Shown one piece after another: positions 1-64,000 of a stretch of DNA of 64,000 nt. Source of the stretch: Rubripirellula sp. (lineage in GTDB: Bacteria > Planctomycetota > Planctomycetia > Pirellulales > Pirellulaceae). Made by a program: the position numbers and the translations under genes. The notes below the pieces were generated by a model. It did not search any database, had not been told where the DNA came from, and saw nothing but the letters and a program-made list of their open reading frames with translations. Location: positions 7,424,001 through 7,488,000 of the forward strand of contig OZ244207.1 in the NCBI GenBank assembly GCA_965216875.1, in the 5' to 3' direction. The number at the start of each line of letters is the position of its first letter. Position 1 is the first letter of the stretch.

Positions 1-263
1 CTCTGGCAGCGACACTGATGATGGGTAGCGGTTGGATGATGACGCTAACGACACTCAATGCGACCGCGCAGGTCACGTTGCCCAGTCGATTGCGTGCCCG
101 AGGCATGGGCTGCTACCTAACGGCGATGGCGATCTCGATGGCCATCGGATCACTCGTTTGGGGCGAAGTCGCGGCGTGGACAGGTTTGGTCGAAACTCAA
201 ATGATTGCGGCAACGAGTCTGGTTGTCGCCGCAGCAATCAGTTTCAAGTTCAGCCTAAGTTGA
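1..263 (+). CDS. MFS transporter, C-terminal fragment (5'-truncated by window edge)
   Basis: Open frame from the window start. Hydrophobic helices with 'TLNATAQVTLPSRLRARGMGCY...IGSLVWGEVA' are typical of the MFS_3 C-terminus. Confidence 0.8.
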   Translation, partial: LAATLMMGSGWMMTLTTLNATAQVTLPSRLRARGMGCYLTAMAISMAIGSLVWGEVAAWTGLVETQMIAATSLVVAAAISFKFSLS

Positions 264-328
264 ATTGCCGCCAACATCGTAGGCCAGATCAAGGCGCGAC
301 AGCGACGCAGATCCGGCATCGTCCTAGT

Positions 329-361
329 GAGAAGATTCCGGCTAAAGCCGGTACTACGAAC
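329..361. repeat. GTAG-type REP-like palindrome (family A)
   Basis: GAGAAGATTCCGGCTAAAGCCGGTACTACGAAC, with a near-identical copy at about 13789-13820. It lies between convergent genes. Confidence 0.75.
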
Positions 362-453
362 GGCTCACAGGAGCGCAAAAAAAGATGTTCCCACGGTGGG
401 CCGTGGGAACATCGAAGAAGACTCGATTCGTTTCGCCGTGGTTAGACCACGAA

Positions 454-1971
454 CTAGGTCATCATGTAACCGTCTTCGCCGTGGTCGGCGATGTCCAAAC
501 CGCGTTGTTCGATGTCGGCTGGGACGCGCAGTCCGATGATTGCGTCGATTATTTTCAACAGAATCACGCTACCAACACCGGCAAACGCAAAGGTGACCAA
601 AACGGCAACGATTTGGCCAATCAGAAGCGTTGGGTTGAAACCTGATTCGATCAATCCAATTGGCTCGCCACCGCTCACATCCCAACAGGCTCGCGAGGCA
701 AAGACGCCGGTCAGCACCGCACCGAGTGTGCCGCCAACACCGTGAACGCCAAAAGCGTCCAACGCGTCGTCGTATTTCAAAGCGTGTTTGAGCTTCGAAC
801 AGGCGAGGTAGCAGATGATTCCGGCCAAGGCACCCATGATCAGTGCAGGCATCAGTTGGACGAAGCCAGCCGCTGGAGTGATGCAGACCAAACCGGCGAC
901 AGCACCACTACTTGCACCGAGAATCGAAGGTTTGCCGAGCATGACCCATTCGGTCAAGGCCCATGCGACCGCACCGGCGGCAGCTGCAAAGTGAGTCGTC
1001 GCGAACGCACCGCTGGTCAAACCATCCGAAGCGAGTTCGCTGCCCGCGTTGAAGCCAAACCAACCGACCCAAAGCATGGCCGCACCAAGTGCGGTGTAGG
1101 TCAAGTTGTGTGGTTGGATGGGTTCTTTCATGAAGCCCATACGAGGGCCGATCAAGATCGCAGCAACCAGAGCCGAGACACCACTGCTGATGTGAACCAC
1201 CGTGCCACCGGCAAAGTCGAGTGCACCGCCGGCAATCGCTTTGTCACCAGCAAAGTACGACAGTGGACCTTCGTCCCAAACCCAATGGCAAAGCGGGCAA
1301 TAGATCAAAGTTCCCCATAGGACCGAAAAGACGACCATGGCGCTGAACTTCATACGTTCTGCAAACGCACCGCAAATCAGTGCGGGGGTGATGATGAAGA
1401 ACATGCCTTGGAACAACATATGTGTCATCCGTGTCATGCTCCCTTCCATGGGCGTTACCGGTTCGCCAAGGGCTTCGCTCCATTCACGCTGGACACCATT
1501 CATGAACAGGTAGTCGGCATTGCCAATCCAGCCCCCCGTGCCACCAAAGGCAAGCGAGTAGCCGTAGAGTGCCCAAATGACGGTCATCATTCCCATCAGA
1601 AAGATGCACTGCATCATGACGCTGAGCACGTTCTTGCGGCGAACCAAACCGCCATAGAACATGGCCAAACCGGGCGCGGTCATGAAAAGAACCAACGCAC
1701 AACAGGTCAACATCCAAGCGTTGTGAGCTGCGAGTGTGGAGTCAGCGATCGCACTATCGGTGATAGCGCCTTCGGTGACAGCAGGATCCGCCGCTGGCGC
1801 GGCCTCTTCTTCGCCCTCAGCTTCCGCTTCGGGTGCTGCGGTGTCACCTTCGGTTTCCGCTACGACTGTATCGGTGGCACCCTCCGGGACGTCCTGGGCC
1901 AGTGCAAAATTCCCGGTGGCGGCCACCATCGCAAGCAGAGCGACGAACCACATACGATTGATAAGACTCAC
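454..1971 (-). CDS. amtB: Ammonium transporter (Amt family) with signal peptide and acidic N-terminal linker
   Basis: Motifs LVLFMTAPGLAMFYGGLVRRKN, DFAGGTVVH, LWVGWFGFNAGS and DDALDAFGVHG. Both conserved His residues are present. Confidence 0.96.
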   Translation of the reverse strand: MSLINRMWFVALLAMVAATGNFALAQDVPEGATDTVVAETEGDTAAPEAEAEGEEEAAPAADPAVTEGAITDSAIADSTLAAHNAWMLTCCALVLFMTAPGLAMFYGGLVRRKNVLSVMMQCIFLMGMMTVIWALYGYSLAFGGTGGWIGNADYLFMNGVQREWSEALGEPVTPMEGSMTRMTHMLFQGMFFIITPALICGAFAERMKFSAMVVFSVLWGTLIYCPLCHWVWDEGPLSYFAGDKAIAGGALDFAGGTVVHISSGVSALVAAILIGPRMGFMKEPIQPHNLTYTALGAAMLWVGWFGFNAGSELASDGLTSGAFATTHFAAAAGAVAWALTEWVMLGKPSILGASSGAVAGLVCITPAAGFVQLMPALIMGALAGIICYLACSKLKHALKYDDALDAFGVHGVGGTLGAVLTGVFASRACWDVSGGEPIGLIESGFNPTLLIGQIVAVLVTFAFAGVGSVILLKIIDAIIGLRVPADIEQRGLDIADHGEDGYMMT

Positions 1972-2414
1972 AACACACCTCGTGGGTTAAATAAGCGCAC
2001 ACACACTTGGCATTCAATTTCCGCCTTGCACACCGATGTGGCCGCCTGCCCCGGAGTCTGCGGGGCACCACGAGCGTGCATGTTGAGTGTTTGCTTGGTG
2101 AAACAAACTGAAGTCGACAGAAACGACTTCCCAACTTGGGTAAGAGAATAAGTGGGGCACGCCCGAATTGGTAGGACCACAGCCCCATTGGACCAACGGT
2201 TTTTCCCCGGAAATGGCCCTCAGCCGCCTTTCCGCCCCCACACACCTATCGATTGCGGTGACTTTGCGGGCTCGATCACGACCGAGGCCTCCGTCCCCGT
2301 CCGGGGCGATAATCGTCTGAGGTCAATTGAAAAGACGAGGGGAATGGCGAATCACAGGAATCGAGGCTTGCTCATGCGTCGGATTCGTGCAATTCGTGGT
2401 TCCCCTTCCGATAC

Positions 2415-4217
2415 TCACTCGTGCTCGCTGTCGCTCAGCACGGCCATGAACGCCTTCTGCGAAATCTCGACACTGCCAATCGCCTTCATCCGCTTCTTGC
2501 CTTCCTTTTGCTTTTGCAGCAACTTGCGTTTTCGCGTGATGTCGCCACCGTAGCATTTTGCGGTCACGTTTTTCCGCATCGCCGGAACCGTTTCACGTGC
2601 AATGACTCGGCTGCCGATTGCGGCTTGCACGGCGACTTCGAACATGTGACGTTCGATCTCTTGCTTGAGCTTTTTGGCGACCGCACGTCCCCGCCGGTCG
2701 GCGTCGGCACGGTTGCAGACCACACTCAAGGCATCGACACGCTTGCCGTTGACCAAGATATCCATACGACAAAGATCGGCAGCCTCGTAACCGACCATCT
2801 CATAATCGAGCGTGCCGTAGCCGCGGGTGCAACTCTTGATTCGGTCGTGCAGGTCATACACCACTTCCGCCAGCGGGATGTCGTAGGTCAACATTGCCCG
2901 TTGAGCCCCCAGGTACTCCTGTGACTTTTGCAAACCACGTCGATCCTGGCACAACTTGATCACGGCGCCGATGAAATCGGTCGGCACGATGATGTTGCAC
3001 CGCACGATCGGTTGCCGAAACTCTTCGATGTCACCCGGATCAGGAACATCTTGTGGCTTGTGAATGCTGACCGTTTCGCCACGTTTGTTGACGACTTCGT
3101 ACGTGACGTTGGGCGCAGTTTGCACCAAGTCGATGTCGGCTTCATTTTCTAAGCGTTGCTGTACGATTTCCATGTGCAGCAAGCCGAGGAAGCCGCAACG
3201 AAAACCGAACCCAAGTGCATCGCTGGTTTCAGGTTCAAACTCGAAACTGGGATCATTGACCGCAAGACGTTCGAGCGCGTCGCGCAGTTCGCTGAAATCT
3301 TGACCGTCACTTGGGAACAAGCCGCAGTAAACCATGCGTTTGGGACGAGCATATCCTTCCAGCGGCTCCGCAGCATCGTTGCCAGTGACCGTGACGGTGT
3401 CACCGATGTGCACGTCACCGAGGCTCTTGATGTTGCAAATCAAGTAACCGACTTGGCCGGCACTCAGTTGGTCGCACGGTTCTCGCTGAGGCACGAAGCG
3501 ACCGAGTTCAACCACATCATGTGTGGTGCCGGCGCGAACGAATTGAATCTTCTGTCCTTTGCGAACCGTACCGCGCATAATGCGCACATAAGTGATCGCG
3601 CCGCGGTAGTCGTCGTAGTTGGAATCGAACACCATTGCTTGAAGGGTTTCGTCTTCCTTGCCGGTGGGTGCCGGGATCTGTTCAATGATCGCGGTGGCAA
3701 GGTCCTCAACCCCCTGCCCCGTCTTGGCGCTGACTTTGACGCAGTCGTCGGGATCGGTTCCCAGCGAGTTCATCATCTCTTCGGCAACTTCTTCGGGCCG
3801 CGCGTGCGTCAGGTCGATCTTGTTGATCACTGGGATGATCGTTAGATCGTGTTCCATCGCCGCGTAGGCATTCGCGACCGTTTGCGCTTCGACACCTTGG
3901 AACGCATCGACCAAAAGGAGTGCGCCTTCGCAACATGCGAGCGATCGCGAGACTTCGTATTGGAAGTCGACGTGCCCGGGGGTGTCGATCAAATTCAGCT
4001 GGTACGTTTGGCCGCGGTGTTTGTACTCCATCGCCACGGCACGCGCCTTGATGGTGATTCCGCGTTGCCTTTCCAGCTCCAAGTCGTCCAGCAACTGGTC
4101 CTTCATCTCGCGACTGGTCACCGTTCCGGTGTATTCCAGCAGCCGGTCGGCCAATGTGCTTTTGCCGTGGTCGATGTGGGCGATGATGCAAAAGTTGCGA
4201 ATGTTCTTTTCTGACAT
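2415..4217 (-). CDS. lepA: Translation elongation factor 4 (LepA)
   Basis: NIRNFCIIAHIDHGKSTLADRL, DTPGHVDF and C-terminal KCYGGDITRKRKLL...KEGKKRMK; 600 aa. Confidence 0.98.
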   Translation of the reverse strand: MSEKNIRNFCIIAHIDHGKSTLADRLLEYTGTVTSREMKDQLLDDLELERQRGITIKARAVAMEYKHRGQTYQLNLIDTPGHVDFQYEVSRSLACCEGALLLVDAFQGVEAQTVANAYAAMEHDLTIIPVINKIDLTHARPEEVAEEMMNSLGTDPDDCVKVSAKTGQGVEDLATAIIEQIPAPTGKEDETLQAMVFDSNYDDYRGAITYVRIMRGTVRKGQKIQFVRAGTTHDVVELGRFVPQREPCDQLSAGQVGYLICNIKSLGDVHIGDTVTVTGNDAAEPLEGYARPKRMVYCGLFPSDGQDFSELRDALERLAVNDPSFEFEPETSDALGFGFRCGFLGLLHMEIVQQRLENEADIDLVQTAPNVTYEVVNKRGETVSIHKPQDVPDPGDIEEFRQPIVRCNIIVPTDFIGAVIKLCQDRRGLQKSQEYLGAQRAMLTYDIPLAEVVYDLHDRIKSCTRGYGTLDYEMVGYEAADLCRMDILVNGKRVDALSVVCNRADADRRGRAVAKKLKQEIERHMFEVAVQAAIGSRVIARETVPAMRKNVTAKCYGGDITRKRKLLQKQKEGKKRMKAIGSVEISQKAFMAVLSDSEHE

Positions 4218-4485
4218 GAACGCTCGTTGCTTCGAAAGGTCAGGGTGACGCCCGTTGCCGATGGGGAATCGTTAGCGTCGAGTGAAAACGGGGTCTGATC
4301 CCGATGGCGGCCAGCGGCCACCAAAAAAACGCATTTGTGGGCTCTGGCAATTGCGGGCTTTGGGACTACCGGAGTCTGACTCGTTTTCGTGTTTGGCAGG
4401 TTGGTGTTGGGGGACGGTCTTCGCCGGGGTGTTATCGACAATTTGCGTCACTTCGTTCAATTCCAATCTCGAGGCGACATTGGAA

Positions 4486-5517
4486 TCAATCGTTCGATTC
4501 CTTACGAGCGTAACCCGCTACGCCAAGGTAGCCAGCGTCGCCGCCCAAGGTCGCGAACTTGATCGAGGTGCCTTCAAAGACGTTGGGGAAAGTCCGTTGG
4601 CGAAACTCTTCCGAAATGCGTTTGAGAAACCGTTTGCCGATTTCACACTCTTTTCCGCCAAAGTTCATCGCGCCACCAAGGACGACTGAGCCTGGGTCAA
4701 GCGTGTGAACCAAGGTGGTGATTCCAATGCCCAACCAAAATGCGGTGTCGTCCACGATTTCGAGGGCAAGTTCATCACCCGACAAACCGGCCTCGTAAAC
4801 TTTCTTGGCCGTCAATTCGGTGTCACCACCGCCCAACAGTCCTTGCAGTGAGCTTGTCGCTCCTTCGGTCAACCGCTTTCGCGTCCGCTGAACAACGGCA
4901 CTGGCTGAAGCATACGCTTCCAATTGCCCTCGGCCGCCGCCCCACACGCACATTTCCGCAGTCGGCGAGGAGTCGACCAGGATGTGGCCACACTCGCTGC
5001 CGCAACTGTTGACTCCATTGACCAGCTCTCCGTTGACGATGATACCTCCGCCAACGCCGGTGCCCAGAGTCAAAAGGACCATCGACTTGTCTTCGCGCGC
5101 GCTGCCGAGCCAGTATTCGCCGTAGGCAGCTGCGTTGGCATCATTCAAAAAGGAGACATCGCGTTTGAGCAGCTTTTCGACGGTTTGGCAAATCGGGTAG
5201 TCCCACCAACTGGGCAGTTGCGGAGGTGCGACCAAGTAGCCTCGCGGCAGATCCATTGGGCCGGGAGCGCCCAAGCCAACGCGTTTGATTTTGTCGGCGA
5301 CGTCCAGTTCGGCCTCGAACCGGCCAATCACTTCCGCGACACGCGCCATCGCCGCATCGGGACCTTCGGGCTCTCGGGTCGGCATCTTGTGGTAGGCAAG
5401 GGTCTTGCCAGTGTCGTCGACCAGCCCGATCTTGATGCCCGTGCCACCGATGTCGATTCCCCAGAAAAAGGGAGCGGTCGCTTCGGCAACAGGCGTGATT
5501 TGGGGTGTTTGAGACAT
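4486..5517 (-). CDS. ROK family sugar kinase (glucokinase-like)
   Basis: GIDIGGT, NDANAAAYGE, LTLGTGVGGG and ECGH motifs. ATG at 5517 was chosen over the upstream TTG at 5547. Confidence 0.9.
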   Translation of the reverse strand: MSQTPQITPVAEATAPFFWGIDIGGTGIKIGLVDDTGKTLAYHKMPTREPEGPDAAMARVAEVIGRFEAELDVADKIKRVGLGAPGPMDLPRGYLVAPPQLPSWWDYPICQTVEKLLKRDVSFLNDANAAAYGEYWLGSAREDKSMVLLTLGTGVGGGIIVNGELVNGVNSCGSECGHILVDSSPTAEMCVWGGGRGQLEAYASASAVVQRTRKRLTEGATSSLQGLLGGGDTELTAKKVYEAGLSGDELALEIVDDTAFWLGIGITTLVHTLDPGSVVLGGAMNFGGKECEIGKRFLKRISEEFRQRTFPNVFEGTSIKFATLGGDAGYLGVAGYARKESND

Positions 5518-5962
5518 AATAAGAGTCGCTGGAGTATTCGCCGCCAATTCTTGATACTCCGAGCCTGGCGTTCAGGCTCGAATCACGGATTGGGATCACC
5601 AGTCACGACTGAATCGTCAAACGACTGCTGCTCGTTTCCATCCAGAATAAAGGACGTCAACGAGGCCCCAACCCTTGTCGACAAAGCGGATGCCCGCGAG
5701 CACGGAGGTAAAAACTCTGCTTTGCGACCTCGACCTCAAAGAAGTGCATCTTGAGTGAGCGTGACCGATGCGGAAAATGAGGTGCGGTGTTTAGTCGCGA
5801 GTATAGGAGCCGGCAAATTTTGCCACAACGAACGATTTTTGACCCGGACCCTTGTCACGCATTCGGCCCCATTACACCCCCACGAAACCGGAAATCGACG
5901 ACCTTGTCCGATTGTGAAGACCTCGGGTTTTTAGCCCCCGTCACCGCCCAATGGGGTGATCG

Positions 5963-7255
5963 ATGAAGGTCGTCTTTCTGACTGCTGGAGCCGCCGGGAT
6001 GTACTGCGGCAGCTGTATGCATGACAACGCCCTGGCCCGTGCACTTCGCGGCCTCGATGTCGATTGCGTCCTGCAGCCGGTCTACACCCCAATCCGAGCC
6101 GATGGAGCGAGTGTCGCCAGCGACCAAGTCTTCTTTGGCGGCATCCACATCTATCTGCTGCAAGTGATGCCGTGGCTGCGGATGGTGCCCAAGCCAATGC
6201 GACGATGGCTCGATTGGCCGCCGCTGATTCGCTTCGCAACTCGACGAGCGGCATCGACAGACGCGGCCAAATTGGGCGCTCTCTCGATTTCAATGCTCAA
6301 GGGCGTGGATGGGTTCCAAGCCGACGAAGTCACTCGTCTAGTTGACTGGCTAGCGGACGAAAAGCCCGAGGCGGTAGTGCTCAGCAATCTTCTCATCGGA
6401 GGTGCACTCCCAGAGATTCGCAAGCGTCTTCCCAACACGCGGTTGATCGTCATCCTTCAAGGTGACGATATCTTTCTTGATCACCTGCCCGAAAAGGATC
6501 GCCACGCCTGCATCGAGTTGTGCACGCGATTGATCGAATCCGTCGACGTCGTCGTGACCAACAGTCAGTTCTACGCGGACAAGATGGGGGCGCTCTTCAA
6601 CATTCCACAAGACAAACGAGTTGTCGAACCGCTTTCGATCGACGTCACGCCTTTTGGCGATGATGTGGACGCCGCTAATTCGAAAGACCGTTCCACGTTT
6701 CGTCTTGGCTACCTTGCCCGCATTGCTCCTGAAAAGGGTTTTCACCAGTTGGTCGATGCCTTCATTCAACTCGCCAGCGACCGAACGCACGATGACCTGA
6801 CGCTTCACGCGGCAGGTTGGCTTGGCGAAGCGAACAAGGCTTACCTGCAAAAGCAAAAAGACAAGATCGAAGCGGCCGGTTTGACGGAGCGTTTTTCGTT
6901 CGTCGAAAGCCCCGAACTCGAGCAGAAGGTTTCGTTCCTGAAGACGCTCGACTTGCTAAGTGTGCCGACGGACTACGAAGAACCTAAGGGGCTGTTTGTC
7001 TTGGAAGCACTCGCAGCCGGAGTGCCGGTGGTGCAGCCTGATCACGGCGCGTTCGGCGAACTGGTCAACCAAACCCAAGGTGGAATTGTGGTCGTTCCCA
7101 AAGACGTCGACGCTCTTTGCGAAGCGATCGACCGTCTCAAACGAGATCACGATCATCGCCAAAGGCTCGGCGAATCAGGTCGCAAGAACGTGCTTGAAAA
7201 CCATACGATCGAAGTGGCGGCTGAACGCATGAAACGTCTGTTTCAGACGACTTGA
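5963..7255 (+). CDS. Glycosyltransferase family 4 (GT-B)
   Basis: LARIAPEKG and EEPKGLFVLEALAAGVPVVQPDHGAFGE (EX7E) motifs, with N-terminal AGAAGMYCGSCMHD. Confidence 0.9.
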   Translation: MKVVFLTAGAAGMYCGSCMHDNALARALRGLDVDCVLQPVYTPIRADGASVASDQVFFGGIHIYLLQVMPWLRMVPKPMRRWLDWPPLIRFATRRAASTDAAKLGALSISMLKGVDGFQADEVTRLVDWLADEKPEAVVLSNLLIGGALPEIRKRLPNTRLIVILQGDDIFLDHLPEKDRHACIELCTRLIESVDVVVTNSQFYADKMGALFNIPQDKRVVEPLSIDVTPFGDDVDAANSKDRSTFRLGYLARIAPEKGFHQLVDAFIQLASDRTHDDLTLHAAGWLGEANKAYLQKQKDKIEAAGLTERFSFVESPELEQKVSFLKTLDLLSVPTDYEEPKGLFVLEALAAGVPVVQPDHGAFGELVNQTQGGIVVVPKDVDALCEAIDRLKRDHDHRQRLGESGRKNVLENHTIEVAAERMKRLFQTT

Positions 7256-7268
7256 TTGGCGAAGAGAG

Positions 7269-7393
7269 AACCACGAATGGCACGAATCATACGAATGTGG
7301 TGGTTCGATTGGCCACCACAGGCACAAAGCGTCACGAAAAGTGATTGATCCGTGAGTGCTAGTCGTTCTTGTGCCTTTTCGTGCTTCTTGTGG
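7269..7393. repeat. Intergenic repeats: AACCACGAAT..CACGAAT type plus an imperfect inverted-repeat pair
   Basis: AACCACGAATGGCACGAAT at 7269 matches the reverse complement of ATTCGTGCAATTCGTGGTT at about 2383-2401. GGCCACCACAGGCACAAAG...GTGCTTCTTGTGGCC forms an imperfect inverted repeat. Confidence 0.55.
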
Positions 7394-7500
7394 CCACTCT
7401 CACCTTCCCGAACTCATCCAGGCATCCGTCACGCTAATAAACTCGGCTCGGGATCGTTGTATAAAGGAGACTTCCTTCCTACGCGTATCGGGCCCGTGCG

Positions 7501-9060
7501 ATGCTGACCTTCTTAGCCCTACTGACGACCTTTGTACTGCAGGACGACAGTGTTCCCGATATCAGTGGTGTTTGGACGGGTGAGGCCCCGTGGGGCCAGG
7601 TCACGTTGACCAAATCGGGGAACAAGCAGCTTGCTGGCGAGTTTGGCGAAGGCGGCTCGATTGAGCTTCGCTGGAATGACCAGCAATCTCGGTACACAGG
7701 CAATTGGACGATTGGTTCCAGGGGTGGTGACCTCTCGGTGCGAGTGATCGACAACGAGTTGCGGGGCGCCTACACCGACACGTCTGGCAGTGATTCGAAC
7801 TTGCCAACGCTTTCGGATTTCCTGTGGCGTGTTTCAAAGCCAGATCCGACAAGACTCTCGATGCAGATCGACGATCTTCCTCAGAGGGTGATCCACTTCG
7901 ATTCCTCAGCTCGCCATCGACTCGCCGTTTCACCTGATGGCAAGCTTGTGGCGATGTCGAATTCGCAGCCGACGCTGATAATGCAAGCCGGCGGTGTTAG
8001 CCGAGTGAAAGACAACTGGAAGCCCATCGCAGAATTGCGTGACGCAAAAAGTGGGGACTTGGTCGCGTCCCTCGAACTATCGACCGCCGAGGAACGCGCC
8101 GCGATCGCAACCACTCCTCGCGTCTCACATTTTCGCGTGACGGCCTTGGCCTTTTCCCCATCGGGGCGGCACGTTGCTGTCGGAACAAGCATTGGGCAGA
8201 TCAAAGTCTACAACACGAAAACGGGTGAATTGCTCCTCGCTTTAGATGATGAACTTGAGCGTTTGAAGGATGCGCAAACACCCGAACAGTGGCAGGTGAT
8301 TCGGCGTGCACTCGGATCCGTAAACAGTATCGCTTTCTCGCCCGACGGAACGAAAATCGCCGCATGTGGAACTTCCTTCGCTGACTTCTCTGAAGTCTTT
8401 CAAGCATTTGATCGCATGGGTATTTCAGCAACGGGACCTGGGCGATTGAAAGTTTGGGAAGCCGCAAATGGAGAGTTGATGCATGACTTGCCGGGACATT
8501 CTGCACATGTTCATTCAGTCGCATTCACCAAAGATGGGTTGCTTGCAAGTGGAGGAAGTTGGTTCGACCGACGTCGCAGCGGGACGGGGATGTTGCTTTG
8601 GGATGCCACAACCGGAAAGATGCAGCGAAGGTTCGACACGCGAGCCAATGGCGGTACTCATGCGTTGGCCGTTTCGCCTGACGGAAAACTTGCGGTGATT
8701 GGATCGGTTTCGTTTGACAAAAACAAAGACCGTGATGCAGCGAGCACGATGCTTCACATCGTTCGCACAGGTTCGGGGTTGCTCGAGTGGAACCGGAAAC
8801 TGCCGGGTTTTTTGCGAAACGTTCAGTTCACGCCTGATGGAAAGAATGTTCTTGTCCTCTCAAGTAAGAAAGGTCTCGAGAGTTATCGGATCGATAGCGG
8901 TGTGATGAACCGCGAGATCTCGAGTGAATCGACACCTTTTGGTGGATCGTGGATCTCGTTCGACGTTTTCGGCGATAGCAAGAATGCAACCGTCGCGATC
9001 AGTGCGAGTAGCGACGATCAAAAAGGTCGGGTCGAGTTCTGGCCGCTTACTTCAAAGTGA
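7501..9060 (+). CDS. Exported WD40-repeat (beta-propeller) protein
   Basis: Hydrophobic N-terminus. Repeated LAVSPDGK / LAFSPSGR / IAFSPDGT / LKVWE / LLWD / GHSAHVHSVAF motifs. Confidence 0.85.
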   Translation: MLTFLALLTTFVLQDDSVPDISGVWTGEAPWGQVTLTKSGNKQLAGEFGEGGSIELRWNDQQSRYTGNWTIGSRGGDLSVRVIDNELRGAYTDTSGSDSNLPTLSDFLWRVSKPDPTRLSMQIDDLPQRVIHFDSSARHRLAVSPDGKLVAMSNSQPTLIMQAGGVSRVKDNWKPIAELRDAKSGDLVASLELSTAEERAAIATTPRVSHFRVTALAFSPSGRHVAVGTSIGQIKVYNTKTGELLLALDDELERLKDAQTPEQWQVIRRALGSVNSIAFSPDGTKIAACGTSFADFSEVFQAFDRMGISATGPGRLKVWEAANGELMHDLPGHSAHVHSVAFTKDGLLASGGSWFDRRRSGTGMLLWDATTGKMQRRFDTRANGGTHALAVSPDGKLAVIGSVSFDKNKDRDAASTMLHIVRTGSGLLEWNRKLPGFLRNVQFTPDGKNVLVLSSKKGLESYRIDSGVMNREISSESTPFGGSWISFDVFGDSKNATVAISASSDDQKGRVEFWPLTSK

Positions 9061-9157
9061 GCTGATAATCGGCTCAGAAGGTTGCGCGCCCGCGAAAGCC
9101 TCGTTGTGTGCCTAGGCAAATGGAAAAGCCTTAGGCGGCAAAAAGGAGGCGTCCGAA

Positions 9158-9262
9158 ATGCTCACCATCCTTATCATTTTGCTCTCAATCGTTGTGGCCA
9201 TCCTACTCGGCTGCTTCGCACTCAAGGCCCTCCTGATGTGGGACCAACGAGACGAATTGTAG
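9158..9262 (+). CDS. Putative 34-aa single-TM small protein (absent from ORF track)
   Basis: AAGGAGG 8 nt upstream of the ATG. Translation is MLTILIILLSIVVAILLGCFALKALLMWDQRDEL*. Confidence 0.55.
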   Translation: MLTILIILLSIVVAILLGCFALKALLMWDQRDEL

Positions 9263-9268
9263 GTCAAT

Positions 9269-9632
9269 GTAGGGTGTGCTTGCACGCACCACACAGCCAG
9301 TTTTCGTGAGCCGAACGCGCTAGCGTCGGGCCTTTCACCCTCGTAGCTACGCTCGCCAGAGCGTGGGGTGATGGGAAGCTGCCCAACATGTGGACCACCT
9401 TCTGGCGAAGGTAGCTACGGCCTGAATAGGGACGCGGAGCGTCCGAGAGTACGTTACCACGCGGAGCGTGGTAACGAGGTTGTTTGCTTTGTGAGCCGAA
9501 CGTGCTAGCGTCGGGCCTCGCACCTTCGTTGCTACGCTCGCCAGGGCGTGGGGTGACGGCGAGCTGCCCAACATTGTGGACCATCTTCTGGCGAAGGTAG
9601 CTACGGCCTGAATAGGGACGCGGAGCGTCCGA
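9269..9632. repeat. Composite REP/BIME-like cluster with a tandem duplication of about 185-bp period
   Basis: GTAGGGTGTGCTTGCACGCACC at 9269. Two copies (9306, 9491) of GTGAGCCGAACG(C/T)GCTAGCGTCGGGCCT...GCTACGCTCGCCAG(A/G)GCGTGG...CCA(C/T)CTTCTGGCGAAGGTAGCTAC...GGGACGCGGAGCGTCCGA. Palindrome CGTTACCACGCGGAGCGTGGTAACG at about 9452. Confidence 0.85.
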
Positions 9633-9648
9633 AGCGTGCGCGATACCT

Positions 9649-11052
9649 CTAGGCGATGACTTCTTCGACCACTCGCCCGTGCACATCGGTCAGGCGGAAG
9701 TCGCGGCCCGCGTAACGATAGGTTAGTTGCTTGTGATCGAGCCCCATCATATGCAGCACCGTTGCATGCAGGTCGTGTAGATGCACGCGGCCTTCGACCG
9801 CTTTGTAGCCGAGTTCGTCGGTGGCACCATGCTGGAAACCACCTCGCGCTCCACCACCGGCAAGCCACATGGTGTAACCATTGGGATTGTGGTCGCGACC
9901 ATCGAGGTCTTTCTTGGCGGTGTCTGGTGTTCGTCCGAATTCGCCACCCCAAAGGACAAGTGTGCGGTCGAGTAACCCGCGTCGCCGCAGGTCGGTCAGT
10001 AGTGCCGCGACGGGTTTATCGGTCGCTGCCGCACGGGCGTTGTGGCCTTTTACCAAGCCGCTGTGCTGATCCCAAAACTCATCACAAAGCTCAATGTGAC
10101 GCACGCCAGCTTCGACCATGCGACGAGCGAGCAAACATTGCCGACCGAAATTGTCGGACGGCTTTCCATCGCCGATGCCATAAAGTTCGAGTGTTTCTGC
10201 CGTTTCTTTCGACAGGTCCATGACGTCAGGCAATTCCGACTGCATGCGAAAGCCAAGTTCGTAGGAGTCGATCACGGCGTCGACGTCAGCGACATCATCA
10301 CCACTTGCTTCGGCTGCGTAGTCAGCATTGAGTTGCTGCAAGAGGTCAAGTTGTTTTCGCTGTTGCTTGCGCGTGAGGTTGGGGTTAGCGAGGTTTCCGA
10401 CTTTTGCTTTGCGAACCGGTGTTTTGATGTCACCAATGGCCGTCCCTTGATAGACCGCTGGCAAGAAAGCCGATCCGTAGTTCTTGGCACCGCCGTTGAT
10501 CACAGGCGGACTGATGCTGATGAAACCAGGTAGGTTTTGGTTTTCGGTTCCCAATCCATACAGCAGCCACGATCCCATGGAGGGGCGCGTGAAAGTGAAC
10601 GAACCGGTGTGCAGTTGCAACATCGCTGGTGTGTGATTGCCGATGTCGGTGTGCATTCCCGAGAGAACGCAAAGTTCATCGGCAAGTTCGGCGGTGTGCT
10701 TGAATAGGTCCGATACCCACAAACCGCTTTCACCGCGTTGCTTCCACTTCCAGTGGGAAGGCGTTAGCTTTCGACCCTTCTTCGTTCCTGCCTTGGAACC
10801 ATCTTTGTTGGCCTGTATGTCGAGTTCCGGCTTGCGCTCATACGACTCCATTGCCGACGGGCCGCCGCGCATGTGCAAGAAGATCAAGTGGTCGGCCGAG
10901 GCCGGATGGTGTGGCTGTTTCGGCTGCAACAAACCCTCCGACTGGCCAATGCTACTTTCAGCAGCGGTGGCCGATCGATGCAGATCCATGAGCGCCAGTG
11001 AACCGAAACCGCATGTCGCGGAATGCAGCATTTGTCTTCGAGTGAAAAACAT
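9649..11052 (-). CDS. DUF1501 family protein (Tat-exported, sulfatase-like)
   Basis: TRRQMLH Tat motif, IFLHMRGGPS, FGRQCLLARRMVEAGVR, WDQH, GEFGRTP, GRDH and HLHDLHAT. Confidence 0.93.
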   Translation of the reverse strand: MFFTRRQMLHSATCGFGSLALMDLHRSATAAESSIGQSEGLLQPKQPHHPASADHLIFLHMRGGPSAMESYERKPELDIQANKDGSKAGTKKGRKLTPSHWKWKQRGESGLWVSDLFKHTAELADELCVLSGMHTDIGNHTPAMLQLHTGSFTFTRPSMGSWLLYGLGTENQNLPGFISISPPVINGGAKNYGSAFLPAVYQGTAIGDIKTPVRKAKVGNLANPNLTRKQQRKQLDLLQQLNADYAAEASGDDVADVDAVIDSYELGFRMQSELPDVMDLSKETAETLELYGIGDGKPSDNFGRQCLLARRMVEAGVRHIELCDEFWDQHSGLVKGHNARAAATDKPVAALLTDLRRRGLLDRTLVLWGGEFGRTPDTAKKDLDGRDHNPNGYTMWLAGGGARGGFQHGATDELGYKAVEGRVHLHDLHATVLHMMGLDHKQLTYRYAGRDFRLTDVHGRVVEEVIA

Positions 11053-11099
11053 CGTGGTGGCTTTCGATGTGTGGAGCTTTCGAGGGGAACGCGTGTTGC

Positions 11100-13601
11100 T
11101 TAGTCGATGAAACGGAACCGAGCGCTGGCAATCAGCGTCTGACAGTAGGTTGCCAATGCAAAGTGACTGGTGTCGGCCTTGTCCGTCGTCGATTGGGCGA
11201 GTTGGTCAATGAACGTCATTGCGCGGTCAACTTCTGCGTCGCTCGGAGCTGATCCAAAGCAACGCTGATAGGCCATCGCGGCTCGATCGCGTTGTGACGC
11301 AAGGGTTGGGTCATCGATCAACCCGCGGGCAAATTGATCCGCCACTCGCAGAGCGAACTTTCCGTTCATCAGATAGAGCGATTGTGTCGGGGTCGTGTTA
11401 CTGTCACGCAGACCCTGGACGTTGGATGGTTCTGGGAAATCAAAGAGCTGGAGCTCTTCGGGGATGATGCCGCGGATGATTGGTAGGTAAACACTGCGGT
11501 GGTTAAAAGGCTTGTCGAGCACACTCGTGTTGATGTTACGCCCGACTTCACCTTCGCCAATCTCCATCACCAGCGAACCGTCGAGTGGTTGGAGGTCGAG
11601 CGAGCCGCTCACCGCGAGCATCGAGTCCCGCATCTGCTCGGCATCAAGCCGTCGACGTGGCATCCGCCAACGCAAACGGTTATCAGGATCGGCCTGATAG
11701 GCGTCGTCGTTCATCGCGCTCGACATGCGATAGGTTCGTGAGAGGACCAGTTCGCGGATCATTGATTTGGTCGACCACTGATGTTCCTTCACGAACCGGC
11801 TGGATAGATGGTCAAGCAATTCGGGGTGCGAGGGTGTGTCGCCGGTCGAGCCAAAGTTATCTACAGTCGCGACGATCCCGCTGCCCATGAGGTGCTGCCA
11901 AATGCGATTGACGGCGACTCGGGGCGTCAGCGGATTCGAAGGGTGAGTGAGCCAGTGCGCCAATTGTCGTCGGCCGCTTTCGCTGTTGTCGATCACGCCA
12001 CACTCGGATGCCACGTCGGCAAACGGTTCCATTTGAGTCAGGAATCCGCGCGGTGAGACCTCTCCGGCTTGTCCCTTTTCACCACGGATCAATACCTTGG
12101 CATCGGTCACCTTTTTGGCATCACGAACGCCCAACGCATAGTCAGGCTCAGGCCCGAGCGATTGCTTGGCTTTCTCTAAGTCGGCCAAACGTTTGTCGAG
12201 GACTTTGCATGCGCCTTGGAATTGGCGAACGAGCTTTGCGTCGGCAGGCTTGAGGTCTTCGGCAAGTTCTTTCTCGGGGTCTTTGCGATAGGCAACGGGG
12301 ACTTTCGATTCGAGTGTCTTGATGCGTTTGCGACTGGAATTGACCTGTTTGCTGAGTTGATCGACTTGCTTTTGCGATTTTTCCAGTGCCTTCGCTTCAT
12401 CGCTCGACAACTCTTGTCCGAGTGTCAAATAGGCAGCCGAGCGTTGCGCAGCCGACTTCGGCCGGTTGATGCTGCCGCCGTAGCGTGTGTCCGTGCTCAG
12501 AAAGAATCCGGCGAGCGAATAGTAGTCTTTGGTCGGAATCGGATCGAACTTGTGGTCATGACAGCGAGCACACGAAACGGTCAAACCTAAAACCGATTTG
12601 CTGACGACATCAATCTGATCGTCGATCACGTCATACACCAAGTTGCCGCCGTTGAGCGACTTGGAACCGATCGCGAGCAATCCGGTTGCGACGGTCAATC
12701 GATCACGTTGCTGGTCGCTGTCCGCCTCAAGCAAATCGCCAGCAATCTGCTCGGTGACAAATCGGTCGAAAGGAACATCGCGGTTGAAGGCGTCGATGAC
12801 GTAGTCGCGATAACGCCAGGCGTACAACATCAACACATCACGGCTGCTTCCTGCCGATTCGCCGTAGCGGGCAACATCGAGCCAATGACGTCCCCAACGC
12901 TCACCGAACTGTGGTGATTGCAGCAGACGATCAACAATCGTTTGCAGCTTCTCGTCGGTAGGATTCGTACGGTACTCGTCAACTTGTTCCGCCGTCGGTG
13001 GCAAGCCAACGAGGTCATAGTAGACCCGTCGAATCAATGTTTTGGCATCGGCGTCGGCGTTCGGAGCCAACTGATGCTCGGCAAGTTTCGAAAAGACAAA
13101 CCGATCGACATCGCTTTTTGACCACGAGTCGTTGTTCGATTGGGGAACTTCTGGTTCGGCAATCGGTTTGAACGACCAAAGGTCAACTGGCGTTTCCGCT
13201 TCGTCCTCGGTCGGCATCGACGTCTTTTTCTTGCGTGGGTCAGGTGCACCCAAGGTAATCCAGCGACGAAACGCTGCGATCACATCATCCGGCATCTTCT
13301 CGTCCGGCGGCATTTCCAAGTCGCGGTATTCGATTGCCCGCATGAGCAGGCTGTCGCGTGGCTTGCCGGGCACAAGGGATGGCCCCGTTTCGCCGCCGGC
13401 CAGAACGGCGGCTCGCGAATCGAGCAACAGTTCGCCACCGATGTCATCGGAATCGACTGCGTGACATTCGTAGCAGTATCGAATCAGTGCGGGGCGAATT
13501 TTCTTTTCAAAGAGATCGAGGCCGGCTCGGTTTTTGGGAGCTTGAGCCAGCGAGGGAGTCGCCAAGAGAAACAGGCAAATCAGGGTTCCAAAACGCTGCA
13601 T
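11100..13601 (-). CDS. Planctomycete cytochrome c / DUF1549 / DUF1553 (PSD1) protein
   Basis: CYECH and CARCHDHKFDP heme motifs, GERWGRHWLDVARY, NPLTPRVAVNRIWQHLMG. The signal peptide begins at ATG 13601. Confidence 0.93.
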   Translation of the reverse strand: MQRFGTLICLFLLATPSLAQAPKNRAGLDLFEKKIRPALIRYCYECHAVDSDDIGGELLLDSRAAVLAGGETGPSLVPGKPRDSLLMRAIEYRDLEMPPDEKMPDDVIAAFRRWITLGAPDPRKKKTSMPTEDEAETPVDLWSFKPIAEPEVPQSNNDSWSKSDVDRFVFSKLAEHQLAPNADADAKTLIRRVYYDLVGLPPTAEQVDEYRTNPTDEKLQTIVDRLLQSPQFGERWGRHWLDVARYGESAGSSRDVLMLYAWRYRDYVIDAFNRDVPFDRFVTEQIAGDLLEADSDQQRDRLTVATGLLAIGSKSLNGGNLVYDVIDDQIDVVSKSVLGLTVSCARCHDHKFDPIPTKDYYSLAGFFLSTDTRYGGSINRPKSAAQRSAAYLTLGQELSSDEAKALEKSQKQVDQLSKQVNSSRKRIKTLESKVPVAYRKDPEKELAEDLKPADAKLVRQFQGACKVLDKRLADLEKAKQSLGPEPDYALGVRDAKKVTDAKVLIRGEKGQAGEVSPRGFLTQMEPFADVASECGVIDNSESGRRQLAHWLTHPSNPLTPRVAVNRIWQHLMGSGIVATVDNFGSTGDTPSHPELLDHLSSRFVKEHQWSTKSMIRELVLSRTYRMSSAMNDDAYQADPDNRLRWRMPRRRLDAEQMRDSMLAVSGSLDLQPLDGSLVMEIGEGEVGRNINTSVLDKPFNHRSVYLPIIRGIIPEELQLFDFPEPSNVQGLRDSNTTPTQSLYLMNGKFALRVADQFARGLIDDPTLASQRDRAAMAYQRCFGSAPSDAEVDRAMTFIDQLAQSTTDKADTSHFALATYCQTLIASARFRFID

Positions 13602-13763
13602 GATGTGGTGGCTGCGAGCGGGAGGGAGGGCCACGAAATGAATCGCGACGGAAGGTGGGAGGGGACCGCGGACGTTGAAGACCAAAATCACCGCCACCAT
13701 GATACTCCGAATCGCAGAACCACGGCAATTCAGAGAATTCGAATGTCGCCTTTCGCTTTGTTC

Positions 13764-13933
13764 GTAGTCCCGCCTTTAGGCGGAATGCGAGAAGATTCCG
13801 GCTAAAGCTCGGTACTACGAGCAAAGTGACAAGGCTCGGTACTACGAGCAAAGTGACAAAGCTCGGTACATCAAATCTGAAGGCCCGACGCTAGCGCGTT
13901 CGGCGCACACTCGCCGCTCTGGCGAGCGTGGCA
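13764..13933. repeat. REP-like cluster with a 27-bp tandem repeat
   Basis: GTAGTCCCGCCTTTAGGCGG with its inverted partner CCGGCTAAAGCTCGGTACTAC. The unit GCTCGGTACTACGAGCAAAGTGACAA(G/A) recurs at 13807, 13834 and 13861 (partial). AGGCCCGACGCTAGCGCGTTCGGC is the reverse complement of the 9306 unit. Confidence 0.8.
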
Positions 13934-13988
13934 ATGGAAAACGATTGCCGGATCTGCGTCGCTGTCGCTCTTTGATCCGGCCTACTGC

Positions 13989-15593
13989 TCAGCTGTCGAT
14001 TTCGACTCGCTCGCCTTGATCGTCGCGGCAATCCATTTCGAGGTGCTCGGGGAACAGCCCTTCGCTGCCGAGGATTTGGACGGTCATGCCGCCGGCATCT
14101 TCCATTTCCATGACTTCGCGACGTTTCTTGTTGTTCAAGTGAGCGGCGACGGCATCGTTGACGCGAACAGTTACCCGTTTGATGTGCTCGTTCTTGACGG
14201 CAAGCGCGAGCATGCGCACGACCTCGATCGACATGCTCTCGGCTGTCTTGACCAGGCCACGGCCGTCGCAACAGGGGCAATCTCGATAGATGCTGCGTTT
14301 CAGGCTCGGGCGAATCCGTTGACGAGTCATTTCGATCAACCCAAACGGGCTGGTGCGCAAAATCTTGGTGCGGGCGCGATCGTTGGCCATTGCATCGCGC
14401 AGAGCTCGTTCGACTTTGCGGCGATGGCTCTCTTTTCGCATGTCGATAAAGTCGTTGACGATCACACCACCGAGGTCACGCAGGCGTAGTTGCCGCGCGA
14501 TTTCTTTGGCGGCAGCCAGATTCAAACGAAACGCGTTTTCCTCGGCAGAGTCATTGCCACGGAAGTTTCCGCTGTTGACGTCGATCGCAACCAAGGCCTC
14601 GGTCGGGTCGATCACAATCGAACCGCCATCTTTCAAGTGAACTTGGCGTTGGTTGATCTTGATGATCTCATCTTCGAGCTTGTACTTGTGGAACAGCGGT
14701 TCGCGTCCGTCATACAGTTTCAAGCGATCGACGACTCGTGGCATCACCATCTTGAGGAAGTCGCGCGCTTTATCGTACGACTCTTGTTCGTCGATCAAGA
14801 TGTGATCGATGTCGTCACTGAAGATATCGCGAATCGTGCGAATGATCAGATCACTTTCTTCGTAGATCACGCCGGGTTGACTCGAACTCTTGACGCGGCG
14901 CACGATTGCTTTCCAAAGCCGCAACAAGTATTCCATGTCGCGTTGCAGTGCGGCTTCTTTGCGACCCGCACCCGCTGTTCGAACGATAAAGCCGAGGCCC
15001 TTTGGCGGGTTGAGCGAAAGCAGGCACCGCTTGAGTCGCTTGCGATCGTCTTCGTCTTCGATTTTTCGGCTCACGCCCACACGCGCAAGGGCAGGCATGA
15101 GGACCAGGTAGCGACCGGGGATCGAGATGTACGTGCTGAGGGTTGGCCCTTTGGTTCCAATCCCTTCTTTGATCACTTGAACGAGGACTTCGTCGCCACG
15201 TTTGAAGATTTCTTGGATGGGCGGTTTGACGCGAGGACGGCCACCTTTGAAGGCTCGCTTTCCACCACGTCCCGATTCACGTGCGCGCCGAGCGGCTGCT
15301 TCGGCCAGCTCATCGGACTCGCGCATGATCTCTTCGGGATCGTAGCCGCCTTGGCGAAAGTACTGGGGTTCAACGTCGCTGATATGAAGGAAACCGTTGC
15401 GTCCGACGCCAAAATCGACAAACGCTGCTTGAATACTTGGTTCGAGGTTAACAACCTTTCCGCGATAAATGTTTCCTGCGAACGCCTCGACACTTTTGCG
15501 TTCGATGTACAGCTCTTCAAGCTGCCGATCTTCCAATACGGCGATGCGGCTCTCTTCGGGCTGCAGCACGTTGATCAACATTTCTTTCTTCAT
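13989..15593 (-). CDS. rne: Ribonuclease E/G family
   Basis: GNIYRGKV, AAFVDFG..RNGFLH, AIDVNSG, IARQLRLRDLGGVIVNDFIDM, FGLIEMTRQR and the CPCCDGRG Zn-link. It has no long C-terminal scaffold (RNase G-like length). Confidence 0.93.
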   Translation of the reverse strand: MKKEMLINVLQPEESRIAVLEDRQLEELYIERKSVEAFAGNIYRGKVVNLEPSIQAAFVDFGVGRNGFLHISDVEPQYFRQGGYDPEEIMRESDELAEAAARRARESGRGGKRAFKGGRPRVKPPIQEIFKRGDEVLVQVIKEGIGTKGPTLSTYISIPGRYLVLMPALARVGVSRKIEDEDDRKRLKRCLLSLNPPKGLGFIVRTAGAGRKEAALQRDMEYLLRLWKAIVRRVKSSSQPGVIYEESDLIIRTIRDIFSDDIDHILIDEQESYDKARDFLKMVMPRVVDRLKLYDGREPLFHKYKLEDEIIKINQRQVHLKDGGSIVIDPTEALVAIDVNSGNFRGNDSAEENAFRLNLAAAKEIARQLRLRDLGGVIVNDFIDMRKESHRRKVERALRDAMANDRARTKILRTSPFGLIEMTRQRIRPSLKRSIYRDCPCCDGRGLVKTAESMSIEVVRMLALAVKNEHIKRVTVRVNDAVAAHLNNKKRREVMEMEDAGGMTVQILGSEGLFPEHLEMDCRDDQGERVEIDS

Positions 15594-15692
15594 GAAAATT
15601 CACCTCTTCCGGGTGTTGGGCCAGCTTAATACGCCCCGATCGAGGCGGTATGGACGCTGGCGTGTCTAATGTTCGGTGTGGCTGAGCGATCA

Positions 15693-16478
15693 TCAGCGAG
15701 CTCCTTCGTTTTCGGAGTTGGCCGTGGACTCAGCGGCAATGGCAAAGCAACTTGAATCGTCGGTTTCGAATTCGCGTTGCAAAATGACTTTTGTGCGAGT
15801 GATGGCGGCGCCTTGTTCGATCCAGTCGCTGAATCCGAGGACGTCCAAGACATCCCCCGGTCGCAGCGAAGCGCCTTCGGTGTTGGCAAGCGTTAGCAGA
15901 AGGTTGTCGCCATCCATTTCGAGTCGCGGGATTTGCTCGGCGACATTGGCAGTGATCGTCTTGCCTTTTCGTTCGACCTCGACGGCCTCTTTGGCGAGCA
16001 GCGTTTCGACTGCGGTTTGAACGAGTTGGTGATCCGATTCGGGGATCGAGATTCGATAGTCACTCTTGGCAAGCTGCGCTTTGCCAAACCGCTCAGGCAA
16101 TTGATGGACGCTCTTGATTGCCAAACCAGGCTGGTCGTCTTGTGCCAGTCGTTCAAAAAGCTCTTGAGCCGAGAGTTCTTCGGCCAGTTCGAGTTCGACC
16201 ACTTCGTCAAAGCTCTCGACGCCCAATGCCAACGCCGAGGGAAAGGCGATGCGAGGCTTCGGGTGAAACCCTTCGGTCATCGACAATTTCAAGGCCGCAC
16301 GACGCACCAAGCGTTCCCACAGTCGCGCCAAATCACGATGGCTGGTCCACTTCAACAAGTCGGTCTTCGCGAATCGAACCCGATAGCGGATGCGAATCGG
16401 TGCCGGTGCCGGCTCTGCTGCGGTTTGTTCCGCGGCAGCCTGTTCGGGCTCAGTTGACGAAGTATCGGGGACGGACAT
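15693..16478 (-). CDS. TIGR03936/DUF2344 radical-SAM-associated protein
   Basis: RVRFAK...TSHRDLARLWERLVRRAALKLSMTEGFHPKPRIAFPSALALGVES, located upstream of rne as is typical for this family. Confidence 0.88.
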   Translation of the reverse strand: MSVPDTSSTEPEQAAAEQTAAEPAPAPIRIRYRVRFAKTDLLKWTSHRDLARLWERLVRRAALKLSMTEGFHPKPRIAFPSALALGVESFDEVVELELAEELSAQELFERLAQDDQPGLAIKSVHQLPERFGKAQLAKSDYRISIPESDHQLVQTAVETLLAKEAVEVERKGKTITANVAEQIPRLEMDGDNLLLTLANTEGASLRPGDVLDVLGFSDWIEQGAAITRTKVILQREFETDDSSCFAIAAESTANSENEGAR

Positions 16479-16533
16479 GAAATGAATTGCGCGGTGGGTT
16501 TAAGAAGAGAGACAGTGGTTAAAACGCTTGCTC

Positions 16534-18279
16534 CTAATTCACGATTAGTTCTGGGGCGAGGTCGCCAAGGCGGTCAAGCAGATACAGGTCGACATCGCGA
16601 GCCGCTTCGAGCTTCATGACGCGTTCGGCGATCTGCTGACATTGCTCGATCGACACACTGCGAATCGCTTTCTTGACGCGGGGCAGCGCCGAGGGGGGAA
16701 CGCTCAAGTTGCGAACGCCAAGCCCCAGCAGCAGCAGTGCGCGACCGGGGTTGCTGCTCATTTCGCCACAAACGGCGATCGGTGTGTCATGTTTGTCGGC
16801 GACTTTGACACTCTGGCGAATCAATCTCAGGACTGCTGGGTCACTCGATTGATAAAGGTCGGCGACGTATTCGTTGCTGCGGTCGACGGCCAAGGTGTAC
16901 TGAGCCAAATCGTTTGTGCCGATGCTCAAGAAGTCGACTTCGCGAACAAAGTGTTCCAGCATCACGACGGCGGCGGGGACTTCGACCATCATGCCGACCG
17001 GAATGTCGCTGCGATGGTCGATCCCAGCTTCGGCCAGGTCTTCGGCAACCACTTTGAGAAGCATTCGCGCCTGACGCAGTTCGGCAATCGTCGTGATCAG
17101 GGGGAACATGATACGAACATCGCCAAAGACGGCCGCTCGAAGGACAGCGCGCAGTTGCGGTCGGAACAGGTCAAGGTTCCGAAGTGAAAGACGGATGCTG
17201 CGCAGTCCCAAGAAAGGATTGTGTTCGTTTTCGGCCAGCGGCCTGTGTCCCATTTTGTCGGCACCCAGATCAAGGGTGCGAATCACGACTGGGCGGCCGT
17301 TCATTTCCTGGATGACTTGGCTGTAGGCTTGGTAGTGATCTTCTTCACTCGGTTCGACACTGCTTGCCAAGTAAAGAAACTCGGTCCGATACAAACCAAT
17401 CCCATCGGCACCGCGTTGCAGGCAGGAAGCGGTTTCGTGTGGGAATTCGATGTTCGCACTCAAGCGGATTCGAACGCCGTCAGCGGTTTCGGCAGGAAGG
17501 TCGCGAAGTTCGGCAAGGCGTGCGGTGAGTGATCGGCGTTTTTCAAGACGCTGTTCGTAGCTCGCCACGGTTTCTTCATCGGGGTCGATGATGACCTTGC
17601 CGCGGTCACCATCAACAATCACCCGAGCCGATTCGGGTACCGAATCGAGGAAAGCGCCAATCCCAACCACGGCGGGCAGTTCAAGGCCTTTGGCAACGAT
17701 TGCTGTGTGCCCGCCAGGACCGCCCGTTTCGGTGCAAAAACCTCGCACGTACTTCCGATCAAGGTTCGCCGTTTCGCTTGGCGTCAATTCATGCGAAAGG
17801 ACGATGACCGGTTCGTGCAAATCAGAAAGCGGTTGACGCGTGACGGCGCCGAGCTGAAGCAGCAATTGCTTTTCGATGTCCAGGATGTCCTGGGCGCGAT
17901 CGGCAAACAGCGGGTTGTCGAGCCGTTTGAAGGAAGCGGCAAAGTGGTGCAACACTCGACTGACCGCATAGGCGGCCGAGTGATGTTGTTCTTTGATTCG
18001 CCGACCAAGTTCTGCGTGCAGATAGGGGTCGTGCAGCATCTGCATTTGGGCGGCAAAGATGTCACCGGTGTGTTCGCCAGCAACGGCCGAGGTCTCAAGG
18101 CGATGCTGTTCGAGCTTTTCGGAGACGCCATCGACGGCGGTGCGAAGGCGCGCGTATTCCTTCTCCGCCTCTTCGGCGGCGACGATGCAGCGGGGAATAC
18201 GGTAACCATCAGCGTCCAGCACTAGGGCTGGGCCAATCGCGACTCCCGGCGAAACAGGGATACCTTGCAGTTCGACCAT
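16534..18279 (-). CDS. ptsI: PEP-protein phosphotransferase (PTS enzyme I)
   Basis: GHTAIVAK phospho-His, GIGLYRTEFLY, RTLDLGADK, NPFLGLRSIR, SIGTNDLAQY and VCGEM; 581 aa with no N-terminal GAF domain. Confidence 0.95.
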   Translation of the reverse strand: MVELQGIPVSPGVAIGPALVLDADGYRIPRCIVAAEEAEKEYARLRTAVDGVSEKLEQHRLETSAVAGEHTGDIFAAQMQMLHDPYLHAELGRRIKEQHHSAAYAVSRVLHHFAASFKRLDNPLFADRAQDILDIEKQLLLQLGAVTRQPLSDLHEPVIVLSHELTPSETANLDRKYVRGFCTETGGPGGHTAIVAKGLELPAVVGIGAFLDSVPESARVIVDGDRGKVIIDPDEETVASYEQRLEKRRSLTARLAELRDLPAETADGVRIRLSANIEFPHETASCLQRGADGIGLYRTEFLYLASSVEPSEEDHYQAYSQVIQEMNGRPVVIRTLDLGADKMGHRPLAENEHNPFLGLRSIRLSLRNLDLFRPQLRAVLRAAVFGDVRIMFPLITTIAELRQARMLLKVVAEDLAEAGIDHRSDIPVGMMVEVPAAVVMLEHFVREVDFLSIGTNDLAQYTLAVDRSNEYVADLYQSSDPAVLRLIRQSVKVADKHDTPIAVCGEMSSNPGRALLLLGLGVRNLSVPPSALPRVKKAIRSVSIEQCQQIAERVMKLEAARDVDLYLLDRLGDLAPELIVN

Positions 18280-18538
18280 CGCGGGAAGGATCGGTCATCG
18301 GTGTCACGGATTGGCTTCCGGCCAGTTGCCGGTGTCGTGCCTGCCCACTGGCGCAAGGCCATGGTCTTGGCAGGAGGTTCAGCCAATCCTTGTGACGATT
18401 TCAAACGATCCATCACTGTGTTCGTGTGTAGTTTGTCTGAGACTGTCTGCGGGAAACGCTGTGTTGGCAGTGGGTGCCGACAGCATTTCCCGATCGTTGT
18501 GCAGCGAGGCGAGACGCTCGTGACGCATTGGTTTTGCG

Positions 18539-18850
18539 TTACTCGGCGTCGGTTGCTCCCTGCATTTCTTCCATCTCATCAAACCCCGCTTCGAACAATT
18601 CGCCGATCAATCGCAACGCTTCCGCGGCATCCGTTCCTGAGGCTGACAGGGTCAGTGTGGTGCCCTTCGCGGCTGCGAGGGTCAACAGGTTCAGGATGCT
18701 TTTGCAATCGACCACCTCACCATTCTTGATCCCGATCGAAATCGTCGACTCGAATTGATTGGCCAAACGGACAAGCAAATCAGCCGGACGCGCATGCAAC
18801 CCTTGCGGGTTGATGACGGTGACGGTTCGGGAAAGCGGGGAGGAGCTCAT
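18539..18850 (-). CDS. ptsH: HPr family phosphocarrier protein
   Basis: GLHARPA (His15) and VDCKSILNL (Ser46). Its start overlaps the stop of the upstream IIA gene. Confidence 0.93.
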   Translation of the reverse strand: MSSSPLSRTVTVINPQGLHARPADLLVRLANQFESTISIGIKNGEVVDCKSILNLLTLAAAKGTTLTLSASGTDAAEALRLIGELFEAGFDEMEEMQGATDAE

Positions 18851-19329
18851 TAGCCAGAAACAAATTGGTTATCGTCTGCTTCTTGCAACAATTGATTGAT
18901 GTCTTCGGGAGTTTTGCTTTGCTTGAGGAAGCGGCAAAACGTGTCGTCGCGAAGTTGTCGCGAGATGTTCTCGAGTGCTCGCAAGTGATCGCCGGGGCGT
19001 TCTGGCGGGCTGATCAACAAGAAGAACAGTTGAACGCGTTCGCCGTCGAGCGAATCAAAGTCGACTCCCTCGGTGCTGACACCGACGGTTCCGACGAGTT
19101 TTTGAACGCTGGGATGTTTGGTGTGAGGAACGGCAACGCCTCGGCCAATGCCGGTGCTGCCCAGTTCTTCGCGTTTCATGATCGCGGCGATGATGTCTTC
19201 GCGTTGATCGGCTTCGATTTGGCCAGAATCGAGAAGAGATTGAACCAACTCTTGGATCACCTCTTCCTTTGTGCCGGCTTGCAAATCGGCGCGAATAGCG
19301 TCAGTACTGATAAAGTCTGCGAACTTCAT
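18850..19329 (-). CDS. ptsN: PTS EIIA, Ntr/fructose-mannitol type
   Basis: [23 protein letters not shown] and HLRAL motifs. ATG at 19329 (MKFADF). Confidence 0.88.
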
Positions 19330-19578
19330 TTCGGTGCGATTCCTTGTGATGAAATCAAGGTGTAATTCACCCGCCCAACTCGGCAAGAGGGAATCGGAGA
19401 TCCGATGTCTGAGTCAGAGGAGGCTGGCACAAACGAGTGCAACCAGCTCCATCGTTTCACCGCGATCGGTGCCGAAAAGCGTCGACCGAGGTGTCGGCAC
19501 AGAATCGAAAAGGTTCCTCCAACGAGATTGGAGCGGTGGTCACTGAGAGGATCGAAGGTGGGTGACGGGCACTTGCCC

Positions 19579-19923
19579 TTAGTCTTCGTCCGCAGCGACC
19601 TGCGTATCAATGTGTTTGTGTCCGGTGGCGCGGTGGCCAGTTTTCTTTTCCTTGAGGCGACGCAATTGCTGTTCGACCTTCGGGATCGCCGTGTCGAGCG
19701 CGGAGATCACGGTGGTGGATTCAGCGGTTGCGACGCAATCTTCTGCCTCTTCGGCCGAGACAACAATTTCGACCGTTGGCTTGTCCAAATGTTCCAGGTT
19801 GACGGTAACCTCAATGGCGGTGATGCGATCGTAAAGTCGGCGAAGCTTCTCCGATTTTTCGACAATAAGTTGCTGATCGCCCGGCTGCAGATTGCCGTGA
19901 CGCGCCGAGACGCTGACCTGCAT
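19579..19923 (-). CDS. hpf: Ribosome hibernation factor HPF/RaiA (short form)
   Basis: MQVSVSARH...EK.EKL.R....ALD.A..KVEQQLRRLKEK, with GGAG upstream of ATG 19923. It heads the PTS gene cluster. Confidence 0.85.
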   Translation of the reverse strand: MQVSVSARHGNLQPGDQQLIVEKSEKLRRLYDRITAIEVTVNLEHLDKPTVEIVVSAEEAEDCVATAESTTVISALDTAIPKVEQQLRRLKEKKTGHRATGHKHIDTQVAADED

Positions 19924-20311
19924 GCTGTTATTCTCCATCCGTTGTTTTGGTCATGTACGACCCGAAACCAAACATCCAGCATAGGCGACAAGCCGCCCCG
20001 CGAATAGCGATGCTCTCCAGATCTTCAAATTGCTCGATTTACGCTCGATAGAGCGTCAAACCTGAGCAACCAGGGGAGCGGAAAGCCCCATTAATGGCTC
20101 CTGTGGAGCCCTGAGGCCGCTACCGGAGGTCTGTTTCGAGGTCACGAGTGGCATTGTGCCAAAATCGAGCCAAAAGCAGTAGCTCAAACCTCTTTTTTTC
20201 GCGGGAAGCCGGTCTCGGTCGGGAATTCTCCGCCACCCCTCGTTTCTCGCCCCTCGAATCAGGTCGCCTCGCTACCGGGCAGCAACTCAGGTTGACGCAA
20301 GCCCCAACAAA

Positions 20312-20418
20312 CACCCTCCCGCTTGCGGGAGGGTCGGACGCAAAGTCCGGGGAGGGAATAACCGTTGCAAAAGACCCTCTCCGGGCCTTTGAGCCCGACT
20401 CTCCCAAGGGAGAGTGTT
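20312..20418. repeat. Palindromic intergenic repeat (CCCTCCC...GGGAGGG type)
   Basis: ACCCTCCCGCTTGCGGGAGGGT hairpin, followed by CGGACGCAAAGTCCGGGGAGGG and a degenerate inverted partner CCCTCTCCGGG...ACTCTCCCAAGGGAGAGT. Confidence 0.65.
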
Positions 20419-20589
20419 AACGTGCGCAATTTCGAAGCCTGGTGGAGGCACAATTCCAATCTGCAGCACTCGGACAAGAATGCCCGACGACGAGCCGCAC
20501 ACGTCCCCTGCCCGAAACGATGCGGGCGTGGTAATCTCTGCGATTCTGGATCATCAAAATTCTGTCCCTCAAACCCCATTATTCGCTCC

Positions 20590-20886
20590 ATGGCCCGAAA
20601 GGTCGTCAGTCGAAAGGCCAAGGCTGCTGAGGCCGAAGCCGCCGAAAAGCAAACGACAAAGAAGAAAGCCGCTAAGAAGAAAGCCACTAAGCGGAAAACC
20701 AAGAAGAACGCCGAGCCCGCTCGCTTGAAGCTCTACTGGGGTGTCTTCAGCCAGAACCTCAAGCGGGTCGCCGTCTTCGAATTCGACCAAAAGAAGGAAG
20801 CTCAAAAACGCGCTACCGAATTGAGCAAGGGAGGCAAATCGCCTCACTTCATTCAAAAGGTCAAAGAAGAGATCAAGCCCGAGTAA
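20590..20886 (+). CDS. Small Lys-rich hypothetical protein (98 aa)
   Basis: MARKVVSRK...KKKAAKKKATKRKTKK followed by a folded-looking RLKLYWGVF segment. Its stop overlaps the next start. Confidence 0.75.
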   Translation: MARKVVSRKAKAAEAEAAEKQTTKKKAAKKKATKRKTKKNAEPARLKLYWGVFSQNLKRVAVFEFDQKKEAQKRATELSKGGKSPHFIQKVKEEIKPE

Positions 20887-21725
20887 TGTTTGGCTTGCTG
20901 CGTAGACGCTTGCCCAAGGGTTTGGTGCCAGCGATGGCGCTGATCGTTTTCATGACTGCTGGGTCCACCAACGCACAACCTCCCGCGGCCCCGTCCGCCA
21001 GTGAACCCGATTGGCAGTCACTCTATCGACCCCATGTGTTTGCTGGGGCCGATGGCGGTCAGCTGCCCTATCGAATCTTAGAGCCTCCGACGATCGAGCC
21101 GGGCAAGAAGTACCCGCTCGTTTTGTTCCTCCATGGCGCAGGCGAACGCGGGGATGACAACCGCAGCCAGCTCAAGCATGGCGCAGCTGATTTCGCGCGA
21201 AAGGATCGTCGCGAAGCGAACCCAGCATTCGTTGTCTTTCCGCAATGCCCAAACGATTTTCGATGGGTTGAATCGGATTGGGGCCTGCCAACAGGTCAAG
21301 GAGCGATGCCTCGTGAACCGTCGGTGACGATGGCGTTGGTTCGCCAATTGCTCGATGAATTGCTGAAAAACCCGGCTGTTGATCGCGATCGCGTCTATGT
21401 GACGGGACTCTCCATGGGCGGACAAGGGTCTTGGTTTGCGGCGGCCACTTGGCCTGAGACCTTTGCTGCGATGTTGGAGGTTTGTGGTGGTAGCGATCCC
21501 GGTTGGGCGGTCCGATATGACGGAGTTCCCATTTGGGCGTTTCACGGTCAGAAAGACACGGTTGTTCCGATTTCACGTGGGCGTGAAATGATCAAGGCGC
21601 TCGCCGAAGCGGGACATCACCCTGAGCTTCGCTATGTCGAATACCCCGGTGTGGGACACGACAGCTGGTCTCAGACCTATCGCCGCGACGATGTCTACGA
21701 GTGGTTGTTTAAGCAACACAAATGA
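20886..21725 (+). CDS. Secreted alpha/beta hydrolase (esterase/peptidase-like)
   Basis: YPLVLFLHGAGERG, the TGLSMGG nucleophile elbow, WAFHGQKD and GVGHDSW, plus a signal peptide. Confidence 0.9.
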   Translation: MFGLLRRRLPKGLVPAMALIVFMTAGSTNAQPPAAPSASEPDWQSLYRPHVFAGADGGQLPYRILEPPTIEPGKKYPLVLFLHGAGERGDDNRSQLKHGAADFARKDRREANPAFVVFPQCPNDFRWVESDWGLPTGQGAMPREPSVTMALVRQLLDELLKNPAVDRDRVYVTGLSMGGQGSWFAAATWPETFAAMLEVCGGSDPGWAVRYDGVPIWAFHGQKDTVVPISRGREMIKALAEAGHHPELRYVEYPGVGHDSWSQTYRRDDVYEWLFKQHK

Positions 21726-22819
21726 CGGACCCGGTCAAACCTGCTGGCAATACAAACGATGCGCCATCGCTCGTTGATGGCCATTGCGTTCAAAGTAGCC
21801 GTCGAAGCTCGTTTCGAATGCCAGCAGAGTGGGAAACGCCAGAGTGCCTTTGGCTTGCCTGGCCTCACAACCCGCAAACGTGGCCTGGGCGATTTGATTC
21901 GATCCCCGATTTCTTCGTTCGTTGGATCCATCTCGTCAGCGAATCGACCGAGGTGCGCGTGATTGCCTCCGGCGAAGCACTCTCCGATGCCAAGTCTCGG
22001 TTGACGCAATGTCGGGGCGTCGAACTTGTTGACGTTCCCACCAACGATTGTTGGCTCCGCGACTATGGTCCCACTTTTGTGGTCGCGACCGACGGGTCGG
22101 TTGTTGGGATCGATTGGAAATACAACGCGTGGGGCGGAAAGTACCCGCCTTGGGATCGCGATGCCGCCGCTGCCCAAGCGATCTGCGACGATGCCAAGAT
22201 CGAATGCGTCAAAGGATCGCTTTGTCTCGAAGGAGGCGCTTTGGAGACCGACGGTCTCGGGCGTCTGCTGACGACACCTCAGTGCCTTGTTACCAGCACG
22301 CGAAATCCAGGCCTAACAGCGCAAGAGGTCGCGTTGGAACTCTATCGTTACCTCGGGGTCACTGAGATTGTATGGGTCGATGGCGGCGGGCTTGTTGGTG
22401 ATGACACCGATGGCCATATCGATCAGCTCGCTCGCTTCGTCGACCCTCATAATGTCGTCGTCGCAACCTGTTCCGATCCTACCGACCCGAATCATCTCGC
22501 CCTCGAAACCAATTTCAAACAGTTGCAGCAATGGGGCGAAGCGGCCGATCCTGTCGTCAACGTCCATCGTCTCGCAATACCTCCAGAACGCATCATTGAT
22601 GGGCAACGCGTTCCCGAGAGCTACTGCAACTTCTTGTGGTTGGGCCGACAGCGGCTGTTGGTGCCGACGTTCGGAGCCGAAACCGATGACGCAGCATTAG
22701 GGCTGCTTGCGGATTTGACCGGGGCGGACGTGTCGGGCATTGATTGCCGCGATCTGGCCTGGGGGCTCGGCGCACTTCACTGCGCAAGCCGCGAGCAGGT
22801 CGCCGCCCGCTCTTCGTAG
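21722..22819 (+). CDS. aguA: Agmatine deiminase family (PAD_porph)
   Basis: RMPAEW, WLRDYGP, LEGGALETDG, DTDGHID, SYCNF and GALHC with the catalytic Cys. Confidence 0.9.
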   Translation: MTDPVKPAGNTNDAPSLVDGHCVQSSRRSSFRMPAEWETPECLWLAWPHNPQTWPGRFDSIPDFFVRWIHLVSESTEVRVIASGEALSDAKSRLTQCRGVELVDVPTNDCWLRDYGPTFVVATDGSVVGIDWKYNAWGGKYPPWDRDAAAAQAICDDAKIECVKGSLCLEGGALETDGLGRLLTTPQCLVTSTRNPGLTAQEVALELYRYLGVTEIVWVDGGGLVGDDTDGHIDQLARFVDPHNVVVATCSDPTDPNHLALETNFKQLQQWGEAADPVVNVHRLAIPPERIIDGQRVPESYCNFLWLGRQRLLVPTFGAETDDAALGLLADLTGADVSGIDCRDLAWGLGALHCASREQVAARSS

Positions 22820-22902
22820 GGTGTGTGCTTGCACGCACCAAACCCGCTGGTGCGTGCAAGCAACCTACGTTGCTTTCTGGTGCGTGCAAGCACACACCCT
22901 AC
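22816..22902. repeat. GTAG-type REP doublet/triplet (family D)
   Basis: GTAGGGTGTGTGCTTGCACGCACCA followed by two inverted copies, TGGTGCGTGCAAGC(AA/ACAC)..CCTAC. Same family as 9269. Confidence 0.85.
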
Positions 22903-23010
22903 GTTGCTTGGTGGGCAAACTGCTCTTGCCGTGGATCGGCCGGACGCCTACCGTCCGACACAAACCTCGGCGCATCGTGCGCAGCCAAAACTGTCAGACG
23001 AGTCCCTCTG

Positions 23011-23868
23011 ATGCCTTCCTTGTCAACCTTAAAGCTTCGTTGCCAAGCAATTGGATTTGCTTGCATGACGCTGGTCGCGCTGTTCGCGAGCGGTTGCAGT
23101 CGCAATCCGTACTACGCTGCGGCACCGGGTGGCGCGGCATGGCAAGTTCCGCAAACTGCCGCTGTCAATCCGAACGACGCGACGATCGCCGAACTGAACC
23201 GTCGAGTTCAAATGCTCGACGACAACAATCGCCAGCTCACGACGCAATTGGCGCAAAGCGAACAGCAGTCGCAAGTCTACCGAGACGAAAACGAGTTGTA
23301 TCGCCGACAGCTTGCCGAAATGACAAACCAACTCGAATCGGCCAACACGTTAGCCCGGAACGCCCAGGACCAAGTTCGTGGTTTTCAGGCTTCGTCGCGT
23401 ATTCGCGGTGGCGCTTCGATCCAGGCCAACACCAACCTGGGCCAGCTCGCAAGTCAATTGAATCTGGGTGGCCTCGTCGCGGAGCAAGACGGGCAAGTGG
23501 TTCGAATCGTGGTTCCATCCGACCGGTTGTTCCAACCGGGTACCGCTCAATTGCAACCTCAATCGGTTTCCGTACTCGACCCGCTGTCGCAACAGTTGAA
23601 GAATGTCTTTCCGAGACAGCGAATCGGAATCGAGGGGCATACTGACAACGCCCCTGTCTATGGTGGGACCGCAGCGACCAGCCACCAACTTGCTTCGATG
23701 CAAGCCTCGGCAATTTTGGATGTGTTGACGCGGCGATCGGGCATGCCTGCACAACAGCTCTTTACGATTGCTCAAGGCGGCAACAATCCTCGCCAGGACA
23801 ACGCGACTCCGGCAGGCCGCGCCGCGAATCGACGAATCGAAATCGTCGTCTACCCCGAGACCTTTTAG
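23011..23868 (+). CDS. OmpA/MotB-domain lipoprotein with coiled coil
   Basis: Lipobox-like ASGC, a Gln-rich coiled coil and C-terminal IEGHTDN...GRAANRRIEI. The start is at 23011 or 23065. Confidence 0.85.
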   Translation: MPSLSTLKLRCQAIGFACMTLVALFASGCSRNPYYAAAPGGAAWQVPQTAAVNPNDATIAELNRRVQMLDDNNRQLTTQLAQSEQQSQVYRDENELYRRQLAEMTNQLESANTLARNAQDQVRGFQASSRIRGGASIQANTNLGQLASQLNLGGLVAEQDGQVVRIVVPSDRLFQPGTAQLQPQSVSVLDPLSQQLKNVFPRQRIGIEGHTDNAPVYGGTAATSHQLASMQASAILDVLTRRSGMPAQQLFTIAQGGNNPRQDNATPAGRAANRRIEIVVYPETF

Positions 23869-23997
23869 GTCGGGCGAGGCACTCAAGCCTGCGGCTTGGA
23901 CTCTCGCGCATGCTCAAATGCGCGTGCCCTTGACACCCCTCCCTGTGGCTAGATGCTATGTTCCGCATCATGAGCCCGCTTCGAGGAGATTGTCAGT

Positions 23998-25341
23998 ATG
24001 TATTTCATTCGTTTGCTGTTGGTCATCACTGCGTTTGCAGTGACGAGCCGCGCGGTGGCCCAAGACGAACCTGCTGAGCCGCCACTTCAAGGCACGCCGG
24101 CTGCGAATGCGTTTGTGCTGCATGATGAGGTGCGTGATGCGCTCGTTCCGCTGTTCTCGAGCATTGCTGGTGCCGACCAGACTCGCGTGGTTGCCGAGCT
24201 GGTAGCTGAGTCAGCGGTCAAAGGTAGAGTCGTTGATCAACAAAAGTCGACGTATCAAGTCGCGTCGCGTGCGCCCAATAAGTTCACGATCTATTTAAAG
24301 GAAAGCCACCAGCAGACTCGGATCTACTGCGATGGCGAAACGACTTCGGTCGCACTCGCGAAAGACGCCTACCTTCAACTTGAACAGCCGCTCGACAATC
24401 AACAGGCTGCGCTCTCTTTGCCAATACCAATGGGAACATATCCCGAAGCGATTCTGTCTCTTTCGATGGCTGGCGTCGATCCATCGCTCACTTTCTTGGG
24501 TGGAATGAAATCGGTCGAGCTCGTTGATCGAAACAAGTATCGCGGGCAAGCGGCGGTGCATCTAAAGGGAATGCAAAAGGACGGCGTGTCGTGGGACTTT
24601 TGGATTGCTGATGCCCAGGAGGCGAAACCGTTGCGTTTGATCATCGACCTCACATCGATGTTGAAAGCCAGCAATCAGGTCAACGTCGACGAAGACTTTT
24701 CATATCGGTTGCGGATTGACTTTCTGACGTGGGACACCAAGACGAAAGTCAACGATTCGCTTTTCACGTTCAATCCGGGAGCAGAGGCTCGGCGATATGG
24801 CTCGCTTGCCGAGTACCAAGCAGAGATCGCTGGAGTGGTCGAGGAGCACCCTTTGCTCGGCGCGTCGGCGCCACAATTCAGCGTTCGTTTGTTGGACGGA
24901 AAAACAATCACTTCGAACGATCTCAAGGGCCGGGTTGTGGTCCTCGATTTCTGGGCCACTTGGTGCCCGGCGTGTGTCGCCGCGATGCCTGCGCTCGAAG
25001 AGGTCGTTGGCTCGCTCACCGATGAGGTTGTCTTTGTTGCTGTAAACGTCGGCGAAGAGTCCACCGAAGTCAAAGAATTTGTTGAATCCAAGGGTTGGAA
25101 GATGGGCGTGGGGCTCGATCAGGATTCGGCGATTGCCAAGGCCTATCGCGCGGACGCGTTGCCTCAAACCGTTTTGATTGGCAAATCGGGGGCGATCGAA
25201 TCGGTTCACGTTGGCATGCGCGAGTCGGAAACTTGGAAATTACAGCTAAAAGACGAGCTCGACGTGCTGATTGCCGGCGGCATGATCGCGACTGCCGAGC
25301 AGGCGGACCAAGCCGGCGATGACGATTCGGCTGGTCGTTAG
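23998..25341 (+). CDS. Exported DUF2092-like domain + TlpA/redoxin protein
   Basis: Signal peptide, C-terminal VVLDFWATWCPAC thioredoxin motif and a LolA-like N-terminal region ending F.FNP. Confidence 0.82.
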   Translation: MYFIRLLLVITAFAVTSRAVAQDEPAEPPLQGTPAANAFVLHDEVRDALVPLFSSIAGADQTRVVAELVAESAVKGRVVDQQKSTYQVASRAPNKFTIYLKESHQQTRIYCDGETTSVALAKDAYLQLEQPLDNQQAALSLPIPMGTYPEAILSLSMAGVDPSLTFLGGMKSVELVDRNKYRGQAAVHLKGMQKDGVSWDFWIADAQEAKPLRLIIDLTSMLKASNQVNVDEDFSYRLRIDFLTWDTKTKVNDSLFTFNPGAEARRYGSLAEYQAEIAGVVEEHPLLGASAPQFSVRLLDGKTITSNDLKGRVVVLDFWATWCPACVAAMPALEEVVGSLTDEVVFVAVNVGEESTEVKEFVESKGWKMGVGLDQDSAIAKAYRADALPQTVLIGKSGAIESVHVGMRESETWKLQLKDELDVLIAGGMIATAEQADQAGDDDSAGR

Positions 25342-25596
25342 AAAAGGCCAGCTTCCACTTTGAGCCACCTCCAATGCGGTGAAACCAGTCGCGGTCTTCG
25401 AGTCGATTTGACCACAGCAACAGGCAGACTCAAGCTCGCTCAACAGTGCAATGCCAGGCCCATTGCCGCGGAAGATCGCTATTGGTGCGGTCCTGCAAAA
25501 CGTTGACAATGACTATGTGGGCGCCTTAAATGAGATTGGTGACACGTCGATCTCTCTCTTAATTCATCTTCTCTTCGAATACGTGAGGCCCTGGGC

Positions 25597-26883
25597 ATGA
25601 GCGGTTCCTCGAATCGGCGATCTGGTTTCACTCTTGTGGAACTCTTGGTCGTGATCGCGATCATTGGTGTGTTGGTTGGTTTGTTGTTGCCTGCCGTTCA
25701 GGCGGCGCGTGAAGCGGCGCGACGCATGAGTTGCAGCAACAACTTCAAGCAGATTGGTTTGGCCATTCACAACTACCATTCGGCGTACAAGCAACTTCCT
25801 CGATACGCCGCAGGGACCGATGGTGTTGGAGCGAACAAGTCACAGGGAACCGAAGATGGTTGGGTGAGAACGCTGCGTCATAATTCGCAAGCGCTCAGTA
25901 TTCGAGTGGCGATCTTGCCGTTCATCGAGCAGCAAGCCTTGTGGGAGTTGATCAACGAGCCGCTCGATTTTGATGAGGACGGCACGGCTGACTTTCCGGC
26001 GATGGGACCCTATCCGGTGATCAGTGCACTGACCGGTGCGATCCCCGGAAGCAACGCGACCACTGGCGACGAGTATCGACCTTGGAAAACCGAGATTCCG
26101 ACCTATCGATGTCCAAGTGATCCTGGCGTTGGAGCACCCGCGGCAGGGCGACATAACTATGCCGAGTGTCTTGGGGATTCCATGCGGCAACTCTTCGTGG
26201 GGCCGGTGAATTGGAACGCCCCCGGCTTTTCGTCCAATGCGTGGAATCGCCGTGTGACAAAAGCTTCGTGTCGCGGCCTGTTTGTGGCTCGTTCGGACCA
26301 GCGCTTTCGTGATGTCTTGGATGGTCAATCCAACACGATCATGATGGGCGAGATCGCAACCGACCTTTCGGACAACGACAAACGCACTCGGTTGAATCGA
26401 GTGCTTGATATTGATGACACGATGCCAAACGCGGTCAACGCATGTGAAGTTGCCGGACACATCGATCCCGAAAGACCACTGTTTTGGTGTAGCGGCGGCA
26501 GTTGCCCGATTCCGAGTGGTCCTGGCGGAACACTCAACGCCGCGGGCGTTGGGTCACTTTGGGCTCGTGGAATGCAATGGGCGTGGGCGATGCCCTACAA
26601 CAGTGCGTTCACAACCACGACACCTCCCAACCGTGAACTTTGCATCGATCGCTGGGAAGAGGGCGGCGGTTCGATGGCTGCCAGCAGTCGGCATCAAGGT
26701 GGTTGCCACGTCCTGATGGCTGACGGCGCAGTGATTTTCATGACCGACTCGGTGGAATCGGGTGACTTGACCGCGATTCCCATTTCGATCGATCACCTTC
26801 CCGGCGAAAAGAGCCCGTTCGGATTGTGGGGTGCCCTTGGGACACGCTCGGCCAAAGAGGTCATCCAGGAAGAGCTCAATTGA
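25597..26883 (+). CDS. DUF1559 prepilin-type N-terminal cleavage/methylation protein (H-X9-DG)
   Basis: GFTLVELLVVIAIIGVLVGLLLPAVQAAREAARRMSCSNN and SRHQGGCHVLMADG. Confidence 0.95.
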   Translation: MSGSSNRRSGFTLVELLVVIAIIGVLVGLLLPAVQAAREAARRMSCSNNFKQIGLAIHNYHSAYKQLPRYAAGTDGVGANKSQGTEDGWVRTLRHNSQALSIRVAILPFIEQQALWELINEPLDFDEDGTADFPAMGPYPVISALTGAIPGSNATTGDEYRPWKTEIPTYRCPSDPGVGAPAAGRHNYAECLGDSMRQLFVGPVNWNAPGFSSNAWNRRVTKASCRGLFVARSDQRFRDVLDGQSNTIMMGEIATDLSDNDKRTRLNRVLDIDDTMPNAVNACEVAGHIDPERPLFWCSGGSCPIPSGPGGTLNAAGVGSLWARGMQWAWAMPYNSAFTTTTPPNRELCIDRWEEGGGSMAASSRHQGGCHVLMADGAVIFMTDSVESGDLTAIPISIDHLPGEKSPFGLWGALGTRSAKEVIQEELN

Positions 26884-27011
26884 TGGTGCGGTTGCCAAGT
26901 TCAAACCATCATCAATCGCCCCGCTCAAACTCACGAGCGGGGTGTTTTCATTGGCTCACCCCGATATCTTTAAGGGCTCGCACAAGTGGCTCTACAAACA
27001 AAGTTCAAATC

Positions 27012-27200
27012 ATGAATCGCATCGCGGTGTTTCTTCTGATTGCTGCTGGTTCCCTTGCCCATTTGGGTTGCAGCAAGAGCAACCACGTTGTCGAGACGGA
27101 CGTGAGTCAGAACGACGAGCAATCTCAGGCACGCACGATGCAGGAATATGAGTCGGAAGAATACGCCAAGCATATGGCTGCGCAACAGGAAGGAAACTGA
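27012..27200 (+). CDS. Small lipoprotein (62 aa), typical DUF1559 partner
   Basis: MNRIAVFLLIAAGSLAHLG-C lipoprotein signal directly downstream of the DUF1559 gene. Confidence 0.75.
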   Translation: MNRIAVFLLIAAGSLAHLGCSKSNHVVETDVSQNDEQSQARTMQEYESEEYAKHMAAQQEGN

Positions 27201-27203
27201 TGC

Positions 27204-27932
27204 ATGGGACTTGATCGGGGGGACGCTGCCGTGTCAACGCAGCACGATCAATCGTACAAAAAGTTCATCCGTCGCGCGCTGCACGATCTCGGAGCGCCCG
27301 TTCGGCATGTTCAATTGTTTTCTGAAATGCTGCGTGATGAGATCGAACCGGAGCAAATCAGTGAAGCCGGCGTCGAATACCTCGACGTCATTGACCGCGC
27401 CAGTCAGACGATGAAAGGAATCATCGAATCGCTGGGTGACTATTTGCGTTTGCCAGATCAGGCTGGCGGTTCACGTAGCGTCGATGTTCGAACGTTGCTC
27501 GAGCAAGGGTGGGCGGAGCTGCTGGCCGACCAACCCGAAGGAGTCGGCCAGCTCGAGATCGAGGGCGATTTGACGCTCGAAACCGATCCGGTGCTGCTTG
27601 AGAAGATGCTCCGCGAAGTCCTCAAAAACGCGCTAAGGTTTCGCAAACCCAACATGACCGCGCGTGTGCGTGCACTATTGCATCACGACAACGACCACGG
27701 CTCGATCCAAATCCACGATGACGGCGTGGGGATCGAGCCCGAGTTTCTTCAACGCGTTTTGTTGCCCTTCGAGACGCTACCTCAGGACGGCGTCAAATGT
27801 GGGCCGGGACTCGGCTTGCCGCTCTGCCAAAAAATTGCATCGCTCTTGAGCGGCGAGTTGCAATTACAGAGTGAGGCCGGTTCGGGCGTCGCCGTTGCGA
27901 TCACGTTGCCGCTTCGCACCGCCCAAGTCTAG
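27204..27932 (+). CDS. Minimal cytoplasmic histidine kinase (HisKA + HATPase only)
   Basis: H-box HDLGAPVRH, N-box LKNALRF, G1 DDGVGI and G2 GPGLGL. No TM or sensor domain. Confidence 0.85.
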   Translation: MGLDRGDAAVSTQHDQSYKKFIRRALHDLGAPVRHVQLFSEMLRDEIEPEQISEAGVEYLDVIDRASQTMKGIIESLGDYLRLPDQAGGSRSVDVRTLLEQGWAELLADQPEGVGQLEIEGDLTLETDPVLLEKMLREVLKNALRFRKPNMTARVRALLHHDNDHGSIQIHDDGVGIEPEFLQRVLLPFETLPQDGVKCGPGLGLPLCQKIASLLSGELQLQSEAGSGVAVAITLPLRTAQV

Positions 27933-27943
27933 GTCGCCCAAGT

Positions 27944-28600
27944 CTAGGCCGCGCAACTGGTCTTGGTGGTCTGCAACGCGTGATTGGGATCGATCGCGAT
28001 CAACAACTTAAGCAACTCGATTTCGTTGCTGATACTCAGCTTTCGAAATAAGTTCCCGCGATGCTTGGAAGCGGTTTGAACGGAGATGCAAAACTCTGCG
28101 GCGATCTCTTTGAGAGTTCGTCCGTCGGCGAGTTGATACATCACCTCCTTTTCACGCGATGACAGGCAACCCAGTTTTTCCAAAAACTCGTCACGCATCT
28201 CGCGGCGCTCGAATTCCTCTTCGTGTTGCAGCAACGCTCGCTGGATCACTTCGAGCAACTCGTGCGGGTTGAAGTTCTTTTCAAGGAAATCGAAGACGCC
28301 GTTGTTGAACGCCAGTCGGCAAGTGCCGGCATCCGCGTGGCCGGTGACGACGATGATCGGCATCGTGATCCCTTTCTGACGCATGGCCGCAAACAATTGC
28401 AGGCCGGTCATCTGTGGCATCAACAGGTCTACCACCACACAGCCGCGACTTTGTGAGTCGGTTTCTTCCAAGAAGGTGGCGGGCGATTGGAACGAGCGAA
28501 CGTTCAGCCCAAGGGATTCACAATGGGTGCGGACAAGAAGAAGTTCGTCCGGACAGTCGTCAACGAGATAGACAGTAGATTTCGGGGCAGTGAATGACAT
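27944..28600 (-). CDS. FixJ/LuxR-family response regulator
   Basis: VYLVDD, VVDLLMPQMTG, VTGHAD, FLEK and a C-terminal LSSREKEV...KEIAAEFCIS.QT..KHR HTH. Confidence 0.92.
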   Translation of the reverse strand: MSFTAPKSTVYLVDDCPDELLLVRTHCESLGLNVRSFQSPATFLEETDSQSRGCVVVDLLMPQMTGLQLFAAMRQKGITMPIIVVTGHADAGTCRLAFNNGVFDFLEKNFNPHELLEVIQRALLQHEEEFERREMRDEFLEKLGCLSSREKEVMYQLADGRTLKEIAAEFCISVQTASKHRGNLFRKLSISNEIELLKLLIAIDPNHALQTTKTSCAA

Positions 28601-28942
28601 GATGGGGCAATGGTGTTATCGGAGATGGAATCATCACAGAATGAAAGCCATATCGCTCATCCATAATGCCAAATCGCTGCCCCAGCGATGTCGTTATGTC
28701 TGCCCCACGACGTACTCAATCGACATCATGGATGAGCGATAGGCGATTGCCCCAGTGTTGAGCGCTTCAGTTTGAAGCCTTGTTGCTCAACATTAGTGTT
28801 GATCGGTAGGGACACCGCCCCTCAACACCTTTTCCCCCGCATTTTGCTGCATTTTGCGCAGGTGAATCTTGAGCATCCGGTTGGGTGGCAACGACTACAT
28901 AAGAGGTAGCGGTCAGGGGGGGCGCGCCCGGGGGGCGAGCGC

Positions 28943-30904
28943 CTAGTTGGCAGCCGCCAAACTCGCCTCGATCTTTGGCAATTGTCCGGCGAGATAGCGT
29001 GGCAGCAGCATCAACGCCCGGCCACTTTCCTGATCAAACGCGTAACGAAACGCATCCTGGGCTCCGATCACGCTGCGGACACGTTGCTCAAACATCTTTC
29101 CGCCTTCGGCGAGAGGTTTGGTCCAAACAACGATCGGAGCCCGGTCGTACGTCGCCGGAGCCCCGATCCACCATCGGTCTTCGTCGATCTTTCGAACCTG
29201 AAGGTCAAAGGGGCTGAAAACCCGATCGAACATCTTCGCGGCGTCGTCGCCAGCATGGGGGATCAACGTGTGAGCTGGTGAGAGCCGTCGCCGGACGGCG
29301 TCGGTCCATTGAATCACCACGCTGGCTTGGTTTTGCTTTGCAGTGCGACGCACCAGGCCCGCGATCGAAATGGGGGTGATTGGTTGAGCAATCGGGTCGC
29401 CGCCGGAGAGCTGTTCCCAGGTAATCGGTCGGTCTTCCTTGGTCTGGCCCCAATGCGCAAACAACGGGTCGGAAACTTTCGGGGCGACGCCCCGCATCCG
29501 CCGCAGCGACTCGGTTGCCAGAATCAGGAATTGTTTCTCTTCTCGCGTGTCACCAACTTGGAGTGTTCCGCCGTCGTTCGGTTGGTCACTGACAAACTCG
29601 TTCAACAGCAGGACGGCCGAGTCACTTCCGGCGCCAAAGTCGTCAAGTTCAATCACCTCGGCTAGCTTGGCGTCGAACGTTGCATCGCTGGGCGTGAGAA
29701 CCAGCAATTGCTCGCGAATCTGCACTTCGGCACCGATCGCTTGGCCGATCTGCTCGAGCAGTTTCATCGCCGGTGTCAGTTCCGTGCGTTTCGTTTTGAA
29801 GTAGCGGTGGGCGTCAATGCCGGCCAGATCGAACGAAACCAAGTCAATCTGCACCGGGACATCACTCACCTGGCTAAGGATCAATGCCAGCTCAGTGAGA
29901 CGATAGTTGCCATCATCAAACGCGATGGGAATCGAGAAATCTGCCACCGGATTGATCTTTCGCGGCGGATTCAACGCGAGGTCAGGGTCGATTTGTTCGG
30001 TAGCAGCCGCCTCGAGGTTCAATTCATCAAGTGTCGGTGGCGCCTTCTCGGTTGGCCTGAGATCAACCGGGCCAAACGGTGCAAGGACATCCCCGAACTC
30101 GGCCAAGCCATCGGGGATCTTCATCATCATTTCCGGTTCATCGCCGCCCTTCTCTTCGGCCGGTGCGATGGCGACTGGTGCGATTGCGACCGGTTGAACA
30201 AGCGGTGATTCCGTTAGCGAACCACCGGGAGGTGGTGGTGGCGTCGGTTCGTCGACTCGGGGTTGTTGTGCCGGTTTTTCGTTTTCGACAACCGATTCAA
30301 CGTCCTCGGTGTTGGCTTGGTTGGGTTCGGCTCGGTTGGGGTTTGCTTCGGAGGTTTGACGCTCCGTGTTCGCGTCGACTTGTTGTTCAGAGTCGCCAGG
30401 TGGATCGGCATCGACCGTTGCTTGCTGTTGCGCTGGGTCGGTATCCACTTCAGCTGCAGGATCTTGCTGCGCCACGTTGTCGTTGCTGCGCCAGTTGCGA
30501 ACAAACCAGCTGAACAACAAGACGGCAGCCAACAATCCTGAAATGGAAACTGCGGCAACCAAAGCAATTTGCCGGGAACGCTGCGAACGCGAACTCTGCC
30601 ACTGCGGTGGGATCGGTGCGGCACCGGTCGTGTCTTCGCTTGTTGCTTCGCCGCCTACGAAACCGCCGCTTGTTTCAACTTGGTTTGCATCCGAGTCGGT
30701 TTCTGGACTCGAGATCGCATCTTCGGTAATCGCTTGGGTATCAACGCTTGATCCGCCCACCGCAACTTGATGTGCCGGCGGGTCGATTTGCACCATCGAC
30801 TCGCATTTGGGGCAACTCGCAATCGTTCCGACCAACGACGGATCGGTGACGCGCAAGCGGCTACCGCAAGTCAGGCATTCAACAGAATATGGCTCGAACG
30901 ACAC
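28943..30904 (-). CDS. Hypothetical bitopic protein with N-terminal Zn-ribbon
   Basis: CLTC...CPKC, one TM (IALVAAVSISGLLAAVLLFSWFV), a Pro/acidic linker and a globular C-terminus. GTG start. Confidence 0.75.
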   Translation of the reverse strand: MSFEPYSVECLTCGSRLRVTDPSLVGTIASCPKCESMVQIDPPAHQVAVGGSSVDTQAITEDAISSPETDSDANQVETSGGFVGGEATSEDTTGAAPIPPQWQSSRSQRSRQIALVAAVSISGLLAAVLLFSWFVRNWRSNDNVAQQDPAAEVDTDPAQQQATVDADPPGDSEQQVDANTERQTSEANPNRAEPNQANTEDVESVVENEKPAQQPRVDEPTPPPPPGGSLTESPLVQPVAIAPVAIAPAEEKGGDEPEMMMKIPDGLAEFGDVLAPFGPVDLRPTEKAPPTLDELNLEAAATEQIDPDLALNPPRKINPVADFSIPIAFDDGNYRLTELALILSQVSDVPVQIDLVSFDLAGIDAHRYFKTKRTELTPAMKLLEQIGQAIGAEVQIREQLLVLTPSDATFDAKLAEVIELDDFGAGSDSAVLLLNEFVSDQPNDGGTLQVGDTREEKQFLILATESLRRMRGVAPKVSDPLFAHWGQTKEDRPITWEQLSGGDPIAQPITPISIAGLVRRTAKQNQASVVIQWTDAVRRRLSPAHTLIPHAGDDAAKMFDRVFSPFDLQVRKIDEDRWWIGAPATYDRAPIVVWTKPLAEGGKMFEQRVRSVIGAQDAFRYAFDQESGRALMLLPRYLAGQLPKIEASLAAAN

Positions 30905-31206
30905 CCGGCCCTCGGATGGTAGGGAAAAGAATGGCGGAATCGGACAATGTGGGAAGTCTCCCGCGCTCTTGATTCAATGTGCAAAAACGCGTGAAAACCG
31001 GCACCGGGCGACCACGGTCCTCAACCACGAGGGGCCAGCAAAAGTGGACGAGGTTGCCAGAAATGTCGCCATCCAGACCCCAGCTTACTAGATCCGTTGC
31101 GTTCACAGACCCGCAAATCGCGACCAATCGAGGCTCACGATGCCGTTTTGCGTCAAAACTGACGGTTAGGCCACCAAAACGGGTGAGTTGCCAAGCGGTA
31201 CGGTTC

Positions 31207-31221
31207 AAGACACAATGTCTT
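31207..31221. promoter_or_regulatory. Candidate BlaI/MecI-type operator
   Basis: Palindrome AAGACA-CAA-TGTCTT about 30 bp upstream of the BlaI-family gene. It resembles the ACA..TGT dyad of BlaI/MecI/CopY boxes. Confidence 0.5.
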
Positions 31222-31252
31222 CTCGTCATTCATTTATCCAAAGGCGATTGCC

Positions 31253-31651
31253 ATGGCCAGAAAAGCGCAAGATGTGACCGATGCCGAGCTTGCGATCATG
31301 GAACAACTGTGGGGCGAAGGGCCCTCGAGTGTTCGCAACTTGGCGGAGCACCTTTATGGGAACGCATCGACATCGAATACGGCGACCGTTCAAAAACTGC
31401 TCGGCCGTCTTGAGACCAAAGGGTTTGTTGAACGCGACCAATCGGTTTGGCCACGATTGTTTCGGGGTGTGATTGAGCGTGCCGAGTTGATCGGTCGTCG
31501 ACTACAGACAACGGCCGACGAACTTTGCGAAGGATCGATGGGACCCTTGCTGACCCATCTTGTTCGCAGTGGCACGTTGTCTCGCAACGACCGCGACAAA
31601 CTAAAAACACTGCTCGAAGATCTGGACCAGTCAAAATCTTTGGAGGGTTGA
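31253..31651 (+). CDS. BlaI/MecI/CopY family repressor
   Basis: VTDAELAIMEQLW, TVQKLLGRLETKGFVER and LCEGSMGPLLTHLV. Confidence 0.93.
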   Translation: MARKAQDVTDAELAIMEQLWGEGPSSVRNLAEHLYGNASTSNTATVQKLLGRLETKGFVERDQSVWPRLFRGVIERAELIGRRLQTTADELCEGSMGPLLTHLVRSGTLSRNDRDKLKTLLEDLDQSKSLEG

Positions 31652-31654
31652 TCG

Positions 31655-32764
31655 ATGTTGACGTTCGAGCCTTATTGGATTGTCAGTTGGATCGTAAGCA
31701 ACACGGTGATCGCCGGGCTGATCGCATTGTTTGCCTTAGCGGCGGATCGCTGGTTTCGTCGCCCCGCCCTTTCGCACGTCCTTTGGATGCTGGTGTTGAT
31801 CAAGTTGCTGACGCCACCCATTGTGACGTTGCCGATCGCGATTGATGCGTCGCAGCTCAATTGGATTGCGGGCTATGAATGGTCGTCGGCCGAGCTTGCT
31901 GACAAAGCCGATGCGAATCGATTGTCGCTGGTGGGAAGTGCTGTTGCGCGTCACCCGTTTTCGACAGCATCGGGTACGTTCTTAGCTTTGCTCGGGATTT
32001 GGATGGTCGGTTCGTGTGCGCTTGCCGTCTGGGTGAAACGCTCCACTGGTCGGTTGCATCGACTCATTCTGGATTGCGGTCGCCCCTCTGACGTGGCGAC
32101 GGCGGAAGTGAAAGAGCTAAATGAACAACGTGAGTCGATCGAACACAATCCGCCACGCGTTTGGTTGATTGACGCAGTCGTCTCACCCATGCTTGTTGGC
32201 ACGGGGCACCGCGCGAAGATTGTGTTTCCGGAGTCGCTGTGGAATCACCTGGATGATGAATCCCGACGGTTACTCTTAGCGCACGAACTTGAACATTGGT
32301 ATCGCCGAGATTCGCTCGTACGGTATCTGGAAGCAATCGCTTGGATTGTGCTCTGGTGGCACCCGTTGGTATGGATCGCTCGTTCACGCATCGAAGAGTG
32401 CGAAGAACGATGCTGTGACCTTGCGGCGTCGGGACGTTGTGAACAGTCACCACGTCGATACGCGGAAGCGATCCTTGTCACGCTCGACTTTTTGTCAGAG
32501 CCGGCGACTTGGCAGACTCAGCTGTCCCGCCGTCCGATGGCAAGCACGATCGGTCGCGTTCCGCAAATCGAACAGCGTTTGCGTGAAATCATGTCGAACA
32601 CAAGTCGCGGCCACATCGGGCGATCGAGCTGGATTGTGATTGTGTTGGTCCTATTCGCGTTGCCGCTGCACCCCGCGCTTGTGATGAGCCAAAAGGTGAC
32701 GCAACCGGTTCAGTCCTCAGTTGTTATGGGCAGCGAGTCAAATATCGACGTCGATCAACGTTGA
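31655..32764 (+). CDS. BlaR1-like M56 metallopeptidase without a sensor domain
   Basis: LWMLVLIKLLTPP, LAHELEHWYRRD (HExxH), WWHPLVW, EERCCD and YAEAI. Confidence 0.9.
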   Translation: MLTFEPYWIVSWIVSNTVIAGLIALFALAADRWFRRPALSHVLWMLVLIKLLTPPIVTLPIAIDASQLNWIAGYEWSSAELADKADANRLSLVGSAVARHPFSTASGTFLALLGIWMVGSCALAVWVKRSTGRLHRLILDCGRPSDVATAEVKELNEQRESIEHNPPRVWLIDAVVSPMLVGTGHRAKIVFPESLWNHLDDESRRLLLAHELEHWYRRDSLVRYLEAIAWIVLWWHPLVWIARSRIEECEERCCDLAASGRCEQSPRRYAEAILVTLDFLSEPATWQTQLSRRPMASTIGRVPQIEQRLREIMSNTSRGHIGRSSWIVIVLVLFALPLHPALVMSQKVTQPVQSSVVMGSESNIDVDQR

Positions 32765-32788
32765 GCTTCGGGCATGCAGTGTTGCGAC

Positions 32789-34702
32789 CTAAGTATTGAA
32801 ATTTGATCGGAAGACTGCGAAGTCAAATAGATCGATGATCCCATCGCCATTGGAGTCGAACTCGGAGCGGTATCGGCTCTCTTGTTCTGTTGCTGCGTAG
32901 GCCTGTCGAAACTGGGCAAAATCAAAGAGATCCACACGGCCAGACCCGTCCACGTCGCCGTACTTGCGAAAGAACTGATCGGCTTGGTCATCGCCAAAGA
33001 CAAAGTCTTGCCCAATGTCTCCATTGCCTGTTCCATCGAGCGCGACGCCATCTGATGAAACGGCGCTGGCATCGATGGAAAGTTCATATTGGCCATCGGC
33101 TAAAGAGCCGGTTGCGGTCACTGATGAGCCCGGCAGGAACGTAAGGGTGACGACGGTTTTCCCATCGATCTGTTCAATCTGGCTTTCTGTCGCCACCGTC
33201 TCGCCGGTGGTCTTGTTCATGATCGTAAATGGTGACCCATTGGATAGAACAAGCTGGACGATCTGGTTAAAAACGATGGTGATTTCGTCGACCGATGATC
33301 GTTGAACGTCGCCCTGGTTGATGATTACCTCGTCGACAACGGCTGGTTGCACGGAGGGTTTTTCGTAGGCACCGATATCGTGCGCTGTGCCTTGTGGACG
33401 TTGGTTTCCTTCACGGTCAATGTCGACCCCGACGATCGCAACGCCGCTGTCAATCAGCGATGAATGGTTGGCGAGTCGGTAGTCTCGATTTGCCGCATCG
33501 GCGAAATCCGCTGCAGTCGCCAGCACATTGCTTGGGTCGGAAGCCACCGATGGGATCGACCCAACGAATGCATTGTTGCGCAAGTCCCAGCTACCTGTGC
33601 CGCCGCTGCCGCCTGCAAATTGAAGCATCGTGTCGATGCCGTCTCCAAAGGTTGTGTTGTATACCTGCAGGTTGGCGAGGTCATCTTCGGCGCGAATCGC
33701 TTTGTCAACGTCATAGACCACGGCGTTGGCAATGGTCACGTCGGCATTACCCCGCGTCCCTCTCAATCGAAATGCGATTTCACTGTCATAGACCGTGATT
33801 CCATCAAAAACCGCTTCGATCTTTTCTTTCATGTTGAAGACGGCTTTGTTGTTGATGTATCCGTCCTGCACCCAGCCGTGGGCAACGACATCACGAATCG
33901 TGATTTTCATTCGTTCAACGGATTCCCAACCCGACTTGACCATTTTGGTGTCGACAGCGTTCTCGCCGGGGCGCTCGCCCGCGTTCCACTCGTTAAAGGC
34001 TTCGGCCAGCGGGCCCGTCCAAAAGTGACTCCCTTCGATCAGGATGTCCGTCGTGATGGTGGTGTTGCGATCCGGGTCGGCTTGAAAAGAGTCCCCCGAA
34101 ACGTGGTGGACTTCGGTGTTGCGAATGGTCAAGCCGCGCGTGTCGGTCGCAACGATCCCATGTGCATCCACTTGGTTGGTGAAAGAACCTGCCAAAAAGT
34201 GGTGAATCAACAGACCGTCGATCACCAATCCATCGGCATCATTGGCATCGATTCCGTCATTGGCACCATTGCGAACGATCATGTCTTTCAACATGACGCC
34301 TGGGGCACGAACGATGACGGCGTCGCCCGATTGTTTGTTGTGGTCGACGATGATATCGAAAAGGTGAGTATGGCTGCCGTTGATCCGCAGTCGATTTAGA
34401 ATCGGTGCGTCGCCTTGACCGTACGTCTGGACCAGGATCGGGTTGGCCGCATTGCCGCTAAAGTCTTGTTCCCAATACTCGTTCCAAGCCGAGCCGCGTT
34501 TGAGCAAAACAACATCACCGGGCAAGAGCGTCTGCTGCTCGAGTCGTGCGATGGAAGCCCACGCTTCGGTTTCGCTTGTTCCCGTACTGGTGTCGTCGCC
34601 ATCAACCTGGCTTACGTAATAGGTCGCAAGGAGTCGCCGCCCCTCGAGCGATTCAAGCTTCAACCGGCGGTGGCGACCGAAAGGTCTTTTCGATTGGTTC
34701 AT
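32789..34702 (-). CDS. Planctomycete extracellular protein: right-handed beta-helix plus dockerin-like C-terminus
   Basis: N-terminal RRLKLESLEGRRLLA motif, parallel beta-helix repeats, a D.EG..RP.G.A.DIGAYE segment and twin Ca-binding loops GDVDGSGRVDLFDF / DSNGDGIIDLFDF. Confidence 0.85.
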   Translation of the reverse strand: MNQSKRPFGRHRRLKLESLEGRRLLATYYVSQVDGDDTSTGTSETEAWASIARLEQQTLLPGDVVLLKRGSAWNEYWEQDFSGNAANPILVQTYGQGDAPILNRLRINGSHTHLFDIIVDHNKQSGDAVIVRAPGVMLKDMIVRNGANDGIDANDADGLVIDGLLIHHFLAGSFTNQVDAHGIVATDTRGLTIRNTEVHHVSGDSFQADPDRNTTITTDILIEGSHFWTGPLAEAFNEWNAGERPGENAVDTKMVKSGWESVERMKITIRDVVAHGWVQDGYINNKAVFNMKEKIEAVFDGITVYDSEIAFRLRGTRGNADVTIANAVVYDVDKAIRAEDDLANLQVYNTTFGDGIDTMLQFAGGSGGTGSWDLRNNAFVGSIPSVASDPSNVLATAADFADAANRDYRLANHSSLIDSGVAIVGVDIDREGNQRPQGTAHDIGAYEKPSVQPAVVDEVIINQGDVQRSSVDEITIVFNQIVQLVLSNGSPFTIMNKTTGETVATESQIEQIDGKTVVTLTFLPGSSVTATGSLADGQYELSIDASAVSSDGVALDGTGNGDIGQDFVFGDDQADQFFRKYGDVDGSGRVDLFDFAQFRQAYAATEQESRYRSEFDSNGDGIIDLFDFAVFRSNFNT

Positions 34703-34831
34703 CTAGGAATCCCGTGTTTTGGCTTGCAATCACTCTATCCCAAACGCCCGATGGGCGTGGTTTTGGGGTTAGAGTTTGGTTTTCCTGGGATGGTTCCACC
34801 GCAGAAAACCAGATTGCGGGGATTCGCCGCA

Positions 34832-36616
34832 CTACGGTCTCAATTGGCCGATCGCAAAGAGAAGTTCAAGCTGAGCGCGGTTGTAGTTGCTGACCGCGGC
34901 GGTTCGGTCCGCGAGGCTGCCAGCCCGCGCGACAATTGCCTGCAATAGCTCGATCGGCAGTCCTTCGTCGGCCCGGATGCGTTTTAGGTTTCGCTGATAG
35001 CTTGCTTCGGCTTTTGCCAACGCGTCTTCGGCAGTCGCGATTTGGCTTCGGTAGTTTTGGACGTTTTCATACGCCTGGACAACTTCGGCGGTGATGGCGT
35101 CCTTCAGGTCAGCCATCTCGATGCGCTGCTGCTGTAACTGGCTGCCTGCTCGGGTGCGGTTTGCGGCAACACCCAGCCCCATGCTGTCGAGTTGCCAAAT
35201 CGCTTGAAGATCGACGTCACTACGGCTGGCTTGGTTGTCGAGATTTGATCCTTGGCCGCCTCCAAAACTGCCGCCGCTCGCAGCCATGGTCACTGACGGG
35301 ATCCAAGGTTCGACCTGCGCTTTTTTGACGGCAAGGCAAAGGCCTGCGATTCGATGCGACAACTCTATGATCTCTGGACGCCGGCAAAGTGCCGTCGAGA
35401 TGTAGGTGTTGACGTCCCCTTCAAGCCGGTCCAGTTCGATGGGGACAATCACTTGGTCGGCTGGATGCAAAGAGAATCGCGGGTCGAGTCGCAGACGCCG
35501 CGACAAGCCTGCCGACCGCACGCGAAGGCTACGTTTCGCATCTTGCAATCGTTGAGATAGCCGGGCCTTTTCTGTTGCGGCGCGATCGACGTCCGCTTGC
35601 GCACCGGCGCCCGCCTTGGCGAAGGTTTCGGTCAGGTGCAAGAGTTCGGTTGCTGCATCGATGGCGGCTTGGGCGTCGGCAACCTGTCCAGCGGCTTCGA
35701 CCAAATCGACATAGGCAACGCCCGCGTCACGCAGCGCTTCTGCCTTTGCGGCAAACACGCCTGCGTTTTCGGCGGACAGATTGCGCGATGCGATCTTCGG
35801 TTCAAAGAAGGCGTCCGCCAACGCCAAGTCGGCGAACAATCGAAACGGGCCTCCGCTACCGCCGGCGACCGGCGCACCAAAGGTCGCACCACCTCCGACG
35901 AAGAGCGAGTTTCGCGATGCTTCGATGACGTTTCCGTCCGAGGCTTGGACGCGACCATCATGTTTGTTCCAGCCAACGCCAAGTTGCAAGGTGGGAAGCC
36001 AGAGGGCACGAGCCTGAAGCAAGTCCGCGTGCGCCTCGACCGTTCGTTGTCGTGCGAGCTGAATCGTCCACGCATTGGCGCCGGCCATGCCAAGGGCACT
36101 TCCCAAGTCAATCGTTTGTTCCGTCATCGCAATGGATGAGGACTCGATTGGTTGCGGTAAAGGGACATCACGCAACTGGGTATCACGTAATTGGGCATCA
36201 CGGGCGATCTGCTGAGGATTCGCCAAAGCCATCGGGTCCGTGTCGACGGTCGCCGGTGCGATGGTGTTAGCGTTGAGCTCGATTGGCGGTGTCAGATCGT
36301 TCGTGTCTTTGGCAAGCAAGTCGCGTCCATTAATGATGTCGCTTGCCGAGGCGATCGTCAGTTCGGGGCGTGCAGCGGTGCGGTGGGAAACGGTGTGGAC
36401 CCTTGGCTTCTGGACATTCAGGTTGACCACTCGTTCCTCCGCTTCCACGCTCGCCGAGGACCATGGATTCAATTGGCGAAGCCCACGGATCGGATTTCCG
36501 ACCTGGCATCCCGCGATGGGGACGAGCAATAACGCGGCGATGATTTGGCGACGACTCCGGCTGTGCGTGGAGCCTCGTTTCGCTTTGAGTCGTGTCATCT
36601 GCATGCTTCCCTGCAT
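34832..36616 (-). CDS. TolC-family outer membrane efflux lipoprotein
   Basis: Lipobox IAGC and two OEP repeats (WLPTLQLG; ALCRRPEI; YNRAQLELLFAIG). Third gene of the RND operon. Confidence 0.88.
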   Translation of the reverse strand: MQGSMQMTRLKAKRGSTHSRSRRQIIAALLLVPIAGCQVGNPIRGLRQLNPWSSASVEAEERVVNLNVQKPRVHTVSHRTAARPELTIASASDIINGRDLLAKDTNDLTPPIELNANTIAPATVDTDPMALANPQQIARDAQLRDTQLRDVPLPQPIESSSIAMTEQTIDLGSALGMAGANAWTIQLARQRTVEAHADLLQARALWLPTLQLGVGWNKHDGRVQASDGNVIEASRNSLFVGGGATFGAPVAGGSGGPFRLFADLALADAFFEPKIASRNLSAENAGVFAAKAEALRDAGVAYVDLVEAAGQVADAQAAIDAATELLHLTETFAKAGAGAQADVDRAATEKARLSQRLQDAKRSLRVRSAGLSRRLRLDPRFSLHPADQVIVPIELDRLEGDVNTYISTALCRRPEIIELSHRIAGLCLAVKKAQVEPWIPSVTMAASGGSFGGGQGSNLDNQASRSDVDLQAIWQLDSMGLGVAANRTRAGSQLQQQRIEMADLKDAITAEVVQAYENVQNYRSQIATAEDALAKAEASYQRNLKRIRADEGLPIELLQAIVARAGSLADRTAAVSNYNRAQLELLFAIGQLRP

Positions 36617-36687
36617 GAGCGTTCATGTTGAGGTGCGTGTGGCGTCAAGCGTCGATCCATCAAACGCATTGACTTGCTTGGTCGCGA

Positions 36688-37707
36688 CTATCTGCTGGTG
36701 TTGGTCTTGATCGTTGCCGACCCGTACTGCCCACTCAGCAGCGGGTAGCGTTTTGTCGATTCGTCGTATTTGTTTTGGATGTCCACTTCGACTCGCATCG
36801 TTCGCGTTTTCAAGCTGAGCGATTGGCCGATTCGGCTAACCCTTAGGGCACCACCGTCGGGGGCGGCCGCTTTGTCCGCGTTGGCGAACTGTGAAAGGGT
36901 AACGGCGTCGCCAAGATTGACTTGCGATGCTTCGGCTGCGGGTACGGTGACGACACCGCGCAAAGTGTCCACCTTTTCAATCACTAGCAGAGGCGAGCCT
37001 GTTCCCGCGTTCTGACTGACCAACCGACCTGGATCGACACTCCTGGAGGTAATCAGTCCAGCGAAGGGAGCTCGGATTTGCCGCAGTTGATCTTGGGCAA
37101 CCGCGTGAGCCAACTGTGCTTTGGCAACCTCGATTCCGGAGCTTGCAAATTCAACTTCGTTCTTCGCTGCTGCGACGGCAGCTTCGGCCGCAGAGACGTC
37201 TGCCTCGATTTTGGTCACTGCCGCCTCGACAGCTAGAAGAGCGTATTGGGCCTCATCAAGTTTTTCTTTCTGCACCGCGCCGCCCTGGACCAACAAGGCG
37301 TAGCGATCTCGTTCACTCGTGCGTAGCTGTTTCAGCGCGGCTTGTTCATCGCGAGCTGCACCCGCTTGACGCAGTTTTGCCTGAGCGACCAGCACAGCAC
37401 CTTTGGCAACGGACAGGTTTGCTTCTGCTTGTCGCACCATTTGCTCGCGCCGTCGTACTTCCGCTTCAAGTTCGGGGGCATCGAGGGTGACGAGCGTCTG
37501 CCCCATTTCAACGCGATCGCCAATGTCGACATGCACTTCGCGTACATAGCCTTCGATGCGCGCGTGCAGCTCTGTTTTTTGGTCTGCCATCAGCGTCATG
37601 GGCAATCGAATCTCGCTTCGCTGAGCCAACACGGTGGCATGGCAGCACAGCGATACAATGATCGCCAGGCATACGGTATTCGGGTTGAATCTTGAGCACG
37701 TGGGCAT
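36688..37707 (-). CDS. RND efflux periplasmic adaptor (MFP)
   Basis: ARIEGYVREVHVDIGDRV, coiled coil, IRAPFAGLIT.R.VDPG and TRTMRVEVDI. Confidence 0.9.
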   Translation of the reverse strand: MPTCSRFNPNTVCLAIIVSLCCHATVLAQRSEIRLPMTLMADQKTELHARIEGYVREVHVDIGDRVEMGQTLVTLDAPELEAEVRRREQMVRQAEANLSVAKGAVLVAQAKLRQAGAARDEQAALKQLRTSERDRYALLVQGGAVQKEKLDEAQYALLAVEAAVTKIEADVSAAEAAVAAAKNEVEFASSGIEVAKAQLAHAVAQDQLRQIRAPFAGLITSRSVDPGRLVSQNAGTGSPLLVIEKVDTLRGVVTVPAAEASQVNLGDAVTLSQFANADKAAAPDGGALRVSRIGQSLSLKTRTMRVEVDIQNKYDESTKRYPLLSGQYGSATIKTNTSR

Positions 37708-37709
37708 CG

Positions 37710-40700
37710 CTAAACCACCGGTGAAGGCTGGGCATCAGGGTTCGACAATTCTGCAGTAGGATCCGAATCAGACGATTCAGGCTTCCGCTTCATCATCACG
37801 TACAAGCAGGGCACAACGACCAACGACAAAACGGTGGCGCCAATCACACCACCAATGATCGCACGGGCGAGCGGCGCATTCGTGCTGCTTCCCCCAAAGC
37901 CAATCGCCATCGGCAAAAGGGCAAGCCAGGTTGTCAGCGACGTCATCAAAATGGGACGCATGCGTACGACCGCGGCATCAATCACCGCCTCGGTCACCGA
38001 AAGCCCTTCGCTCAGTCGGCGATTGGCAAAGTCGACCAACACAATCGAGTACTCGACGACGATGCCAACCATCATGACGATCCCCATTAGTGCCGGCACG
38101 GACAAATGGGTTCGTGTGATGAATAGCAACGCCATCACACCGATGTAGCCAAGCGGAACGGTCAACAAGACGATCAACGGATCGGTAAACGATCGAAATT
38201 GGACAACCATCACCAAGTAGACCAAGACCGCTGCGATCACCAAGCCGACGGTAAGCTGCGAGAACGAGTCACGCATCAATCGAACTTCGCCCATCATGCG
38301 ATAGCTCATGCCGTTGTATTTCTCGGCGCCCAGCATCGAAATGGGCCCGCGATCATCGCTCGTGACGGTCACGGCAAGGCGGTCATCTCCTTCTAGTCGA
38401 GATTCGATTTCGGAAACGACGCTGCCAACATCGTACCCAGGCAACACGCCGGCATAGACGTCGGTCACACGTGAAATGTTTCGATGATGCACCACCGCAG
38501 GGCCGGTTGTGCGACGGATTTTGGCGACACTTCCAAGTCGTCTTGCCGTGGTCGCGTCTTCACCGCCCATGATGGAGATGTCACGAATGGTCTGTTCACT
38601 GTTGAGGTCCTCTTCGCGATATTGGACCCCAAAGAAATAGTGATTGCCTTTGTTCTTATCGATCCAGAACGTCGGCTCGAAGTTGATCGAGCTGTTGGTG
38701 GCGGCGACGAGGTTGGTCATGACATCTTTCGGCGTCACTTGCATGCGCGCCGCCAGTTCGCGATCCATTTCCACCTCCAAGGCTGGATAGTCGATCCGCT
38801 GTGCCACTCGCACGTCGGTGGCACCGGGAACTTCGGCAGCCGTGTCGCGAATGATACCGGCGATCTCTTGAGCGATTTCAAGATCGCTGCATTGGACTTG
38901 GAAATGAATCGGTGCTGGCTCGCCCATGTTGAGGGCTGCGGTCAACATGCCGCCGGTGTCGTACGCGATCTCGACGTCACGGAATTTCTCGGCAAGACGC
39001 TGACGAAGCTCGACAACGTAGTCGTTGGCGGCCTTGGTCGAAGTCTTGTCCTTGAGTTGAAGCAACATGAACGCATCCATCGGTCCGTTGTTGGGCGTGT
39101 AGGCTGCGGGCCAATCCATCAACACACCGATGTTTGAGATCAACAACTGCAATGATGAATCGGGGTGTTGCTCGGCTGATGGATCGATCGCGAACCCAGG
39201 ATCGGGCTCGCCAATCAGATCGATGATTTCGGATTCAATTTCAGCCAACACTTTTTCGGTGGTCTCGATACGCGTGCCCGACGGCAGTCGCACGTACATG
39301 GTCACCTGGCCACTGTCGACACTCGGGAATAACTCCTGGCCATGTCGCATGGTCATGATGACCGCAAACGCAAACGCAGCCACCGCGCCTCCAACCACCA
39401 TCCAACGCGCGCTGAGGACTCGCCGTAGGATTCCCCCAAACCAAGCCCCTGCAGCATCGACGCTGTTGTCTTCTTTCTTGCTCGCCGACGCTGGCAACAA
39501 ATAAGCGCAATAGGCGGGGACGAGCGTGATCGAAAGCAAGAACGACGCAAAGATGGCAACGACCGCTGCTGTTGCGAGCGGCGCGAACAAGAAACGTGTT
39601 AGCCCAGATAGAAAGATCACTGGCAAGAACACGACCGCAAAGGTCAGTGTCGAAACGGCGATTGGGCCCAGCACTTCACTGGTTCCGTCGGCTGCCGCAT
39701 TCATTGGCGTTTTGCCCATGCGCACGTGCCGCACGATGTTCTCAAGCACGACAATCGACTGGTCGACAAGGATCCCGATCGCCAACGCCAGTCCGCCAAG
39801 CGTCATTGCATTGATCGAATCACCGGTAAAGAACATCACCAGGAAAGAGGCGATGATCGCCAGTGGGATGGCGACCAGGACGACAAGTGTTAGGCGAATG
39901 CTTCTCAAGAAAACCAGGACCACCAGTCCCGCCAAGATCGCACCGAGTGTCCCGGCGATCTCCAAGCTTTGAATCGAAGCTCGCACACCGACCGATTGGT
40001 CCATTGCAACACTCAGGACGAGCGATTTCATCTTGGGGTCTTCGCGCCGCTCGTTCTTGAGCCGCACCAGAATCGTAGAGAGTTGCGTGTTGATGCGGTC
40101 AACGATCTCGATCGTGTTTGCACCCGGTTGGCGATAGATAGGAATGTAAACTTGCCGTGCGCCGTTGATGCGGACGATGTTTGATTGGATCTGTGATGCA
40201 TTCTTGACTTCACCGACGTCTCGCATCAGCACGGGGACACCATCGACGACTTTGATCGGTGTGTCGTTCAGCTCATCGATCTTTTCAGGAATTGCATTGG
40301 TGAAGATCTGCAGATCTTGCTCGCCAATCTTGATGCTGCCAGCAGGAATCAAGACGTTCTGCTTGCGAAGGGCGGCTTGAACCTCCATCAAGCTCAAACC
40401 GTACGCTTCCAGTTTTTCCGCATCGACATAAGCGAGGATCCGACGCAACTTTCCGCCGTAGACCGCTGGTGCAATGACGCCGCGTATCGACTGCAATTTG
40501 TTTCGCAATTCGTAGTAGGCAATGTCGTACAACTCCTGCTCGTTCATGTCAGGGTTGCTGACGACCACCAAGCAAAGTGGCACACTTGCCGTTGGGTCAA
40601 ACGGCATGACCATTGGCGGGATCGTGCCGGGTGGCAAATAGAACATGTCGCTCATCGCGTACGATGAGACCTGCGCCATCGCCTCGGCCATCGTGTTGTC

Positions 40701-40985
40701 TTCGGTAAAGAAGTCCTTCACAACGCAGACGCCCTGCATCGCTTTGGCTTCTTGGTGTTCGATCCCAACCGATTGAGCCGTCCAACGTTGCAGCCGGCTC
40801 ATGATGTCCTTTTCCATCACCTCGGGAGGCATGCCAGGATAGAAGCAGACGATTTGGACGGCAGGTGTTTCGAATTGTGGTAGCAGGTCGGCGGGGATGC
40901 GGGTGTAGGAATAGCCACCAAGCACGACCGTCATGAGGGCGGCAACGATGATCAGGTGCGGTTTCCGTAAGATGGAACGCATCAT
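37710..40985 (-). CDS. RND efflux permease (AcrB/NolG-like)
   Basis: About 1090 aa with INAMTLGGLALAIGILVD, VFLPVIFLSG, RMRPILMTSL and PLARAIIGG. The start is placed at MMRSILRK. Confidence 0.93.
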   Translation of the reverse strand: MMRSILRKPHLIIVAALMTVVLGGYSYTRIPADLLPQFETPAVQIVCFYPGMPPEVMEKDIMSRLQRWTAQSVGIEHQEAKAMQGVCVVKDFFTEDNTMAEAMAQVSSYAMSDMFYLPPGTIPPMVMPFDPTASVPLCLVVVSNPDMNEQELYDIAYYELRNKLQSIRGVIAPAVYGGKLRRILAYVDAEKLEAYGLSLMEVQAALRKQNVLIPAGSIKIGEQDLQIFTNAIPEKIDELNDTPIKVVDGVPVLMRDVGEVKNASQIQSNIVRINGARQVYIPIYRQPGANTIEIVDRINTQLSTILVRLKNERREDPKMKSLVLSVAMDQSVGVRASIQSLEIAGTLGAILAGLVVLVFLRSIRLTLVVLVAIPLAIIASFLVMFFTGDSINAMTLGGLALAIGILVDQSIVVLENIVRHVRMGKTPMNAAADGTSEVLGPIAVSTLTFAVVFLPVIFLSGLTRFLFAPLATAAVVAIFASFLLSITLVPAYCAYLLPASASKKEDNSVDAAGAWFGGILRRVLSARWMVVGGAVAAFAFAVIMTMRHGQELFPSVDSGQVTMYVRLPSGTRIETTEKVLAEIESEIIDLIGEPDPGFAIDPSAEQHPDSSLQLLISNIGVLMDWPAAYTPNNGPMDAFMLLQLKDKTSTKAANDYVVELRQRLAEKFRDVEIAYDTGGMLTAALNMGEPAPIHFQVQCSDLEIAQEIAGIIRDTAAEVPGATDVRVAQRIDYPALEVEMDRELAARMQVTPKDVMTNLVAATNSSINFEPTFWIDKNKGNHYFFGVQYREEDLNSEQTIRDISIMGGEDATTARRLGSVAKIRRTTGPAVVHHRNISRVTDVYAGVLPGYDVGSVVSEIESRLEGDDRLAVTVTSDDRGPISMLGAEKYNGMSYRMMGEVRLMRDSFSQLTVGLVIAAVLVYLVMVVQFRSFTDPLIVLLTVPLGYIGVMALLFITRTHLSVPALMGIVMMVGIVVEYSIVLVDFANRRLSEGLSVTEAVIDAAVVRMRPILMTSLTTWLALLPMAIGFGGSSTNAPLARAIIGGVIGATVLSLVVVPCLYVMMKRKPESSDSDPTAELSNPDAQPSPVV

Positions 40986-41280
40986 GTGGCTCGTAAAGAG
41001 GTTCTGTGGGCGCGTAGTCCGACCCCGCGAGTCGTCTCGACCTTCTCTGTAGGGATCGAATCGACACAACCGTTACGGCCAGTCTTTTCCGACCAATCGG
41101 ACTGGTCGAGGTACGTGAAAGACGGCGATTCTAACCGATTGAGATAAGCTGTATCGGTTATGCCGGTATTGCGATCACAAGGCGCGACGAGGATGTTTGC
41201 GCGCTCGGATGCCACAGCTCGGTGAGAGCTTGAGCCGCTTGAGAGGTGAATGAGCGAACGCCAAGAAGATCTTTCCTGGC

Positions 41281-44200
41281 TTAAGCTTCGGACCGTGACT
41301 CGGGGATTTCGATCCGACCGCGCACGTCGCGAAGCTCACGAAGGATCTCAGGGATCAAGTCAAAGTCTTCGTCTCGGCTTGATCGTTCAATGGTTCCGGC
41401 CAACGTGGCGAGTGATGAGAAACCACAGCTTGCTGCGGATCCCTTCAAGGCATGAGCCAGATCAATGAGCTGTTGCGAGTCGTTTGCGGCCAATGCTGTT
41501 TCGATCACTTCGAATCGCGCGTCAAGTTGGTCGACAAATCGCACAACGATTTCGCGGAATTTTGGCTTCTCGATTGGCAAGGTTGAAAAGACTGGCTCGC
41601 TGTCGGATGGGTTCGACTGATTCACGCTCGGCACCTCAGTTTGGTGTGGTTGCTCGGTCTTTGGACTCGGACTTGCAGCAGGGGCTTCGCTTTGTGTGTT
41701 GGTATCCCCCGGTAGGATAACCTCAGCAAGTGGCCGGACGCCACCGATTTCGATTCGGGGCAGCATCGACCGGATCTGTTCGATGCGTTTTCCCGCGTCC
41801 GCAGTTTTGCCATCGCGGGCATGGTGTTCGAGTTGTTTGGCAGGTTCCATCAGCTCCATCAAGCCGACATTCGGTCCAGAACCTTTCAACCAATGAGCAA
41901 GATCGGCGAGTTGCTTGAAGTCGCCATGATCAAGTGCCACGCTCATCTCAGAAACCTTCATTGGCAGTCGGCCGACGAATTCCTGAACGATAGACTGGAA
42001 GGTCGAGCCACGCTCAGCCAGCATCGACCGAATCGGACTGCTCGCTTCGCACTCGTTCGATGGGGCGTTGGACGCATCCGTTCGCTGCTCGGCGCTGCCG
42101 TTTCCGCTCACCCCGATTTCACTGCCGCTCGACTTGGCCGAAGGGGCCGAAGGGGCCGACTTGGCGGAAGGGGCGGAGGGGGCCGCTTCGACGTTGGTGC
42201 TGCCAGCGGCCACGCCGGCAACTTCGCTTAGGGTGGCGATCAGTTTGTCGAATTCGATTGGCTTGCTTAAGAACCCACTGCATCCCGCATCGAGACACTG
42301 GTCTTCGGCTTCGTGCATGGCGTGTGCGGTCAGCGCAACGATAGGGCGATCGTAGCCCATCTCGCGAAGTTTGCGTGTCGCCGTGTAGCCATCCATCACG
42401 GGCATTTGCATGTCCATCAGCACGACGTCGAATGCTTTGGATGTGGCCAATTCAATCGCTTCGACACCGTTGATCGCGGATTCGTACTTCGCGCCGATTT
42501 CGGTCAGAATCAAACCGAGCAGGTCACGGTTTTCGTCGCCGTCGTCAACAAGCAATACGTTCAGTTCCGGCAGCTTTACAGAAAGTGGACCGGCCTCTTC
42601 TTCAGCGACTTGCAGGTCTTCGTCGGTCGGGCGAATCATTGCGACGCCATCAATCGCTCCGGCGTCCACGGTCACAACAAAGACGCTGCCGACGCCTGGT
42701 TCGGAATGAACAACGATTCCGCCGCCGAGGGCTTCCGCGAATCGCTTGCTGATTGAGAGTCCGAGGCCAGTGCCTCCGAAGCGCCGCGTCACGGTGGCGT
42801 CCGCCTGCGAAAACGGATCGAAGATCTTATTGGCCGCTTCTTGCGTCATACCAATACCAGTGTCGACCACTTGGAAGACGATTTGGTTTTGGCCGTGTTC
42901 GATTTGAAACTTGGTGATCACACGAACGCCACCCTTCTCGGTGAACTTGATCGCGTTGCCAACCAAATTCGTCAGGATCTGGCGGATTCTCGCCGGATCG
43001 CTCTGAATCGTTGCCGGAATGTCGGATTCGAATTGGTAGTCGAGCCAGATCCCTTTCTCCTCGGCCCTCACATTCATGACCGTGATCACGTCGGCAACGA
43101 CCTGGTGAGCAGCGCAGTCAATCTGTTCGACTTCGAGGCCTCCCGCTTCCACCTTCGACAGGTCCAAGATGTCGTTGATCAGATTCAACAAATGCGTGCC
43201 GCTTGAGTGAATCGTGTTAAGGTGTTTCTGTCGCTTTCCTTCGTCCTGTTCAATGTCGCGGCGCAAGACTTCGGTGAAACCGAGAATCGCATTCATCGGT
43301 GTGCGAATTTCGTGACTCATGTTAGCAAGGAAGCTCGTTTTTGCTTCGTTTGCCGCCTCGGCGCTTTCCTTGGCTTCGCTTAGTTGTTGCTTGGTGCGTT
43401 CGAGTTCGGAAACGTCATCAAGGCTGATGAGCACACCTTGCGCGGCGCCACCCGAACCGATCACAGGTGAACAGCTGACCTGAAAGATGGCGTCATCACG
43501 TCCGCCGCGTTTGTAGGCAATGATTTCACCCAGCACGCTTTGACCCGACTTGAGAACGCGTGTCCAAGGGAATTCTTTTTCCTCTCCCGTTAGCGCCCAA
43601 GGCAGTTCAGACGCTTCCATGCCGACCATCTGCTGCGGTGTCCGATTAATGGACTCGGCAAGCGATCGGTTAGCGAGCACGATCTTTGATCTACGGTCGA
43701 TCACCAACAAACCGTCACCAAGCGTATCTAGCGCATTACGAACGCGTCCCGGAACGGCACCGGTCGGGTCGATATGGTTGAGCATCTTGCGGAGGTAGAG
43801 GTAGAAGACCAACCAGCTGAACAAGCCCATCATGATCACGAGGCGATTGCTCGGCTGGTCCAACATCCCCATCCAACCACGACGCACGAGTGGTTTGTAG
43901 CAAATTTCGACGCGTCCCCAGTCGGCGCCGCCAGCATGCAGCGGCACGTAAACTTGGCGGTCATCGGAGACTTCGACGGTTGTGTCCCAGAGTGCCTGGT
44001 GATCGCCGACGACCGCAATCAGTTCGCCATCTCGACGACGAATTGCGCCACTCAAGATTTCGTCGTTGCGCTCGACCACTGATTCGAGTAGGCCTTCCAT
44101 GCGGTGAATGTCACGCTGCAAAATCACTGGACGGATTTGCAATGCGACGAGTTCGCTAATCGCACAGCGTCCCCACATCGCAGTCTTACGATGGTCTGGC

Positions 44201-44292
44201 AGCAAGCCAGCCATATTCAAAACAAGCAACATGGTGACAACCAGTGTCGCCATGCCCATTGCCATTCGCGCTTTGGCGGAAAGCCGAAACAT
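41281..44292 (-). CDS. Hybrid sensor histidine kinase (TM-PAS-HisKA-HATPase-REC-Hpt-Hpt)
   Basis: FLANMSHEIRTPMN, GNAIKFT, GGTGLGL and VLMDMQMP, plus two Hpt motifs, LAHWLKGSG and LAHALKGSA. Confidence 0.93.
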   Translation of the reverse strand: MFRLSAKARMAMGMATLVVTMLLVLNMAGLLPDHRKTAMWGRCAISELVALQIRPVILQRDIHRMEGLLESVVERNDEILSGAIRRRDGELIAVVGDHQALWDTTVEVSDDRQVYVPLHAGGADWGRVEICYKPLVRRGWMGMLDQPSNRLVIMMGLFSWLVFYLYLRKMLNHIDPTGAVPGRVRNALDTLGDGLLVIDRRSKIVLANRSLAESINRTPQQMVGMEASELPWALTGEEKEFPWTRVLKSGQSVLGEIIAYKRGGRDDAIFQVSCSPVIGSGGAAQGVLISLDDVSELERTKQQLSEAKESAEAANEAKTSFLANMSHEIRTPMNAILGFTEVLRRDIEQDEGKRQKHLNTIHSSGTHLLNLINDILDLSKVEAGGLEVEQIDCAAHQVVADVITVMNVRAEEKGIWLDYQFESDIPATIQSDPARIRQILTNLVGNAIKFTEKGGVRVITKFQIEHGQNQIVFQVVDTGIGMTQEAANKIFDPFSQADATVTRRFGGTGLGLSISKRFAEALGGGIVVHSEPGVGSVFVVTVDAGAIDGVAMIRPTDEDLQVAEEEAGPLSVKLPELNVLLVDDGDENRDLLGLILTEIGAKYESAINGVEAIELATSKAFDVVLMDMQMPVMDGYTATRKLREMGYDRPIVALTAHAMHEAEDQCLDAGCSGFLSKPIEFDKLIATLSEVAGVAAGSTNVEAAPSAPSAKSAPSAPSAKSSGSEIGVSGNGSAEQRTDASNAPSNECEASSPIRSMLAERGSTFQSIVQEFVGRLPMKVSEMSVALDHGDFKQLADLAHWLKGSGPNVGLMELMEPAKQLEHHARDGKTADAGKRIEQIRSMLPRIEIGGVRPLAEVILPGDTNTQSEAPAASPSPKTEQPHQTEVPSVNQSNPSDSEPVFSTLPIEKPKFREIVVRFVDQLDARFEVIETALAANDSQQLIDLAHALKGSAASCGFSSLATLAGTIERSSRDEDFDLIPEILRELRDVRGRIEIPESRSEA

Positions 44293-44743
44293 CTTGCGTG
44301 TCGCGCCGTTCTAAATGTTGCCCCAAATTCAACGGCTCGAGAGTGCCCCGCAAGCCATGCAAGAGGTTTCCAATCGACAACGACAAAAGATGCTCACAGG
44401 AAACCTCAGTTGAAACTTAGGCCGCAGGGAACATGGGCACGCGCAAGGAAGCGGCCATCGAGTCAAACATGTTGCCGTGTCGTCCGAATGATCCCGTCAA
44501 TCGGATTGTGCCTGTCGTAGGTTGCCAGCGTCCAACCCCCAACACAGGTGCGCGGCTTGTCGAGAAAGGGACCGGTGTTCCGGTTAGGCAAGCTTGGCAA
44601 CACCTAGCGTCTACCAAAGCGGGATGATCATCGTTTTCGGGATGATGTGATTATTCCAGTTGGCCGGTCGTGCCGATCGTCCCAACTAGCGGTGCGCTGT
44701 CACCGGCTGGAAAAAACACCAAGATCCTCTTCAGAAAACTGCT

Positions 44744-46867
44744 GTGAAACTCGCAGGTCAGCTTCGTCGTCTCTCGCTCCGTACCTTGGTTGCGGCGTTT
44801 GCCGCTGCGCATTTCACGACCGCAGCATCCGCACAGTCGCCCCTTTCCTTTGATGAACTCTCACGCAAATATCCACTGACCTACAACCGTGCCACGACCG
44901 CAACCCCTTTGGGCATCAAGGGCACTTTGACCCAAGCAAGATTGGCTGGCGGGCTTCGTGCCGAAACGAGCACGCCCGGTGGAGTTGATGGTGTGTTGCA
45001 AGAAACACTACAGGAGATGAGCCGCAAGGGCGTCACCCATCCGGCGGCCGAATTCGAATTGGTCGGCGACCCACACGAGCCAATCGAAGAAGTCTTGATT
45101 GCGCCCGTCGGCCAAATCGATCCCTACTCGACCATTCCGCCCGCGGTTTCACATGGTCCCTACGATTGCCGTCTCGAGCCCTATCGATCGCGAGCCTACG
45201 AACTCGATGCACTCGGCGATCGTGACACGCTGCCGGCGCCGGTTGCCGGTGACCTGCGAATGTGGTGGGACGAGGCGATGGCCAAACCGATGGGGATCAG
45301 CAATGAATCTCTGCCGATCGATATCGCTAACCTGACGCAGGTGACGATCCAGTCTTCGCCATTGGTCCAAGGCATTTTGACTGAACCGCAAATCATGCGG
45401 AACGATATGGTGATCGCGGATGCGGAGTTTGATTCACTTGCGTTCGTCGAGGCCAAGTTTGCGGACACGAACGAACCGGTTGGCAGCACGCTCACAACGG
45501 GCGACAACTCGAATCGATTTCGCGATCACACCTTTTCATCATCGCTTGGGATTCGCAAAAAGACGCGTCGAGGGGCATCTCTCGAACTGGCGCAAAAGGG
45601 CGGATACCAAGACAACAACTCGACGTTCCTCGTACCCAATCCGCAAGGCACAACGCGATTGGAGTTGAATTTCACGCAGCCACTCTTGAAAGATGGTGGT
45701 CGCGCTGTCAATCACACTCGTGTGCTGCTTGCACAACTGGATATCAAGTTGGCCGAAGCCGAGGTGCGAGCCGACCTCGAGAAACACCTCGTCGATGTCA
45801 CTCGCGCCTATTGGGAACTGTATCAGGCACGCGCGGAATGGTTGCAACGCAATCGTTTGCTCGAAGGTGCCAAAACGTTGCATGACATTTTGATCGCACG
45901 CGACGGAGTCGATTCGCTCCAACGCCAGGTGTTGCGCGCCCGCGCCGCAGTCACGAGCCGCCGAAGCGATTTGGTGCGAGCAGAGACCCGGATTCGCAAC
46001 GCCCAAGCGCAGTTGCGTCTTTTGTCGGGTAGTCCCCAACTGATCCAATCACGGCGTTGGGAACTGACACCACAAGACCAGCCGCTTGCCCTGTCGGTTC
46101 AGGTTTCGACGCGCGATGCGACGGTCCAGGCGCTCGACAATCGTCCCGATATCGCCAAAGCGATTCGCAACATTCAAGCCGTCTCCGCACGTGTGGGTGC
46201 CGCCAAGAATCAGGTCCTGCCGCGATTGGATCTGATCCTAAGTACCTATGTGGCCGGTCTTGAGAACAAGACGGATGTTTTTGGTGCCTGGGTCAATCAA
46301 TTTGCGGATGGCCGACCGAGTTACGCAGCCGGCTTTTTGTTTGAAGTTCCACTTGGCAACCGTGCAAGCCGCGCACGATTGGAACGGAACAAATGGGAAA
46401 TGGCTCGGGCCATGCATGAGTTCCAACAGACCATGGAAGTCGTGTTTGCTGACGTCGAGATCGCTGTTCGCGAAACACAGACGACCTATGAGGAGATGTC
46501 GACGAAGCGCCGAGCGATCGAAGCGGCCCAGAAAGAAGTCGCTTATTTGGAGCAACGTTGGCGATTGTTGCCCGATCCGAATGAGTCCGCAGTCTTGTTG
46601 ATTGAAGATCTTTTGGATGCGCAAGAACGTTTGGCTGATGAAGAACGCGCCTTCACCTCTTCGCAAGTCGCTTACGCGATGTCTTGGGTTCAGCTGCGAC
46701 GATCAATGGGAGTCTTGCTGCAAATCGATGACTCCTTCGTCGCCCCTATGCCCGAGATGGTTGAATCGGTGCCCGTGGGATCTCCCGCTGCCATGCCTTC
46801 CGCTCAAGTTGCTGATGCCCCCGCTACATCATCAAACGCGTGGTCCAATTCGCGGGCGGTGCAATGA
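44744..46867 (+). CDS. TolC-family outer membrane protein with long N-terminal extension
   Basis: Signal peptide, FTQPLLKDGG, AYWELY, ALDNRPDI, KNQVLPRLDL and LLDAQ. ATGA overlap with the next gene. Confidence 0.88.
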   Translation: MKLAGQLRRLSLRTLVAAFAAAHFTTAASAQSPLSFDELSRKYPLTYNRATTATPLGIKGTLTQARLAGGLRAETSTPGGVDGVLQETLQEMSRKGVTHPAAEFELVGDPHEPIEEVLIAPVGQIDPYSTIPPAVSHGPYDCRLEPYRSRAYELDALGDRDTLPAPVAGDLRMWWDEAMAKPMGISNESLPIDIANLTQVTIQSSPLVQGILTEPQIMRNDMVIADAEFDSLAFVEAKFADTNEPVGSTLTTGDNSNRFRDHTFSSSLGIRKKTRRGASLELAQKGGYQDNNSTFLVPNPQGTTRLELNFTQPLLKDGGRAVNHTRVLLAQLDIKLAEAEVRADLEKHLVDVTRAYWELYQARAEWLQRNRLLEGAKTLHDILIARDGVDSLQRQVLRARAAVTSRRSDLVRAETRIRNAQAQLRLLSGSPQLIQSRRWELTPQDQPLALSVQVSTRDATVQALDNRPDIAKAIRNIQAVSARVGAAKNQVLPRLDLILSTYVAGLENKTDVFGAWVNQFADGRPSYAAGFLFEVPLGNRASRARLERNKWEMARAMHEFQQTMEVVFADVEIAVRETQTTYEEMSTKRRAIEAAQKEVAYLEQRWRLLPDPNESAVLLIEDLLDAQERLADEERAFTSSQVAYAMSWVQLRRSMGVLLQIDDSFVAPMPEMVESVPVGSPAAMPSAQVADAPATSSNAWSNSRAVQ

Positions 46868-48861
46868 TCTGGCGTTGGTGGGAAAGTACGTCAACCAAAC
46901 GTGACGATGTGGACCGGACGGCATTAGCTCGGTCGAAACGGCGACGCTTATCCAAGCCGGGTCTGATCGAGCAGGTGATTGATCAATCGAGACAGGTTGC
47001 GATGTCGCTGCGTGAAAGCTCGCACGAGGCATTGTCCAAACACACCGAACAATTGAGGCATTTTTCAGGATCGAAAGAGACCGAATTGGCTCAGATGTGG
47101 TCGCTCGCCGCCGGCGGAGTGATCGAGGCGATCCGCCAGTGTCACGGAATCGAACTCTTTGACGTCCAGATTCGCGCCGGGGTCATTGTGTCGGCCGGTG
47201 CCGTTGCCGAAATGCAAACGGGTGAGGGGAAGACTTATTCGGCGGCACTTCCGGCCTACGTCCAAGCGCTCGCGGGGCGTGGCGTGCACGTGGCAACGCC
47301 CAATCAATATCTGGCCGGTCGTGACCATGGAAAGCTACAGCCGGTTTTCGAGCGTCTCGGTATGACGGTTGGCTTGCTTGACGATCAAGCGAAACCGCAT
47401 GAAACCAAGGCTGCCTACGATTGCGACATCACCTATGGACCTGGACACGCCTTCGGGTTCGACTACTTACGTGACCAGCTTACGTTGTCGCCGTCCCAAC
47501 CCGGGCAGGTTGATGCTCCTCGATTGGGAATCAAAACGCTCCAACGCGTCACGGGGTGTTCACCCGAATCTCGTTTGCTGCAGCGAGGTTTGTACGCATC
47601 GATCATTGACGAAGTCGATCATGTTCTTTTGGACGATGCGGTTTCACCGCTGCTGCTGAGCGCGAGCGGCAAAGACGAAGCCATGGACGCTGCCGTTCAC
47701 CAAGCGGCGTGCCAACTCGCGAGTGAATTAGATGAACCCGAGTGTTACACGATCAATGGTGGTTCCGCTTCGCTGACCGACGAGGGTTTCGCCCGGGTCT
47801 ATGCAGATGAAACGATGGCCGTTCACGATCGGCTTATTCGACCCTGGCACGAGTACGTCGTCTTGGCGCTACGCGCCCGCCACGTTTTGCGACGCGATGT
47901 TGACTACGTGGTTCGCGACGACGACATCCAGATCATTGATTCATCCACGGGGCGTATTTTTGAAGACCGAACCTGGTCTGAAGGGTTGCATCAAGCGATC
48001 CAGGCGATCGAAGGTTTGCGCGTCACCACCGAAACGCTTGCGATGGCACGAATCACTCGACAACGTTTCTATCGCTACTACGAATCGCTTGGTGGGATGA
48101 CCGGGACGGCAACCGGGTGCGAACGAGAGTTCGCATCGGTCTACGGTTTGCCGGTCATGGAAGTGCCACTGCGTGTCCCGTCGCGGCGCAGGTTGTTTAA
48201 GGACTACGTGTGCGCCACGCGAGCCGAGAAAATCGCGGCCATCGTCGAAGAGACGGTCGATCTTCATGAGCAAGGCCGCGCGGTGTTGATCGGCACGCTC
48301 AATATCGCTGAAAGCTTGAACGTCGCCAGCGAACTTGCACAACAGGGGCTGGTTTACCAGCTGCTCAATGGCGTCCAGGATGCTGACGAAGCATCGATCG
48401 TCGAAGTGGCCGGGCAACCGGGGGCGATTACGGTTGCAACCAATCTTGCCGGACGTGGAACGGATATCTCGCTAGCCGAATCGGTTTCCCAAGCCGGTGG
48501 TCTGCACGTGATCGTTACCGAAAAACATTCCTTGTCGCGAGTTGATCGGCAACTGATCGGTCGCTGCGCTCGCTGTGGCGATCCAGGCACGGCTCGAGTC
48601 TACCTGTCGGCTGAAGACGAGTTGATTGAAAAACACGCTCCGTGGATTGGTCGGGCAATTCGTCGCCGCTGCGCGTCCGTCGCATCAGGGGGCGCGCCGC
48701 CATTCGAACAAGGCGAATTGGACGGACGTTTGTCGTCGGCGCAAAAGAGCCTTCAACGGGGTGAATCGGCGCAGCGATGGAACCTGCTGCAAGCCGATCA
48801 GCGAAACGAACAATTACTTAACAAGACGTCGTCGTCCCCAAGTGGATGTTGGCAGTTGTAA
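46864..48861 (+). CDS. Secondary short SecA (SecA_DEAD motor, no C-terminal wing/IRA1 region)
   Basis: EMQTGEGKT, VHVAT.N.YLA.RD, IIDEVD..L.D.A, WSEGLHQAI, GMTGTA, ATNLAGRGTDI and R.DRQL.GRCAR.GDPG. About 665 aa, ending shortly after NBD2. Confidence 0.9.
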   Translation: MIWRWWESTSTKRDDVDRTALARSKRRRLSKPGLIEQVIDQSRQVAMSLRESSHEALSKHTEQLRHFSGSKETELAQMWSLAAGGVIEAIRQCHGIELFDVQIRAGVIVSAGAVAEMQTGEGKTYSAALPAYVQALAGRGVHVATPNQYLAGRDHGKLQPVFERLGMTVGLLDDQAKPHETKAAYDCDITYGPGHAFGFDYLRDQLTLSPSQPGQVDAPRLGIKTLQRVTGCSPESRLLQRGLYASIIDEVDHVLLDDAVSPLLLSASGKDEAMDAAVHQAACQLASELDEPECYTINGGSASLTDEGFARVYADETMAVHDRLIRPWHEYVVLALRARHVLRRDVDYVVRDDDIQIIDSSTGRIFEDRTWSEGLHQAIQAIEGLRVTTETLAMARITRQRFYRYYESLGGMTGTATGCEREFASVYGLPVMEVPLRVPSRRRLFKDYVCATRAEKIAAIVEETVDLHEQGRAVLIGTLNIAESLNVASELAQQGLVYQLLNGVQDADEASIVEVAGQPGAITVATNLAGRGTDISLAESVSQAGGLHVIVTEKHSLSRVDRQLIGRCARCGDPGTARVYLSAEDELIEKHAPWIGRAIRRRCASVASGGAPPFEQGELDGRLSSAQKSLQRGESAQRWNLLQADQRNEQLLNKTSSSPSGCWQL

Positions 48862-48864
48862 TCG

Positions 48865-49797
48865 ATGGAACGGGATGCCATGCAAACGAAATATCGGCTG
48901 ATAGCCCTGTCGCTCTGTTGCTTTGCGGCGACGTTACCATGCGCGTTGCCTGCCGAGGAACTTGAGGCGTTCACCGAACCCTACAAACGCGTTGCCATTC
49001 CTGCTGCGGAAGTCGGTGTCATTGACCGAGTGTTGGTGTCCGAAGGCGACTCCGTTTCCAAAAAGCAGATGCTTGCGCGATTGGACGACCGCGTGCTGCA
49101 GGCCACCTTGCTTGTCGCGCAAGCAGCCAAAGATGCGCTTGGCAATCGACAGGCCGCAGAAGCAGACTTGAAGATGCGCACCCAACAACTTGAGAGCTAT
49201 CGCCAACTGCGCGCTCGTGGAAACGCAACGCAGCGAGAGCTGGAACGGGCCGAGGCGGATCATTTGCAGTCGCAATCTCGCCTGCAAGCGGTCAACGAGG
49301 AACTTGAAGTCAGGCGTCTTGAGTATGAGCGAGTGAAGGCGCAGATCAACCAACGACGCATTGAGTCGCCCATCGAAGGCGTGGTGGTCGAAATCGAGAA
49401 AGAAGAAGGCGAGTTCGTGTCGCCCACCGACCCCGTCGTGATGCACATTGTCCAGCTCAAGATGCTTAAGGCCGTCTTTTCAGCACCGATGTCCTCCGTT
49501 TCGGCACGCGGTCGAAAGGCCTTGCGTCCAGGTCAAACTGTCAAGGTTGTCGTTGGTCCTCAAGAACGTGTTTGTGAGGGCGTGATCGAATTCGTGTCGC
49601 CGGTCGCAGATGCCCAGAGCGCGACGGTCCGCGTCAAGATTCGCATTCCGAACGAAGAGGGCATCGTCCAAAGTGGCGCGGTCTGTCGTTGGGACATGAC
49701 TTCCGCGGCCCCCGTTGAACGGTTAGGACAAAACGTTGAACGGCTCGGACAAAACGTTCAACGATTGGGGCAAGGGGCCAACTCACAGACCAAGTAG
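48865..49797 (+). CDS. HlyD/MFP family periplasmic adaptor
   Basis: Signal peptide, GVIDRVLVSEGDSV, coiled coil, IESPIEGVV and IEFVSPVAD. Confidence 0.88.
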   Translation: MERDAMQTKYRLIALSLCCFAATLPCALPAEELEAFTEPYKRVAIPAAEVGVIDRVLVSEGDSVSKKQMLARLDDRVLQATLLVAQAAKDALGNRQAAEADLKMRTQQLESYRQLRARGNATQRELERAEADHLQSQSRLQAVNEELEVRRLEYERVKAQINQRRIESPIEGVVVEIEKEEGEFVSPTDPVVMHIVQLKMLKAVFSAPMSSVSARGRKALRPGQTVKVVVGPQERVCEGVIEFVSPVADAQSATVRVKIRIPNEEGIVQSGAVCRWDMTSAAPVERLGQNVERLGQNVQRLGQGANSQTK

Positions 49798-49818
49798 GGC
49801 AGGTCGAGATGACCATGC

Positions 49819-51375
49819 TTGCTAGGTGAAACGCAAAAAGTTCAGCAAGTGGATAATGGTGACGGCAAATTGCATGATCCGTCGATTCTGGTTGGTTCAG
49901 GCCAATTTCAGGTCCCGGTCGTTGCTGGAAACACGTCAACCAATCAGGCTGACAACACGGCCAATCCGACAGCACACAACGGGCAACAAACGACAGGCGA
50001 ATCGGAGCTTGTCGTTCGTGCCGAGCAGGCGGAGTTAACCGCCCTCGTCTTGGCGACGATCGTCGAAATCCACTGCGAGATGGATGGAGCGGCGAATCTT
50101 GAGAATGCCGCCGCCGCAGCAGCGCACGCAGTGCGCGATCAGCTTGCAGGAAAATGCGTGTTGGTGGGGTGGAAATCGGAGGACTCAGCAGGCATCAAAC
50201 TCGTTGCTCAGGCTGGGAGTGGTCCGCCCCTATCGCAAGAAGTACATCGGCTTGCCGAAGCAGCGTGCGAAGAAGTGCTGGCTCGAGGCACGTTAACGAT
50301 TTGGCCGGCACAGAAGCACGCGAGCCGTCATGCGTTGATGGCGGTGTCGCAATTTGGTCGTCGTGTTCATTGCGAATCGATGGTCGCAGCACCTTTGACC
50401 GCTGGTCGAGATGGTCGGGCCGGTGTCTTGATTGCGGTCGACTGTGAGTTTCCAGCTGTGGCCGAGCGTCTGATCGACGGACTTCGAGATCCACTCGGTT
50501 CAAAACTGGACGCGTATGCAGAGCAGCGCCCCAGTCGAATTGAATCGCTCGTTCGGCAAACCGTGAATCTGTTTCGTGGCGAACGACGCAAGTTCTTTTC
50601 GCTCGCGTTGACGGCGATCACCTTGTTGATGGTTTTGCCAGTGCGATACCGCATTTCAGGAAGCTGTGAATTGCAACCGGTTCAACGACGGTTTGTCGCA
50701 GCGCCCTTTGACGGTCCTCTCAAAGCAGCGATGGTGCGCCCCGGCGATCTCGTGCTCGAAGAACAGTTGTTGGCAACGATCAATCCGAGAGAGATCGAAT
50801 ACAAGCTTGCCGGCGTTCGCGCAGACCTTTCGAGAGCCCAGCAAGAGCAAAAAGGAATGATGGCCGACCACGACATCGCGGGCAGCAAACTCGCCGCACT
50901 CGAGTCGGCGCGACTGCGATACGAAAAAGAACTGCTCGAATACCAACGTTCCCACCTCGAGATCCGCAGTCCGATCCGCGGCATCGTGGTGAGCGGTGAT
51001 TTGGAAGAAGCGGAAGGCACTCCGCTTTCTCGCGGTGAAACATTGTTCGAGATTGCCCCGCTTGGCCAGATGGTTGTCGAAGTGGCCATCCCGGAAGAAG
51101 ACTTCCCGCATGTTCGGCGCGGGATGCCCGTCGACTTTTATGTTTACTCGCTGCCCAATCGAAAGCTGTCGGGGACACTTCAGCGAATTCATCCCCGTGC
51201 CGAATTGCGCGACCATGACAATGTTTTCATCGGCGAAGTGTTCGTTAGCGATCCTCGAAACCTCTTGCGGCCCGGAATGCGCGGCAAAGCGACCATCACT
51301 GGCGATCGTCACTCGCTCGGTTGGAATCTATTTCACAAGGCATACCACGCCGTTCGAACCTCACTCGTGCTCTAG
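49819..51375 (+). CDS. HlyD family adaptor with N-terminal cytoplasmic (GAF-like) domain; start uncertain
   Basis: One central TM, VAAPFDG.L....VRPGD.V, IRSPIRGIVVSGDL and LRPGMRG. Only TTG/GTG starts are available near the 5' end. Confidence 0.82.
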   Translation: MLGETQKVQQVDNGDGKLHDPSILVGSGQFQVPVVAGNTSTNQADNTANPTAHNGQQTTGESELVVRAEQAELTALVLATIVEIHCEMDGAANLENAAAAAAHAVRDQLAGKCVLVGWKSEDSAGIKLVAQAGSGPPLSQEVHRLAEAACEEVLARGTLTIWPAQKHASRHALMAVSQFGRRVHCESMVAAPLTAGRDGRAGVLIAVDCEFPAVAERLIDGLRDPLGSKLDAYAEQRPSRIESLVRQTVNLFRGERRKFFSLALTAITLLMVLPVRYRISGSCELQPVQRRFVAAPFDGPLKAAMVRPGDLVLEEQLLATINPREIEYKLAGVRADLSRAQQEQKGMMADHDIAGSKLAALESARLRYEKELLEYQRSHLEIRSPIRGIVVSGDLEEAEGTPLSRGETLFEIAPLGQMVVEVAIPEEDFPHVRRGMPVDFYVYSLPNRKLSGTLQRIHPRAELRDHDNVFIGEVFVSDPRNLLRPGMRGKATITGDRHSLGWNLFHKAYHAVRTSLVL

Positions 51376-51381
51376 GCTGGT

Positions 51382-53532
51382 ATGTCGACGCGGGATCCAA
51401 ACACGATCGATCTGACTCAGGCGACACTTCGGTTGGCCGACGATATCGTTGTGTGGCCCGTGTCCGAACGTGGTCAGACCGTCTATCGCATCGAGATTCC
51501 TTCGTTGCACAAGTTCTTTCGCGTCGGCTACGAAGAGTACGTGTTCATTTCACTGCTGGATGGCAAGACGACACTTGCCCAAGCGTGCGGGTTGGCGGCT
51601 CGGCAACTCGGAAGCGATGCGCCGACCTCCAAACAAGCGGATTCGATACAGCGTTGGTTGCTACAGAATGGTCTTGCCTATTTGCCGCAAGATGCGCCAC
51701 CGGTTCGTGATACGCGATTACAGGCAACGGGCCATCGCACGTGGGCAAACCTCAATCCGTTTTGGATGAAATTCTCGTTGCCCGCCAGTCAACGCGTGCT
51801 CGCGCCGCTCGCGAAACGATTGAAGTTCCTTTTCAATCCGTTGTTGGTCAGCGTTGGGTTGGCGGTTATCGCAGCGGCGATCTTTATTCTTTGCGTGAAC
51901 TGGAAGTCGTTTTCCGAAAGCGCAAAGGAGATCATCAGTCTGAACAATTGGGCATGGCTGTTGGGCACCTGGGTCGCACTCAAGGTCGTCCATGAGTTGG
52001 CGCACGCGATTGCTTGTTATCGGCACGGCGGCGTTGTTCGCGAATCGGGTGTTGTGCTGGTGCTGTTCGCCCCGTTGGCCTATGTGGACGTGACCAGTTG
52101 TTGGCGTATGAACTCGCGTTGGGCGCGAATCGCCGTAGCGGCGGCAGGTATGTACGTCGAGTTGGTGATCGCCGCACTGGCAATCATTGCATGGACATTC
52201 GTCGACTCGGCGAGCACCAAGTTCTTTCTCTACAACTTAGTGCTCTCGGCCGGACTGTCGACCGTGTTGTTCAACGCGAACGCCTTGATGAGGTTCGATG
52301 GTTACTTCATTTTAGCCGACCTGATCGATGTTCCGAACTTGTATGCCGAAGGGTCACAGTCGGTGCGTCGGATCGCACGACGATTGGTGCTGGGGCTGCC
52401 CTCCGGGAAGACTCACTTGGTGGGATGGCGGCGGCATTTAGCAACGGCCTATGGTTTTGCATCGTGCATTTGGCGAGTGACCATTTGCGTCACCTTGGCG
52501 ATCACGGCCGCGACGATGTTCGCTGGCGCCGGGATTGCCATCGCGGCATTGGGTGTGGTGATGTGGTTGGGCAAACCGACTCGGCAAGTGTGGACCACAA
52601 TGAGTGACCTTTACCGCCAGGACCGCGCACGCTTTGTTCGTGCTTTGGTCGTGAGTAGCGGATTGCTCGGCGGCGGATGGTTGTTGTTTTGGAAAATCCC
52701 ACTGCCCACCGCTGTCCACGCGCCGACGGTTGCGATGTATCGCCCAGAGACGATTGTCCGCAGCCAGGCGACGGGCTTCATACGCGCCGTCCACGTACAC
52801 AACCAGCAAGAGGTCAAGCAAGGTGACCTGTTGATCGAGTTGGAAAATCGCGAACTCGTCAAGCAATACCAACAGCTCAAGCTGACCATCGAGCAAAACG
52901 AAATCCGGCTCCGCAAAGCAGCGGGTGACCAGGATCCATCGTTGCAGTGGGTGCTCAAGCAGAATCGCGTGGCACTTGACGAACAATTGGATCAACTCCA
53001 ACCGCAGGTCGATGGATTGAGCGTACTCGCACCGCGAGACGGTTTTGTTGTCCAGCGTGATTTAGCGATGAAGGTCAACAGCTACGTCCACGAAGGTGAC
53101 GCATTGCTTGTGGTGGCAAGCCATGGCGATAAAGAGCTGATCGCACTGGTTGATCAGGATTCGATTGACCAAGTCCGCTCGAGCATTGGCACAAAGGTTC
53201 CCATTCGAACGGCAAGCTATGAGGTGGCGCAAGGCACCTTGGGGCGGATCGAGCCTCGCGGCACGTTGCGATTGCCCAATCCGTCGCTGGCGGCGGCCGA
53301 AGGAGGTCCGCTTGAGGTGCGGCGGGTCGACGAAGCTGGCCTTGGCGATCAAGCCTACCAACTATTGACGCCCCATTTTCAAGCTCGGCTCGAGGTCAGC
53401 CCCGACGTTGCTCAAGAGATTCCGGCGGGGATGCGAATGACGACGATGTTGGGTTACCAAAATGATCCCATGGCAACGCGAATCAAGAAAACGGTTCGTC
53501 GGCTTTGGCATGAAGCCAACCAGCAGCAGTGA
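51382..53532 (+). CDS. M50 (site-2) metallopeptidase-HlyD fusion with PqqD/RRE-like N-terminus
   Basis: KVVHELAH (HExxH), AYVDVT, AAGMYVE and FNANALMRFDGY, with multiple TMs and a C-terminal biotinyl-lipoyl/coiled-coil region. Confidence 0.88.
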   Translation: MSTRDPNTIDLTQATLRLADDIVVWPVSERGQTVYRIEIPSLHKFFRVGYEEYVFISLLDGKTTLAQACGLAARQLGSDAPTSKQADSIQRWLLQNGLAYLPQDAPPVRDTRLQATGHRTWANLNPFWMKFSLPASQRVLAPLAKRLKFLFNPLLVSVGLAVIAAAIFILCVNWKSFSESAKEIISLNNWAWLLGTWVALKVVHELAHAIACYRHGGVVRESGVVLVLFAPLAYVDVTSCWRMNSRWARIAVAAAGMYVELVIAALAIIAWTFVDSASTKFFLYNLVLSAGLSTVLFNANALMRFDGYFILADLIDVPNLYAEGSQSVRRIARRLVLGLPSGKTHLVGWRRHLATAYGFASCIWRVTICVTLAITAATMFAGAGIAIAALGVVMWLGKPTRQVWTTMSDLYRQDRARFVRALVVSSGLLGGGWLLFWKIPLPTAVHAPTVAMYRPETIVRSQATGFIRAVHVHNQQEVKQGDLLIELENRELVKQYQQLKLTIEQNEIRLRKAAGDQDPSLQWVLKQNRVALDEQLDQLQPQVDGLSVLAPRDGFVVQRDLAMKVNSYVHEGDALLVVASHGDKELIALVDQDSIDQVRSSIGTKVPIRTASYEVAQGTLGRIEPRGTLRLPNPSLAAAEGGPLEVRRVDEAGLGDQAYQLLTPHFQARLEVSPDVAQEIPAGMRMTTMLGYQNDPMATRIKKTVRRLWHEANQQQ

Positions 53533-53583
53533 TCGTCGCACGCCGCTTGATCGGCGCACCTGTTCTCAAATCCGCCATGTCGC

Positions 53584-54606
53584 TTAGGAGAGCGCGGCGC
53601 GATCTTCCAACGCCGAACGTACCTCGGCAAATTGCTCGGCGTTGCGTTCGAAAGCATCCACAACGGCCGGGTCAAATTGCTTGCCGCGTTCGGCAATGAT
53701 CATCTCGCAAACCTGCTCGTGGCAATAGGCATCCTTGTAGACGCGTTTGGACGCAAGAGCGTCGTAAACATCGGCAAGCGAGACGATGCGACCGCAGAGC
53801 GGAATGTCTTGGCCAGAGAGTCCGTGAGGGTAGCCGCGACCATCCCAACGTTCGTGATGGGATTCGGCGATATCACGAGCGACGGTCAAAAAGCTCGCTT
53901 CGGGATGGGCGTCCAGTGTCGCCGAAAGCGTTTCTCCGCCGATGATCGTATGCTCCTTCATCTTTTCGTATTCTTCATCGGTCAGTGACGACGTCTTGTG
54001 AAGGATCTCGTCGGGGATGCCCACTTTGCCAATGTCGTGAAGCGGGCTGGTCGAGTAGATCGCCTCGATGTAGTCGCCATCGATCTGGTCTTGATAGGGA
54101 CCGTTTTGCGAAAGGTCCACGGCGAGCAGTCGACTGTATTCACGGACGCGTTCGAGGTGCGCACCCGTTTCGGCATCGCGTGTTTCGGCGATGTTCGCGA
54201 GTGCCAAAATGGTCACATCGCGGTTTTCGAGTGACAGCACACGTTCGCCCACACGCAGTCGCACGCACAGTTCGGCAGGTTCGACGGGCTTGATGATCAT
54301 ATCGTCGGCGCCCGCATCAAGCGCCGCGACGGTGTCGTCGGTCGAGTTCCGCGCCGTGACGAGAATGATGTAGATGTAGCGGCCATAGTGCCTTGACCGG
54401 ATGGCTCGACAGAGTTCAAGGCCGGACATTTCAGGCATGTTCCAGTCCGAGACCACCAATCGGTAGTTTCCGGTTCGAAGCATGACGAGCGCTTGGTCGC
54501 CGTCGTCGGCACAATCGACTTCGTAACCAGCTTCAATCAACATGTCAGCGTGCAGTTCTTGGATGATGGGATCATCATCCACAACCAATACTCTTGAGTT
54601 CTTCAT
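53584..54606 (-). CDS. REC-HD-GYP cyclic-dinucleotide phosphodiesterase (RpfG-like)
   Basis: REC (VVDDD, SDWNMP, KP), ETGAHLERV, LHDIGK, HHERWDGRGYP and ADVYDALASKRVYK. Confidence 0.94.
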   Translation of the reverse strand: MKNSRVLVVDDDPIIQELHADMLIEAGYEVDCADDGDQALVMLRTGNYRLVVSDWNMPEMSGLELCRAIRSRHYGRYIYIILVTARNSTDDTVAALDAGADDMIIKPVEPAELCVRLRVGERVLSLENRDVTILALANIAETRDAETGAHLERVREYSRLLAVDLSQNGPYQDQIDGDYIEAIYSTSPLHDIGKVGIPDEILHKTSSLTDEEYEKMKEHTIIGGETLSATLDAHPEASFLTVARDIAESHHERWDGRGYPHGLSGQDIPLCGRIVSLADVYDALASKRVYKDAYCHEQVCEMIIAERGKQFDPAVVDAFERNAEQFAEVRSALEDRAALS

Positions 54607-54615
54607 TGTCTTCTT

Positions 54616-57600
54616 TTACCCCACGGCTTCCGTCTGGCAGAGGTCGGTATCCAACTGCGTTGATTCAACGTATTTGTTAAAGCGGTCGATTTGTCGCCCC
54701 AAGGAATCGAGCGTTGATGTTGCGTCATCGCCGAGTTCCGCTTGTTCACCAAGGTCTTGCAGCGTGGCGGCATCCTGTTCGATGGCTTCGGCTCCAAGCG
54801 ACGCGGCGACGCCCTTGAGGGCGTGAGCACGCTGTTTGAACCCTTCGGCGTCGGCATCCGCGAGGCACCGTTCCAGTTCGGCCATGTCGTCGCCGAGGCG
54901 AGAATGCAAACGGTCAATCAGCTTCTTTGCCAACGGCTGTTTTCCGTTGCAGCGTTGCAAGAGCGATTCGACATCCAAGACCCGGAACGCGTGTTGGGCG
55001 TCGGATGACTCGTCCGTTTGAACCGCATCTGACGCTTCAGTGGTCGCAGATTCTTGGTCCTGCGGTTGGCTGGGAGTCAGTGCAAGATTTTGCGGCGAAT
55101 CGGAGTCGACCTGAGCCTGCGATCGATCTTGCGCAATGCACCGCTTGATCGTGTCGACCAATTGATCAGCCTGTAGCGGCTTGCTTAGGTAGTCGTTCAT
55201 TCCCGCGTCAAGACAACGCCGGCGTTCGCCCGGCATTGCGTTGGCAGTAAGCGCGACGATCGGAATAGGACGGGAGGCCTTTTTGTTTGATTCGATCTGA
55301 CGAATGATGCGAGTCGCTTCCATGCCGTCCATTTCAGGCATGTGCCAATCCATCAAAACCAAGTCATACTGTTTGCGCTTGACCATTTCGACCGCTTCGC
55401 GGCCGTTGTCGGCAACGTCGCACTGATAACCAAGCTGCGAGAGCATTTCGGTGACAACCATTTGGTTGATCTCTTGGTCCTCGGCCAAAAGGATGTTGCC
55501 ACGGTTTTTGGGTGTGTCCTCTTGCTTCGCTGCGTAACGTTTGGTCCGCTTTTCACCGGTCAGGCACTGCAACAGTTCTTTGGCTCGCACGGGCTTTTCG
55601 ATGAAGTCGTCGAACCCGTCATCGCAGAGTTCTTCGACACTTCGACAATGACCAAGTGGGACCATTGCCGTCAATTTGGTGGGCGAACTATCGCGTTCGT
55701 TGCTGAACACGTGAGCGAGTGAGGTCGCGGAATCGTCGGTGAGTGCGGCGTCCACCAACGCGAGATGATAGGGCACATCACTCGCTTTGGCCTTGCGTAG
55801 TGCGACCAGGGCATCGATCGGGTCGGCGACCACGTCAGCTTCAAGACCCCAGTCAATCAAACGCATCCGAAGCGATTCGCAGACCGCTTGGCTGTCATCG
55901 ACGACAAGGACTTTTGTGCCTTGGATGCCCTCGGGCAATTTGAGCGTTTCGATGGTTGATGATTCGAGTTTGGCAAGCGTGACCGTGAATGCGAACACCG
56001 AACCTTCACCCAGGACACTGGTCACTCCGATGTGACCGCCCATCATTTCGCAAAGTTGTTTGCAGATTCCCAGGCCCAGTCCTGTTCCGCCGTAACGTCG
56101 CGTGGTCGATGCATCCGCTTGTGTAAAGGCTTCGAAAACTCGATCGAGCTGCTCTTCAGGGATTCCGATGCCTGTATCGCGAACTTGGAATTGAACGCAT
56201 ACCGATTCGTCGGTCTCTTCTTGTTTGACCACGCGAACATGGATCTCGCCCTGCTCAGTGAATTTGATCGCGTTGTTGGTCAAGTTATTCAAGATCTGAG
56301 CCAGTCGGCCGGGGTCACCCGAGACTGACATCGGGATCGATGGGTCGATCGAGCAGATCAATTCGACTCCTTCACGACATCGGTGGGCAACCGTGCTGAT
56401 GACCGATTCGATCATGTGAATTGGATGAAACTCAATGTGCTCGAGCTCAAGTTTGCCAGCTTCGATCTTTGAAAAGTCGAGGACTTCGTTGACCAAATGA
56501 AGTAGGGAAACGCCTGAGTATTGAGCGGCTTCGGCGTATTTCGCCTGCTGGCGATCAAGATCCGTTTTGAGCAACAGTTCATTCAGGCCGATCACACCAT
56601 TGAGTGGTGTTCGGAGTTCATGTGAAATGTTGGCCAAAAACTCACTCTTAGCTCGGCTAGCCAGCTCGGCTTCGGCGCGGGCCTGTTCGAGTTGTTCGTT
56701 GTATGCGGTCAGTTGTTGTTGCGTTTGCTTGAGCGTTGCAATGGTGCCATTGAGTTCGCGCGTGCGATCGGCCACCTTTTGTTCGAGATTCGCATTCAGA
56801 TCCGTGATCGTTTGATGGTTCGATTCCATGTGCGCAACCATTAAGTTGAATTGGCGCGCAAGCCGGTCGATCTCGTCGTTCCCAGTGGGCAACAGCCGCC
56901 GAGAGAGATCGCCTTTTCCAACCAAGTCCATCGCTTTGACCAAGTTGGCAACGCGGTAGGCAATCGAGTCACCTACCACGGTTGAGTAGACGACTCCCAA
57001 GACGATAGCGGTGATCGTGATGAACACACTGTGTGTGCGCAGCGCGTCGATCGCTTGTTCTTGGGTTTCGGGATGGTTGATCATCTCCGAAGCGCGTTGG
57101 CTGGCAACGGTGCCAATCATCAACGCCGTTGTGGCGATGATCAGCGTGAAGCAGAGACGCATGCGGAAACGAAGCTTACCGGGTCGTACTTTTTCGTAAT
57201 TGATCGCCACGCCGCGGCGGAGCAGGAATCGAATCACCGCCTTCATGCAGTGTTCGACGGCAAAGAAGTGCGACATCAACGCCATCGATATCGCAATGAA
57301 GACCGCAACCGTGATGCTGCCCATGATCATCACCGACGCGCCGTCGACGACTTTCAACACGATAAGGACGGGAAGCCAAGTCGACGCGGGGACCAACCAT
57401 GCTTCGTTGCGATGATGACGCGATGAGAATTCGACCGCTTCGCGACCAGCATGGTCACCAAGTTCTTGGTCAACCTCGTCGCCCCGAGTCAATCGCTTGA
57501 TTGCTTCACGCAGATGGCGAGTTTCCCACTGGGAAAGTAGCAACGTCAATGCGCAGGCAACTGCCGTCACAATCGCACTGGTGATGCGGAAGTGCATCCG

Positions 57601-57783
57601 CGTCTCGTGCGGGATCTCCATCGTGAATTCGACGTAGTAGATCACCAACAAGCCGCCCGAGATTCCGAACAGCCGTGTGGCGATCATCATCACCAGAATG
57701 AAATGGTGCCCCAAGTCCTCGAGCCATCGATCGACCCGCGAAGGGCGCTCGATGAGTTCGGCAGTCGGATTGCTTGAGGTCAT
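54616..57783 (-). CDS. Hybrid sensor kinase (about 6 TM-HAMP-HisKA-HATPase-REC-REC-Hpt)
   Basis: Multi-TM N-terminus, HAMP (GDLS......[14 protein letters not shown]), [14 protein letters not shown], two REC domains and Hpt AHALKG. It ends 9 nt upstream of the HD-GYP gene. Confidence 0.93.
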
Positions 57784-58317
57784 GAATGTGCCAGGGGATG
57801 GCGTAGTGGGGACATTTTGGGGATGTCAGGTGGGCAAACATCATCAACGCAAAAAGTGATGTGCTTTGGCTCGCGTCCCGACTTGTGGCCTACCCTTGCA
57901 GTGTGGTTGGGTCTGGGAACCACACCCCCGAGGGTTGCGGCAATGACGCTTGAAACGGTTGCCAACGCCATCGCATCGGATTGCCAATGCTCGGCATTCG
58001 TCGTGGGAACGCGGACCGAAAGGAAAATAGGTCACCGCGCATCGTGAGCAAGCCAACCGGGATCAAAGAGATAACAGTCTTTGATAGCAATTCGTAAGGA
58101 GTAGCGATTGCGTTGAATCGTCCGGTTTTTTCGATTCTGAGCTCAAGTATCGGTTAGATAGCGTACGACGGTTAATGACAGAGACGAGCCGCTCCCCACA
58201 CGGTTCGTGCGCTCCGATGTTGTCGGGCACTGCTGCGCGAGTTCTGTGGGGCGAGGAAACGGCGGCAATGATTCGTTCGTCAACAACACGACACATTGCA
58301 ACAGGCTGGCATGGGCG

Positions 58318-59448
58318 ATGCGTAACCTTGCATTCTTGGGGCTCATTCTGATTAGTTCGCTGGCACCCGTTTGGGGCCAGGAGCTGGTTGACCTATCGAT
58401 CGACGATCTTCATTTGGCGTCTTCTCTCGAGGATGCGGCATCGGAATCTGAGTTTGTTGACTTCGTTGCCTGCGAGTTCGATCAGTGCGACACCTGTAGC
58501 GGGGTATCGTGTCGATGTTCAAAGCGTTTTCGCGACCGTTTACATGGCAGCGTTGAAACGCTCATCGTGCGTCCTCACTTTAGTGAAGCGGTTGCTTATG
58601 CAGCGGGGTCACAGACGGCCACAACGTTTAACATTGGCGCTCGGCCTATCAAATTTGATTACCGAGGTGGTATTCGCGCAATGTTTGGTCTCGACCTTGC
58701 GCGTCACTCCGATTCACTGCGCTTCACCTACTCCTACTTGCGAGGGGATGTTTCGATAAGCAGCGCGAACCTGGCGGCCAACGAATTCATTGTGGATCCT
58801 TTTGGAAACGTTGTTGGGTCGGTCACGATCGTTGATCCATCGGACGCGCGCTTTGGGACGACGATAACTGGGGGGGATGCGATTCAAACGCGATCGACCG
58901 TCGACGTTGATGTGTATGACATCGACTTTCACCGCATCTGGGGTGACGATCGGTGTTGGGAGGTTGCGCTCGACGCGGGTATCCGCATTGCGAACGTCAA
59001 ACAGACGTATCATTCGCTGGCAACAGCCGGCGCAACAACCGCCGGGTTTGGCTCGTTTTTCGCGGAATTTACGGGCGCTGGGCCACATTTGGGACTGCGT
59101 GGCACGCGTGCAGTTGGAGCGAAAAAACGACTCGCGTTTTACGGATCAACCCACACTGCGCTGATGCTTGGTGACTATGACGTTGTTTCGGGAAACAACA
59201 TTGGGGGTGGGGCGTTTGTTGCAAACCAAGACAACAACCAGCGTCGTACCATTGCAACGATTGAAACGGAACTCGGCGCGCGTTGGCGTGTTGGTTCGCG
59301 TTTAGATCTTGCCGCAGGATGGTTGTTTCACTTCTGGAATGACATGGGTGTAAGCGGCGGAACATTCAGCGGACTCTTCAACGGCGCTGATGATTCAAAC
59401 AACATGACGTTCGACGGCGCGTTTGTTCGCGCAGAGTTTCGTCACTGA
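58318..59448 (+). CDS. Outer membrane beta-barrel (Lpg1974/BBP7-like planctomycete porin)
   Basis: Signal peptide MRNLAFLGLILISSLAPVWG, a Cys-rich linker, amphipathic strands (F.GAGP.LG) and C-terminal FDGAFVRAEFRH. Confidence 0.75.
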   Translation: MRNLAFLGLILISSLAPVWGQELVDLSIDDLHLASSLEDAASESEFVDFVACEFDQCDTCSGVSCRCSKRFRDRLHGSVETLIVRPHFSEAVAYAAGSQTATTFNIGARPIKFDYRGGIRAMFGLDLARHSDSLRFTYSYLRGDVSISSANLAANEFIVDPFGNVVGSVTIVDPSDARFGTTITGGDAIQTRSTVDVDVYDIDFHRIWGDDRCWEVALDAGIRIANVKQTYHSLATAGATTAGFGSFFAEFTGAGPHLGLRGTRAVGAKKRLAFYGSTHTALMLGDYDVVSGNNIGGGAFVANQDNNQRRTIATIETELGARWRVGSRLDLAAGWLFHFWNDMGVSGGTFSGLFNGADDSNNMTFDGAFVRAEFRH

Positions 59449-59806
59449 TTTTAAAACGTTAACAATTAGAGAAACTCGCCGTATCTCTACTAAGCGAGTT
59501 GCGCCCCACCCGCCGAAAATTTCTTTCGCGACTTTCCGCAAATGTGTTGGCATGTCGCGCGCCTTTGGCGTTCAATCGGTGTAACAAACAGCGTCCGTGC
59601 ACGAAACGGTAACGCGGTTTGATCCGGTTATGGGGCACGCAGGTGTGTTGATCCAACACATCTGATCCATGAACCGCCAGTGGTTTCCCTTGCCCTGTGA
59701 TCGGTGTGACCTAGCTTTTAGCTGGTGATGTTCGAAGCGAATCGATTACATCACGTGTGCTGAAACCGAGGCACATTGCGCACTCCCACACGCAAGGTAC
59801 GACTAA

Positions 59807-60901
59807 TTGACAGCGCCCAGCACAGAAACCACGCGACCGGCTGGCATGGATGCAAGCACCTCGCAATCGGAACCATTGACCATGCTCTCGCAAGTAAGTG
59901 AGTTGGTTGATGAGGAACTCGCCAGCGTCGACTGGAGTCAAACCTTTGACCTCTCGGCCGATCGAATTGAACGGGAAGTGACTGCGCTCGAGAAGGTGCG
60001 GTTGAGCGACGAGATTGAGTATTGGGTGAACCGATACGGCGAGGTCGGCGAGCGTCATCCCTATTTGTGGGCTTGGTGTCGACAAGGGGTCGAGCTGACC
60101 ACGTTGGACAGCGTCCAAGACGAACACTTCGACAGGGTGTGTGACACCAAGCTGCTGGGCGTCATGTTTGACGTGCTTGTCGATGACGTCGCAGATCAAG
60201 GTGGTGACAAGGAGCTGCTTGATCAGCTGATCGCGATCACCACGGGGACTTGTCACGCTCCGAATACTGGTAATGAACAGACAGACGCGTACGTGACGCT
60301 CGCCATCGATGTTTGGCAGGAGATTCAACGACGCGTCCACTCGTTGGCTCGCCACGCCGAGTTCGCCGATGTGCTCGCCTACGACTACGCACAGTTGATG
60401 AATGCGATGCGGTATTCGCATCTGCTCAACAAGACGCCGTCGATGTTGAATCTGGCTGAACACGATCTGTACTTGCCTCATAACATGCACATGATGGTTT
60501 CCGCCACAATCGACTTGATGGCCTCGCCTAGCTTCGACGCCAGCGAAATCGGGCGGCTTCGCGAGGCGATTTGGCATTCTCAATACATGGGGCGAATTGG
60601 AAATCTCGTTACCACATGGAAACGCGAATTGCACGAGGGCGATTACACCAGTGGTGTGTTTGCTCATGCGGTGATTCATGGGCAACTTTCACTTGACCAA
60701 CTACGGGGTGGCGACCGAGAAACCGTGGCTCGTTCCATCGTTAACGGTGGACACGAAGATCATTTTTTAGCGAAGTGGCAGCAACATCGTCGCGATTTGA
60801 TCGGACTGCAAAAGGCGATCGAGTCAGTTGACTTGAAGCCGCTCATCGAGGGGCTTCAACGATTGATCTGTTTGCACTTGGCTAGCCGCGGGCGCAAGTA
60901 A
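59807..60901 (+). CDS. Class I terpene synthase / isoprenoid-synthase-fold protein (divergent)
   Basis: All-helical-looking protein of about 340-364 aa with DDVAD (DDxxD, nt 60182-60196) and RIGNLVTTWKRE (NSE/DTE-like, nt about 60593-60628). It lies directly upstream of ispH. The start could be 59807, 59846 or 59882. Confidence 0.65.
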   Translation: MTAPSTETTRPAGMDASTSQSEPLTMLSQVSELVDEELASVDWSQTFDLSADRIEREVTALEKVRLSDEIEYWVNRYGEVGERHPYLWAWCRQGVELTTLDSVQDEHFDRVCDTKLLGVMFDVLVDDVADQGGDKELLDQLIAITTGTCHAPNTGNEQTDAYVTLAIDVWQEIQRRVHSLARHAEFADVLAYDYAQLMNAMRYSHLLNKTPSMLNLAEHDLYLPHNMHMMVSATIDLMASPSFDASEIGRLREAIWHSQYMGRIGNLVTTWKRELHEGDYTSGVFAHAVIHGQLSLDQLRGGDRETVARSIVNGGHEDHFLAKWQQHRRDLIGLQKAIESVDLKPLIEGLQRLICLHLASRGRK

Positions 60902-60913
60902 AGGAGACCCAAC

Positions 60914-61894
60914 ATGAAGATCATGCTTGCAGCACCGCGCGGTTTCTGTGCCGGTGTCAGGATGGCAACCGAGAGCCTGAAGAGGGCTCTCGATCTTTAC
61001 GGCGCCCCCGTCTTGGTTTATCACGAAATCGTCCACAACAATTGGATCGTCGACCAATTCGAAAATGCTGGTGTCGTCTTTATCAACGACATCAATGAAG
61101 CACCACGCGGAAGTGTCGTGATGTTCAGCGCTCACGGGGTTGCACCCGAGATTCGACAACGTGCTGCTGAGCTTGAGTTGACCACGATCGATGCGACCTG
61201 CCCACTGGTGCGTAAAGTGCACGACGAAGCAACTCGCTTCTCGCAGCAGGGCTTTACCGTCTTTTTGATTGGGCACGCTGGTCACGACGAAGTGGTCGGC
61301 ACGCTCGGCATTTCTGATCGTATCCACTTGGTCGAATCGATCGATGACGTCGATCAACTCACGGCAGAAGATCCCAGTAAGACCGCGTATGTAATGCAGA
61401 CGACGCTGAGCGTTGATGATTCGCAGAGAATCGTCGATCGTTTGCGTGAGCGTTTTCCGAGTGTCGTCGCGCCACCGAAGCAGGACATCTGCTACGCGAC
61501 TCAGAATCGCCAAGAAGCGGTCCGCGAGCTCGGACATGAGGCGGATGTCGTCTTGGTGGTAGGCAGCACGACAAGTTCTAACAGCACTCGTCTGAAGGAG
61601 CTTGGCGCCAGTCTCGGGCGTCCTGCCTATTTGGTAGATGGCCCCGACGACATTGATCTGAATTGGTTCACAGGCGATGAAACCGTGTTGATCACAGCGG
61701 GAGCGAGCGCACCGGAAATCTTGACGCAGCGCTGCGTCGACCGCTTGGTCAAAGCGTTCGGTGCGTCGGTCGAGGAACGTTTGCTGCGGGTCGAGCACGC
61801 GCAGTTTCCGTTGCCCATTGAGCTTCGCGAAGCGGCGGCTGCGAAGGGCTACTCCCTGGACGCGACCAACACGAGCTCGAACCTGCTTGTCTGA
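60914..61894 (+). CDS. ispH: 4-hydroxy-3-methylbut-2-enyl diphosphate reductase
   Basis: PRGFCAGV, HEIVHN, FSAHG, DATCPLV, GHAGHDEV, QTT, DICYATQNRQ, SSNS and TAGASAPE. All three Fe-S Cys are intact; AAGGAG RBS. Confidence 0.97.
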   Translation: MKIMLAAPRGFCAGVRMATESLKRALDLYGAPVLVYHEIVHNNWIVDQFENAGVVFINDINEAPRGSVVMFSAHGVAPEIRQRAAELELTTIDATCPLVRKVHDEATRFSQQGFTVFLIGHAGHDEVVGTLGISDRIHLVESIDDVDQLTAEDPSKTAYVMQTTLSVDDSQRIVDRLRERFPSVVAPPKQDICYATQNRQEAVRELGHEADVVLVVGSTTSSNSTRLKELGASLGRPAYLVDGPDDIDLNWFTGDETVLITAGASAPEILTQRCVDRLVKAFGASVEERLLRVEHAQFPLPIELREAAAAKGYSLDATNTSSNLLV

Positions 61895-61918
61895 GTCTCG
61901 TTAATGGTTCTCTTGCCC

Positions 61919-62054
61919 GTAGCTACCTTCGTCAGAAGGTGGACTGGGTTGGTAACCTGTCTCCATCACCGACAACGCTCTGGCGAGCGTAGCTACGGTG
62001 CTTGTTCAAGGTCGCTCTCGACTACCCCACGCTCTAGCGAGCGTTGCTTGCTAC
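61919..62054. repeat. GTAG-type REP doublet (same family as 9343-9418)
   Basis: GTAGCTACCTTCGTCAGAAGGTGG...ACGCTCTGGCGAGCGTAGCTAC, plus a degenerate third copy CCACGCTCTAGCGAGCGT. Confidence 0.8.
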
Positions 62055-62393
62055 GGCGTCTCGAAGTTCGGCCCCCAGACGTCTCTGCGGCTGATTCTCA
62101 CGTCGTTGATAAGAGGTTCGGATTAGCTGGACCTCGCACGCCTCTGTTGGCGTGTCAGCCTCCCCATCGCTACCGCTGCGAGGGGATTAAGCTGCAACGG
62201 TTAGGTTTGCGTCGCGGTCGCTGCTTTTGCGATCTCAAGCGACCGCAGTGATCAATCCGATTCCAGTTGCTAGACACGCGTCAATACCTGCAGCACGCCT
62301 ACCGTCTGAAGAGTCAGCCGAGGCTGTGTAATCAGGTATGAACCTCCCACACCCCAACCTAAGCCGCAAACTTTACATGATCGCACAGGTTCC

Positions 62394-63692
62394 ATGAATC
62401 AATACCGTTTCAAGTCTGTTGTCGTCTGCCTGACGCTATTGGCGAGCATGCCGACCCTTGCACATCGAGCACACGCGGACGGTGTCATTCGGGACGGTCT
62501 TGGCGCGATATCCATCGGGCGTGGCGGTACGAACATTGGACATTCGGACAATGTCGCGATCGTGCTTGAAAACCCTGCGGGCATGGTCAACATTGCCAGC
62601 GAAAAGATGGGTGGGATTGGTGTCGAACTGTTGCGAACCGACATCGACTATTCCGACCCGATGAACAACACGAGTGCGGAAGTCCAGGTCTACCCTGTCG
62701 GTCAAGTTGGCTATGTCAAACGGGACCCAATGGGACTCTGGGCGGTCGGATTTGGCGTCTTCGCACCCGCTGGATTTGGTGCAGAATGGAACGTCAACCA
62801 CGCGGTGTTTGGCCCGCAACGTCAAAAGTCGTTCGGCGCGTTGATCAAGATTCTGCCGGGATTCTCGGTTCGCATGACAGAGAAGCTTTCCGTTGGTGCG
62901 GGACTTGGCGTCGCGGTCAGTCGTACGGAACTGAGCGGTCCGTTTCACTTGCAAAGTGGACCACCGCCCTTGCCCGGTGCACCAACGTTGCTTGACATGG
63001 AAGCGACCGGAGCGGCGCTCGCGTGGAATGTGGGATTGCAGTATCAGCTGTCCGACAAAACGACTCTTGGCCTTTCCTATGTTGGCGAAACCGACGTCGA
63101 GCACTCAGGTGATGCGACAGCAACCGTTCCAATTCCTGGGTTCGGTTTGCAGACCGGTGATTTCGACGCTGATGTCAACCTTGCTTGGCCGCGGTCACTC
63201 GGGATCGGGCTGGTTCATTCACCTTGTTGTCATCATCGGTTCTCGGTCGATGCGATCTGGTATGACTGGTCCAGCGCCTTTGACGACGTCGAATTGACAT
63301 TGTCGAATCCATCGAACCCGATCTTCCTCGGTGTGTTGGGGAATTCGTTCACGGACCTGTTTCCACTTCGCTGGCGAGATTCGGTGTCGGTCCGAACCGG
63401 GTATGAGCACTTCTTTGGCAATGACAAAGTGCTGCGTACGGGGTATGTCTACCATCGAAACCCGATTCCCGACGCGACGCTTACCAATTACATCCCTGCG
63501 ATTCTCGAGCACGCGTTCTCGGTCGGCTATGGCCAGAAGGTCTGCGGCTGGAATGTGGATTTGGCGTACCAGTTCTCTTGGGGTGCTTCGCGGTCCGTGG
63601 GAACGAGCGCCATTCTTGGTGGCGACTTCGACAACAGCAGCGTCGACGCCGAAGCTCATTGGTTTGCGATCAACGTCCAGCATCGACATTGA
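62394..63692 (+). CDS. FadL/OmpP1/TodX family outer membrane transporter of hydrophobic compounds
   Basis: Signal peptide and hatch-like G.GA.SIGRGGT....DN......NPAG, plus GFGVFAPAGFG, WRDS.S.R.G.E and LRTGY.Y..NP.P. Confidence 0.85.
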   Translation: MNQYRFKSVVVCLTLLASMPTLAHRAHADGVIRDGLGAISIGRGGTNIGHSDNVAIVLENPAGMVNIASEKMGGIGVELLRTDIDYSDPMNNTSAEVQVYPVGQVGYVKRDPMGLWAVGFGVFAPAGFGAEWNVNHAVFGPQRQKSFGALIKILPGFSVRMTEKLSVGAGLGVAVSRTELSGPFHLQSGPPPLPGAPTLLDMEATGAALAWNVGLQYQLSDKTTLGLSYVGETDVEHSGDATATVPIPGFGLQTGDFDADVNLAWPRSLGIGLVHSPCCHHRFSVDAIWYDWSSAFDDVELTLSNPSNPIFLGVLGNSFTDLFPLRWRDSVSVRTGYEHFFGNDKVLRTGYVYHRNPIPDATLTNYIPAILEHAFSVGYGQKVCGWNVDLAYQFSWGASRSVGTSAILGGDFDNSSVDAEAHWFAINVQHRH

Positions 63693-63896
63693 TCCCGACG
63701 CCCGTATCAATGACTCAATCGAACGATGGTTCGATTGCGTAGACATGCGTCCAACAACTGCGGGTGAATCTTGATCAATTTGTTGTGATCGTGCGGTCGC
63801 GTAGATATAACCAGATTGGTATTCCGAGCTTACTGATCGTGTGTTTGGAATCACGCAACCGAGACGAAGCAGCATTGATTGACGAGACGACCTGTT

Positions 63897-64000
63897 ATGA
63901 AACGCTCATATACCTTCGGCGGCAAGACCGTCGAGTTGGAAGCGGTCCCCGATATGTTGGGCGTTCGCTTCAGCGAACCGGCGCCCTACAGCGCCCGAGC
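63897..64000 (+). CDS. 5' end of a CDS running off the window (product unknown)
   Basis: ATG at 63897 with an open frame MKRSYTFGGKTVELEAVPDMLGVRFSEPAPYSAR to the edge. Confidence 0.5.
   Translation, partial: MKRSYTFGGKTVELEAVPDMLGVRFSEPAPYSAR

Follow-up and report, generated by a model that had tools for sequence, protein, structure and literature searches.

Many terpenes are made by bacteria, and their purposes are mostly open. The question raised by this locus is whether a bacterium may make a terpenoid and sense it as a signal. The window analyzed here, a stretch of 64,000 nucleotides from Rubripirellula sp., contains a gene cluster in which an enzyme, a candidate receptor, a channel and a read-out can all be named, and this makes the question accessible to testing. 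The module is common to many planctomycetes, whose cells likely make and sense a terpenoid signal.

The six genes proposed by the first-pass annotation are real, as confirmed by open reading frames and domains, and they form two divergent units. The minus strand contains a hybrid histidine kinase of 1055 amino acids (54616..57783) with the Pfam domains HAMP, HisKA, HATPase, REC, REC and Hpt, followed by a REC-HD-GYP protein (53584..54606, Pfam Response_reg and HD_5), which is a predicted c-di-GMP phosphodiesterase and the relay output at this locus. The HD-GYP gene starts 9 nt past the kinase stop. Residues 1-272 of the kinase (56968..57783, minus strand) form a sensor domain with six transmembrane segments (6TM), which has no clear Pfam family. 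On the plus strand are found an outer-membrane beta-barrel similar to PF05150 (58207..59448, Pfam E 5e-13), an accessory porin; an enzyme of 364 amino acids with the class I terpene synthase fold, which belongs to an unannotated family (59807..60901); IspH, the HMBPP reductase (60914..61894, Pfam LYTB, TIGR00216 above cut-off); and an outer-membrane channel of the FadL/TodX family (62394..63692, Pfam Toluene_X, E 4e-30). The porin probably starts at ATG 58318, before a stretch which resembles a signal peptide. The start of ispH lies 12 nt past the synthase stop. Gaps of 358 nt between porin and synthase and of 499 nt between ispH and fadL make a single plus-strand transcript an assumption. The second gap contains a palindromic repeat (inverted repeat I1, 61917..62000, assigned to neither strand), which is not specific to the module, since it has 319 blastn matches across the genome. 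The six genes have a GC content of 0.55–0.57, which is the genome level (0.563). Rfam gives no match at E up to 1 within 53000-64000, promoter and terminator predictions in the region are fewer than in shuffled sequence, and a search for a candidate operator among the intergenic repeats found none. A TolC/SecA/HlyD/M50 export cluster located upstream (44744-53532) was also considered as part of the module and rejected: none of the related loci retrieved has a match to it.

What does the 59807 gene code for? Searches with its sequence against Pfam, NCBIfam and the PDB, also with profiles, give nothing useful, and PF19086 has no match in the genome. The structure model (pLDDT 87.2) is all-helical, with no strands. 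Its VIA matches include 7e4o (Z 21.7, rmsd 4.1, 265 aligned residues) and 6oh6 (Z 21.5, rmsd 3.0, 272 aligned); every one of the 50 VIA matches listed is an enzyme with the class I fold (Z 17.2-21.7), and Foldseek is concordant. The key residues are R83, D122, the DDxxD motif D126DVAD130, with D126, D127 and D130, and the NSE/DTE motif N266LVTTWKRE274, of the form NxxxTWxRE. Among 149 distant representatives, D126 is conserved in 140 of 144 aligned sequences, D127 in 142/144, D130 in 137/144, N266 in 145/148, T270 and E274 in 146/148 each and R83 in 135/136; the metal ligands are thus retained in 95-99% of the aligned representatives. The terpene-synthase-fold gene of the first-pass annotation therefore holds in the model, with VIA Z values of about 21 and intact metal motifs, and we consider the protein a predicted class I terpene synthase. 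D122 is invariant in the 34 close sequences and present in only 25 of 144 in the wider alignment, a patchy distribution which hints that products may differ between clades.

The family is large: 663 clusters at 50% identity (E up to 0.001), found in planctomycetes, myxobacteria and archaea. A profile of distant members detects proteins from Thermoplasmatales and haloarchaea, which align to the window synthase at 34-40% identity with E 1e-54 or better. One of them (P0373), a haloarchaeal protein named "terpene synthase family protein", is 40% identical. An archaeal enzyme, A0A5E4I9B1, converts FPP to beta-bisabolol according to the available part of the EnzymeExplorer preprint, in which 11 proteins were tested (10.1101/2024.01.29.577750). 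Its printed motifs are R24, D63, D67xxxD71 and N221TLNTWPRE, D63 being the counterpart of D122 and the proposed water-activating Asp. The window synthase has the same spacing, with Arg 43 and Asp 4 residues ahead of DDxxD and the same NxxxTWxRE pattern, and in both proteins there is just one alpha domain, to which Pfam assigns no family. The distance between motifs differs (154 residues there, 140 here), and the preprint, in its available part, mentions no sensor, transporter or signalling role. Judging from these printed motifs and from the other archaeal matches, the two enzymes appear to be related, and by analogy a sesquiterpene alcohol is the most likely product.

DabA, an N-prenyltransferase (6vkz, Z 20.5, rmsd 3.5, 278 aligned), is nearly level with the cyclases in the VIA search. 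The enzyme might then be a prenyltransferase acting on a small metabolite, as DabA and ComQ, or a non-catalytic partner of the kinase which binds prenyl diphosphate. ComQXPA offers a precedent, with an isoprenyl transferase encoded beside a multi-TM histidine kinase (PMC4008528). Nevertheless, we find this reading very improbable: the two metal motifs are complete and agree with the printed ones of the active archaeal cyclase, and a ComX-like peptide gene may be excluded, since 74 of 89 loci have fewer than 150 nt between the synthase stop and the sensor domain, the median being 64, and the clades have no small ORF in common. In ComQXPA, as described in the available part of the same source, the gene for the ComX pre-peptide (52-73 amino acids) lies between transferase and kinase, ComQ belongs to PF00348, and ComP has 8-10 TM segments with HisKA_3 (PF07730). 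The window module has neither a ComX gene nor a ComA-type regulator, its synthase lacks PF00348 or any other Pfam match, and its kinase has six TM segments, HAMP and HisKA (PF00512).

We may then ask whether the putative terpene synthase is found with the same neighbours in other genomes. The linkage of synthase, 6TM kinase, ispH and FadL which had been suggested for this locus is in fact conserved, and spans planctomycete orders and classes. Species genomes were scanned, and of the 93 synthase loci confirmed there 80 were kept, nearly all titled Planctomycetota. Within 10 kb at most on either side of the synthase (many of the 80 loci are cut short), a homologous 6TM sensor is found in 73 loci, ispH in 49, FadL in 38, HD-GYP in 20 and the porin in 12. 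The 42 loci with at least 5 kb upstream and 8 kb downstream contain the sensor in 39 cases, ispH in 32, FadL in 29, HD-GYP in 16 and the porin in 7. Two of the seven loci without a sensor end too early, one 346 nt downstream (L028) and the other within the sensor (L029); it is truly missing beside the synthase in the other five (L033, L040, L071, L074 and L077). All 89 other de-duplicated loci which contain both genes have the sensor downstream of the synthase on the same strand, within 500 nt in 81 of them, so the divergent layout of the window corresponds to a rearrangement.

When the sensor alone was the query, 45 metagenome loci were obtained, and 41 of these contain the synthase; this reverse search is biased because the sensor profile was built from sensors adjacent to synthases, and several of these loci duplicate genome loci. 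Of the remaining four, three begin no more than 38 nt from the sensor frame; in the fourth (L126), the upstream sequence of about 690 nt contains no synthase. In a less biased comparison, of 61 related genomes, the synthase is found in four (G000, G017, G041, where it appears twice, and G053), and the full-length sensor in the same four, adjacent to the synthase or within one cluster; eight others match the sensor query in the HAMP region only. Among 401 genomes of the phylum, the synthase is found in five and the sensor in two, both of which bear the synthase. The linkage between synthase and sensor is far beyond chance. The three phylum genomes which have a synthase without this sensor are G188, G068 and G236. 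In G188 the order is FadL, a synthase with a degenerate DXS, a Ser/Thr kinase-AAA-TPR-GAF-histidine kinase, REC and REC-HD-GYP; the synthases of the other two are divergent, and either have a P450 and an FAD enzyme as neighbours or are fused to a methyltransferase. Such P450 neighbours and methyltransferase fusions resemble ordinary natural-product clusters.

Genes for precursor supply are also part of this neighbourhood. The window IspH has the cysteines Cys12/96/193. A second, housekeeping ispH is found elsewhere in the genome (G000:C1:5345319), as well as dxs and ispG, so the copy in the cluster is a spare one, with a predicted role in extra IPP/DMAPP supply. Three polyprenyl synthases (PF00348 genes) are also located elsewhere in the genome. 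Some supply gene (ispH, ispG, ribB-like or an intact DXS fusion) is present in 62 of the 80 loci and in 37 of the 41 long ones. In 41 of the 80 loci the synthase is extended at its N-terminus by a long segment, mostly similar to DXS: the catalytic His and GDG motifs are intact in eight of these DXS-like extensions and gone in many others. A RibB paralogue is found in 18 of the 80 loci. Where the upstream DNA is sufficient (64 loci), it accompanies 17 of 30 unfused synthases versus none of 34 fused ones, related loci not being independent, and one protein (P0122) is a fusion of RibB and synthase. The window itself has neither a DXS fusion nor a RibB paralogue. Mutants of E. coli RibB produce DXP and bypass dxs, as stated in the available parts of PMC3424233 and PMC8791446. 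The cluster paralogues keep G108, and most of them are without the Thr of the T-A-F segment present in housekeeping copies, so the idea of a shortcut to DXP is no more than a lead. Since no prenyl-chain synthase family is recurrent among the synthase neighbours, the context does not set the chain length of the substrate.

The distribution of the genes is complemented by their trees. We have compared patristic distances from FastTree trees, based on the 122 loci with a long enough synthase and the 114 with a long enough sensor, leaving out identical synthases. The correlation with the synthase, calculated from pairs which are not independent, is r 0.85 for the sensor (n=90), 0.64 for FadL (n=38) and 0.38 for ispH (n=54). 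The sensor and the kinase core which follows HAMP are part of the same polypeptide, and their correlations with the synthase are 0.84 and 0.17, respectively, in 79 of the 90 loci; they share 51 versus 36 of 76 splits with it. The host tree was represented by RecA, a single short marker: 30 genomes were queried, two had no RecA, two gave only split or short matches and four partial RecA frames were excluded. In 23 genomes the synthase-sensor correlation is 0.81, and the values with host RecA are 0.16 and 0.18. Synthase and sensor travel between hosts as a unit; the sensor stays with the synthase and the kinase core is swapped. We should note that neighbouring genes which are transferred jointly would co-diverge too.

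An alternative is that the kinase reads an unrelated cue, such as the state of the membrane or of nutrients, and turns on the production of a terpenoid which is not its ligand and which serves in defence, in surface behaviour or in the tuning of the membrane. A scan of 75 chosen representatives, of 150 listed, detects PilZ in nine synthases (one of them REC-PilZ) and a cNMP domain in five, and such PilZ, REC and cNMP fusions mark the synthase as a regulated output. Distant synthases accompany P450, FAD oxidoreductase and methyltransferase domains, and strong precursor boosting fits bulk production. On the other hand, the regulator of an operon should retain its output side, and what we find is the opposite: the sensing domain is kept while kinase core and outputs are swapped, as shown by the correlations given above and by at least three kinase architectures (6TM-HAMP-HK-REC-REC-Hpt, 6TM-HAMP-HK-REC-HK and a short 6TM-HAMP-HK). 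We therefore regard this alternative as rather unlikely.

The sensor which stays with the synthase is formed by the six N-terminal hydrophobic segments of the kinase, whose phospho-acceptor motifs are HELRT, VLMD and AHALKG. The sensor model has a pLDDT of 88.9. Nothing beyond HAMP and generic helical folds is matched in a fold search with this model (best Z 9.2), and the matches of a PDB profile search are confined to HAMP regions. In the Atlas, the third match for the sensor, which scores 0.94, is a cluster in which 40% of the members are MASE10; MASE10 (PF20970) is absent among the 25 families listed, of 38 Pfam families for 53 sensor members. MASE10, as described in the available part of 10.1101/2021.11.05.467447, is also a 6TM domain followed by HAMP; it precedes HD-GYP, cyclase and PP2C domains and has conserved Cys, Ser and Trp in its loops, whereas the sensor described here precedes kinases and its outer loops 1 and 2 are poorly conserved. 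The best conserved parts of the sensor are TM1 and TM5 (0.69), which include the conserved polar residues R37, Y50, T219 and Q229; the least conserved are two short outer loops (0.36 and 0.39). This pattern would fit a ligand bound inside the membrane, and the 6TM domain may be considered a candidate intramembrane terpenoid receptor.

A terpenoid read in this way might come from other cells or from the same cell. The FadL protein has a Pfam PF03349 score of 105 bits (cut-off 29.7) over the barrel, its five PDB matches are all TodX, TbuX or CymD, and fadL is single-copy in the genome. It is possible to suppose that the sensor reads the synthase product only inside the producer, gauging isoprenoid flux or membrane load, with no passage from cell to cell. 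The pairing of synthase and sensor would be the same in such a case, FadL is absent from 13 of the 42 full-context loci, and few genomes of the phylum have the module (5 of 401). Nevertheless, a dedicated single-copy channel of the hydrocarbon type is present in the other 29 loci and follows the synthase tree (r 0.64), and we find it quite unlikely that the terpenoid stays at home. Both the direction of transport through the channel and any density-dependent signalling are putative.

The output at this locus is the HD-GYP protein, with intact motifs HD190 (HDIGK), HHE250 and GYP258 (HHERWDGRGYP at 250-260); its best PDB match is 4r8z, a c-di-GMP phosphodiesterase (E 5e-44). HD-GYP is absent from 26 of the 42 full-context loci. 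Counting all 80 loci, a c-di-GMP gene of some kind is found in 45 (30 of the 41 long ones): HD-GYP in 20, PilZ in 12, GGDEF in 8 and a weak GGDEF-like domain in 7. The link to c-di-GMP suggested by the first-pass annotation thus corresponds to a frequent output and not to a fixed part. The proposed circuit for making, transporting and sensing the product agrees with the genomic linkage and with the co-divergence of synthase and sensor; its porin, found in only 12 of the 80 loci, is not a regular part of it. The module has a fixed core of two parts, synthase and sensor; HD-GYP represents one output among several, and the porin is accessory.

A parallel with the Rpf/DSF system of Xanthomonas had also been drawn. 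In that system, RpfF, which makes the lipid signal, is encoded beside RpfC, a multi-TM hybrid kinase with Hpt, and RpfG, a REC-HD-GYP protein; RpfF is a crotonase-type enzyme which produces a fatty acid. The window shares the hybrid kinase with Hpt followed by REC-HD-GYP, an arrangement whose HD-GYP is optional here, whereas ispH and FadL belong to the module. The synthase has the all-helical class I terpene synthase fold instead of the crotonase one, so the likeness is one of logic only. Both Rpf/DSF and the CqsA/CqsS system of Vibrio are examples of quorum sensing based on a synthase and a receptor. By analogy, our module would resemble them, and ComQXPA, in its working, being a member of neither Rpf/DSF nor ComQXPA.

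The reading which we prefer, with a rough probability of 0.58, is that a small terpenoid made by the cell itself (derived from FPP or GPP, likely a sesquiterpene alcohol) crosses via the channel and is read in the membrane by the cognate kinase, whose relay sets the HD-GYP protein. The spare IspH would raise the precursor supply, and the polyprenyl synthases found elsewhere in the genome would provide FPP or GPP. The 59807 enzyme would convert this prenyl diphosphate to a small oily terpenoid. The FadL-type channel would let this compound through the outer membrane, and the kinase encoded nearby would bind it with its six-helix sensor, inside the membrane. The kinase would then switch the HD-GYP protein, altering c-di-GMP. 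Synthases joined to PilZ, REC-PilZ or cNMP domains are in line with this reading as well. A wider proposal, to which we give slightly less than even odds, is that this is a case of bacterial terpene quorum sensing: a synthase-receptor pair which moves horizontally, with autoinducers specific to each clade, a new intramembrane receptor, interchangeable phosphorelay and c-di-GMP outputs, and a supply which depends on a spare IspH plus a fused DXS or a RibB paralogue, the latter of which would take ribulose 5-phosphate to DXP by a natural shortcut.

We have found no published description of this module in a literature coverage which mostly lacked subscription papers, and the available parts of PMC8895600 and PMC10663253 contain nothing on it. 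Nor did our literature search turn up a receptor by which a bacterium senses a terpenoid of its own making. The overall logic is already known; the new elements are an unannotated synthase family, an unnamed sensor and a terpenoid as candidate signal. If the preferred reading is true, we would have a new chemical class of bacterial signal and a new family of membrane receptors, which might be used as terpene biosensors. In any case, a large unannotated synthase family, which extends across planctomycetes, myxobacteria and archaea, has been brought to light. Of four runs compared with the region, X6 and X9 yielded nothing. A weak hint that the synthase is transcribed comes from contigs of run X1, whose RNA origin is a guess: they cover 59602-60010 and 60168-60908.

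Some related loci contain a RibB paralogue next to the gene for the synthase, a predicted class I terpene synthase. It adjoins the synthase in locus L015 (8517-9347) and in 17 further loci, and in one case, protein P0122, it is fused to the synthase. The paralogue is present at 17 of the 30 loci with an unfused synthase and at none of the 34 with a fused one; these counts cover the 64 loci with enough upstream DNA, and kin among them are not independent. Two reports describe E. coli RibB mutants which make DXP (PMC3424233, PMC8791446), so by analogy the paralogues may be natural DXS bypasses.

A degenerate DXS domain is fused to the synthase in L055 (8303-10906), L061 (1853-4660) and more loci. 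The catalytic His and the GDG motif are gone, yet the fusion is retained in many loci. A small leucine-rich-repeat-like ORF (L072, 18088-18330, and eight related loci) is common to nine loci of the degenerate-DXS clade. At L048 (5692-7359), L151 and L154, which belong to the intact-DXS clade, synthase and sensor are separated by a FAD oxidoreductase gene and a divergent ispH, a hint that the product is modified.

Genome G188 presents the module's logic with a different sensor: L111 (7172-17382) codes for FadL, a degenerate-DXS synthase, a Ser/Thr kinase-AAA-TPR-GAF-histidine kinase, REC and REC-HD-GYP. Divergent family members in L108 (8123-11731) and L109 (8796-10661) lack the sensor; they adjoin a P450 and a FAD enzyme, or are methyltransferase-fused. 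Other terpene-synthase-fold domains are joined to PilZ, REC-PilZ or cNMP-binding domains (L074, 9428-10921, adjoining a divergent type I PKS; P0147, P0203, P0204, P0234, P0266), domain compositions suggesting terpene synthases under second-messenger control.

In the window, a single run of export genes (44744-53532) codes for a TolC-like protein, a short SecA-like protein, two HlyD-type proteins and an M50 peptidase-HlyD fusion, preceded by a divergent PAS hybrid kinase (41281-44292). This cluster is not linked to the module in the relatives' loci. A REP-like palindromic repeat (61917-62000) has 319 blastn matches in the genome. Directly after fadL is a double protease gene, subtilase-trypsin-like (L113, 3880-6366), whose start corresponds to window position 63879.
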